A DNA stretch of 62,884 nt, the filler included, from Phoronis australis (Eukaryota; Animalia; Phoronida), in assembly GCA_002633005.1 (NCBI GenBank). It is 4 parts of 4 records of this genome, joined end to end, with 100 filler letters (N's around TTAATTAATTAA, not from the genome) between each part and the next. Parts side by side here need not be neighbours in the genome. Positions count along the whole stretch, not along the records: positions 21,324 to 39,374 come from NMRA01001476.1; 3 more parts are not named here. One strand, given 5' to 3'. A model generated the notes under the pieces. That model searched no databases, was not told the origin of the DNA, and saw nothing but the letters and a program-made list of their open reading frames with translations. Shown here in pieces: positions 1 through 62,884 of the stretch. Position numbers and translations under genes: made by a program. Each line of letters starts with the position of its first letter. Position 1 is the stretch's first letter.

Positions 1-268
1 CAAAGTGGTATCAGCCTGACAACCTATTACGCAACTGCTACTCTAGCCTAAAAATAGCAGCCGACCAGCTGGTCGGCTGATGGCCGGTCGGCTGAAGGGT
101 CGGCTGAAGGGTCGGCTGGGGAGTCGCCTTATGAGTCGGCACTGCGGGCGGCTGCCGGTCGGCTAATTTTTAGCCGACCGGTCGGCAAATTAGCCGACCG
201 GTCGACGGCTAGTCGTCGACCAATTTCCGACCGGGCGGCCAAAAATTCGTGATGTGTGCTGTACGGTA
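1..268. mobile_element. End of a palindrome-rich non-autonomous DNA transposon (MITE-like), truncated by window start
   Basis: GC-rich cluster of GCCGACCGGTCGGC-type palindromes (e.g. agccgaccagctggtcggct) that stops abruptly at gtgtgctgtacggtac followed by TTAA (269-272), after which sequence is AT-rich. Confidence 0.5.
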
Positions 269-1275
269 CTTAAAGCAGGCAGGATACTGTTCTCTGAGTA
301 GCTATTTTTCACAATTCCTGATTAAATGAATTAAATCTCATACATGGGTGAGGCCGAAATTGTATGAAAGTCAAAACTGTGGCAAATGGCCACACCTACT
401 GGTATGAAAGCCATTTCAAAATTAACTACATAACTTAATGAACGGATACTCTTTTCTAAGTAGCTACGTTTCACATGTTCCGGATTAAAATAAATTCTAA
501 TGAAAAATTAGATATATCTCGTATATGGATAGAACAATAGTCGACGCGATGTCCATCAATGTAAAAAATTGATCACGGAATAGTTTTGCAACAATTTAAG
601 AAGAAAATCCAACCTACGTATCATGAGTTGCGTCCGTCACATAGAGTTACAATAAAGTACTAGAATGCATCTATTTGAATTCTAGATTTCAAAAATTGGA
701 AAGGTCACGAGTAGCTCATGCTTTTTCAGAGCCCCTAAATAAACATAAAGACCGTAATAATGCAATTTCATAAAAATGAAGATGAGACAATCATTGAGAA
801 AATCTCGCATATCAGTCAATGCAGTACTTTAGGCTCAAAAACTGTCGTTTTCAAGCTTGCGCAGATTAAACTTGGTTGGTCTATTTATACAAATAGCGCG
901 TTTTAGTTATACAGTGTGTGCGCTCGTCTTTAAATTTACCTTGTATTCAATGCCTTCAAAAATGTTATCCATCCCTTTCATGAGAACTGCTTCGACTGCA
1001 CAATATTAGCTAACATTTGATCTGCCAATCATCTTACATTATCTGTATAGACATATCAGATGGCCGGATGAGTTTAAAAACCTGACAATTAATTGAAACC
1101 ATCTCACCACTTCAAACTTCTTTAAAACAGACTTCATGCAGTTGATGATATGCTGCGTTCAGTGTATCTCGGGCCAAATTTGTTAGAGTTCTAAAAACAG
1201 AGCCTTCAGACAGTTGTATGTATAGGAGTCAAATATCCATGTAGTAAGTGGAGGTTACAGTTCTTTGGCATTTTA

Positions 1276-1732
1276 TACCCCTGTCACACCAGAGCCACGG
1301 TGCCACTACCGTTTTTGGTCAAAACCGCCATCACCGTAGTGACAACGCCAGTAGTGTACGGTTTTCCCCTACCCATCACACATGTGTTCGCAATGGGATC
1401 GCCGTAGGGTGGCCAGTCTACATTTTCGGCGATTGCACGTCGGTTGTACTGTGGAAGCACGGCGGTGATGGAGGTGCTGCTACGGTCCTTGTAAGGTGTC
1501 GCGGCGATCCCACTGCGGATTGGCCCAACCCGCAGCGGCACTGCGGAAGTTTTGAACAAGTTCAAAGTATCCGTCGTGCCACCGCGAAGGTCCGTGGTTT
1601 TGGCAGTTTTCCGCGGTGCTACTACGATCAGTGGCGAAACCACTGCGGAACCGCGGTGATCATGGCGGTGTCACTGCGGTTTATGCCGTTCAAGCACCTC
1701 AGTGGCACCGTACCTCCGATGTGATGGGAGTA
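1276..1732. mobile_element. PIF/Harbinger-type MITE (457 bp)
   Basis: Imperfect ~31-bp TIRs (TACCCCTGTCACACCAGAGCCACGGTGCCACT vs reverse complement TACTCCCATCACATCGGAGGTACGGTGCCACT); TTA on both sides (1273-1275, 1733-1735); GC-rich interior with many CACCG/CGGTG motifs. Confidence 0.8.
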
Positions 1733-4125
1733 TTAGCGAACAAGTGATTTCTCACTCACTTTTTTGAATTGGTGGCTTTCCATTGATCAAACCGTGTTTT
1801 GTCGTTTGATGCCGACTTCAATTTACAAAAAAGCGAAGTGCTATGACGCTTTTTACTTTAGCGCATTCTCCATTTCGTGGCTGTGTACGCGTGCCACGGG
1901 GCTTAGAACAGTCCATCTACGAGAAATCTGAAAAAACAGAATTCCATGATAAACTCAAATAATATGTAGTGTACGCGTGCACTCTGGATGAGAAGAGATG
2001 GCGCCATCATTATTATTAAACTTTTTTCATACAGCTGTTTTGAATTTGGAATACAACTTTTTAATGAGAAGTCGAAGATTAAGGCGTTTCGATTCACTTT
2101 TAATCGACATGTTGAAATATAGCATTGGTATTTGACAGTTATTTTCCCATTCATCTTACGCCTTCTGGCTTTCACATATTTCTCTGCTAAACTCTTTCTT
2201 TTCAATCGTCTGTTTCTCATCACCGCGTATGTGCTCCGCCGTGTGCCGTTATTAGGCTCCCACCAGATCTTATGCTGTTTGTGTAAGTGTTCCTTTGAAT
2301 CCCCAAATGTTATTGCACTGTAAACATTACCAAGTGACCCAGTGCGCGTAAGAATACTCACTCGTAAAGCATCACACAGGCCCATGGGTCATCTTCAAAA
2401 GCTCAAATGAGCTAAAACCAAATGACTACACGATGTATAGAAAGTATTTGGCCACATTAACTTTGCTATAACACATAGTACCGACAACAAAAACATCCCG
2501 AAAGTGACAGTGCCGAAACCTTAACACGCGCGTTAGAATTAACATGTACACGAATGCACATGCATGTACATAGTGGCTGGTGGAATCCAATTGACTAAAA
2601 CATTTAACCATATCAAACCTCACAGATTAAAAATGGGAGGTGGTTCGAACTTTTGAGAATGTGGACCTTTTAGTAAAATTCACGGTGGGTATGCTTAGAG
2701 CTATGAATGAATTTGGCATTTGCTGCCCAGTGGACTTTTATATCGTTTTCTACTTTTTTCGGAGTTTTCGTTTCTCTGAGATGGATTTTTGCCCACTTCA
2801 CCAAATGGGGGAGGGGTCCTTTGAGTCCCCGAGTTCCCCCCCTGGGTGCGCAATTAAGTGCTTAAAGCACATCCTGACACCATCTTTACACTGTTTTTTT
2901 AAAAAGCCGCAGGCCGACTTTATTTAACAGAGAAAATCTATCTGTAGAGGAACCGGAACTGATTTTTTTGTCTCCGACTAATTGAGTGGTGATGAAGATG
3001 ACAATGAGGAGCTGGAATTCACCTGTGATTTGCTAAACCTCGAATGTTGGTTTGAGCGTGCAGGACTGAAAGCCTTGTGCAACGATTAAATTAAGAGGAT
3101 AGGCCTGTTTCACTTGAATAGCCTTTCAGGTAAATGGAAGTCCACTTTGCTGAGCCCACACTAGGCCTATGGTATCTTCAAATACGAACAAGGACTGTTT
3201 GAGAAAATCAGAGTACTGGATAGCTCTAACTTGGGTGGCTATCCAGTGAAGTTTGACACTGCATTACATATCAGCTGTTGTTGGAGAGTATATATTATGC
3301 GAAAGAGTGCCTTGTTTCGATGATCCCATGGGCGGCGCTGCCCATGTCGGGAAGTGCGCCACACGATAGGGGGCTATCATGACAGCGTTTTCCCATTCAA
3401 TAACTTTACTAGACGTAGGGGGGCCTGAGCATGTGATCACATCTTGTTTCTTTGTTAACTGCCAATCACACTCTTCTGTCTGTTACGACAACAAGCAAGC
3501 CATATTATCTACCAGGTTTATTTCAGACCACGTGTGAACACAGTCAAACTCACAGTGAATTGGTGTATTCGTAAAGAATAGAGTGTCGTAACTTCGGTTG
3601 TAGTTGGGTGATTTTGGCGATTCAAAACCTAAAGATGATCACCATTTAACGAAGATTTCAGAAATGCTATTGGTTGATGTTCAAACATGTTATAACTTAA
3701 CAAAGAAGGACTAAAAAATACATGAATGTTTTTATGCGAGAAGTAGCTAAAGAAGACTTAAGGAATGATGCAATGCGAGGACAGAATGCCAGGTACAAAC
3801 GTCAGTTCACAGTTCTTGTCATATTGGGTTAACTGCTGAATCCCCTACAATAGTCCTATATAACATGCAAAATTCTGAGAACCACTTTGCCGGTTGCAGC
3901 AGTGCCTTGCTGTTTGCTTGGTGCTAGTTTTGAGCTGTGCTATAGAGAAGTGGTATATGAACATCGTTATTTAAACTTTGCTTCAGTTTTGTAAATGAAA
4001 GCTATGTGAATTTTTCATTCATTTTTATGAAATTTACAGTTTTCAGGGCTCGTCGCTATTAAAATCGCCAGGTCGCATTTTGCGACCTAGCCAAAATCCC
4101 AGGTCGCATTTTCAAAATCCAACTN

Positions 4126-4265
4126 TAGCCCCAGAAACAAGTAAAGGGTTTGAGAATTTCTTGGCAACTGAAAGTAAAGACGTGACCATCGTTTGGCGAT
4201 TAATAAGTTTGTCATTTTCACTTTGGCTGTCTTAATACGATAAAAAGGAGCACATCTCGTCTGCC
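4126..4265 (+). repeat. 140-bp exact direct repeat, copy 1 (copy 2 at 5471-5610)
   Basis: tagccccagaaacaag...catctcgtctgcc occurs twice; copy 1 begins right after n4125, copy 2 ends right before n5611. Confidence 0.9.
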
Positions 4266-5470
4266 TTACCGTTCTTCACGACCGCCATTGAAAGACTCTA
4301 GAGCGCAAGGCAAGTTGCCGACATGAAAGTTGAATCAGTGCTCTCTAACTGACTTGTGCATTCGAGTAGCTAAATTTGCGACGTGAAAAGGGAGGAAATG
4401 CCCGTTGAAAAAGTATCCAGGATTTTGTTAGATCTGGCCTGCTCCTGGCTGTCATCAAAGTCGTTAACGATTCAAACTAACTCAGGTAATGGCGAGTTTG
4501 CTCCTCAATACCTTCCAAGTACGGGAAAAATAGGTCAGTCACAAAACGATACTAGTGTTAACTTTCTTTCCGAGGTATAAAACAAAGCTGGGATTTGGTT
4601 TTTACATATTGTAAAAAGACGTTTTTGAAAACTGAAGTTGTGTAAAATGAAAGTGACACACCATATAAGCTGCGTGACAATTTTAAACCACACGCGGTTG
4701 TTTGTAGTGCGCTATGATGGGCGCTAGCTTGAACTGTGGGCGCTAAATTGGAAAATCTCAAAATTTAAGGGAGGACATTTAATAGATCAGTGAGTGCTTA
4801 TTATGAAACACTTTAAAGGTAGGGAGTGGGCTTGTGCGTGAGCATAGTCGTTAACCTCAGTGTTTGCGGTAATAAGATATTAAAATGATGCAATGGTATG
4901 AAACGTTATAATAATACGATTTTGCGAGGCAAACTCCATCTAGAAGGGATCACTTTCTGGATATCGTTACCACCTACATTGTACCCTTTTTAGACACCCG
5001 GAAAGATTTTGTTTGTAACTGCCCGCTTCAGCCGGAACAAGATTGTTTCTATAGGAGTCTGAACATTTTACGGCGACGGTGGTTAGGGGAGCGAAAAGTT
5101 GCCGGGAGGTTTATAAAAAGAATGAAGAGTTCGCTAACTTGAACGACAATTTCGCACCTAGTGCCAGTTTAGTTGCAATAGCTGGCTACGGGCATAGAAT
5201 ACAGGATCTACAGAACATCGACCTCGGGAAACATCGGAACAAGAAAACGTCAGTTCTGGGTTATATCGGTCCCGGGACCGACATTGGGTCTTTTATAACC
5301 GCTGGGAATCTGAGTTCATTTTCAAATAAACCAGGGCCAAGCCAGTATACTCTTTCATTTAGGACTGTCGCTGTTCTTTGAAGTGGTGCGCACGCGTGTG
5401 TTCACGCACTTGAATCGCTGGAGTAGGCCTACACTTAACGTTAGCAACAACAAATCATATTTCGCGCACG

Positions 5471-5610
5471 TAGCCCCAGAAACAAGTAAAGGGTTTGAGA
5501 ATTTCTTGGCAACTGAAAGTAAAGACGTGACCATCGTTTGGCGATTAATAAGTTTGTCATTTTCACTTTGGCTGTCTTAATACGATAAAAAGGAGCACAT
5601 CTCGTCTGCC
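5471..5610 (+). repeat. 140-bp exact direct repeat, copy 2
   Basis: Same sequence as 4126-4265; bounded by n5611. Confidence 0.9.
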
Positions 5611-8600
5611 NCATCCATTCAGCCAAAAGTAGTTCCAGAGGTGGCTTATCAGCCAATTATTCACGCATGCTGACTCACAATAGAAGCCTGATAAGAGTGA
5701 AGGTGGATAAATGCGGTGTTCCTACAGTTTCTTGTTTTAGTGGATGTGTTCACGACATGCATAGCACGATGTCGGAGACATAGTATTCACAAAGGTATTT
5801 CTGCATGTCACACTATGTTGTTGGCATGACATCTCTAAAGGGAATCTATTTTTTCATATTTTGCACTGAGATGTAGGTGGGACATCTCCAAGCGCCATTT
5901 GATATTGTTTTGAATAGGGATTCTGCCATGCTCTTAAATTCCCCTTGTATTTTCACAAACATTATTAATAGTTGAGTTTTGTGAAGCAGTTGCCAGGCTT
6001 ATTTTTCGTGTCATGGTTTGCTCATTTCTTTTTGGTCTGGCCCTCTGGTTCATTTCTAATGTTGAGGACCAGGCCATTGACTTGTTGCTGCTGTTAGTTT
6101 TGTAATTGATCTCATCTTAAACAAGTGTTGTATAATATTAAAAGGGTTTTGTAAAGTACACTATTGTACATAGTTCATTAATACTTAGACTTATTGTACA
6201 CTCTGCACATGCCATGCTGATGTTTAGTGTATACTTTGTTTCAGTGATTATTAAGTAATTCTGATGTTGATATAAGTTGATGCAATGTGAAGTTTCACTT
6301 TGTATTAAAATAATAAGACATAAACATCTCTCTGCCTGTTGCATGTAACAGATGTGTTGATGGCTTTGCTTCAACATATCTTGGCCACAAATTCGGCAGC
6401 AGTCAAGCTATATTCTTTACACCTTCCCTTGCTGGTAATGTTTGTTTTGAAAAAAATAAAAGTGAGAGGGGGGAGAGATCTCTTATTTATGCTGCTGCTG
6501 CAATAAAGAATTCTCTTAGCCCAGAAATTAAATGCCCCAATTCAATTAATACTGTTAAACTTAATAGTAAAAAGTGGTTTTAATTTACTTACCCATTCTT
6601 ACACTTTATCTTTCTTAATTATGTCATTATTCATTATTGTTCATGCACTCACTATTTAGTATCATCTCTTTATTTCATCTCTCCTGGTCAAAATTTCACC
6701 CTTAACCTGTTATTAATTGCTGCTTTGTTACCTGTATCTAATTATTGTTTTATGTATTATATTCTACTGTACTGCATCCTGATGTTGAAGGCCCCTTAAA
6801 AGCATATTTTGGCTAAAAACAAATGTGATTAAAGATATGCATTGGTTTCTTCTATTATCACAATTGTAATGGTCTGTTTTGACCTTGTTGTTGGTGTTGT
6901 TGCCGTTGTTCACATATGCGCTGATTTTAAAGTTCGTACTCATATTTTGTCCCAAACAAATGCAATTAAAGGTATGCATAAATTTTTCTATCATCACAAT
7001 GGTACTGGTATGTTTTTACCTTCAACAATAAGTATTTTGTTGATCATATTTTGTTAACTTGGAAGCTCATAACCTAAACGTGTACATTATGTAAGTTGAG
7101 GTATTTACATATTTTGATGGGCAGCATTTACAGATGTGTATTTTTTAACAGATCTCACTTTGTCCCTAGGTTCTCAATATTATCTTTTATAAACTAGAGT
7201 ATTATACAGTCATGTTTATTTTCTGGGTAAAGTTGTTTCCTTTTTCCTATCATATCTATTTGTATGCATGTTTTAAAAATAAAAACTTGCATGATTGGAT
7301 ATATTGCTTATCTTTCATATTACTTCATTTATTGTAAAATAATTGCAATGTAAGTGCAACCAACCTATTGGGATGTAACGTTTCTACAAAATTCGTTCTC
7401 AGCCATTGTAACTACCATATAACAGGTTTCTGGTTCCTCCATATGAAAATCCAGGTCAAAAAGAAGGTCACAAGTAGTCCTATTCAGTTGGAGAATTTTA
7501 TGATGCTTTCTTAACTGAGGCAGGTCAGCCAGATGGCTCTCTATTGTGTTGGCAGGGAATGGGGTAATTGAAACTTACGCTTCAGTTAACAAATCTAATT
7601 GGGTTTTGGCTTGAATTTTCAGCAGGGAAGCGAGAAATTACCATAACCAAGAGCGCTGATCTCCCTCTCCTCCACTACCAAGATAAACATTTTGTCTTGT
7701 AAAAGTGTGATTTCAGGAGTAGTGATGGACATAAAACGAAACATTCGCTTGCTATTTTTATGACTCTGAATCGAAATATGAATGTCGTTTGCTTTGCAGC
7801 GCGACTTGATTTGAGCTGACTGAGGTCACACGCGAGTAGGTTTCCCGAAATTAATTTTTATTGTCAAGTAGCGAAAGCATTCGCCAAGTTGGGAATGAAC
7901 TTATTTCTACCATTGCCAGTGCCGCTCAGAATTCGCCAGTGGCGAGTGGCTTGAGCAAGCCTAGCACATTTACTCGTTAAAAATTTTTAGTCCTACTTTT
8001 CTTGAATAACAATTTTTCTAAATGCCAACAGGTATCATATATAAAATGACCCTCATTCTTATACGAATTCTAGCTTATGGTCTTTGAAGAGACGTGAGGA
8101 TCGTATGGCGGGTTGTTTTTGCATTGGTCCATTATGTTGAAAGTTTACATCGTAGTGCACATACCAAGCATACCAAGGCTTACCTGAAGTGATAATTTCA
8201 TGCAAAAGGTCAATCGTTATACCTGTTTCATTGCACTAGTTGAATCTTCCAAAAGAGCAAATAAGTTTAAATACTGAAGTTTGAGTTATTCTGAATTCCT
8301 ATCTTAGTCACAACAAACAGCTTATTACAGAAAAACCATATTGAAAAAAGATTTTTAAAATTTCCAATATTCCCTTATGTCTGTCACGGTCCAGAAAAGG
8401 CAAATTTCTTTGACAGAAAACTCTGAAAGATACCATTGAGACACAACAAAAGTGTTTTCCTAGGATAAGCGTTTTTGACAATGGATCAAGATATTCTCTG
8501 ATTTTACATTGGTTACAAACAGAATTGCCCATGTTGTTTATTACAGACAGCCTTTCATGATGGCTTTGCTGTTGGTGAAATTTTGTGCCACAACCCAATT

Positions 8601-8915
8601 TAATCTATGTACTGAATTTAAATTTTTAATTACTCCTACACTACACTACAACATGTTGCATGAAATATTCACCAGATAATGATTCATTCAAGCAAATGGA
8701 ATATGTTCAATTTTCCGACAAAATGGAGGTGTAGAATGGGATAACAGATATGACCAGACAGGCCAAAGAAATCTCTTAATTCAATGGGCCATTGTGTTTG
8801 CAGCATAAGGCACACCTGTTTCTTAATTGATTGCTCAAGTGGTAGTGGTTTTCTAGTTGGCCAAGGTTTATTATGCAACTAACATCAAGAATCTACAATC
8901 GATGAAATGTAAGCA

Positions 8916-9442
8916 TTTTATGCACTCACATATTTATATGTGAGCACATTATGCCATCATCACTGTTTGTCCGGCGTATGTTGCTCTACAAAATCCTCAG
9001 ATGTATATTCCTGAAATTTTGCAGGTTTTCATTCATAGATGGGAAGGCATGAGCCTGAGCGAAGTTTTAGACGGATCCTACTGCTGGTGTGCCCCCTAGT
9101 AGCCCTTTTAGTTCTTTTCATTTACCTCTATATCTTCAAAAGTCCCTAGCGAATTTTCATAAAATTTGGTAGATTGGCTATGTAAGTGAGATGAAGTTAT
9201 TTGCCCACTTTTGGATGGATTAGATGTATTTTGCACCACTTAGTGTTTAGTGTCCATTTTTATTGTTTTCGGTATAGTTTTCTTATAATTTGGGAGACTG
9301 TGACATTTTCCCACTTTGGGATGTGTTCATTTTTTTCTGTGCTGTCTAATTGCCATTTTTATAGTACTAATACATACCTCTAAAAGTCTACCATTTGTGG
9401 TGCTATTGTGGGCACATTTCAATGCTCCACGTTGCTGTTGTT
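8916..9442 (+). mobile_element. Helentron-associated (DINE-1/HINE-like) non-autonomous element, diverged copy
   Basis: Starts ttttatgcactcacatatttatatgtgagcacattatgcc and ends gggcacatttcaatgctccacgttgctgttgtt; shares the ggatcc...gtgtgccccctagt core with copies at 25026 and 60012. Confidence 0.65.
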
Positions 9443-12433
9443 TGTGCCATTATTTTACAGAATATTTTTTCTATGTTGTATTACTGTGACCTATGCTGAC
9501 ATGACATGTAAATTACTATGTTGCCTGGTCTCTAATGGTAATTTCTCTGCTCCTTTTGAGCAAACTCAGGATAAGAGGTTATCAGACTGTGCTCGAATAC
9601 ATTATAGTTGATGCAGTTTCTAGTCCAAGTTTGCTCTTGAAGACCCTTGTATTTGTGCTACAAACTCGAGTAAAAACTCTAAATTTTGAGTTCAAGCTCG
9701 AACTTTTAGCCTTGATGTTGGGCTTATCAACTGCAAACTTAAGGCCTAATAAATTATCTGCTTAATAAGTCATTATGTATACAAGCATAGAATAATAGAC
9801 ACTTATCTTAAGTTTGCACAAAAGTAGACTAGAAAATGCCAAACATAATTTCAAGTCCATTTCGAGTAAAAAGATTAGAGACTGGGCAATTGGTTTGTTT
9901 CCTTAAGGTATACTTTTATCACTGTCCATTTTCAGATCCAGCTGACGAGAAACCACTGAAGAAAATCATGGAGTTGCCAAGACCCAGAAGAACAAGAACC
10001 AGAATTTTTGCCATGCACTGAGGAACATAGTAGACCAATAAGAGCTGGAAATATTCTGTGTTGACACTACCGACCAAAAGAAACTGGAAATAAGCATGCG
10101 TTCCTACTGGGAAGACAACAGCTGGCTTGAATTGTCATACAAAACTAACTACTTTGCCATCCCCTTGTGGCCATTTTTGTGGGGGAAGCTCCCTTGTGTA
10201 CTCAATAGCTTGCAGGATCTTCCTAAAAGTTGTTATCCTTTTCCAATCAAGATGGTAACTGACTATGGTTAATTTTTGCATCTGATTTTTTCCATCTGCC
10301 TCTCAGTCTTCCAAACAGTTCCAACAATCTCTATGAATTTTGACGTGTGCATGCAAAGAAAACCTTTATTGACATAGTTTTTGAATGGATCATACGACAG
10401 TAGCCTATATTCTTATTTGAAGGAGTCTGATAACTTTGGTGCCCCCACGTGGCATTCAATATATTTTTGAAGTGCTCTTAACACCCCTAGAAAACACTTT
10501 GTGTACGGTGAAGATGTGGATGCATGTCAATGCCCTGTGTTATTGTTTTTGATCAAAACTGTCAATTTAAAATGCCCTATTAAAATGTTTATTTCACATT
10601 ATTGTCTCAATCAAGATTTAGAAATTGGTAAAACTTTTGTATCAGCGTTAAAATACTAATGTGGAACTTATGTGCATGACATTCAAAGTGCTGGTGTAAG
10701 AACAGATGTTTAATTAAAAAGTCAGTGTTATTCACTGACTTGATTTTCATATTTATAGTTGTTTTCTAGTTCGGATTTCTAGTTTATAGTTGTTGTGATA
10801 CAACTTTCAGTCAGCGTATGTTTCTCATTGTCGTAGGCTTGCACGTCTCTAGGTGTGATTGAAAATTTCTTTTGATGTGTGATCATAATTGAAATTACAT
10901 TTTGAAATTATGCTGCTCAAGTATGTTACATTGAGTGAATATAGCACTTCTTGGGTTACTTGTCTCTGGGCAAAAACAAGCCAAATTATACAATCAAAAA
11001 TCCGCAAGTTCAGTAAGTGATGCTCGGACATAAAGAAACATTGAACTTGTTTTCTCATATTTCCTTCCATGCTAATGAATGTGCATGTTGTAGGACCATT
11101 GAACTTACTCAGTAATAAGTAATTGTCGTTTTCCTGTAGGTTTTATGACATTTTGATAAGCTTTACGACATTTCGTCTTGTGTTAGTGTTTATTGATGCA
11201 TAATAAAATACATAATGAACACAGATCTTCCGTTTTTCATGAAAGACGCTTTACACTTCTTTAGGTAGATTGTAGACATTTGCCATTGTTTCAGTGGGTA
11301 CACTCATTGATGATATTGTTGAATTTCACGCAGGGTCTAAAGATTGTTTCATGAAACATTGAAGAATATAAACTCTTCAGTTGTAAAGTACTAGTTCATT
11401 TCTGTGACACAATGTTGACAAGTGGATCGTGGTCTTGGTGCAGTAGAGCAGGCAGAATCTTGAATGTGTTATTTTATTGGGATTTGTGTGATTATTTGAG
11501 ACCTGTCAGGAAACGCTAGTGGTATACCCTATATATATATATATATATACTAAGAGAACTATACAGATCCGGGGCATTTTTATATATGAGACCTTTACTG
11601 TGGGGTTACGAAAAATTGTGGGGTATATATAATGCCCCACAATTTCAGACCTATTAGAAACTGTTATTTGACAGGCACAGTTTCTCGACGTGTATTTTCT
11701 CAACAACTTGGTTTCATAAGGACATCCTATATATAACTCTGAAAAGGCTCTCCCAAAAGATGTCACTGCTATTATGAGTGCCCTGCTTCAGAGTGCCATA
11801 TGTGACCTACATTGGTACAGTGTTATGTAATGGCCATACAGGATATTAAGTTACTTGACCTTCCACTATAACAAGCCTCTGAGGTTTTGATTTTAGTGTT
11901 TTAGAGTTGGAGTTGAGACAAGTTTTACTTCGTTTTATCTGCAACGAGTATGTTTGTGTAGAAGATGATATATTCAAGACCTAAGTCTATGGTAAGTCTT
12001 TCAAATTTCTTAATATTTTGATTATTTAAGTTATTGCAAAATGTTGGCATAATGGATGGTTAACATGCATTTGGCAGTGTCCTAGAAACTATTTCTAATG
12101 CAGAAGATGCGGCCAAATACTCGCATCTGTCCTTCCTAAAAACATTTCAAAATCTAATCACCCCTTTATTATGAGCTGAAGAATTCCTTTTACTATAAAA
12201 CTCCAGAGAGTTTTAGATTACTATGCTTTATATCGCTGAGAATAATTGCACTTAGTAGGATTTTCCAGATACACTGCGATATGGTGCCTTTTCTGACAGA
12301 ATTCCTTACAAATGGGTGCCCTTTCAGTAGCGATTTTCCTACGAAATTCGTCCATTTTGTGGACCGAAACGCTACATAAGGCCCTCTAAGATGGAGTCCC
12401 TGTATCAAATAAATAAGCATTAATTAGGCATGT

Positions 12434-14254
12434 ATGTAACAAATTCTAATAAGAAGCAAATCAGCATATGTACATAAAAACTTTTACACTTTGATCTGGT
12501 TCAATTCTACATGCCAAGCACAAACTTTTCCTTACAAAATATTTTACACTTCAAACAAGCCTGGAAAATTAGCGACCAAAGGTAAAGATATGCTGTGCTG
12601 CTTGCCCAGTTCTTTAAATGTGGGTATCTTCTTAATGTAGCATGAAACAGTTCATGTTTTCACATTGCTTCAATGTGATTGATCTAGTATCAACCTTAGA
12701 TCATTTTCAACCCTTAAATGAACCATTTGAAATCAGTGACTGAAAACCAAATCTCAAACTTGAAACGGGAAATTCTAGGGTAAAATAATTTACTGAAGTT
12801 ATTTTCTCTGGGTTGCCAAAATGTATAGGTTCTCAAATCTTTACTAACTATGTGACTAGAATGTGTTTTCACTAAACATATTTTCTGTTTTCATTAAAAT
12901 GACGGCACAAACACCAGACCAGACCATGTGAAAAAATACCTAAAAATACCTTTGAATTCTCTTAGTAACTTTGGTGTCCGCTTAATAGACTCAATAATTA
13001 AGGGATGGTTGGTCCAAAGATTCTGTGGCTCGAATGGTCAATACTCCGAAGAGTTAAGGGGAAACTTATCTTACAGTGTACGTTAGTAACTCGACAGTCA
13101 TCTAGAATAATTTGCAACATTAAACTAAGTGTTCGTAGCTTATTACGAAATTTTGAAAGATGCAGAATATGATGTAAAATTATCTGAAATCTTGAAGACA
13201 TTTAATTCTGTAGATTACGGAATAANTTTTTTCCAAGTTGGTTTACTCGGGGCTTACACTCGCTGGTGGTGCCGTTTTTGTCTTTTTTTTAATTTTTGAG
13301 TCCTGGCCCGAGGGGGGTTTAAACCCCCTGAACCCCCCCGTAGATCCGCCACTGATGTAACAAATTCTAACTTTGATAAGAAGCAAATCGGCATATGTAC
13401 TAGCATTTACACTAAACCATATCTTGAGGCATTGAGTTAAATCGCTCATAAAACTTTTACACTTTGATCTGGTTTAATTCTACATGCCAAGCACAAACTT
13501 TTCCTTACAAAATATTTTACACTTCAAACAAGCCTGGAAAATTAGCGACCAAAGATATAGATATGCTGTGTTGCTTGCCCAGTTCTTTAGATGTGAGTAT
13601 CTTCTTAATGTAGCATGAAACAGTTCATGTTTTCACACTGCTTCAATGTGAATGATCTAGTATCAACCTTAGATCATTTTCAACCCTTAAATGAACCGTT
13701 TGAAATCAGTGACTGAAAACCAAATCTCAAACTTGAAACGGGAAATTCTAGGGTAAAATAATTTACTGAAGTTATTTTCTCTGGGTTGCCAAAATATACA
13801 GGTTCTCAAATCTTTACTAACTATGTGACTAGAATGTGTTTTCACTAAACATATTTTCTGTTGTCATTAAAAGGACGGCACAAACACCAGACCAGAAAAT
13901 GTGGAAAAATACCTAAAAATATCTTTGAATTCCCTTAGTAACTTTGATGTCCGCTTAACATACTCAATAATTAAGGGATGGTTGGTCCAAAGGTTCTGTG
14001 GCTCGATTGGTCATTACTCCGAAGAGTTAAGGGGAAACTTATCTTACGTTACCAACTCGATAGTCACCAAGGATAATTTGCAACATTAAACTAAGTGTTT
14101 GTAGCTTGTTCAGGTTGTTCATTAAATAACCACGATTTCAAGAAAGAGAGCCTTGCCTGCTTTACAGAGCTTTACGGAATTTTGAAAGATGCAGAATATG
14201 ATGTAAAATTATCTGAAATTTTGAAGACATTTAATTCTGTAGATTACGGAATAA
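12434..14254 (+). repeat. Near-tandem ~0.8-0.9 kb duplication (12434-13225 and 13355-14254)
   Basis: Both copies run from atgtaacaaattctaa to tagattacggaataa with scattered substitutions and a few indels; separated by n13226 and a ~130-bp MITE end. Confidence 0.9.
13227..13354 (-). mobile_element. Terminus of a hAT-like MITE
   Basis: Reverse complement begins CAGTGGCGGATCTACGGGGGGGTTCAGGGGGTTTAAACCCCC, a typical CAG-initiated, G-run-rich hAT MITE end. Confidence 0.55.
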
Positions 14255-15447
14255 TGTAAAAAAAAACTATTTTTCCGACTATTGACTTTTCGGACGATAG
14301 ATCCCATTGTTTTCGTACTATAGACCCCTTGGACTATAGACAGCAATACATTTCTATTGACAGTTTTATTTTTTTCATATGAGAATGTTGCCAATCCATT
14401 CAGTTCAAGTGACAATGATACAGATGAAGGTAGAATTTGGTGCTTGTTTTCTCAGAGTAGGGAAACATGCAACTTCACATGGGTGAGTTATGAAGGTGTT
14501 ATGAGTTTAAGGAAAATATACTTATAAATTTTCGCAGATTCTACAAATTGTCGCATGGTTTCTATAATTTTATGTTCTTAAACTCGTGAGTTCGAGGTCC
14601 TAATGAATAACTACTTTGATTTAATACTTTCATAAGGTAACTACAGAGTCATTTTGATTCTTATTCCGCTAGCATAGAGACTGTTTTTCAGACTTATCAA
14701 GTAGCATTGTAAAACATTGCACATTTCGTTATTTGCAACAGTTGGCATCCCAACATATTTATTGTTTACTAGTTGAACCATTTAATGTAGCAGAATAACT
14801 TTCAAACTCATGTTAATGAAAATTTAGAAGACAGCTTTAAGTAAGCCAAACAAATGAAAACAAACGTAAAAGTGCAGCATAGATCACTGCATTTATAATT
14901 TGTTTCAGATGAAGAAATGAGGAGGTGCCGTTTTCGTCACAAGGTGTTCAGTTCTGCTAAAATAAGCAAGAGGTTTTCTGATAGATCGTCTGAAAGGTAT
15001 TTCATGTAACTAAAATTACTTGTTTTTCAAATTTTACCATGCAATTTCTATTTTAATTCAAAATTTATTTCTTGGTGATGCCCAGGATACGGTAATACCT
15101 GTTCAGCTATTATTTCTTTATTGTCTATACGAGATGTGCTGAAATGGGTTTGGTCGATCCTGTATTCCGAAGGACATTTGATAGTCTTCAAAGCAAAGGA
15201 ATTTTAGTTCGAAGGACTTTTAGTCTGAAAATGAATTGGGTGATGACACTGCATCAGAGCTTATAGAAGACTGCTGTTTTAGTACATTTGAGCGCAATTA
15301 AGAATTATTATGAATGCAAATGCTAAAGACTTTGTTTTGAAAATGCAGGGTTCTTTCCGGAATTTTTTCTTGCCATCCTAGTCCTGCCACCCACCAATCG
15401 TGGTCATGGCGATATAGTTATCTTACACTTTTTCATGCCTGCTGATC

Positions 15448-18400
15448 CAGTGCCGTAGGAAACGGGGGGGGGGGGGGGGGGCAGGAGGGGCACNGCACGG
15501 GCCCCCAAAAAAATTTTCAAGTGTCTGGGTTAAACCGTGGCAACCGATATAGGCGTGGTGCCGGGGACAGCCGAGAAAAGAAAGACTGCGAAAAACGGAT
15601 AAGAGAGAAAATTCAAGACAATATTAAACAAACCTGCATCAGTGCAGGGAGTACCTTTTGAGGACCCTGGCCAGGACGCTATCGTTATGGTCTTCGCTTT
15701 TGCATCACTGGTCGTCTAAACGCAAACATGTATTTCAAAAAATCGAGAAAATTTGTAAAGCGAAGCTTTTGCGGAGCGTACTAATTTACTAGATGTTTAA
15801 ATTCAGTAAGTCAATTTTGCAAATGCAAAACTATATTTTTCTAGAGGCCCCTCTCTGGCAAGGGATAACGGAGACAACCTTCGCTTTATACTTTTTTCTC
15901 GAAACTGTATATCGCTTGAGAAAAATTGATGACCTGACAGATAACAACAATTGTTGCGCACTTCCTGATATTTGAAAATATAGGTTTTTTCATATTTAGG
16001 AGTCCTCGCCCTTGAAGGAGGCCATTTATAACATTCAAGTGGCCACCTTTTTGTGTTTTTATTGACAAATTCTTTCGGGGCCGCTCACGGAGAGAGGGCC
16101 CAATGTTGTAATCGATTACCTCTATTTTCCTGTTTTTTGTGAAATTGTGATTTCATTTTTGAAGGAGGTCACTCTCTGCATCGTTTTGGGACCACACGAC
16201 GGTGAAATGAACTGTCACTTTTTTCCTAGCTTAATGATGTTTAGCCTTTCAACTTAAGGTGTCCCATTTCAGACGGTGCCCTCTCTCGGTGGAGTAGTTC
16301 AGGGTAAATTTCCCTTTGTCCCTCTACATACATGTATATCTGCGCGTGCACGACAGGTGCACACATGCACTAAGTCTGCGCGTGCACGACAGATGTACAC
16401 AATCAATTACTTTTGATAAATTTATTACAAATGACTCTTTAAATTAGATTAATTTCGACTATTTCTAAGAATGGTATGACATGTTGTAAGATATTGATAA
16501 GAATTAATATTAACGAATGGTGTAATATAAGACCTAAGTTTTTTCATCAGCCCTAGTAATTTATACGAATTCTTATCACTGACCAAAAACGATCCTAATC
16601 AGACTGATATATGTGAGCGATGATCAGTCTCATCAGAATTCATATCAACCAAAATGGAGGTGCAAGATTTTTACACAAGCATTAAGTTTAGAAAATATGA
16701 TTAAGACAGTGAAGAATACGAACGTTCAAGTTCGTTAAGACTGACGGTAAATATAAAGGGCAAAATTAAACCTATGAACTAGCAAGGAGCAATGTATAAT
16801 GCATACAGAAACATACAACAGTCAGGGCAAGGACTTCTGTGTACATCTTGAGTGGCGCACCTGTAGCTAGGATGGAGGGAGATTTGTCTCGGGCGGAACC
16901 CTCTCCGGAGGGGAGGAGGGGGGAGGGAGAGGCGACACAACAATTCGTGATGATCGGCACTAAACATTTTAGCATCAGAAATATTATATAGATTCATTCA
17001 AGTAAGTCAGGCAAACGCATTTTAATTAATAATGCACTGGTGCCACCTGCCGCCCCGAAGTGTTGTACCAGGTTCCAGTTCAATCCCGTCCTGCAGCCAT
17101 TCTATTACTGCTAATGAATTTCTGTAATTAGACACCAGTGCCCTAAAGTGTGAACATAAGCATAATAAGCAGCTGATGGTCATACTACCCAATGTCCATC
17201 AGCAACTGCTCATGTGATGTCATGGACATATATCAGCCTTCATAAATATACGTGTTTTACCAATCTTAATCCTTGTTTGTCTCCGTAAGCAGAGTTTTGA
17301 AATGGACGCTGATGTCGCCGGCCATTTTGAATGAGGCCCTAAAGTCGTGACCGACGTAAGACCACACAAATCAACTACATTGCTTGCAGTTACTCTAGAC
17401 GACATAAAATGCATTGCATCATGTATTAATTCAGTTTCAATTGAAATAAATTTTTATATGTTTTGCACCCAACTTTGATGTGCACAGAAGTTTTCAACGA
17501 GGTTGTTCACGTAAATTTTGAAGAACGTGAAAACCACTACTTGTAAATTACACAAAAGGACTATTTCCGATGGTTAGTTATAAAATAATGTTACTGTTTC
17601 CCTTAGTATCACAAGAATAGAATCTCTTTTGAACATGGTCACTATGAGTTGTTTTTAAGGAATTCCCACATGTGGAAAACATTGCTGTCTAGGCTACTAT
17701 TTATGATGATCGTGTACATGACGAAAGGGGTACTCAAAGAAATCTCGCAATCATAAACAAAGATTTCAACGTTTTTTGTCAGTGGAATTCAAGTTTACAT
17801 CGTGAACCGTTATAGGTACCTCTGAAAAAAAACCTTAATACGAATACCCTGCAAAAATTGCGCATAACATTCCTGTTTGATAAACAAATTCGTTGGTTTC
17901 TGATTTACTTGTTTATGTATCTACAAATATCGATAGATTCATAGATGATTTTTGACAGTTAGAAGCTAATCTTGTAAGAATTGGTGATAATTCAGTGAAT
18001 TTAATTGCTGCATGAAGTTGGAAAAACTCTGCCAATCCGATCCCCAAATAGTAAAGTACACTTAGACGATTTTTGCATATCTAAAATAACTCTCAAAGAC
18101 ATTGATGAAATTCGTACACACAAACCGTAGATAGAAAAAACATTTTAATATCCTCAAATATATAAAATTAAACTCATTTCTTGGAAAGGTTGTCTTCACA
18201 GTTCCTTGGTGTTTTTAGTTTCTAGTAGTATTGAGTAATGAATTTTTGTCCTTCAAAACTGAATTGATTGCTTTTCCTCAGCCACCAGAAACTGAACTAA
18301 CGGTCGTGTTTCAAATAGGGATTTTGAAACAGTCCCAAAGGCACTATAACAGGGACTTTGGGGCCTCAACTTTTCAAAAAACAAAAACTCTTTCGAAGAA

Positions 18401-18994
18401 AGACCATAATAAAATAAAGTTTTTCCGAAACTGGATCACAACAAAATGAATCTTCACCTTAGAACGAGCACAGACGGCCGGTACGAGCTAAGCTGCCTGT
18501 CTCAAGTGAATCATAGTTGTGCTGACCAGCACCTAGCTTTAGTTCATCGAAAATTTCGTATTTTCACACTCATTGGTATATCTCAGCTATAGCTACTTGA
18601 GACAGCTCCTCGCTACCGGTCAGTGTACTTGGCCCATTCTTTCGTGTTGGTTCACGGTTACACAACTCAGTCTTAATGGCTGGATCCCCGGGATTACCAT
18701 CCCACAGGCGGATCCAGGATTTTGAGTTGGGAGAGGGGGGGCAGGACAGAGTATTAGCAGTCATAAATTGGCACCTCCAAACTGACAAATGGAATCTGGG
18801 AGAATTTTCGGAGGGTCATGGCCTCTTGGCCCCCTAAATCCGACACTGTGTGGGAGATTCGGTACAGATATGGCCGCATTTGAAGGACGGGGCGAGAGTG
18901 GGGGGAGGTAGCGGAGGTGGTCGCGATGGGGGAGTTATTTGGCGACGTCGAAAGGTTTGTGCCCCCCATTATTTTTTGCCTTCCTACGGGCCTG
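15448..18994. mobile_element. Possible degenerate hAT-like DNA transposon (~3.5 kb)
   Basis: Ends CAGTGCCGTAGGAA (15448) and reverse-complement CAGGCCCGTAGGAA (18994), 12/14 match, with G/C-run subterminal regions; no 8-bp TSD found, so pairing of the two ends is uncertain. The right ~0.85 kb recurs inverted at 38404-39374. Confidence 0.4.
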
Positions 18995-20589
18995 TAATCA
19001 GGTATATTTCAACACTGTCTAGAATAAAGGTCCTTTGGTCTTGAGACCACAAACCTATAAAATGAAAGTAGTAATAAGAAAAACACAACTTAATTCAGAA
19101 AACCAAAAGGCTTAAAAGTCTTTCTGACTAACTCCCCGTTGGACTATCGAACTGCAGGAATACTAAAAGGGAACACACCAAACAGATTTGAACTACAAAG
19201 AAATCACAAAAGTATTATTGCTATTATAATTGTTAATGTTATATTATTGTTTGTGTAAGATAGTATATTTTAGTAAGAATGTAGGATCATACATGTACCT
19301 TACAGGAATGACAGCTTTCGCAATGTGTGTAAGGATACTTGTCAAATGATTAAAGTTCTACACTAAGAAGTTTGTAAAAAGTGTAAAAAAATCTTGAAAC
19401 TCAGTATATACCTGTCCGGCCTAAGTTAAATATAATATACAGAAAATTCTTGTAAATCACTAAAATTAACAGAAACTGTTTTATGACAGTTTTTACAATG
19501 CATGTATTATGAAATACAAAATCCTGCCTAATCTTCGAACTTTTATCATAGCAAAATGCATGTTTAAAAAATTCACTTTTATTTTCAGGTGATACACTGA
19601 TTAAATGTCACTATTATGGAGTCTGGAAAGTTCTAGGTTAAAGGAAAATTGACCAAGCTATGCAATGATGGTGAAAGTGATGATGACAATACGACAGTCT
19701 CCATGGAGGTGGGAAAAGAGTCATCGGGATGTGTTAGTGATGCTAAAAGTGATGATCACAGGACTTTTAATAAGGGCACAGCAAAGTTAACAGGATCTGC
19801 TCATAATTATATTTTTGTCTTAAGTTACATAGTGCCACCTCCGTTCCTTAGGGTCTTCATCATCACCATCATCACTTCAACCACAGCCTTTAAGAACCTG
19901 AGTTTTGTTAATTAGACAATACAGACAAATTGCACTGCAGTTTTTGCAGTTTAAACATCTTTAAAAATAACTGCTTTCAGTTATTGAGAATGGTAATCAA
20001 TCTGTATAAGCATTTTGTATGAAGAAGGCAAACACGATTTAATCTAAAACTATCACATTTTCTTTAATTACATTTGTAGTCTTAATTGTTACTAAAATGG
20101 TGGGAGTCTGAAATTGTGGTGACTGGAAGCCTGCTAAGATCCGTATGATGCGCAGGATGAAACTGTTAGTACATGTACACCACAAACATTGTTTCTATGG
20201 ATGTACATGTATCCTATGTTTTTGGTGCCCATCATTTGAATTTACAGATAATTTGGGTATTTAGAGTCCACTATGTGCCAGATCAATAAATGATTAAGTT
20301 TTCATCTGTGAGAGTTTTTATTGGTGAACTAAGCAAGAATGTTATTCTCAATGGTTTCAACGTGTTTATAGAAGAGTATTTTTATCGAAGGTATCAACGT
20401 ACACCGTAGAGCCTGACAGAGGTAATGTCATCTGCTTACGTTTCAGAATTATAAACATAAAAGGATCATACATTTTTAGGTTTTAAAGTGATAAAATCTG
20501 TTGTGGACACATACACGTTATTCCAATGGCCTTTGGAAGAGTGTATAGTTGGCATATCAAGACATTAACCGAGTGTAACATAAACATAG

Positions 20590-20904
20590 TTGCGGGGCTT
20601 TTATATTAGGTGGAAAACCAGGATATATGAAATACCGGGTCATATATCTAATGGGATATATAAAGTTGCGGGGTATATAGTGTATACACCCAATGGAACA
20701 TACATACCTGCGGGCTATATATTGTACTGGGGTATATACCTAGTGAGGTATATATAATTGCGGGATATATATTGCTCCGGGGCATATACCCAATGGGGCA
20801 TATACAGTTGCGGGCTATTTATTATATATATGCCCCGGAACAAGGTCTCAAAATTTTACCCCAATTCAATGTTTCAGATAATAACCCCATATCTGTATAC
20901 AAAC

Positions 20905-20940
<36 letters not shown>
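20590..20940 (+). repeat. Degenerate short tandem array (tatatagttgcggg / tacccaatgg motifs) ending in (TA)n
   Basis: Repeated ttgcggg..tatat and atacccaatgg motifs; (TA)n run at about 20907-20940. Confidence 0.6.
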
Positions 20941-20944
<4 letters not shown>

Positions 20945-20959
20945 CGTTTTATGTTTCAG

Positions 20960-21223
20960 GAGTCGCACCCCTCTGGAGCCTGGCCTGAAGTTGGTCATCA
21001 CCCTTCGCTTCTTGGCGACGGGGAATAGCTACAGATCCCTTGCTTATGACTTCCGGGTGGCACACAACAGCATTTCCATATTCGTGCCCGAAGTCTGTAC
21101 TGCTATCTACGAGGAATATAAAGGGGAGATGTTCACTATGCCCTCCACACAGGACGAGTGGAAAGCCGTTGCCTACCAGTTTGCAAAGCGATGGAACTTT
21201 CAGCATTGTTGTGGGGCGATTGA
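20960..21223 (+). mobile_element. PIF/Harbinger (HARBI1-like, DDE_Tnp_4) transposase fragment, cut by assembly gap
   Basis: Open frame RTPLEPGLKLVITLRFLATGNSYRSLAYDFRVAHNSISIFVPEVC...WKAVAYQFAKRWNFQHCCGAI(D), matching Harbinger motifs LxITLRxLATG and WNFPxCxGAIDGKH. Confidence 0.9.
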
Positions 21224-21323
21224 NNNNNNNNNNNNNNNNNNNNNNNNNNNNNNNNNNNNNNNNNNNNTTAATTAATTAANNNNNNNNNNNNNNNNNNNNN
21301 NNNNNNNNNNNNNNNNNNNNNNN
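21224..21323. other. Assembly gap with TTAATTAATTAA linker
   Basis: 100-bp N block with central 12-mer; identical blocks at 39375-39474 and 60413-60512. Confidence 0.98.
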
Positions 21324-23975
21324 TTCCGGCCTAGTTGTCCACCGAACTGGTCCTCGAGACTCAGAGTTTCAGTTCCCAGGGACTCGGCGGGGTTTGGTTA
21401 CCTCACTCAGCCCATATGAGTGCGGAGTACAGGGGCCCGGGTCTGGTTTGGTGTCTGATGCTGGTTCGGGACTGGAGCTTAGAGGATCAGCTAAGCCATG
21501 GGAACGTTTTCGCACGCATGTTAGCGTGTCAACGACCTCCTGAGAAAAAACAAATCGCTATGTAATGGCGCCATCTTGCACACTTTTTATCATTGCGACT
21601 CATTTAACAATTGAAGGCAACACTGACATATCTACGCTAATAGGGAAGACATATTGGTGGACGTAGTGGATAGATTACAGTGTTTTTATAAGTCATGTAC
21701 TTTAGACAGTTTGACATACACTTCGTAATTATGATGTCTCGACCTGCGGCGCATTACGCGCGGTCGATAAGTTGAGAGAGCAAAAATGAGGTATTTATAC
21801 AGCCTCGGGGATAGCACGAACAGAATAAGACAGATGCGAAACTCGCAATATGTAGAATTTCCGAATAAGCGCCACGGAAGCGTGTCAATGAATGTGCAAG
21901 CCTTAATTAGGAGGAAATTTCCCCCAAGACCAGAACCCATGTTCTAATCTCCGACCTCCGAATCGAAACTGAACGTTACATCTCGCCATTTTAGTTTGCT
22001 TAAAACAAAACTCTAACTTGACCTTTTACACTTATGGAATCAATGTCATAACGTTCCTCAACGTGATAGGGTNGTAGTAACTAAACTGATGAGAATAACA
22101 CCGTGTTCACATGAGAAATCCATAAGACAAATCATTCACCGTGATGATTTTTTGCACAGTCATCTACGTGTAATTATCAAATATAAAGAACTTTTTTACG
22201 TTTATTTTTAATTGTACCTCAAAAGAAACACCTTATTTGATTGACTTTAAAAGCAGGCGAGCAAAACGAGTACAGAACGATTACCATAGAAGACTGCCCA
22301 TAAAACACTGTAAGAAAGTCGCAGCATAGATTATAGACAACAGATTTGCAACTCCGACACTTTGTTCCGTGTTAACCAAGAGGAGGCGTCGCTATCCTAA
22401 ATTATCTGGAGCAGTTTCCGGTTAGTATATTTTGAAGGGAAATTCTAGCATATACTTTTCTGTCCAGTACAACAAAAATATAATAAATTCGGCATTGAAA
22501 CGCTGTTATAAAGTCTTCCAATAGTAGAATTGTTGGTATCGTGAGTAATTTGGCAATGGTTCTGGTAATGAACTACAAAATTCAAACTTCGGTGCCGACT
22601 GATTATGTCGTCTGCTTGCACAAAACATGTACTAGCAGCATAGTTGTTGGACAGTTTGTGATTCATTGTTCACATACTGAGAAAACTACGAAAGCATATT
22701 TGTTCACAAATTCCAAGGAGTACCTGTGAATGCAATAGATACTTGTATAACATTTTTGTTTTAGAAAAACATTAATTTTGTTCGGATTAAAAAATGCGCC
22801 GCTGCAACAATTTCACTGATTTAACCTTTATATGGTTATAATTCAACCGTTTCTCAAGTGAGCAGTTCTTCTGGGAAGTGTTAAGTTGCCCTTAAAACGG
22901 CCGTTGGTTGTACTATGCATGAGCCTTAGGACGTTAGGCATAGCGTGAAATGGTTCTTAAAAGAACCGTTGAATAATTCAACAAAATCACACAGTATACC
23001 GTGCTCACTCAATTACTGAAGGTGCTCTTCATTTAAGTTTTCATCAGGGAAGGTTGGATGAAAAGAGACAAGATCACAATATCGATGACAGTTGTAACAC
23101 CATTGTTACCGTTCACCAACGTTACAACGACCCCTGCCTCGTTCAGTTCTTGTTCATGGATCCACAGTAATCCTGAACCGCAGGGAATAAAGACATACAA
23201 CAAAGCGAATCAAATTTCGAGAATCCTCGCCTTCGCAGGATTTAATGTTGCTGTCGCCATACCGATATTCTTCCCCAACATCCATGTCGAAAATTGCGTT
23301 GCAAGTGATGGAAATTTTGTGTACTTTGTTTCTAAATTTTAACCGATTTTTCAAAAAGGGGGTGTACTGATTATGCCTAATGTTGATAGAGCACGACTTG
23401 TGGTTTTTGCAATGCATTAATCGTGTTGAATGCATATATATTAAGTGGCCTCATTGAGTTGAACAGAAAATAAATTAAACGTAACACACTGAAGTTTCGA
23501 AAATATAAATAGCAGTAACAGACTCCCTAAAATCAAGTGTGTTTTCGAAAGGTTTGCGCCCGTAGACATCGTTGTATAAAGATGTCTATGTTTGCGCCGT
23601 TCGTGGCTGGAAAGTGATAGACCCAGTTATTGTGCATGTGTACACTGTAGCAATGCTTTGTATCTTATTTTTATTTGGCTAGTCTGTTGATCAAGTAAGT
23701 TTTCTTATTTATACCCATATAGTGATTTGGTCGCAACTTGGGCTTCGTGGGTTCTACCATATTGGGGCTGGCCTAGGGACTCACGTTGTCTTTACTAAAG
23801 TTCTGGACGTTGAATTATTGTACAATGTATACACTACTGTACATTCTTTTAAACCTACTGCGTAGATCTTAAAAACAAATTAAGGCTCACGGCAATTCGA
23901 TTGAAACAGCTTCGAAACATTAAATTCTGTGTTATAACAGACAACGATAATTTATTTAGAAGTGCAAATACTTAC

Positions 23976-24110
23976 AGGTTCACCGTCCGCTCCTCTGGGT
24001 CCTTGGTTGCCAGTATCCCCGGGGTATCCTGAAGGTCCCCTGGGTCCGGCCAACCCGGGAATACCCTGTTTTCCTGTCTTTCCTACATTCCCGGTCTCAC
24101 CGCGTAAACC
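23976..24110 (-). CDS. Collagen triple-helix exon (135 nt, 15 Gly-X-Y triplets) of a type IV-like collagen gene
   Basis: GLRGETGNVGKTGKQGIPGLAGPRGPSGYPGDTGNQGPRGADGEP bounded by ttttcccag acceptor and gtaagt donor, phase 0-0. Confidence 0.93.
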
Positions 24111-25025
24111 CTGGGAAAAAATCAGGACGGCAATTACATTAGAGCACATTACATTGCATGTTACGCGTGATATTAACTCCTTCCGATTGCCAACTAGTAA
24201 AAGTAATAAAAATGGTGAAAGGAATTTTTTAGATTGTATTATGATACTGTCAATAATTAGACAAAAACAATGACAATTGCAATGACAAGGTCAAATGCGA
24301 TGGCGATGGCGATGGCGACGGCAAAGGCAATGATTATCATAATCACCATCATCACATCACCATCATTGTTGTTATTTGATTGTTATTGTTATTAACAATA
24401 TTATCATTACACTCAATAATCCTTATGCAAGAATGTCATGAGAATATACAGTGTATAGATACCACGCATCTGTCGTTAGGGGTTCAAAGTTACGTGGCAC
24501 GTCTCAGTACATCTTATAGCTCCGCCTATCTTTCAAAAGTTTCTGGAGGAAAAGCAACGACATTGCGATCGACTGATGCGTGTGGGGTCGCAAATGTTTG
24601 TTGTACTTTACTTATGCATTTATACCACATATTTAATTCATGATATTTTATCTTTTTACCCATACATGCTACTAGATTCTATTTTTTATATCTGGAAACA
24701 TGAGAGTTCGGAAGGCAATGAAACTTTCTAGACACGCGGCGAACACACACACGTACTTGCGTTTGCTCTTTCCGGGAATTTCCGCAACCTGACCTCCCAA
24801 ATGAACGGGCATAGGATTAAATTTAGCGTACTTTTGAAGTCACAATTATAATTTCTCAGGGCTCGTAGAGTTTCTAGAAATAAATATCGAATAGACGCGA
24901 GTCAGGCCAAAATAAGGTTTCGTCCACGTTTACAATCAGTCACTCAGCTAGTTATTTAGACGCCGGTTTTGTTCAGGTGTCATTTTATAGAATTTTACAA
25001 TTAAGGAAGCACCCATCATGACCTA

Positions 25026-25909
25026 TTTCACCCCCCTTTTGATATGTGGACGCATTATGGCGTCATCTTCGTTCGTCCAGCGTCCGTCCGTTCAGCGTCC
25101 GTTGGTTTATCTCCAAAACCCTTTGACGTACGTCCATGACATTTTACACACATGTTACTTTTATGGATGGGACGGCATGAGCGTACTTTCGGATGGATCC
25201 GACTACCAGTGTGCCACCTAGTGACAATTTTAGTTTTTTTACGTTTACCTCTATATCTTCAAATATCCTCAACGTATTTTCGTAAAATGTGGCATATAGG
25301 CATCTGTTAGTAAGATGACGCTACCCCCCCCCCGTTTTCGGATGGAATCGATGTAATTTGGGACACCTAGTGGCCATTTTTGCTGTTTTAGAGTCTGTTT
25401 TTTGGCGTCCACTCCTCTATCAACCAAACTGATCTAAGGATGATTGTGAAAATTGGCATATATGTTCTTACTACGAAGCTGACTATGATTTTCCGGCGAC
25501 TTCGACAGACTGTTGCGCCTCCTAGTGGTAGTTATATTTTGTTTTGCGCCCATTGCTGCATCTCTTAAACACACTGCAGAATCTTTATTAAATTTAGCAA
25601 TTATATTTATTTGAAGCTAGCAACAGACGACGACGTCTTTCAGGTGGATCCAATGAACGCTGTGCCCCGTAGTGGCAATTTCATTTTTTCCGTTTGTCTT
25701 TGTTTCTCTGAAGTTCCTCGACAGATTTTCATGAAATTTTTGTGGATAGATTTCTTTTAAAGATGCATTGGAATTATCACATTTTGAGATTGATTGGTCG
25801 TTTTTGCGCAATCTAGTGGTTATTTTTATGAAACAAATAAACAATCCTAGAAGAACCCCTTTTGCGGTGCATTCGCGGGCGCATTCCAACGCTCCGGGTT
25901 GCTCTTGTT
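25026..25909 (+). mobile_element. Helentron-associated (DINE-1/HINE-like) element with about five ~150-bp core repeats
   Basis: 5' ggacgcatta motif, (GTCC)-like microsatellite, cctagtg-type core motif at about 25217, 25366, 25521, 25667, 25812; 3' gggcgcat sub-TIR and ...ttgctcttgtt end. Confidence 0.75.
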
Positions 25910-26999
25910 CATTGATAAGCCGCCCGTTTCTCAGAGCACGTCCGGCCGCTATTTTGATAGTTGGGTACTAGAACTGCAAAAATGTACCGTTTTTCCCAAC
26001 ATAAGCCCTTGGGCTTACTTTCAAAAATTCTCCGTACTGACTAAACTTTAGTTTATAAATCTGTCTAAGTGTCGGAGTAATGACTCTTGTTAGTGCTTTG
26101 AGCAGTTCAACGCAAGGTCTCATTTGAAGTAGCGTTTATTCAGTCATATTTTGATCTTGTAAATATCATTTACATCACCGTCCCTATAAGATTAGCACCA
26201 CTGTCTTCCATTCATATCAGGTTATCGGTCTTCTTGGGGATGGATGCGACGGAGTGAATGGAAACCTGGATACGGTTTTGGAAGGATGTGCTTTTATTAC
26301 AGTATAGAATTACTTTTTAAGGTGCAGTCTTCCTTACCATAAAATCTAGAAATCTGATAGCCAAACAAGACTCCATAAATTCGAATTTTTCTAAACATAG
26401 CAGCATCGGTTTCATCATTCAAATGGACATAGGAAACAAGATTGAGATTTAGTTAAAGTCGTCAAATTGTAAATGGCTGTCCATCATTACGGTTTGGCTC
26501 GCCATAGTGCACAAGGTATGTGCTTGTGTTGAACAGAACCTTGAAGTCCAGTTTCCAAATAGGATCTTCCGACAGCTAAATGGAAGAAATGAGTTTTAAA
26601 AAAATATAAACTATGAACCTGAAGTTGCAGCCGATTCCGTTAGTCAAACGAAAAAGTTTCGTTCGTCCGTTGTAGCAAATTACCGACTGTAATTTTTGCT
26701 GGTACGACAACTTCAGTGTTAATAATTGATCTTAGTTTTTGTGTTATTAATTTCAACATTCACACAAGGGCACGCGTCCAGCACTGCACTTTGAACCAAG
26801 GAGTCTGACTCTGGAGCGCCGGTCATTTGATCCTCAAGTTACTATGAGAGGAGAAACTCGAAACATGATATACGTTGTTTTAAAATGATAAGCGCCTTGC
26901 AGTCTTTGTCTGGACTCTACACTAACGATCTGGTCTTTTCACCATTTCAGGTTATCATTCTACCAGTCTTTTATAAATCGATCATTCCGTTTCCCTTAA

Positions 27000-28451
27000 A
27001 GGAGAATGCCACCCCGTTTAATTAGTCTTTTTACCGTCTTAATCGGTCTATATCCACATCGCCTCTTGTACGGTCCACCGCAACTTGTCTAGAGGTGTCG
27101 CATTAACCTGTGAGGAAGTTGAGAAACGACGCAGCGACGTCAGTGGTTCATCTGCAGAATGAATGCCGCTATATTGCGGTGTATCGTTCCCGCTTGTCCG
27201 AACTGTAAAGCTGCGAAAAAAGTGGGTATATCGTTTTCTCAACTTCCTCCACAGCCCGAAATGCCTAGGACGTGGCTCGTTGTAGTGAAGAATGAAAAGT
27301 ACGCTGTTAATATCAAGTATGAGGCCGTTAAACAGCTCCGTGTTTGTGGCCGGCATTTCGTCGACAATGATTTCTCTGACCGGCGTTCCGGCTTACCAAA
27401 GATCTATCCATACGTTCCGTTGCCTGGGCATTTTCACGGCGCCTATCTAGTATTTCTTGATCAGTGTATTCCGGTTCGAACTGATAGCCTGTGAAACCTA
27501 ACGACCCGACCAGCGAAGTCTTCGTCGGAAGAGCTCTCGACTAAGTCGGAATTGGCGCCGGACGAGTTGGCATGTAGACGTTCGTTATTCTGCGTTCTGT
27601 TTCAAAATGAATTATTCCCATCCTACTCAATGCTTATATAAAACAGAAACATAGTCTGTCTCATTTGATACAATTGGTAATTGGAGTATTCTTGAGTGCA
27701 AATGTTTTGAGAAGCCAGCAATGAATAAACCACTGCGTTACCAGCTTTAGATGCAATAAAGGTAATTGACCGGGCACCGAGGACTTGTGAGCACACGCAA
27801 ATTCAGTGTTTGCTGACAAAAAGCTGTTGTGAAACAGTAACTAGATTTTATATGCTATGGTCACATGTTAAGGGATTCTTTATTTAGATATACAAATACA
27901 TTATTCAAATCACTGTTACTGTACAACCTTTGCCCTGACGCTTCTGTGGAAGGGAAACCCGAGTCCGGGGCTCCAGAAAAGAAAGTAGATTTTCAGTTTC
28001 GTGGCTAATTCACCTAAATAATTACACACTATTTCTTTGGCTCACTATTATAGTCTTTTCGTGACTGAAGGTTTAGTTTCCAACTTAAGCGGGTTTATGT
28101 TCGTGATGTCCAATCCCGGCGGCCGCGACGGGTCTGATCGTGTTCCAAGCCACTGGCGGGGAGTAACAAGCGTTTTGTGTGTTTAAAACTGAAAAAATCG
28201 CAAGTCTAAAAGTACAACACACAGCTATGTTCCCCCGTCTGTATTTCACGGAAGAATGATTCGAATTTAGCACTAAACAGACCCAAACTCACGCGATCGA
28301 CCATGGTAAATTGGCCTACCGAACTCTGTTTAATTTCAACATCTCCGTTTGCCGTAAGGTGTCAGGTAAAACAACTGAACATGCTATTATCGAGTGGAAC
28401 TACTCGATCTAAACTGATACAAAATAGGTTGTTTTTGGGGGGCATTCTTCG
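27000..28451 (+). mobile_element. Kolobok-like non-autonomous DNA transposon carrying a THAP domain
   Basis: TTAA at 26996-26999 and 28452-28455; imperfect TIRs AGGAGAATGCCACCCC / CGAAGAATGCCCCCCA (12/16); internal THAP ORF. Confidence 0.65.
27159..27494 (+). CDS. THAP zinc-finger (C2CH) domain ORF, transposon-derived, no catalytic domain seen
   Basis: CIVPAC...FSQLP...W...VCGRHFVDNDF...P reproduces the THAP C2CH, P, W and F signature. Confidence 0.75.
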   Translation: MNAAILRCIVPACPNCKAAKKVGISFSQLPPQPEMPRTWLVVVKNEKYAVNIKYEAVKQLRVCGRHFVDNDFSDRRSGLPKIYPYVPLPGHFHGAYLVFLDQCIPVRTDSL

Positions 28452-30376
28452 TTAATGTCTAGATAGAAAATCGTTCACTCAATGGTTTCCGAAAAAAAAT
28501 GCAAAGTTCCCATCGCGACCTCTTTGGCGGAGCAAAATATGTAGTTTGTAAAAAAGCAGGCAGGTAGGCGGATATAAATCGCTGTGAAAACAGTCACATG
28601 GGAATGTTGTTATTACCACCAGTACACCATGTGAAGAAAACTGGTGGATCTAAAACTCCTACGGTCAGGTTGACATGTGGAATAAAATTGTATTAATACG
28701 TAATTATTGTTTGTAAAAGTCCGAATTTTTCTTAATATTTCAAATTCAGTTAATGCTGGCGACCTGTTGTTAATTTTGCGGTGGAATCTATCTAGCTATA
28801 ACAACGTGCTGCAAATCGGGATTTCCTTTACTCTCAATTCTTACCTGCTTAAATTTAATAATGATGATGCATTAAGGTCAACAGGTTTATTGATTTAAAA
28901 AATTAAACACCGACCACAGGCGGCGCTAATAGCGACAGGTGGGGCGCTTTAGTACATTCAAGGAAATGTCGTTGAGAGCAGTTGTTGTCCTTAAACCATA
29001 TTTTGTAGGTCGAATTCAGTCTGAAATAAATCAAAAATCTTGGAGCTTCTATTTTGGTCCTAAGAAAGCTGAAGAAAAGTGAGGGCTGATTTGCTTTATC
29101 AAAAAAATAAAAACAAAAAACAAAAAAAAATCGGGTCCCAGCTCAAAACAAACCGATGCCATTCTCTGAACATGTACCAAGACACCGAATGATTATGATG
29201 AAATAACATTAGACTTTTGAGAAGACATATCAACACTGCTGAAACCTTCGAAGAACCGGCGGGTCCGACCTCTGTGCCGTGTTACTTATTTCGGATAGCG
29301 CATGTCACCAAGCCTCTTAAATAGGACGAGTTAAATTTGTATGCCCTAGAGCAGGTCTCAGTAATGCCTGCGGAATGGAATCGTTTACACCGGGATGTTA
29401 TAACATGGATGTCTTGAGGTGTAAATCATTGAGTCATAATTAGCCTACTTTGATTCACCAAACTGTCGAATTCTGAATCCCTGTACACGTCTGCATGTAC
29501 CGTAAAGTTCCTGTCAAGACATACATAATTTCGTGACGAAACTTGCTGAGGACATGCGCATTGAACCAGACAACTTTGGTCAAAACATGATTTAAATTCG
29601 GCCACACAGTCCACTACCGCGCTGGTTCGTTCTGAAAGATACGCCTTTTTTCACATTCACCAATTTAAAACACGGGATGAGTTTCGACAGTCGAAAGATA
29701 TCACTAAAATACAAACATTTTGTAGCTTTCATGCGTTTTTGTGCTTGTTTTACTTAAATAGTTTTTAAAAAGTGAACAGGATCCTTAGGAAACCTCATTA
29801 CTCATGGCGGCCCATGTGTGATTACCCATAATGCACGAGTCAGTTGTCACTTACTATGGCGCCCACTTTACGTGGCAGTGGAGCAGAAAAATCAAAAGTA
29901 AACAAAAATTCGTAGTAAAGTCAGTAAAGTTATAGATATTTTAAGTTGTGTTGAAGTGTTGAATGTTCATTATCTGAGCTAAATAAGCGTTAAAATCCGG
30001 TTTATAAACTTTTTAAACTCAAGTGTATCTTTCAAAAAGTGGCTTAATTGGTACTTGTATCCTCTCGGTTTTTACTAGTTTTCGAGATCATACAGAGAAC
30101 TATCTTGGAATGACCATTTCTCGTGGGGTAACGTACACTTTTACCAAGTGTTACTCTATTCCAGAAGTGAGGGTGAAGCTGCGACAGCACCCGTAGTGCT
30201 ACTTCTTGCGTGTACGTAACAAAAGAAAAGAAAAGAAAAGAAAAGAAAACAAAACAAAACATCAAAGCAATGATTCATAGCGGCCAACAGTATACAGTAA
30301 CTATGAGAATAACCGAAACAACCGGCTCAGATACATATCCCAAGTTAATTGACAATAAGCGTTCCGTTACACGTAC

Positions 30377-30421
30377 CCTTTCTCCCTTTGGCCCGGCACA
30401 CGTGCACCCTGTGGAACATTC
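30377..30421 (-). CDS. Collagen 7S-like Cys-rich exon, copy A (ECSTGCTCAGPKGER)
   Basis: 45 nt, ttcttacattccag acceptor, gtacgt donor, phase 0-0; CxxGCxCxGxKGER resembles the collagen IV 7S start and continues the Gly-X-Y register into exon 24110-23976. Confidence 0.85.
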
Positions 30422-30500
30422 CTGGAATGTAAGAATCAGAAGTCACTTTATTGTGGGCTGTCGTGTAAGTAACAACGTATTGCTATACAATATGGGAATT

Positions 30501-31892
30501 CATCATTCACATATTTCAACATTTAAGGCCTTGGCCCACATGTTACATAAAATTTACAGGATAACGCTGAGCAGCTTTTCCCTGAGGGTAGTGGCGTGAA
30601 ATACAAATTTCATTAGATTGAGCAATGGGCTGCGATATTTTCACTAGCTTCACAAATTTGTGTTTATTTGGTTCACGCCTGCACCACTCAGGTATAAATG
30701 CAGTTCTCAAAGAAAAATAGGTTTTGAACACATATAAAATGGGACACACAGAAACAACACACACGGCATTTTTGGTCCACAAGAGCATGTCTACCTTTCT
30801 CTATAATAAAGTTATTGTTAGAGCAGCGTAATTTAATCTTTAATTCGCTGCTCAAAAATGACAAGAAAAGATGCTTCGCAGCCAACTCCCTGATTGTGCC
30901 ATACCTATCCAAAACCATACCTTTTGCAGCAAATTCCTAACAGATGAAGTCCAATTTTTACTACCAGCCTCATCCAGTGCGACAAGCTTGTCATAGACAG
31001 ATCTTGAATTTCGATGTGCTGGCCTTTTTAACAAGTTAAACCAATACTTGATCAATTTAACAAACAGCTTTACATAAATTGGATACCTTCCCAGTTCTCC
31101 CAGGACAGCATGATTTGGACAGTTACTTCTAACACCCAGCAGCTGCTTACATAATTTCAATTGGACGCGCTCGATACTAGAATATTCTTTAAATCCCCAA
31201 ATCTCACTTCCATGGCTAATGATTGGGTGTACCATTTTATCAAAAATCTTGAGTGCAATTTTCAGTGACAGTCGTCCACATTTTGACTGAAAACGTTTAA
31301 TTGAAAAAATTGCTTTCTTTGCCAGGTGAGACAAAGTTTCCGTAGCTTGCGTCCAGTCTAACTTAGGAGTAAGGCAAATACTCAGGTACTTATATGATGA
31401 GACGACATCAACTTTGTCATTTCCGAAATGCCATTTTTCGTATTTTCCGCTTTTTCTAAATGCCTTTATTTTTGTTTTGGTAAGGTTGACTTTCATACCC
31501 CAATCCTAACAGTATTCAAGACGAGCGTTAATTTGTTGCTGTAGTTTAAATGCTGTCTCTGCGCAACCAACCATATCATCACCGTATAACAACATGCAGA
31601 TTTGAGGCACATACTCATTTACGTAAATTCCACTAATTAAAGATTCTTTTAAGTAACCAACAACCTCATTTAAATACATAGTAAATAAAAAGGACTAAGC
31701 ACACACCCTTGGCGAGTACCAATATTATTAATGAAAAAGTCAGTTAACCCACGCTCAGTTCTTACACACACTGCGCTTACATGTAGCTTTGAATAAAAAG
31801 CTTTTCATCAATTTCAAAACACTATCATGAATTCCTATTTTTTATAACCTATTCCACACAAATCTATGTGAAATACTGTCAAAGGTCCGGTA
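30501..31892 (-). mobile_element. 5'-truncated degenerate RTE/RTEX-like LINE (RT domain and C-terminus)
   Basis: Minus-strand FDSIS, GTRQGCVLS, LLYGDD, then ORF 31496-30852 with VNLTKTK, YKYL, GSEIWG, LGELGRYP; stops and frameshifts present; tgaatgatg-type 3' tail next to 30501; flanked by 203-bp direct repeats. Confidence 0.9.
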
Positions 31893-31971
31893 TAACCGTA
31901 AGAATATTCGAAACAACCGGCTCAGATACATATCCCAAGTAAATTGACAATAGGCGTTCCGTTACACGTAC

Positions 31972-32016
31972 CCTTTCTCTCCTTGACCCCGTACACGAAC
32001 ATCCTGTGGAACATTC
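31972..32016 (-). CDS. Collagen 7S-like Cys-rich exon, copy B (ECSTGCSCTGSRRER); alternative exon or pseudoexon
   Basis: Same acceptor and donor as copy A, open frame, three Cys retained, but one triplet Gly replaced by Arg (GGA vs AGA). Confidence 0.55.
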
Positions 32017-33274
32017 CTGGAATGTAAGAGTCAGAAGTCACTTTATTGTGGGCTGTCGGATAAGTAACAACGTATTGCTCTACAATATGGAAATTACTGG
32101 CATTCAACAACCTCAATACATGTACGTAGTTTTTTCAAACCCCGGCGGACAAAATGTCCTTGTGACCGAAGATACATACGGTTACTAGTTGGTATTGATG
32201 AACCGAAGGCAAAATCAAAGAACTAAGCCCTTTCATTTTTAAAATATTATATAAGAGCACTAACTCGTAGTGTAAATGCATCAAAATAAAACACCAGAAC
32301 AGTTCATGGATTAACGCAATAGATATTTCAAAACTCTAAACAAAATTATAGAGAACGTGTTTTCTGTTTCGCCAGACTCCACTGACGTAATCTTAACTAC
32401 GGTGAAGGATGTGTTGCGTGCTCGTGATTCAGTTTTAAAGTCGTGGGTTTTGTCACGCACTTTCTATTATCTGATAGCGATGCAATCTTCAGTGGCGCAA
32501 AAGTTTCTTTAAATCATTCCCACAGCAGCGCTACGAAGATGTAGAAATTCTGAAATATGGGCCGCCTAGTTTTTACTAGGCTTTTAAAAAGGCTTCATAA
32601 TCTATTCAAATAATTTATGAATAAGACTCCTTTGGACACGAAGAACCTTTGACATTGTATTTTACAAAATGATTCATTTGCAGCTTCAAAACTGCAAATG
32701 GCAAATAAAGGTGCAAAATTACGCCGCGTCATATATTTTTTGTTTTTGTCCGTGTGACACGTCTTTGAGCGAAGGCATCCTTTCCCCCACTTATATTTTA
32801 CCCGCATACAGTGTACATAACTGATACACTTTGTGCTTGCGGTATAAACCAGTGCGGAACAATGTAACCGGAATTTAAAACTCTTTAGAAATTTCGCTAG
32901 CTTGCTAATGTTTTTTAATGCGAACCGCCTTCACACCATGCTTACTTTAGCCCAAATTCGCTTGTACATTATGCATACGCGAGTAACCTATATCAGTTTT
33001 GTGGTTCTTACAAACACCCAGTGTACAGGACGGTTTCTTCACAGTAACGTTGACAAGCTCCGTAGAAATAATTAATTGAGCAACGGGATTTACAAATTGT
33101 TGTTACAGATCCAAGTTCCATATACAAGTTGTGTAGGCATTTACGCGACATTTACCTATACGGTTTCATCGTCGAGCGACCTCCCGACGGAGTCACATCT
33201 GTCCGAGACGAATTATTTAAACATGTGCCGACTACATATGTAATTCCACATGTACAGCATTGCAAATATTTTTT

Positions 33275-33495
33275 TCATACATAAAGGTTGGCTAAGAAAA
33301 TACATCTGATTTTTGATCTTCAAACGATTTCCAAAGGAGATTACACATTCAAAAACATCTTTCCAGAAGTGATTGCCATTATTAGAGAAATTTATCTCGA
33401 GAAAGTCAACTCGTTACTTGGAGAAATTTCTGAATTCAGGAAAAATCAAATGAAACTAACAGGCAGTCTTAGACTGACCATTTAACAATTTTGTG
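33275..33495 (-). mobile_element. Tx1/L1-type LINE ORF2 remnant, downstream part
   Basis: Minus-strand NHFWKDVFECV...FLSQPL resembles the post-RT NxFWKDV...PLW segment; continues the fragment at 35470-36075 across an inserted element. Confidence 0.6.
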
Positions 33496-33499
33496 TTAA

Positions 33500-35465
33500 G
33501 GTAGGTGTATACACTGATCAAATCTCCAGGTTCCTAACTAAAATGAGTAAAAAGGGAGTTTTAACTAGTTAGACATGACTCTGAAAGTGACAAAAATCGA
33601 AAAAAAAAGTTTTTTTGTAGTTCGTTTTTTTAATCGTATTTTTTAATTTTCAAAAAATCTAATTTTACCTCGAATTTTTTTTTTCAAAATGCACAGGGAT
33701 CATCATCAACTGTTTCCTTATATTCTACTTATCCATACCAAATATATGTACAAAATCATTATGATCTTGATTTTGTGGCATTTTTTTGTGTGTGAGTTGG
33801 GGCAAGCACGCCACTTTTTGTCATTTGGTCACTTTCCGTCTAATAACTAAAAATCTGGTCCATTTATCAAAAAACCCTGGCACGCGATTTTACTTCAGTC
33901 CTAGAAGATTTCAAATTTGCAACTTTCGTAAAATTGACGCACGTGTTGTGGAAAAATAGGCCCGAGAATCTTGTCACTAACCTGAAATCACGAGCCGAGA
34001 AAAACGGCTTTCAAGTTAAGCGGTCATCGATTGCCACTTGAGATCAAATTTCGTTCAGAATGCGCGGTCATTATGTTCCAGTTTTTGTTGAAATACTAGA
34101 AATAAAGCTGATATTTACTTCATATTTAGAAAATGTGACATACCTGTTTGTTTACAGCGTAATTTTAATCATTTTTTCGAACTTGTGAAGCACGACTGAC
34201 GACCAAAACAAATATGGCTATCACGTGGGCGGAGCTTAGCGTTGATCTATTGTCTACTGAACTGGTGTGCCGACCACACATTAAACCCATGTGTTGATTG
34301 TTTATACGATTCATCTGAACTCTACACTCAGTTTGTAAAAGACTCTCTAACTATATTACACAGACCTATTAGTTAGTATTCCAATATTATCATCAACCAA
34401 TATATGTGTTATATGAAATCGCCGCGTTACTGCCTACATAACAATATTGGCGACGAGGATAAAGAACTTACTACTTTCATAGTAATGGTTCAACATTTTT
34501 ACGTGCCTGTACCGAATGGACTTTGGGATAAGAAAATATCACTTTCTGCGCAAATAGCGCCGCTTGGATGAGATTCTCAAGTTACTAAAGTTTCTTATAT
34601 TGCTTTCCTCTAAAATCGTATAATATAATGAGTTTTAATTCAGGGTTACGTTTGAATCTATGCACTAGAAAATTTTTTGTAATGTTGAACACTGGGTCAT
34701 TTCTCTAATTCTTTGGGTTACGGCCAGTGGCAAGTTAAAAATCCTCTGTGTTTGACAGCCTAGTTTCTCCACGGCGCGTTCCCAGCACAGAAGCACGGTT
34801 TATCTGCGAAGACTCTACTCTGACGGCATGTAGTTGTCCATGTGTCGCGTGTGGCTTGTCTTCACAGCGCGTCGTGCATGCACTCTCATCGAATCGTGCA
34901 ACACCACCCACGTCGACACTCAGCGTCCTCTCGCAAGACACCTGACCTTATATTACCGACTTCTCTAAAACATGCACGATTTCTGCACGGACTCCTCAAG
35001 CTGAGTGCAGTGATGGCTTCGGTAGGGCTTGGCGTACTCAACTTAATTTTTTTGCAGATAGACAAACAGGCTCAGGCTCGGAACAGGAGCTAGTTCACCA
35101 TTTCACTACCAACTTTCACATGGTCAAAAATAGAATTGTTTTATTCTTGGTCTTGCTACAACACCAATATCAGCTGGTACATCATTCTCGATTGCCCGGT
35201 TACGCAATGCTTGTTGACAGGGTTAGATTAGAGCTAGACAAGTGTCCTTGTATTTAAGCTCCGCCCAGTTGTCAATCACTGAGCTGGTGAGCACTCCAGT
35301 CATATGACTTACTGAGGCTTGGTCAAATATAGCTAAAAAACAAATTTGGATTTTCAGAATGATTTTATTTTTCTTCAGTATACTGTGCATCAAGAATTAA
35401 AGATTAGGATGACATAAAAATGTAAAAAACAGTCAAAATTAATTTTTTTTTTGTATCCACCTACC
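33500..35465. mobile_element. Kolobok-like DNA transposon (~1.97 kb) inserted into a LINE
   Basis: TTAA at 33496-33499 and 35466-35469; TIRs GGTAGGTGTATACA / GGTAGGTGGATACA (13/14); internal inverted gggcggagctta motif near 34228 and 35255. Confidence 0.85.
34448..34460 (+). other. LTR-retrotransposon primer binding site, complementary to tRNA-Ser(GCU) 3' end
   Basis: TGGCGACGAGGAT following an LTR-end-like ...acataacaatat; identical 13-mer precedes the Gypsy gag at 61297-61285. Confidence 0.7.
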
Positions 35466-35469
35466 TTAA

Positions 35470-36075
35470 TCATTCTGATACCTCCTTCATTATTATATAC
35501 AAACGGCTCGGGAGCGCTTAATTTTATCACTGCGACCTTGCCAGAGGAATTTAAAAAACATTGAGTTCAATTTTTTTAGAATATGTTTCGAAGGCTGTGG
35601 CAAGAATATCAGAAGATGTACAATTTTTGAAACAGCAAGCGTCTTGATTACTGTAATCCTCTCGAAAGACGTTAAAATTCGTTTGGACCAATTTTTCATT
35701 ATTAATTCAATATTTTTCAATTTCGCCAAGTAATTCTGGTCTGCCATATCATGTAAGTTACTTGGAAATTAATCCCCAAGAACATGACAGAAATTTTTTC
35801 AGCACCGTTTGCCATGCTGCCAAACCAAATGGCTTTTGTTTTTTCTACATTGACCCTGAGGGCGGAGAATGGAGCAAACAGATTTAGAACATTTCAAGTA
35901 GACCGTAAAGACATCTCTGAGCCATCTAAAATAATAGGAGTGTCATCAGCATATTGCGTTAGTAAATACTCACGATCCATAATTTTGATTCCATTTGTAT
36001 TTTTGTTGTGTCTGATCATGAGAGCCAAAATATCCGCACAAATAATAAATAGATAAGGAGATAAATATATCTTTT
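35470..36075 (-). mobile_element. Tx1/L1-type LINE reverse transcriptase remnant
   Basis: LSPYLFIICADILA...GIKI...QYADDT, NVEKTKAIWFG and WSKRILT...IKTLAVSK...FFKFLW...KIKR...GGIRMI motifs, broken by frameshifts. Confidence 0.9.
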
Positions 36076-37398
36076 GCTTGACTACCATTCTTTGCTGAAG
36101 CAGTTGCCTACATGCACATGTAAATTTCAACCACGGAAGTGAATGTTAACTTTTTTGGATGATGCAATTGAAAAGAAGACGACTGAAAAAATACAAGACA
36201 GTTCTATGAAGAAAACAGGAACGAGATAAAAAAACAAAAGTGCTGTACATGTATCTGCGCTGATAATATATTTAAGTGAAGGGGAATTTAAAATACGACG
36301 AAGGCGCGGGCATAGGGCTCAAAAGTTGTAACACAGCACCCAATTAATTCGTCATTATACTATTCACCATGTGCCGGGTGTAATGTTTTGGCGATAGTTT
36401 TACACATCCATAGTGCACTAATGAATGTTAATGCTTTTCTACGAAAACACTTTAAAAACGAAATAAAAAATTATGCACCAACATTCGCCACGAGGGCGAG
36501 AAAAGTGCATCTATTAGGTACAATGTGGGAACCTTCATCAGCAGGAAAGGAAGAAATGCGAGAATTTATTATTTATACATACACAAAATGAACCGAGAGT
36601 GGTATACACGAAGTAATATCTAACAAGACATTATTCCTCGTATCGACCGATACCTAAAGTCGAACTTGCGCGTTAGATTGCAAGTTTTCTATTGTGAAAG
36701 AGGTAACAAAGATGAAAACAACGGCAACTGTGCAGTGAACTTGTAACATCTCCTGGAAATAGTTAAATAAGAACAATATTTAATATTTTAGTTTCCTAGG
36801 AATAGGCGCCTGAGTTTCAGACGATATAGTATTCAGCAATTGAAAATTGAGACATAAGTGCCATATAATTAACAGTTTTGTTCTAGATTTTACGTTTAGA
36901 GCCTGATTGCATGTCGAGTTTTAGTTACACTGCTTCAACTGTATTACTTTAAACTATATTCGGAAACTTAGATGATCGAGCCGGCTGAAGACGTCAAGTC
37001 GACGTTGACCTACCTTTTGAACCTTCCATGGCAAAGGTCACTGTTGAAGTAGTACGGGAGGTGAATACGGAAGACATTGTCACATGGCCGTATTTCCCTC
37101 GTCAGATTCAACGCGTATGAGATAAACGTAAATAATTAAAACAGCATGGCTTGTTCTATCTCCGACTAGACGTTAGTAGGTAGTCTAAAGATAACCTTTT
37201 TTAAACACAAGAGTTAGAGAACGTCGGAAAATACTTCAGCAAATTTATTCGCCTGATGGGCACGCGTATACTGTGCACACTAAAATTCACCGATGTCTCG
37301 AACTGTGTCGAGTGTGCATACCACTCTAATTTAGGAAGGAAAGAAATTGATTGCCACAATAATTTTTAATGAATACAACTGCGTGCAAGACTACCTAC

Positions 37399-37475
37399 CT
37401 CACTGGAGTTGTTTTTAGGAGACAATGGCAATATGGTATCACTTTCGATCACTACATTCTGAGCTGCTAAAGGGT
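37399..37475 (-). CDS. Candidate upstream exon of the collagen gene ((D)PLAAQNVVIESDTILPLSPKNNSSE)
   Basis: tttattttcag acceptor, GAG|gtaggt donor, 77 nt open frame phase 1 to 0, compatible with the phase-0 7S-like exon; no homology evidence. Confidence 0.45.
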
Positions 37476-38403
37476 CTGAAAATAAACCATACGATTGAAA
37501 AGTGCTGACTTTTTCTACGATTTTCGATTAATTTTGAATGGTTTGAAACTGAAATTAGATAACAGCGTACGAATTTTCACGGGGATTATGATTTTTCAGC
37601 AAATACTTGTATTCTTAACCCACAACTGAAAATAAACGTTCATAAAAGCAAACCGTTTCGAGTAGGCTTTTTCGGGGACACCGACCAAACATTTTCACTA
37701 TTATTGTCAAAGAAGGCAAAAACACGCAACTTTGGGAACTATATACTTGTAAGGCCATTATTTGTTTCCATGTATCACATACAAATTTTTTGTAGATTAG
37801 AGATTTACATTTTAACCCCTTTTTTCACCAAGAGTGAGGCAAAGAAACTTTAAAGTAAGCTAATTTTCAACGGGCGTGTCCATGCTGCGTAGCTTTGTTG
37901 GGAAACAGAAAAAAAACTGAGGAAATTTTAATGACCTGGAAATGCGTTAGAGTCGAAAATACAATTGGGAACACTGCGTCACCATTTGCGTCATCACATC
38001 TCGTCACATCAACGAATGTTCATATTTTAAAGATTGAAACAATTTTATCGATGAAGATTGACAGTTGAAGACATGGGACCAAGATTTCACATACTGACAC
38101 GAAGTTTAACTCGGAAATATTTTTGGGGCATTTTTATTCTACTTCTGTGCGAGCTTTAGACAAGTTCCCATTAATTTATGCTCGAGCACGTAATGGCTTG
38201 CATGAATAACAACAATCCTAGTTTGCACTTGGTGACTCGTGCATTAAGCCTGCACATTTGGATCTAACTTTGATATTTGAATTGTTACCAAGAAAATGAA
38301 ACATCTCCAACACTAATCTTTGTCCCTTTTGCCGATTTCTTGAAGGTAGCCTAGATACCCAGCGCGCAACAATACAAGTTTTCCGGTATTCCAATGACTA
38401 ATT

Positions 38404-39374
38404 CAGGCCCGCAGGAAGGCAAAAACTTTTTTTTGGAGGGGGGACACAAACCATGTCGACTTCGCCAAACAACCCCCATCGCCACCACCTCCACCACCTC
38501 CCCCCCGTCACTTCCGTCTTCCCGATTCCACCATATTTGTACCGAATCTCCCACGTCCGCCCTACGTGAGGGGTGGCACAGTTAGGGTTGGTCAAGGAGC
38601 TATGGCCCCCCTAAAATTCGCCCAGATCCCACTTGGCAATTCAGGGGTGCGAATTTCTTACGGGTAAAACTCTGGCTAATACTCTGCCCTGCTCCCCCCA
38701 CTCAAAATCCTGGACCTGCCCCTCGGACAATCCCGGAGTAACCGTGAACCAGTACGGAGAGTGAGAATGGGCCTAGGAGCAGTACACCGACCGGTAACGA
38801 GAAGCTCCCTCAAGTTCCTATAGCTGAGATCTAACAGTGTGAAAATACGATACGAACTAAAGCTAGTTGCTGGTCAGCTGAGCTGCGATTTACTTTAGAC
38901 AGGCAGCTCGCACCAGCCGTCTGCGCTCTCTCTAAGGTCAAGATTCGTCTTTTTGTGTTCCATTTTCGGAAAACTTTATTTTATTGTGGTCATTCTTTGA
39001 AGGAGTTTTTTTGAAAAGGTGAGGTCCCGAAGTCCCTGGTATAGTGTCTTTGGAGCTGTTTCAAAATGCCTAATTGAAACACGCCCGGTAGCCTAATTTG
39101 TGGTGGCTGTGTCCCAAAAATGTACACACTTCCTGAACGCCTGGAGTTCAAATTCAGTTCCCGTGGATCACTGAGATTCTGCGCGGGCCTGCTGCATGGT
39201 TTCATATTATTTTTAACGTGGGTACATCAGTAATGACGTGCACGCGAATCAGAACAAGCAAACACTACAGTTTCGAAGAACAAAAATTCATTGCTTAATA
39301 CTACTGGAAACTAAAAATACCAAGAAAGTGCAAAGACAACCTTTTGAACAAGTGAGTTTAATTTTATTTCTTTA
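38404..39374 (-). mobile_element. Second, inverted copy of the hAT-like element end seen at about 18150-18994
   Basis: Begins CAGGCCCGCAGGAAGGC; colinear inverted similarity (e.g. translated MGDSVQIW and FQxGILKQxQRHY in both copies); runs into the gap. Confidence 0.8.
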
Positions 39375-39474
39375 NNNNNNNNNNNNNNNNNNNNNNNNNN
39401 NNNNNNNNNNNNNNNNNNTTAATTAATTAANNNNNNNNNNNNNNNNNNNNNNNNNNNNNNNNNNNNNNNNNNNN
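39375..39474. other. Assembly gap with TTAATTAATTAA linker
   Basis: 100-bp N block. Confidence 0.98.
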
Positions 39475-39558
39475 TCCCACCACATTCACACCACATTCCC
39501 ACCACATTCACACCACGTTCCCACCACAGTCACACCACATTCACACCACATTCACACC
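39475..39558 (+). repeat. Short tandem repeat of ~11-bp (cacaccacatt / cccaccacatt) units
   Basis: Visible array abutting the gap. Confidence 0.85.
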
Positions 39559-39899
39559 AGTCACTACTCTTCATACATCCAGGTAAGACTGAGCACGAGG
39601 AGACAAGAAACTTTGAACAGGATCAGAATTTGTGAGTGATCTACCATATCCGCTCGGGTAATTAACCTCATCTGGATATTATCCCCATTTTTGTGCATAA
39701 GCCCACCTTCTAGGATATTAACCCACCCCCAATTTTTCTTTAACGTACCTGGTTGCTTAATCAGTCAACGTCCTCCTCTCTCGCCTAATGTGGGCTTATG
39801 CGAAGCAGATCCAGATATCGTGCATTCATTGCAACAATGAGTCAGTGAGTTATACGAGCACATGGGTGTGTACAAGAATATCTCATATAAGTCCACTAT

Positions 39900-40221
39900 A
39901 TTGTGTAAACTGATGTCACCTATCCCTTTGTTAAACAATAGCAATGTTGTTTATCAGGTTGAATGCGATAATTGCAATGAATTCTATATCGGACTCACAC
40001 AGAGATGTCTCTGTGACAGCTTGAGAGAACATCACACCTCAGACAAAAGTAACGTCTGTAGGCATTGTGTCTGTAACACCAAGCTAATTCAGTCAGTATA
40101 ATCTGTAAAGAGCCTGTAAATAAATTACTTTATGTTAAAGAGTCATTGGCCATTCAGGATCAGCATGCTTCTGGTTCTCTGAAGAACATGCAGATCTCAG
40201 TGACCCTACAGCTATGGTGAT
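39900..40221 (+). mobile_element. Penelope-like element GIY-YIG endonuclease remnant
   Basis: SNVVYQVECDNCNEFYIGLTQRCLCDSLREH...SNVCRH then, after stops, KESLAI; typical PLE endonuclease motifs. Confidence 0.8.
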
Positions 40222-40626
40222 GACCTGCTTACTATTTCCTGTCATTGTTGCTACACTTATTTCACTTCATGCACGATTGTCCATTTTTTGATCCTATTAG
40301 TACGTTCTTGGAGCTCCCAACGACAAGATCATGGGCGTACAGACCCAATGGATGCAGTATTTAGGGACTAACCCTTGAACTGTTGCAGGTGTCTGTTGTA
40401 CAAGGCAGCTACTGACAGCACCACTTAGGAATTTTTTTGTGAAGAGTACAATTTGCTAGTCTGTTCTGGAGATTGTTTGCTAATTAGAGTTTTCTTGCCC
40501 TGGCTTAATGGGGTCATGGACAGGTTTCAAGTGGACTCTGTGATAGCATTATCAATGTTTTTTAGAAAATGTTTTGTATGGATGCCTGATCTAGTTGATT
40601 TATTTGGTAAGTTACTTTTAGCTTAA

Positions 40627-40952
40627 AGCCCCTAAACCGCCTTCCATCATGAAAGCTGACTTTTTGATTTAGACCAGTTGTCCAAATTGGTCTCAAATTG
40701 TTCGTTAGTCAAATTATGGGTGATTTCAGGGGTTTGAAGGAACTAACAGTTCGTTATTGCTTGAGACACGGCATTACAAGTGTTATTCAGCAATCATGGT
40801 CTTGAGGAATAACGATATGTCAGCTGTTACAGTAGCAAACCCTGGAAATCCCTTTTCATTTGAGTAAGGAACAAGTTGAGTCCAATTTAACAGCAATACA
40901 TGGTCTAAATCAAAAGTTTGCTTCTTAGACAGAATGTTGGTTTATGCATACT
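40627..40952. mobile_element. TTAA-flanked MITE (Kolobok-like)
   Basis: TTAA at 40623-40626 and 40953-40956; long imperfect TIRs including ttttgatttagacca / tggtctaaatcaaaa. Confidence 0.65.
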
Positions 40953-42104
40953 TTAACTTGAAACAGAGGCCATGAGTTTGCGGTCATCTAGAATTGCTAT
41001 TACTTTTAAGAATATGTTAAATCAAACTCATTCGCAAAATGTCTGAATCCATCTCGATGAAGCACTTTGGCTGTGAGCAAGTATGTCACACAGAAACTGC
41101 ACTGAGTTTAACTTCCTCATGTTCTTTAATTAGCAGACGTGTTATCTATTGAAACACTTGAGCTACCCTATGCTGTTGTAGAGATTTTAACATAACTGAC
41201 ATATGAGTTGTAGAGATAGGATTTATGTAAAGGGTCGGGATCATTTCCAACAGTAAAGCTTTGATATATTAGTGTCTGAGAATGAGTGCGACAAATTAGG
41301 ATTTTCTGCTTCTGAGATAGAGCATCAATTCAATTTAATTGCTGTGTCCTTTTTTAACTCTGGTCTGAGCAGAGTGTCGAGGTAAACTGCGATGTTAACT
41401 GAACTGTTCATACCAGCTTCTGTAATAAACGTACATCGAAGTGAACAGTTGGTGATGCAGTTGTCATCGAAGTAATTGTAAGGTGGCACTGATGCATGGC
41501 GTGCACGCTAAGATTTTTTTAATGTTACAATATGGGAACATTTACATTTACATTTCAAATTAGATTGGTGATTATTCGAGCAAAAATGTGGCCATGAGAC
41601 AGCTCTTTAATTGTTGACGATAACAAGCTACTGGTGGTAACTTCGATGGGACGGAAGTAATGACCGTTTGTACAGACTGCACCACAGCATCGGCACTCCG
41701 CTGTTTAATCCAACTGTTTGGTGCGAAGTTAGTTGGCGCTGTTAACTTCGATCCAGGACCGAAGTTAATCACTCATACTGACCGCAACTCCCCAAAACAG
41801 CGAAGCGTCGACATTAGTATGAAAGGGACTTACATGTGACATTTAGGACTATTAAAACGCACTGGTTCATATGAATTGAGGAGTATGGTTGTGACATTAT
41901 TTTTAATGATGTAACTGGTTCTTAAAAGATGGTTTATAAGTGAAATTAATGTCAATGAGAGAATGCAAACAATACAGTAATCATTGAAAGATAACATTTG
42001 TGGTCAATGCGCGAAGGAGTCTATGGGAAAAATCTTCATGATGTAGACAAATTTGAGAAGATCGCTGTTTGTGTGTTTTGAAGGGATAATTGGATTTCTG
42101 TATT

Positions 42105-42215
42105 GGACCGCTGCTCTCATTGGTACAGTGGACTGATCTACACAGATGGTAGGTTCCAGGTCCAAACCCTGGTCTTGGCATCAATATTTTCAGACTTGTG
42201 GTAACAAAGTTACGT
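42105..42215 (+). repeat. Possible degenerate tRNA-derived SINE head
   Basis: A-box-like ctcattggtacagtg and B-box-like ggtccaaaccctggtc at tRNA-like spacing; no intact cloverleaf. Confidence 0.3.
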
Positions 42216-45200
42216 GATATGACCACATATGATTGTAGGGTATAATCTACTGTATGCATGCAGAGAACCAGAGTCTGTGACATTTAGCAGGAAAAACACT
42301 GACGTAAGCTCTAAAAGCTCTTGATTTAAATGCGTTTGGATTCACCATCAACACACTTTCAACAATTCTAAGAATTTAGATTTTAACATCAAGTACCCAG
42401 TATGTCTCTTGGTTTGAAAATGACACTGTCCGTCATGTGAAGTCATTGGCGTTGTCACATTTAGGATGATAGGATGATGTTCTCTTGACGGACAGTATGC
42501 TGACATTTGAAGGAACTCTGCCGACAGAGTTTCACATTGTGGAGTTTCACTCTGTTGGTGTAAACACATTTCCTGTAGTTCTTGGAAATGTTAATTAGCC
42601 TCTAACTTTCGGTAGTTTAGTGTGAGAAATGTGAGAATGCTATACATAGTCATAAATCGCAGTGTCAGCGCTTGGGGGGATTAAGTAGCTAATGAGCTAT
42701 AGACTATGAATTTGACTGTCAACTTTGTCAACAACAATAAAGATTAAAAATGTTTAACTTAGCCTTTTACAAGCTTGGTTTGTGCAGTGTGTATATCATA
42801 AAACAACATTTGATGAAGTTTTTTTACATGCACTTTGTAAAGTAGAAAAATGACAATTTTGGCTATTATTTTTGTCTGATACAAGTGGATAAATACCGTT
42901 TATTTGATCATTTTGGCCCATGCAGCTGTATCGATATTGCGCCTATATTCAGAATTATAGTAGGCACATGTATCTGTACATGAAGCGCTAAAGTAAAACC
43001 GATGAGCAAAGTTATATTAAAATGTTATGTGAATTAAGGCCGATTTTTTCATGACAAATGGTAGATGTTGAATTGTATTCAATTTAACAGTATGCAAAAC
43101 TCGTTAAATGCTCAACACTTGTCGATGTTGACTGTCTTTATTCCATTCCGTATCCTCGGAACAAAGTTCGAATATTCAACAGAACATTGGAAAAATAACC
43201 GGCCAAGAGACATCTTGATTGAAAAAGACACACCATATTTCGAAACACACTAGTTTCATTCTCAGGATGAAACAGTATTAATGAAAAATATTGAGAATGG
43301 ACAGAAATACAAATGACACCACGTTTAATGCGTACACCAATGCTGAGTCACTTCCACATTATCATTGAAGATTAGGCACATGGGTCTACACGTGAAACAA
43401 TTCAGTTAAAAAAAATCTTTTGAAAAAGTTGTTTTGAATATCAGCTCCCCTGTGGTGCACCACCATAAGCGGTGCAGCACTGAAAAATATGGGGATGCTA
43501 TAGCCCCCAGGCCCCTATGGTGCGCCGCCCATGATATAACCTGAAACCAGAAATGCAACCACTTTTGTGAAGTTTAGTAAGAACACACACTCACTTCCTT
43601 TATTTATTGAAAATGCCTTTTACCTTGTTTTGACATACATGGGACAACAGAGAGTGATAATAAGGACTTAGCCTAAGGCCCATTTCTTTAATACTGCATT
43701 TTTTCCATGACGTCCTACCACCTTTTGAACACAATGTGTATCTCATTCATGGTTTCTTAATGGAAATGAATACCCACAATGCAAACCTGTTTCTGGCGAG
43801 TTAACGTCAATTTCTATTGTTCTGTGGATATACTTCTTTTTGTTAAGAACACAGTGAAATTTGTCCGAGAGAATGCTGTTTTGTCTCTCAGCAATGCCTT
43901 CTGTTTGCGTAGTAATTCAAACAAATATTACACATTTTTTGAAAATTTTCACAATTTCTTTTCAAAGAAAGTTTCAGTAATTTGTTGATAATGCTAGTGA
44001 TGAATGCGCAAAAATAGTTCTAATTTGAAGTTTAAATTACATTTAATTCAATCTAATTTCTTTAATTTATTTTAACAAAATATCAAACGAAAAAATAAAA
44101 GGTAACAAGACGATAGCGAGTATAGAGGAGTGGAGTAGAATATTTGATTTTGAATTGCCCTTGAGCTAAAGGATTCAAATTTTGTATCAATCGTGTGTGG
44201 ATTTCATCGTCTGTAGATTAATAAAGTCTTAACTAGGCAGTTTACCAGTAGTCGTAACTTGCCTGCATTTTGAGAACCAGTTTTCTCCACTGAATAACAG
44301 GCATCAAACTGGTTCTTAAAATGTGGTCCTGTTATGTCAAGACTATTGCCAGTTTAGCCAGTGTTTTTACTGATGACAATTTTCAATCCATTATCACAAC
44401 TCCCACACCTTGCAATCCCACGTTGTCAGAGCCGTTCTGTTCACCGTGTTGATAGGACTCATTGTTGTCAGGTGCTAAAAAATGCTAATTGACCAATCTG
44501 CGATGATGCGTGTTTGACAAACACAGCACAGCCTGTATGGACACTGAGGTCAGATATTTTTGTTCTTTGTATTGATGTATTTTGTTATTTTTCAGTGGGA
44601 AATGTGAGTCTTATGATATTGTTTTTGTGAGATAGGGTTTACTTTGTGTGACGTAAGTTCTGAAATGTCAATGTGGAAAAAGCTTGACCGAGTTAGGAGC
44701 GGGAGTTCTCCACTTATTTTGGTCAAAAATAATTGCCAAAACTGTTATTTTCCAAATCCAATTACTTAGCTGCAAATATTGTTTTATGTCATCTTCACTG
44801 TTAAAAGCATGCTGGTAATAGACTAATTTTTTTAGTCTCTATTTTTGTGACGAAATTTGACAAAAAAGAATTTCACTCGCTAGCCATATGTTCTAAATAT
44901 GTCAGAATTACCACGAAGGCAGAAATTTTTGTGTAAAAAAGCTCCACGGAATGAAGTACACCTTGTTCATGAGAGAATGTTATATGTTCAAAGAATTTAT
45001 GACATAGTCTCTGTAGTAGTAGCTGGTAATGCGTTTTATAAGATTATTTTGAGTTTCTTACTAAATGTGAAAAACTACATAGGTGATCGTGCCAGGTACT
45101 TTAACACCGATGTGGACTTTTGAATGTTTATGAAGTGAAGGTTTCGTTTTCTCAAATGAAATAGTTCTGAAATAAGTCACTAGTCTTTCAGTTTCTGTAA

Positions 45201-46524
45201 TGGAAGATCTGAGCCTAAATTTAGAAAATTATACTCCCGGGGGGTTCTCTCATAGTCTATAGTATATGATGGTATGTGGTGCTCAGAAAAGGGGAAGAAA
45301 AGTAAGGGAATAGTTTAAATTCTGCTCTTCAAGAATCTTTACGAAATGGTTGGGCTTATGGAATTAAAGGGGATAGTGTTTCATAAACAAAACCTCGACT
45401 AAAGGATGTTTTTTCATGGAAGCTTCCTGCTGACAGCCCTTCTTTTTGAGTCCACTCTCTAAATGGTTTCTTATCGTAATTTTCCATTTTCCTGCCCATC
45501 AAAAATGTGTTTGAGTACCGCCCGGGGTTTTCTATATGTGAAAGATTTCAGACAAAGCTCGACTACAGTTGTGGTCCATGGATAAAGGGGTAGAATTGTT
45601 TACTGTCTTCTGTCTCATAGCAGGATATGACCGTTGTCAACACTGTTCCTCAGTCCTTGCCTCTCTGAGTATACTGTTGTTTTCTTGTGCATTGCCACAG
45701 ATGCACGCAGTGATTGTTGTAGTTTTCTCCCTCGTATTACATAGTTATCTCCCTTGTATTACTGTACATACCGGTATATTCAATCTTGGTGCTGCACCAT
45801 GTTTGTAATGGTCAGAGCCATGTTTGGAAACCTTTAGTTATGCTTGAAAAGCTCTGACCCATACTCAAAATCTTTATTCTTGTTTAAAAAGCTCGTGTAT
45901 GTCAGCTTTACAAGGCAAATGATTGAAATAGAGTTGTCAAGTGGTACATTTTTCTTTTGCTGTAAAAATGACGGTGACATACTCGGAAATGGGAAATAAT
46001 GCGTAACTATAGTTACTGTTTCTGTGGATTAGTTGAGAAGAAGATAAGAATGTGGATATAAACGCTAAGTTTGCAAGTGTTTGAATTTGAGCTCGGAGTG
46101 AGTATTGCATTGGAAAAACGTTTTATTGACCAAGCCGACAATTTCATTATAATAAGATCGTTGTATTGATAATAGGAGTGCTTTTACACCATCTACTCTA
46201 GCGCCATCTTATGACAAAACATATAGCATGCTGCTGCTATACCAGAGAATGGTTAGTGTTATGAGTGCAAAGTCATTTTTGTTTCGACAATTGACCTAAA
46301 TGTTTTGTCAGTGTGCATTCACTTAAGATGAACACTTTATTCCGTAAGTTTACATGCATGTTTTCTTTTAATTACAGTTGCAGTTACAAGATGCTACCCA
46401 GACCTGTTTTCATGTTAGCTTGAAGTGCTGGAATGAGTGTGTTGATGTAACAACTGTACATTGGCTTCAAGGATTCGTGTGAGACACATGTAATGTAGAG
46501 AGTGATCAGAATCGTCTTCTAAAT

Positions 46525-46668
46525 ATGAGTGGTGAGGAACGAGAGTTGAAGAAGGAACTCATGGTGAAGCGGGCTCAGATGAAAAGTACGTGGACATCGG
46601 ACAATTATAAAACCCGCTGGTTCGTGCTCACTCCTTCTGCGTTGCGGTATTATGATGGATCGCTCGAG
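46525..46668 (+). CDS. Tec: Tec/Btk-family tyrosine kinase, first coding exon (PH domain N-terminus)
   Basis: MSGEERELKKELMVKRAQMKSTWTSDNYKTRWFVLTPSALRYYDGSLE resembles Tec/Btk KRSQxK...NYKxRxFVLT...LxYY; donor gtacgt at 46669; likely exon acceptor near 46377. Confidence 0.9.
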
Positions 46669-49600
46669 GTACGTGACACAAGCTAGTCCCACTGGTCGAT
46701 GTACAATGTCGTAAGAGAGACCTGTCACAGCTTTTCAAAGTAAAAGCGTCTCTGCAAGCCTTAAAGTGGCATGTTGTCACTGTTGTGTTCTTCCTTTTGT
46801 CATGTCAGGAGTGCCCCCTCTAAATCTGTCTATCAATCTGCCTATCAGTGAGTTATCCTCATGTTAGCTGTAAATGCTACACTTTTGGTCATCAGTCATG
46901 ATATGAATGTGATGAGAAGTTTGGTAAAATCCATGAAAGTGCATATAGTTTAGTATTTTAGATACATAGCAAGATTTCTCTCTACCTTGTCAAGAACTTG
47001 TCCCGGGGGGGGGGGTTTGTTATCACTTGTCTCTTGTCTATAAAACTTTGAAACATTCTTACATCGTTACCTATTGTTTAATCATGGCAACATACTTGCC
47101 TATTTATTGCTCACTAATAAAGCCCTTTTATGATAACACTGGGACCAGGATGTATGCCTAGTGATAAAGTATGTCCTATTCTTGTATCCTGAACATTTTG
47201 TCACTTTCTTTGCCTTAGGGTCTAGATATTCAATTCCTTCTTAATAAATAATGACCTTGTTTTTGCCCCATGTCAGATGAAAGTTTCCTGGGTAGTGCCA
47301 AGTGTCGCTTTTCCATAAGGGACTTCACAGTTCATGAAGTCATAGAAAATAGCCAGTGAGGCAATGTTTTCATGCAGCCCCATAGTATTGAGCATCGAGA
47401 TGAATGGTCGTGTGTTTTTGATTGGTATTCTTGAGTGTGGGACAGCCAGTATTTCCTGTTTCTTAAATTTGGTACAAAATAACAAAATTTTCACTGTCCC
47501 AAATGGGAGAACTGTTACTGTGGTATGGTGAAAACTCTTCATTTTTAGGACAAAAATTTCCATATTTCTATTTTTCATAGGCTTACCACATTGTTACAAA
47601 TGCTCCACATTTTACCAAATGTTCGGTAATAGCTATGCTATGCTAAAAGCAAAGTAAAATGTCCTGAAAAGTTGTTTTTCCTGCGAAATTTGAAAACATG
47701 AAATTTCGCCTGTCTGCCACATTGTGTTTCAAACTCAAGAATTTTTACCCTAATCATTGTTATCCTATGAATAACGTCTAACATTTTGTACAATCAAGCC
47801 GTGATTTTCATTGCCCCAAATTCTAAACCCCAGTAAATCTCCATGTAAAATTTACGAACACAGACAAATGAGCTCAATGGATATCCTTTTACTAAACTGT
47901 CAGCACTATTTGACCAGTGTTAGTAATTCATGCTATTTCCTGTAGTCATTTCTCACACATCTAGGTGTGTGCCATATATTACTTGTCCCTGATTCAAAGC
48001 AGTCACTGAGATCAAATTTATGAAAATAAAAAGTGAAACTTGAACCAAGCTTACTTTGGAAGTGATGATAATTAGGCTGACCCTGGATATGGTAGGGCCA
48101 ACTTTTAACCCCAAACCTTTGACGATTGAAGTCTTACCACGGCTTGTTTCCTTGTCAAATCTTGTACCCAATCAACGTGTGGGAAAATAATAAATTATAT
48201 CATAAGAAGATGAAAATCCACTAAGATTTTGAATTTTTTGATTTTTGTTGGCAACAGTTGGTTGGGACTCGGCTCCCTAAATTGCCGAATATGTATTTTC
48301 ATTTGCCAGTAAACTGTTGTTGACGAAAATATTCACAAACATTTAGGACTACCCTATTCAAAACCCATAGAGGGTATTTAGCCAGCTCCATAAACCCTAA
48401 ATGTTAAGGTTATGTTAGATCTTATGGAGGAATGCTAATTCAAAGTCAATTACCAGAAAAACTAGGCCGTGTCAACTGTAAAAGTATATTTTCTGAAAGA
48501 GGAAGGATCAGGGATTATTAAAATACTCTTTTTACTTACGTGTCATAGTTATTATAAGGTGGACACCTTTTTAAGTCAAATTTTCAGTTTTAACAAAGGT
48601 ATATTCGTAGCACAAATTCTCAGTAGTTGATTTTAATGAAGAAGCCTGGCGTTAAAAGTTTCAGACATGCTTCAGACCAGTTCTGTATTAGAGGGAGAAC
48701 TTTGGTGATTATAAATTACTTGCTAAAACTATGATAATAAACAGAAAAAAAATCGCCTTTGCTGATTGTCTGCTTCAAGGTCGTGTCATGTTATTGTAGG
48801 TTATGGCAGGCTCAGTTAGCATCCGACTGGAGACCTAGTGTTTATTTCCTCATACCTATCCTCTCTTTGTACCGACATTGAATAAAGGTTTCTGCACTGT
48901 TTATGATTGCCAGTTTGACACAGTAACCTATTTCTGCACTTGCATAGATTTAATTTTTGAATTGTTATACTAATTGATGTTCCTTGTTATTTTTTGACAT
49001 CTGACACTGTGAGTCAATCAATTAACATTCTTTGTGAATTTGACCACGGTTCCCAATCTGGTCACAGTAAGTTTAAGATTTTCGAAGTACTTTCAAAAGC
49101 TATTAATCTGATTACTGTCTACTGTCTACTTATCAACTTTTGTGTCTTCATTGCTGTGTGACTGGTAGCCCTTAAAGTGCTGACCTTGGATAATAAATAA
49201 TGAGTGCCTACCTAAAGTTTAATTGCTCGCTTCAGTCTCGTCACTCATTGAATTCTTTCCAATGTTAGTTACGGAGAAGGAGCTGAGTGGTCGTGAAACA
49301 TTCAAAGATGATGAGCTCTTCATTAGATTGTTAACATAAATATTGGGGTGAAGAAAGTCAATGTCATTTATCGACTCGGTAGTTTGTTCTTTATTGGTCA
49401 TAAATATGGAAAAGGAAATTTCGGAATGTGACTTGGCATGAATTCCACAAACCGCCTACAGTACTTCAGTACATGCCCTGTCTGTGTTAATGCCCATTGC
49501 ACTGAAATTGGGGCACCTAAGTGGACGTTAACCCCAGCATCGGTGTTTATAAGCGAATTTTCTAAGACGTCAGGAGCGGGCGCTGACCTAACGGCCATAT

Positions 49601-52600
49601 GGGATAATTCCCAGGGAGTTTCATTGACGTTGGACCTCGTCTTCAGGAATCAAATAAAAATTTGGCAGTTTGTAGTCAATGTGGGAAGGGGCGTGGCCTC
49701 TAGAGTAATTGACATTTATTGCATACAGTAGTTTAGTGTTAGCGCTAAGCTTTTTAGTCATTCTGCCTTTAAATCTCCGATGCAAATATTACTTGCTACA
49801 AGCTGATGTGATTGGACGGCATAACTATGAAATTCCATTCCACAAGCCAAGATTTTTTTTTGCGAGTGTCTTTCTAGTATTATATGTTTTTATATGTAAT
49901 GCATATGTACATTTACATATACATACATGTATGCAGTCATTCATAGCAAACAAAAACAGTTCATATATCAGACTGTCGCGATATTAAAATACCATTTAAA
50001 ATAACATTGTCGCTGATACAGCTTTGTCCCTCAAACCCTTTGCAATATAAATAAGTCAGACTTTGAATGACAAGATTCAACATGTGATGAAACAAGACGG
50101 TGAAGTTTTGCTTACAAGGTTTAGAATATAAATGTTGTTATATGTATTTTCTTGATGTCCTGGTGTGCAATAAGTAATGCCTGATGTTCATTTTCAATAG
50201 TTTATCTCAACTAGAATAATATTTACACAATCGCCCCTGGCTTGGTAATGCCAACACATCTTCCCTCTTCTGTCTGAAGATGTGGCAAAAACATCACCAG
50301 TGATGAGTACTGTCCTGAGACTTTTATGTTTGACACATTCAGATTTACATGGAGAGGGTGTTACTTCCAGTATTTTGACCTATCAAGTGGTCTCAGGTGA
50401 AGTAATCTATTTGTCACTCTTTCTAATAGAAGTCTAAAAAATAAGGTCGCAGTGCCTTTTTGGCATGGAACTGATTTTTTTGTGTAATAAGGTCAAGACC
50501 AGCATGCATTGGAGGTCGTGACCTTTTATTATTTGCTGTTTGAAACTTGTTGGATTTTAAAGATGTTGAGGGATTTTTCTTATGTTTGTGTTCAATGTTA
50601 TTGTGATTATGATAGAAATTATACCAATTAACGTTTTTTCTTTTAAAACAATTTTTTATTTTTTCATAGTGCCTTGATCATCTTTATGATGCGTTTTGTA
50701 AACAAGAAATTATTGCTCGTACTTGCTTTAAATACTATATGTTTACTGTTGCTAATGGCATCGCAGATGTAACTGGATTGACAAGAGCGTAGTTGATAAG
50801 GAGGTTGCGGCCGGGTTCAAATACTGCTGAATGTTACATTTCTCATTTCCTGCCAAGTCGATATCTCAGAAGTAATTGTGGTTATAGCCACGTAACTATT
50901 CATGCTTCAGGCTTCAATCCCATTTCTTACAACAATCTGACAACAGATGGCACTGCTGCTCTATTCTACTTGTGCCTACACACTGGGGCTATACCGGGTT
51001 ACACAGCGATAGAACTCTCCTTTGTTCGAAAGTAAGAAAGGGTGGGTTGTTTTCAGGGGCCTAGTTATGGAATGTCAGGCATATTTTCACAGGTCATGTC
51101 GGAGACTGGCGAGACGTGTGGCTGTGGAAATATTCCACTAACTATTAACCCTACAAACTTGCTTTATCCACTCGCTACAATTTTTCTTGTCTTTGATTGG
51201 TGTCGGGAAGACGAAGAACTAATCATCATGCAACTATAGATATTTGTCAAGTTTATTCAAATTTCTTCCCCCGGAGTTGCATGAAGCAACACAACAGTAA
51301 TATTTCATTGCCATTGGAAGGAGGAATGGAGCCGGGGGGGGGGGGGGGGGGGAAANGGGGGGGGGAAATACTTGTAGAGCATATGACAACAACAAACAGC
51401 ATGTGCAATGGTAAAACTACTGCTGGCCTAGAGTGAAGAATGACTAATGTTTTAATGTAAATAGTAACCAGCTTGTCAGCAGTGACATGTGCCACCTTCC
51501 TGAAGCATCAGTGGGCGCAGGATGGTGGGAATTTTTGGGACATGTTAGGCACACCTTATTATACATGATAACACATGCTCAGTACCAAGCCATAAACTGT
51601 GCTCAGATTATCTGGACAGGGTAACTGATTTTTGATGAGATGAATATATTAAGACGTATTTGTATGTTCCTAATTATGCTAATGTATTGCACAAACTAAA
51701 TGACAGTGCTATTTGAACATCATCTACACTAAACAAAGTGGAGTTGTCTTCATTGACATCTCGTGAATGTGAAAACAAAAAATTCCACCAATAGGCGACC
51801 TTTCCACTAATGACGTACCGTGGGGGCTCTCATAACCCCCATCATGCAGTGTATTCCCCAACACTACGTCGCGATACTTACTGGACACGAATGAGAGATT
51901 TACGGTGGATTATTTTCGACACAAGACTCGTTCTTAAAAACACTTGGCAATTTTCAAGCTGCTTTATATTCACATTGCCGTCATATCTTGTGTTTCTAAC
52001 TAATTTGACCAAGCAATCACAGTGACAAGGAATTAGCGTGCAAGTTATACTTAAATAAAGCTCTACGCGCAACTTTTCCATACATGTGTGGTAGCACCAG
52101 AAACGTCCGAAATCCAAAATGTCACAAGTGTGAAATAAGGTTTGGCACGATTTTTCTCAATCAACTGAAAAAAACCATGTCCAAGATCACCTCGATTTCA
52201 GAGTAAAAAGTTGTGCCCCTTCTATTGAAAACGGCTACCTGCTACTGTAGTCAGCAGGATGTACTAAATCAGATACACCTCTTTAGTGAAGTCTGTGCAT
52301 ATTGCCATTGTGGGCAGATCTCGCACCTTCACTTTAACGCTTTGGGATTTACATCCACCTGTACTGGTTGTGGAAAGGTTGGTAAATTCTGCAAAATGGA
52401 AGTAGGGTAAAATGTTACCAATTTTGTACCCAGTGCGGTAGATAACGAAATATTTTATCTTATTTTTTACTTCAAGAGAAGAGGTACCATGTTTTTAGAA
52501 ACTATAGGCTTTTAAAAGCCTTTGAAAAACAAAAAAGCTCCATTTTAGCAATTATTTTCGAAAATGGTAGGATTTTGAGCTATTTACTATAGCTGTGTGG

Positions 52601-54035
52601 TATGTTGAGGCGTGCCTCATTGATTGGTAGTGTGTGAAAATATGTGCATGGAATTTTCAACCGAGGAAATTATTTATTAGTTGTTGGAGGAATAGATAGC
52701 CAAGTCTCCTTTGTGTTGGTGTTATCTTGAATGTTGTAGCATTTTTATTACGGTATACTGCTGTTGGTTGCTAAGCTGCCCGATAAGTCTTACTCATCGC
52801 ATGGTATTATACTGAACATATTTGTACTATTTTGTGCACTTCTAGAATTCCATCTTGCCCTTCAGTATCGTCTTTTGCCCGCTTCGACTTCCATCAACAT
52901 TTAATTGCATGTGTACTTAAACAGTCAAATACTATTTATTCAGTTATTTCAGTAATGGTTTTTTATGAAAATTTTGTTAAAAGGCATCTAAGCACACTGA
53001 AGTTTACTTCTAGCCATAATAGTTTACTAAAAAGGGCATACGACTCAAAATGAGACAGCCACGTATTTCAGATACAGTCTGCTTTGATTGACAGCAAATT
53101 ATATTGGAAGCTTTTTGAAATAATTTTCACTAAAATCTAGTAGAATAAATGGAATTTTTTTCTGGAAATTTGTGAATAGTATTTGACCTCTTTTAGTGCT
53201 GAGGAGAGTCCAAGCCCACAATGTACTGCCATCATTTGAAACATTCTGTCTTTCAGCTGTTTGTAGTGTATTACGGTACCTACTGTTTTGTTACAGTGGT
53301 TCAAACATGTTCATGAAGATGAAATGTATTCCACTGACAACAACTATTGTGTCCAGTATCACCAATAATTTGTTGTTTTAAATGCATTTTGGGAATGTTT
53401 GCTCATTTAGATTATGTTTTTAAGTGGCCTTTCATGGCATTTTTGGTTAGTTTACTTGGTCTTCTTATAAAAGGTATTTTGAACCTGTGCAGTCTGCTGC
53501 TGTAAAAATTAAATTCATGAATTAGATTGTCAAACTTAGTCAGAAATTGAGAAAGTTCCGAAAACGTCAACCAATATTAGGAGCTGTGTTCACTCACTTT
53601 TCAACAGTCCAGGACACTTGCAGATTTTCAGTCTTAACTGTTTTACAGCACTTTTCCTTTGACTCGAGCAATGATGGTGAAAGTAGGTTGAAACTAAATA
53701 CAACAGCGATTAAGCCAGTCATGCATACTACACTGTGAATACATAGGGTGATTGCTCACAGGGTCACACTTCTAGTTAAAAAATAGTTGACTTAAATATG
53801 CTAAATTGACCAAAAATTCCTTCAAAAATATTACATCTTTATCCTTATAAAGTGTGCAATGCATGTAAATGGTGGAATACAACAATGTAGTAAAACCAAA
53901 GTCTGTTCAAGCTGCTATTCTTAAGTTATCGTTCCGGTGAAAGTTGTTCTAGTTATTTTGTTGGAGCACCAACTGAAGTGGGTTTCCTAGCTTTAACTTT
54001 GTGTTACATGTCATTTCTGTGTCACTTCTTTACAG

Positions 54036-54137
54036 AAGGGTATTGGTAACAAGAAAGGGGAAATTGAACTGCACACTGTTCATGCCATAGAGTACGTGGA
54101 GAGTGACGGTCTTGGAGGGAGAGACAATGGATTTCAG
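54036..54137 (+). CDS. Tec: Tec/Btk-family kinase exon (PH domain)
   Basis: KGIGNKKGEIELHTVHAIEYVESDGLGGRDNGFQ; ttctttacag acceptor, gtaaat donor, phase 0-0. Confidence 0.9.
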
Positions 54138-54636
54138 GTAAATGGGAACAGTGTCAAATATCCGTAAGAATCTCCGTGGATGAAACCGAGGCTGAGTTTT
54201 GATCGATGACGACACCTTCCCGTTTTTGGATCCTTTCAGTGTATTCTATTGGCCATTTTTTATTATACAAATAAATACCCCTAGAAGCACACTGTTTGTA
54301 GTGCATTCATTTCAATGCTCCACATTGCTCTTGTTAAATTTGTCAAGGAGCTAACACATGATTACCAATGTAAATGTATACCTCTGCTTTTGTGCAATGC
54401 AATTTAAAGTGAACAAATATGAAGTCAGGACATTGGAAAGTACTGTACAGTTTTTTTCCTGATTTCGGCCTATGTGTGGATAAACACCCCTCTTAAATTT
54501 TCACTCTTAAATGCCCTTTTAATACTTAAAGTCAATTTCTGGTTGTTAAATTAAGCATAAAAGTCAAAAATACTTTCAGCTGACTTTTCTCTCATTTATT
54601 AAGTGGGGTTAATATTTTGAGACCGTTATATTGCAG

Positions 54637-54724
54637 GTTGTGTACTCAGACGACTATTATATACTCTACGTAATTGCCCAGTCGGACAAGTCACGCCAGG
54701 AATGGGTGAATTTATTACGTGACA
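54637..54724 (+). CDS. Tec: Tec/Btk-family kinase exon (PH C-terminal helix)
   Basis: VVYSDDYYILYVIAQSDKSRQEWVNLLRD with the conserved PH Trp; ttgcag acceptor, gtaagt donor, phase 0-1. Confidence 0.92.
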
Positions 54725-55176
54725 GTAAGTCCTTTTCAACCAGTTGAGGAAGTAAATACTTGTAGTCCAGAAATTATATTAAAGGCGTTTTGTTGATAGT
54801 GACAGCGTCTCAACAGAATCATCTGTTGAAAGGAGCCAATAAGAACACCTCAGTTAGAGGTCATTGAAATTCTCTGGAGAAGGGGTTTACACTACTTTTA
54901 ATGTATGAAACAGGTCCCTTTAGTTATTTCGTCATATCGTGAATAAGGTTTTTATATTAATTCTTCCATTGCCAATTTTTTTAGAATTGCATTTCCTAGT
55001 ATCAACTGAATTAAATTAATATGTAGAACATTGAGTGCAACTACTAATGTTGTAAAATTGTTATTTGTTGATAGATTTTGATGAAATTTTCATGGTATGA
55101 TGCACACATTTTGTTTCACAATATTCTGAAATTATAGCATCATGCGTTGAGGCAGATATTTTTCTCCAAGGTTAAT

Positions 55177-55262
55177 GGGTAGGTGGGTGTTCTTTCAAAC
55201 GAGTAGATCTTAATGTGGGTACGTGGGTGTTCTTTCAAACGAGCATATCTTAAGGTGGGTGT
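55177..55262 (+). repeat. Two-copy ~41-bp tandem repeat
   Basis: gtgggtgttctttcaaacgag..atcttaa repeated twice plus a partial third. Confidence 0.75.
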
Positions 55263-55636
55263 TTTTACAACAGCTTTTGAGATAACTTCAGTCCTTAAAT
55301 TACTCAAATGTGTTCCTTATAGTCATATGTGACTATGTTTTGATAAGGGCGCAAGTCTACAAACCAACTCATGGGAGCTTGAACATCAATCTGATGTGCA
55401 AATACACCCTTGATAAGACAGCATGTCATCTTTCACGCGTTCAATTCTTTGAGAAATTTACCTAACCTTGTAATTTTTTTAACACTCATGATTTTGAGTT
55501 TGATTTGAGATCGTGTTTTGGAACACTGTTTTAGCATATCTGTCCCCTTGTTTGGATACGGTGGTCTTTGATAGAGGGGCAAATACCATTAATTTTTAAT
55601 TAATTTTTAATAGTAAGTATTTCTTGCCATTTACAG

Positions 55637-55786
55637 CCTGTCTTGCAAAAAATGCCCCGTTCATTGAAAAGTACCACCCCGGGGTGTGGCGAAGGGGCAA
55701 GTTTAGCTGTTGTGAGCAGACAAGTCGGATGGGTATTGGATGCAAGGCCACGTATAACCAACCACGAATACCACGCAAACCAAAAG
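55637..55786 (+). CDS. Tec: Tec/Btk-family kinase exon (Btk zinc-binding motif)
   Basis: CLAKNAPFIEKYHPGVWRRGKFSCCEQTSRMGIGCKATYNQPRIPRKPK contains KYHP..W..G...CC.Q......GC; tttacag acceptor, gtactc donor, phase 1-1. Confidence 0.95.
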
Positions 55787-56682
55787 GTACTCAAACACTT
55801 TCTGTTGTCTGTTTGATGTCTTTCTGCCTCAGTCTGTGCTATAGTCGGATATAACGTGCCCGTATTTTGAGAACCAGTTTGATGCCAGCTATTCATTGAG
55901 TGGAGAAAACTGGTTCTCTAAATTCAGACCGTTACCTCAGTCTGTATGCTGTTAGTGTAGTACATACCCCTGTTTATGTCCTAGTTGCTGAGGAATTGTC
56001 ATGTTTCAACAAAAATTTGTTTCTTAAGACAAAACAATTTCTGTGTGAACCGACTATGTAAGTGAACAGAACTGTATTTTGAAGCTTCACGAAGCATGGT
56101 GCATTTATCCATTGCTTGTTACCTGTTCATTGACAGTTTAAGTAATTCTCAAAATTAAGATGGCTGTCTGGGGATTTCATTCACAGTATTTGTACGCCCT
56201 CACCTGACATCAAAATTGATATATGCTCAGGACAGCCATTTGATTGCCCTTAACTCTATTCATTCGGAATTGTGATCGTATGAGGCTCAGTGTTATTTGG
56301 TTTCCATGAACACACATTTCTCACAGGCAATACTTCTTATCTGTTTTAAATACACTTGAGATAACCAAGTTTTTTTTGTTAGAGAGAATGGTGGTTTTTG
56401 AGAAATTGGTTCATGAAAGAGAAATATTGACTGCTATTGTTAATAATTTGTAATTACTACACAACTAATTAATGCCATTTTTGGACTAATCTATTTTTGT
56501 ATCTCTTGCCTTCTATGGATTAACTGACTTCCTATTTGAAAACTTCATGTTTCACTTAAGATGCATTAAGAGTTAGGAATGCGAAACGACATGTTTCACC
56601 ATACATTTCTGTACTCGTAGTTTATTTTGACATTACTTTTGCCAAAGACTGTCATTAAGATATGTACGTTGTTTTGTTTCAG

Positions 56683-56768
56683 GTGACAACTACTCGTATG
56701 CACACTCGGATAAGTTTATTAAACCTCCTAATACTCCCCTGCCCCCCACACCCAATGAGGCGCAAGAG
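56683..56768 (+). CDS. Tec: Tec/Btk-family kinase exon (proline-rich region)
   Basis: GDNYSYAHSDKFIKPPNTPLPPTPNEAQE with PLPPTP as in Btk; ttttgtttcag acceptor, gtgagt donor, phase 1-0. Confidence 0.9.
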
Positions 56769-57259
56769 GTGAGTAACTCTTGGCTGACGGCCATTTTGGA
56801 ATTGTTTGCAGCCATTCCCTGAGGCCAACATCTTGTGAGTTCACACAAGATCACGTCAGTGCATGGCCTTATCTACGGTAGTTCTCCACTTATTTTGCAC
56901 GCAATATGGCCGACAAGTAAAATTGTATTCTTTCAAATTTGTCCGTGAAAGGAGACAAAGAATATTAAGCAATCATTTTGTCCAAAATTTTTCGTGTGAA
57001 ATAAGTGGAGACTTTCGTAACTGCAACTCGTGTTTAGTAGTGAGGAGCAGACAGCACTTCTAGATTCTGATAGCAAAATGGCTGCTGCTGAAAAGTGATT
57101 TTATTGCTACAGCAGCATTGAATTATGGGTATAAATGGCTTATAAGCGCACATGCTCAATATTTCTGTTGTCCAAGTGGGGCTTTGCCAATGTTAGTATT
57201 CTATGAATGACTCTCCTCAAGGTTATGTTCATTACAACTTCATGTGTGTCACTGACAAT

Positions 57260-57995
57260 AAATGATGGATGGAGATTGTAATAAAGACGACGTGTGTCTG
57301 ACTGATTCAACTACCTCTCTGCTCCCTAGTGGCAATTTTAGTTGTTCACGTTTGTCTCTTATCTTTTGAGTTCTTCATGGATTTTCATGAAATTTAGCAT
57401 ATAGGTTTCTGTTAAGGAGATGATGTTTTTTGTGACTATGGCTGCAGCTTCTGATTTCTTTGCATGATTTTTGTGAACTTTTAAAGATGTTTTCCTACAG
57501 ATGTGATAATGGCTGCCCATGACCTTTTGGATGGCTCCGACAACCATATTGCCTCTCCAGTAGCAATTTTGCTGTTTACCTTGATGTTTTTCTTGAACAT
57601 TGGCAGAAAAATTTCTATTCTGAAGATGACGGCATCTTTTTGGATTTGACATATTCTGTGCCATGTCAATTATGTTTTAGCAGCTGTATCTATTAAACCC
57701 CTTGCAAGATCACAACTCGCAAGTCTATTCCTATTAACTTGACAATAGATGGATGGATTGGACCACCACTGTGCCTTCTAAGGGCAATTTGTTTTTTATG
57801 TTTGCACCTGTATCTTTGGAGTTCCTTGGTAAATTTTCATGAAAGTTGACAAGTTTTGTAATAGAGAGACCACAGTGTTTTCCCAATTTTGGACGAGTTT
57901 GATGTATTCTACGATGCTATTTGATGGCCATTTTTATGATACTGAAAACACAATTAGGAGCACACCATTTGCATTCCAGTCGTGGGTGCATTTTG
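57260..57995 (+). mobile_element. Old, diverged HINE-like core repeats
   Basis: ccctagtggcaattttag and ttttcatgaaattt motifs shared with the 25026 and 60012 copies. Confidence 0.5.
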
Positions 57996-58645
57996 TGAGT
58001 TCTTTCATTGGTTGATTAAATGAACAGCAGTTTGAGTTGTGGCCCAGTTATCCTGCTTGTGGAAAAGATTTCTGGGAGATGATCTATTGCATGTGTCCCG
58101 GGACCATGGATTTAATGCCCATTCATCCAGTCTGGAGAATCTTGTGCTGAGGACATAACATTGAACAATGCTCTGTTCAGTGGTGTATAATTAAGCAATT
58201 TTGTCTTGACAGGTCGTCCCGGGTACCCAGCATACTAACAGTACTTGGGACGGCGGAAATTCTCGAGCGCTTCAAGATTCCAATAAATGCTTCTGACTAA
58301 TTCACTAAAAGTTGTTCTACTAATGGGCAGACATAACTATCATGTTTGCGGTAAAGTTTTTTTGAATAAGAACACAATATGCCTTTACTGTAAAATCTTA
58401 TTACATCGCAATTTTCTATTAGAAGACAATTTTACTTGATTATTTGAATACTTTATATAGTATTTTTGTCATAACCAAATACACGACTTTTTAGATTATG
58501 CAGTGTTCATATTTTGAAAAATGAAAAAATTAAAACGTTGGCCATTGTTGTTCTTGGAATTTGAGGAAACTTTACCACGCTATTTGCCTGCGCAGCATGA
58601 CTGGACAATGCCTATTCAAATTCAGTGATCATGGAATCGTGCTGG

Positions 58646-58698
58646 TTGTAGTCCCTGAAGTCCTTGTAGTCCCTGAAGTCCTTGTAGTCCCTGAAGTC
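58646..58698 (+). repeat. Three-copy 18-bp tandem repeat
   Basis: (ttgtagtccctgaagtcc) x3. Confidence 0.95.
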
Positions 58699-59770
58699 TG
58701 TGAGATTCTGTCGCGACCACTTTGCGTTATGGGAAATAACTTTCGTACCAAATATATTCAAGGAAGTGTGTTCTGTTTGCAGTTATTCTTCACATATTTA
58801 GCAAACAATATGGCTGACAAATGAAATTGTATTTAAGTCCTCCGCAAAAGTAAACATTATGACAATTTTAGTCTTTCATTGGATTAGTTTGTATCGTATA
58901 GGTGTCATAAACGTAAAGAACATTTTTTAACGTCTCCTTTATCTGCAACACGGTGATCTTTGTGAAAATGACAATTTTTTATCATTGTTTTTTGTGCAAA
59001 ATAGGAATTTAGAATATTTATCTCATATGGGTTGTTGCTGTTGGCAACAAATAGTGCACACAGAAAATCTTGGTAAACTTTCCTCCGTTGTTTTGTCAAA
59101 TACCATGTAGAAAGTAATAACGAAAATTGAAGATTGCTGAAAATGGTCCTAAAAATTGAGAGGAATCCAGAAGACTATTGTGAAGAATTATTAGCTTAGT
59201 TGAAAACATCTGAGGAGTCTGAATCTAAGTAGAGAGTTTTGGAATTAGCCAAATGTTTGCAGTATGGCTGCCTCTGATAAGTGATTTGACGGCTATGAGT
59301 GTTGCATTTTGGGTTTGAATGGTAAACATGCCCCTACAATGTTCGCTTGCTTGGTTGACTTTAACGCAGAGTTTACTCTTGGATATGATTTGTGATGGTA
59401 AGATTTTTTTTCAACTGTTGTGTGATCTAATTCTTGTGTGTGTGGATATGTCATTTAGTCATTGTTGCATGTTGTTGGTGTGTGGTAGAATAGGTAGTGT
59501 AGTTTAGTGTAACACAGTAATAACAAGTGTATAACAAAAATGTAACATAATAATACCAAAAGTGCAACATAATAATGATAAAATCATAATACCAGCAGTG
59601 TTTTAACACTTAAATCTAAAGTAATTCCAAAAACACTTTTGTCTAGTAGCTAATGAGTTTTTAATCGAAACAAAACTTTGGTACACACATAGTAATTATT
59701 ATAGTCCAAACCAGGTGCATCATTTTGTTTATTATCCACTCATCTGTAGTTTGCTTTCATGAGGCACTAA

Positions 59771-59922
59771 TACCCTGTTCACACCAAAGCCGTTAGAGCC
59801 TTTAAAACCAATTTAAATGTTACAACTCTTGATCTGAACACTTAGAACCAGTTTTAAAAGTTGTAATTGTTCGGATGGCTCTTGAGAAGTTACAGCCATT
59901 GTAACTCCGTGTGAACATGGCA
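59771..59922. mobile_element. Small MITE (Harbinger-like termini)
   Basis: TACCCTGTTCACAC / reverse complement TGCCATGTTCACAC; TSD not matched. Confidence 0.4.
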
Positions 59923-60011
59923 GTCAAATCTCTTTGAAACAATGGCACACCAAGGCTTTTCCCGTAAAATCAGCATTTGTCACTGGGATGCAGCCATGTT
60001 TATAATTGTAA

Positions 60012-60412
60012 TTTTTATGCGCCCGTATATTTATATGTGGACGCATTATGCCGTCATCTCTGTCCGTCCGTCCGTTCGTCCGTCCGTCCGTCCGGGCGGC
60101 GTTCGTCTGGCGTCCGGCGTCCGCTGCTCTATCTCCAAAACCCTTTGACATACGTTCAAGAAATTTGGCACATATGTTCCATTCATGAATGGGACGGCAT
60201 GTGCGAACTTTCGGATGGATCCGACTACCGGTGTGCCCCCTAGTGGCAATTTTAGTTTTTTACGCTTACCTTTGTATCCTCAAAAGTCCTGAACGGATTT
60301 TCATGAAATTTGGTATGTAGGCACCTAGTAGTGAGATGACGCTATCCTGCCGTTTTCAGATGGATTCGACATAGTTTGCGCCACCTAGTGGCCATTTTTA
60401 GTGTTTTCGAGT
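60012..60412 (+). mobile_element. Helentron-associated (DINE-1/HINE-like) element, 5' part, cut by gap
   Basis: tttttatgcgccc sub-TIR with nearby inverted ggacgcat, (GTCC)n microsatellite, two cctagtggc core repeats. Confidence 0.8.
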
Positions 60413-60512
60413 NNNNNNNNNNNNNNNNNNNNNNNNNNNNNNNNNNNNNNNNNNNNTTAATTAATTAANNNNNNNNNNNNNNNNNNNNNNNNNNNNNNNN
60501 NNNNNNNNNNNN
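60413..60512. other. Assembly gap with TTAATTAATTAA linker
   Basis: 100-bp N block. Confidence 0.98.
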
Positions 60513-61092
60513 CCATCTTGTAGTGATGTTTAACGTGATGCACGGCTGCTTTAGTATCACCACCACATTCTTGAATGTTCTTGGTCGCAGCTTCCAGTGA
60601 TTGTGCTGTTTTAAGTGCTGTGGCGTACGAAAAGTCATCTTTTTGACTGAGTTCCATCGAACGTTTCTTGACATGTGCATCTCGCACGCCAACCGCGATA
60701 CGATCACGGAGCATGTTCTCCAGCTGATTTCCAAAATCACAGTCTTTTGCAATCGATTTAAGTTCAGCAACATAGTCTGATATGCTCTGGTTAGCAAATT
60801 GCGAGCACGAGTTGAACGCAAAACGTTGTGAGCATGATGACGGCTTCGGGTGGTAATGATCTTTCAATACTTTGGTCAGTGCATCAAATGTTTTGTCTGT
60901 GAGGGCATCAGGTGACACTAAATTTGTCAAAATTTTAAATGTCTCTGTACCACAGGAACTCAGGAGAATGGCCCTATTCTTGGCATCATCTGTGACGTCA
61001 TTCGCGATGAAATAAAATTTCAACCGCTCAATATAAGCTGTAATGTCACCACTGCATTTATCAAACTCAACCACTTTTCCATGGTACGCCAT
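60513..61092 (-). CDS. gag: Ty3/Gypsy gag N-terminal ORF (uninterrupted up to the gap)
   Basis: YIERLKFYFIANDV...AILLSSCG...LKDHYHP...RFAFNSCSQ..QSISDYVAELK..AKDCDFG..LENMLRDRI motifs of invertebrate Gypsy capsid proteins; PBS 190 bp upstream. Confidence 0.92.
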
Positions 61093-61284
61093 TTTCTGAT
61101 GCTATGATAAAAACACTGTCACCGATAGCATAGACTGGTACACAGTAACTGTCCTATTGTATACACAAAGGAAAAATGGCGGAAACCGGTGCTGACACAA
61201 CGTGGTTTGGGGTTGGTCACAAAAATGTTCGATATTCGTGATATAAACGTTCACCTGTTGACACTGGCGTCCAAACTTGATCCG

Positions 61285-61443
61285 ATCCTCGTCGCCAATT
61301 ATGTGGTGTATGTGGTAATACCAGCTACCAACATATATGATTAATAAATGAAGAAAACCGAGCCAATGTCAAATACCAACAAACAACTTTATAAGCCATC
61401 AACTTCAACACGCCATCTAGGCGATTACCGTAACAATTACACA
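61285..61443 (-). mobile_element. PBS (tRNA-Ser GCU) and 5' LTR (partial or short) of the minus-strand Gypsy element
   Basis: Minus strand ...caccaCA taat TGGCGACGAGGAT; LTR 3' end at 61302, LTR 5' boundary approximate. Confidence 0.75.
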
Positions 61444-61486
61444 AAACTCTGATCTGAAGATATCCAGTCCGACTCTTAAGGAGTTA

Positions 61487-62884
61487 TTGATCGAGTTATA
61501 CTTACAGAGTCCAAATGTCTCAACCAGGTCATCTTGGTTATCCCTTCAGTCCGAGTCTTTCGAGTTACGGCGAGTACACTCTCATCTCAACCAAGGGACG
61601 CGGCCCTCCAAGAGAGACACCAACGCTCGAGATGTCAAACGCTATCTCAACGTCGCCACTATCGCGTCAGATGGTTTACTTGTGGCTCNATCTTTGACGG
61701 CTTACTCACGGCACTTCATTTACGGCTGGATCACCCCACCTCCCATCAACTGAAACTTGTCACCCAACGATACATCTTTGCACTTGATTTAGAGTCTGCC
61801 ATTGATCGTTGCTCACGCATGTGTCATCAATGTTGTTCAATGCGCTCTTTTCCCAAAACCACGACCCTGCAGAGTACCTCTGATACACCTGCGACCGTTG
61901 GGACGTCGTTTGCAGCTGACGTCATGAAGCGCGAGCGACAGCTGATTTTGGTACTCCGAGAGTGCGTCTCGTCTTACACAGCTGCTTGTATCATTGCTTC
62001 TGAACGCCACGAGGATCTTCGAAATGATCTTCTCCAAATGTGTCTCGAACTGCACTCGTTAGACGGCCCTCGTGCAGTTATCCGTACAGATCCGGCTTCA
62101 GGTTTCCAGGCTCTTCAAAAGGACAAACTCCTAGAACATCATTGCATTTCAATTGAGATCGGACGCATCAAGAATCTCAACCATAATCCTGTCGCAGAGA
62201 AGGCCATACAGGAGTTGTCACACGAGTTACTGCGTGATTAGCATGGAGCCGGCAATGTCAGATCCTTACAGCTGGTCGTAGCTGTTGCTCGATTGAACAG
62301 CCGCCTCTCCACCGGATTGTCTGCCAGAGAGATGTGGTTTCAGCGCGACCAGTTCACCAATTGCCAAATACCAGTTCATGACAACTTGTTGATCTCTTCC
62401 CAACGACAACGGCGCTCTATCAACCATGGACCCAGTGCACGATCCAAGGCTCCTTTGGCCAACCAGGCAGTAGAATGCGACGCATCCATCGGCGATATCG
62501 TTTACCTCTACTCTGATAGGGAAAAGACCAGAGCCCGTCCACGACACCTCGTGGTTGCCTCCGATGGCGTGTGGTTGAGTGTTCGTAAATTTTTTGGAGA
62601 TCAGTTACGTAATGCTTCTTACCGTGTCAAACCCAGCGAGTGTTACCGTGTTCCGTCAGAGATTACTGACATTCCAGATGCATCACCTGACACTGCCCCT
62701 TGTGGTCACGATGACGACGACGAGTTCCCACCGTCTTCCGCAGTTCCAGTATCCGTTTCATCACTGCCCTCGTCCTGCAATCCAGCTTCATGGTGCAACA
62801 ACGGTGTACTACTTTCACGTGGCCCACGTGCCGCCCCAGCTGTGCCATCCACCATCATTCCTCCCCCTGATGTATCCTGCCAGC
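61487..62884 (+). mobile_element. Second Ty3/Gypsy-type element: degenerate pol/integrase
   Basis: [10 protein letters not shown]...DVKRYL, zinc-binding H-x4-H...CHQC, SFAADV, IRTDPASGF, NPVAEKAIQEL, later GDIVYL; frame break at n61689 and in-frame TAG at 62239-62241, with the frame continuing afterwards. Confidence 0.9.

Follow-up and report, generated by a model that had tools for sequence, protein, structure and literature searches.

In 1996, Youngman et al. reportedly described Rte-1 of Caenorhabditis elegans as an element in prk-1 with about 200 bp of directly repeated DNA, part of it coding, on its flanks. If this account is right, Rte-1, which belongs to the RTE clade proper, would be a partial precedent for the locus analysed here: coding DNA was duplicated, but no whole internal exon was shown in use. 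According to the available text of PMC1291365, Rte-1 sits in an intron of prk-1, and the accessible portions of PMC1291365 and PMC2887409 give target-site duplications (TSDs) of 10–20 bp for the RTE elements SR3, HmRTE-e01 and HzRTE-1. Much longer duplications are known from other non-LTR elements. The usual TSD of a LINE measures 5–30 bp, and the duplications that PMC9977147 gives for Dualen-4b_cRei in Chlamydomonas (median 900 bp) and for R9 in rotifers (126 bp, as quoted there) lie well beyond this range. L1 was found to leave TSDs of more than 100 bp in up to 10% of the events in HeLa cells and in most events in NER-deficient cells, with lengths of up to 5.3 kb, and the accessible part of the same paper remarks that long L1 TSDs could duplicate exons (Servant et al. 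2017, PMC5223499).

The locus described here lies in the window, i.e., the whole stretch of 62,884 nucleotides of Phoronis australis DNA that was analysed. It resembles the L1 cases, as far as the available text of PMC5223499 goes, in that the target duplicated at a non-LTR insertion exceeds 100 bp, for which a distant second nick is the explanation, and it resembles Dualen and R9 in that duplicated target lies on both sides of a LINE. The L1 cases are de novo events in cell culture, whereas the one in P. australis would be an old germline event of an RTEX-like element, present on more than one haplotype and with both exon copies in one mRNA. For Dualen and R9 the long TSD is a property of the family, which the authors tie to the two endonucleases of Dualen or to a fixed rDNA site, and a duplicate exon that is spliced does not figure in the portions of the source available. 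Searches of the literature, with partial coverage of subscription journals, turned up no natural case in which a TSD had duplicated an entire spliced exon; PMC12477816, PMC3636483, PMC7943196 and PMC7602945 contribute nothing to the question. The class of mechanism is known and its outcome was predicted (PMC5223499); natural cases documented with RNA are uncommon. New here is the RNA, which shows copy 1 of the exon spliced in all four runs and copy 2 joined to copy 1 in one run, X7.

The repeat pair and the element between its copies

The repeat pair consists of positions 30298..30500 (copy 1, located 3' of the LINE and downstream in the gene) and 31893..32095 (copy 2, located 5' of the LINE and upstream in the gene), neither being assigned to a strand. 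The edges of copy 1 may extend by about 10 nt each way. The two copies align without gaps at an offset of 1595, with 20 mismatches in 203 nt (9.9%; 14 transitions and 6 transversions); recomputation returned the values of the sequence-only reading, and blastn yielded an E-value of 4e-77. The exon accounts for eight of the mismatches, the left edge for five and the other 142 nt for seven; the divergence outside the exon is 7.6%. No third copy of the repeat was detected by blastn within the window. The nearest N's to the pair are at 22073 and 39375, with none between.

The copies enclose a decayed, 5'-truncated and putatively RTEX-like non-LTR element (30512..31889, minus strand). On the minus strand, 31889-30512 corresponds to the C-terminal half of a non-LTR reverse transcriptase (RT), interrupted by 7 stops in 345 codons and by frameshifts; tblastn with a related protein (P0109) matched the element with an E-value of 6e-58. 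The continuation of the RT match to 31922 was rejected as chance, because the same host DNA is present in copy 1 and a sister LINE differs there. Pfam returned no family for two stop-free pieces of the LINE. The DNA contigs derive from a single sample sequenced in three runs, which may also be the one that was assembled. Their summed depth in X1 was 500–10,000 over the element, with a peak at the 3' end, versus 30–140 on the flanks, which is the pattern of a multi-copy LINE that truncates at its 5' end. Sister copies diverge from the window at 30512-30514 into TTTA-type repeats (with a consensus agreement of only 0.52–0.62), and one sister contig continues beyond 31889 with the remaining RT motif. 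A hairpin-like motif was found near the 3' end in 10 of 101 related loci (13 matches overall, 3 of them elsewhere than at the 3' end), and the same small motif is present just inside the end of the window copy. The sister copies ending at 30512-30514, the one continuing beyond 31889 and the 3' motif together indicate that the element ends naturally on its 3' side and is truncated on its 5' side. The TTTA-type tail seen in the sisters is missing from the window copy. Among the longer contigs listed (the longest of 944 pieces), sister LINEs showed 12–45 differences in 166–307 nt (∼7–15%). The divergence of the repeat (9.9%) matches that of the sister LINEs on this rough comparison only, which suggests that the repeat is no older than the insertion.

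A start of the repeat at about 31888-31890 is probable, because the LINE has its 5' end at 31889 and because the left edge of copy 1 in a second haplotype aligns on 31888-31920; with a start at 31888, repeat and LINE overlap by about 2 nt. The distance between repeat and LINE is at most 3 nt, or a 2-nt overlap, on the 5' side (LINE end 31889, repeat start 31888-31893) and 2–11 nt on the 3' side (LINE end 30512-30514, repeat end 30500-30509). A gapped alignment carries the repeat on to 30509/32106, and this extension was discarded as not above chance, 111 of 300 random flanks having scored equally well. The 11-nt stretch in question (30501..30511, minus strand) is either a short decayed tail or a decayed repeat end. 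It is unlike the TTTA-type repeats of the sister copies; TGAA-rich tails occur in some relatives. The earlier claim that the repeat directly abuts the tail and the truncated end of the LINE holds to within 3 nt on the 5' side and to within 2–11 nt on the 3' side. Host DNA is confirmed to be directly repeated next to either end of the LINE.

The locus is present on more than one haplotype. An X3 contig spans the junction between the LINE and copy 2 (31740-32022) with 10 differences in 283 nt and no gap, showing that a second LINE-bearing haplotype exists. Position 30395, one of the 20 mismatches, is polymorphic; the copy-2 letter, C, accounts for 33 of 70 in depth in X1 and for 43 of 43 reads in X7. 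Haplotypes at the locus differ by 3.5–11%, and a contig beside copy 2 with 36 differences in 331 nt (∼11%) may represent a diverged carrier or an empty allele. No empty-site joint was present among the 11 joints listed, which is weak evidence either way because short contigs break at shared words. Among the contigs listed (with 920 further pieces), none spans the junction between copy 1 and the 3' end of the LINE.

Clade and relatives of the element

Elements of the RTEX clade are characterized by an ORF2 with APE and RT and a C-terminal CCHC-like motif; those of the RTE clade proper are not known to carry a C-terminal zinc motif. The element gave 24 protein matches, amphioxus and limpet proteins among them (42–47% identity), of which 23 contain the RT domain, 4 the endonuclease according to Pfam and 16 a C-terminal CCHC-like motif. 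The window copy matches the lead-in to this motif and is decayed at the motif itself. We take the motif in the relatives to mark the RTEX clade rather than the RTE clade of Rte-1, and the likeness to Rte-1 that had been proposed from the sequence is not borne out. Elements of the RTE clade have a short 3' UTR ending in AT-rich repeats, according to the available text of PMC1291365. The repeat tail of the sister copies is the one trait of the RTE clade proper that fits; the CCHC-like motif of the relatives does not. The comparison provides a lead, drawn from sequence, that the element may be RTEX-like rather than Rte-1-like.

Relatives of the element were also surveyed for flanking repeats, using the best 80 of 230 confirmed metagenome loci and a further 21 loci in prokaryote bins. 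Repeats flanking the element were found in 0 of the 80 and 0 of the 21; most contigs have no flank, so that about 7 of the 101 loci were testable. These seven or so, with a truncated 5' end and both flanks, showed no long repeat and no clear short TSD; their proteins are only 30–45% alike, and they come from short-read assemblies, which can break at repeats. Seven pattern matches among viral contigs included no relative of the element. The survey of distant relatives counts weakly against a clade-wide habit of long TSDs and has no bearing on the P. australis family itself.

Splicing and fate of the two exon copies

Each repeat copy contains a complete 45-nt phase-0 exon on the minus strand, as had been read from the sequence: the copy-1 exon at 30377..30421 (ECSTGCTCAGPKGER) and the copy-2 exon at 31972..32016 (ECSTGCSCTGSRRER). 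The acceptors (...TTCCAG) are near-identical between the copies and the donors (GTACGT) are the same. The upstream host exon (37399..37475, minus strand, 77 nt) ends in phase 0, its 5' edge being inferred from the acceptor. The downstream host exon (23976..24110, minus strand, 135 nt) encodes 45 residues of Gly-X-Y repeats (Pfam PF01391, E 1.2e-08), and this Gly-X-Y exon is spliced in frame to the duplicated exon, as expected of a collagen gene. Searches for the collagen subtype gave 108 generic matches, 26 PDB matches and 7 collagen IV matches, none of them decisive; 0 of the 7 collagen IV matches had an N-terminus usable for a 7S comparison. The 7S-like label that the exon had received from its sequence was not confirmed. 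A Cys cluster similar to that of the duplicated exon precedes the helix in 3 VWA-type collagens. No exon for NC1 or another domain was found within the window.

Four RNA runs were aligned to the window, 18–19% of each raw run being read; the counts given here are those of the joints listed, beyond which there are 55 weaker ones. First mates fall on the plus strand for all these RNA reads, as expected for minus-strand RNA. The joint of copy 1 to the downstream exon (24109-30376) is supported by 2, 5 and 23 reads plus 1 contig, and its direct joint to the upstream exon (30423-37404) by 1, 7 and 36 reads plus 1 contig. A 5-nt micro-exon was considered for the letters between 30423 and 37404 and rejected, since 37399 is where the upstream exon ends and the window differs from each of the four RNA runs at 37403-37402.

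In X7, a sample of another study, copy 2 was joined to copy 1 (joint 30420-31971) in 10 reads with 9 different starts, CT..AC ends and a short side of 45 letters, and copy 2 was skipped in 36 reads. The inclusion of copy 2 in this run was 10/46 (22%, interval 11–36%), the two counts coming from separate alignments with thresholds of 90 and 85. Copy-1-type sequence falls below the 85% alignment threshold on copy 2 because of 7 differences in 45 nt. The depth of X7 on copy 2 consists of three bins, each implying about 12 reads, up to the 5' edge of copy 2; from this depth we infer that the upstream exon is joined to copy 2, a joint absent from those listed. X5 and X6 had 0 depth on the inclusion strand versus 1 and 7 skipping reads (chance 0.14 at an inclusion of 22%). 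Inclusion was thus seen in one of the three raw RNA runs. Copy 2 is an in-frame minor cassette that adds three cysteines. Compared with the window, the RNA of X8 has 7 differences in the 135 nt of the collagen exon, and all four runs have two where the upstream exon ends; these differences of the RNA animals at shared sites indicate that the duplication is common to a divergent stock.

Copy 1 keeps the Gly register that opens the helix (Gly-Pro-Lys-Gly-Glu-Arg), and copy 2 has lost it. All three cysteines and both splice sites are kept in copy 2, as could also happen by chance. Apart from the polymorphic site, the copy-2 exon has 2 silent changes on 10.7 sites and 5 replacement changes on 34.3 sites, close to the neutral ratio, and 5 of the 7 are from G/C to A/T. 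Mismatches are weakly in excess in the exon compared with the non-exon part (Fisher p 0.14; 0.04 when the left edge is left out). Positive selection on copy 2 was rejected on the near-neutral ratio, the G/C-to-A/T bias and the weakness of this excess. The presence of copy 2 in the mRNA is likeliest to reflect a tolerated minor isoform.

Origin of the duplication

We consider it probable that the repeat is a one-off long TSD, made when an RTEX-like LINE inserted and copied the exon together with its splice sites. Both edges of the repeat coincide with independently set LINE ends, the 3' end is the natural one and the ages match, and for these reasons the TSD reading is favoured. The insertion would have proceeded by target-primed reverse transcription with two strand nicks about 205–220 bp apart, the first just upstream of the exon. 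cDNA synthesis would start from the 3' end of the element, and reverse transcription would truncate in the RT domain. Second-strand joining would then take place about 200 bp away, possibly via a 2-nt microhomology at 31888-31889, and fill-in would leave two copies of the 45-nt collagen exon with splice sites. Afterwards copy 1 would have kept the opening of the triple helix, and copy 2 would have drifted and lost the Gly register, its splice sites remaining perfect and the exon being mostly skipped. When included, copy 2 would add 15 residues with three cysteines ahead of the helix.

In principle, a double-strand break or stalled fork could have been repaired by local tandem duplication with capture of LINE cDNA, without staggered nicks of the element's own, or the LINE could have landed in the junction of an older duplication. 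The missing tail of the sister copies and the lack of long repeats around the relatives would fit break repair with cDNA capture. However, the element starts at its natural 3' end, as tail priming predicts, the LINE is unlikely to have landed independently so close to the junction (a few bases) in an intron of about 11.6 kb, and the ages of repeat and LINE agree; we regard such an origin as a minor possibility. Unequal crossing-over between two LINE copies that lay on different haplotypes, the first upstream and the second downstream of the exon, would leave a chimeric LINE between the exon copies. The family is abundant (summed depth up to ∼10,000 versus 30–140), and a haplotype divergence of 3.5–11% could explain much of the 10% between the copies, but this route needs two insertions of the same family, on the same strand and about 200 bp apart, both segregating, and is improbable.

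The refutation named in the sequence-only reading, two alleles assembled in tandem around a repeat, is very improbable. Duplications of such appearance do occur in the window beside N gaps (4126-4265/5471-5610; 12442-14254), and beside copy 2 alleles differ at up to 36 of 331 nt. The repeat pair itself has no N near it (none between 22073 and 39375), and a contig spans the LINE/copy 2 junction. Moreover, both exon versions occur in single spliced reads (10 reads, 9 starts) from a sample of another study, and these X7 reads joining copy 2 to copy 1 exclude the artefact for practical purposes. The earlier proposal that the LINE insertion itself duplicated the host exon stands as the best-supported reading, given the coinciding edges, the ages and the RNA with both copies in one message; no empty-site joint was among the 11 listed. 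The points that weigh against the TSD reading are the missing TTTA-type tail, the lack of flanking repeats in distant relatives and of an empty-site joint, the lack of a listed contig across the copy 1/LINE 3' junction, and inclusion in X7 only.

A stronger proposal is that TSDs of about 200 bp are routine for the RTEX-like family, with hundreds of copies in the genome, and that the family has created a retained, regulated collagen isoform whose doubled cysteine cluster changes cross-linking. We hold this to be rather unlikely; an old, one-off and tolerated event is most likely, and neither a habit of the family nor a selected isoform. Among the main sources of new alternative splicing is tandem exon duplication, the origin of which can seldom be seen. 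At this locus the likely cause still lies between the exon copies, both copies reach the mRNA, and empty alleles, the TSD lengths of sister copies and tissue-wise inclusion permit direct tests. The locus would provide a natural case of what PMC5223499 predicts from cell culture. If the family did make such duplications often, repeat annotation that considers short TSDs alone would overlook them, and assemblers could remove the duplications as false. A family that habitually made TSDs of about 200 bp would be a standing engine of small-exon duplication.

Mobile-element sequences and the 3' motif

The 5'-truncated RTEX-like LINE that lies between the two exon copies (30512–31889, minus strand) carries a conserved GGGCC-N-AGGCC-type motif at 30530–30545 (minus strand), just inside its 3' end. 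Among its distant relatives, a motif of the same type was also found shortly before the tail in loci L003, L004, L006, L011, L012, L018, L019, L021, L063 and L070. The LINEs with this motif come from unrelated samples, and it may be a 3' signal recognised by the LINE reverse transcriptase. Animal-type LINEs of this kind were also present on 21 contigs binned as prokaryote (L081–L101), several of them from invertebrate symbionts; these contigs are probably host DNA that remained in the bins. A second LINE reverse transcriptase fragment, unrelated to the exon-flanked element, was detected in the upstream intron of the collagen gene (35493–36082, minus strand; tblastn E 9e-05). Three further open reading frames are putatively similar to known mobile-element or related sequences: that at 20943–21275 to a Harbinger transposase, that at 27048–27494 to a THAP domain, and that at 60457–62241 to the gag/integrase of an LTR element.

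Duplications beside single N's

Two identical copies of a 140-nt repeat (4126–4265 and 5471–5610) are each adjoined by a single N, and the pair looks like an artefact of overlapping contig ends. The region 12442–14254 consists of two tandem units of ~0.97–1.03 kb, 88–98% alike, with an N at 13226; this duplication probably represents two haplotypes placed side by side.

Divergence among animals and haplotypes

In the coding exons at 37403–37402 and 24015–24076, letters common to all RNA runs differ from the window, a pattern that would fit RNA from a diverged population, or from a cryptic sister species that goes by the same name. In X2, a DNA run of sample S1, three versions of the flank 32004–32330 were found: one with 0 differences, one with 35 differences, and a contig that lacks 32121–32255. 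The sample may thus carry more than two haplotypes.
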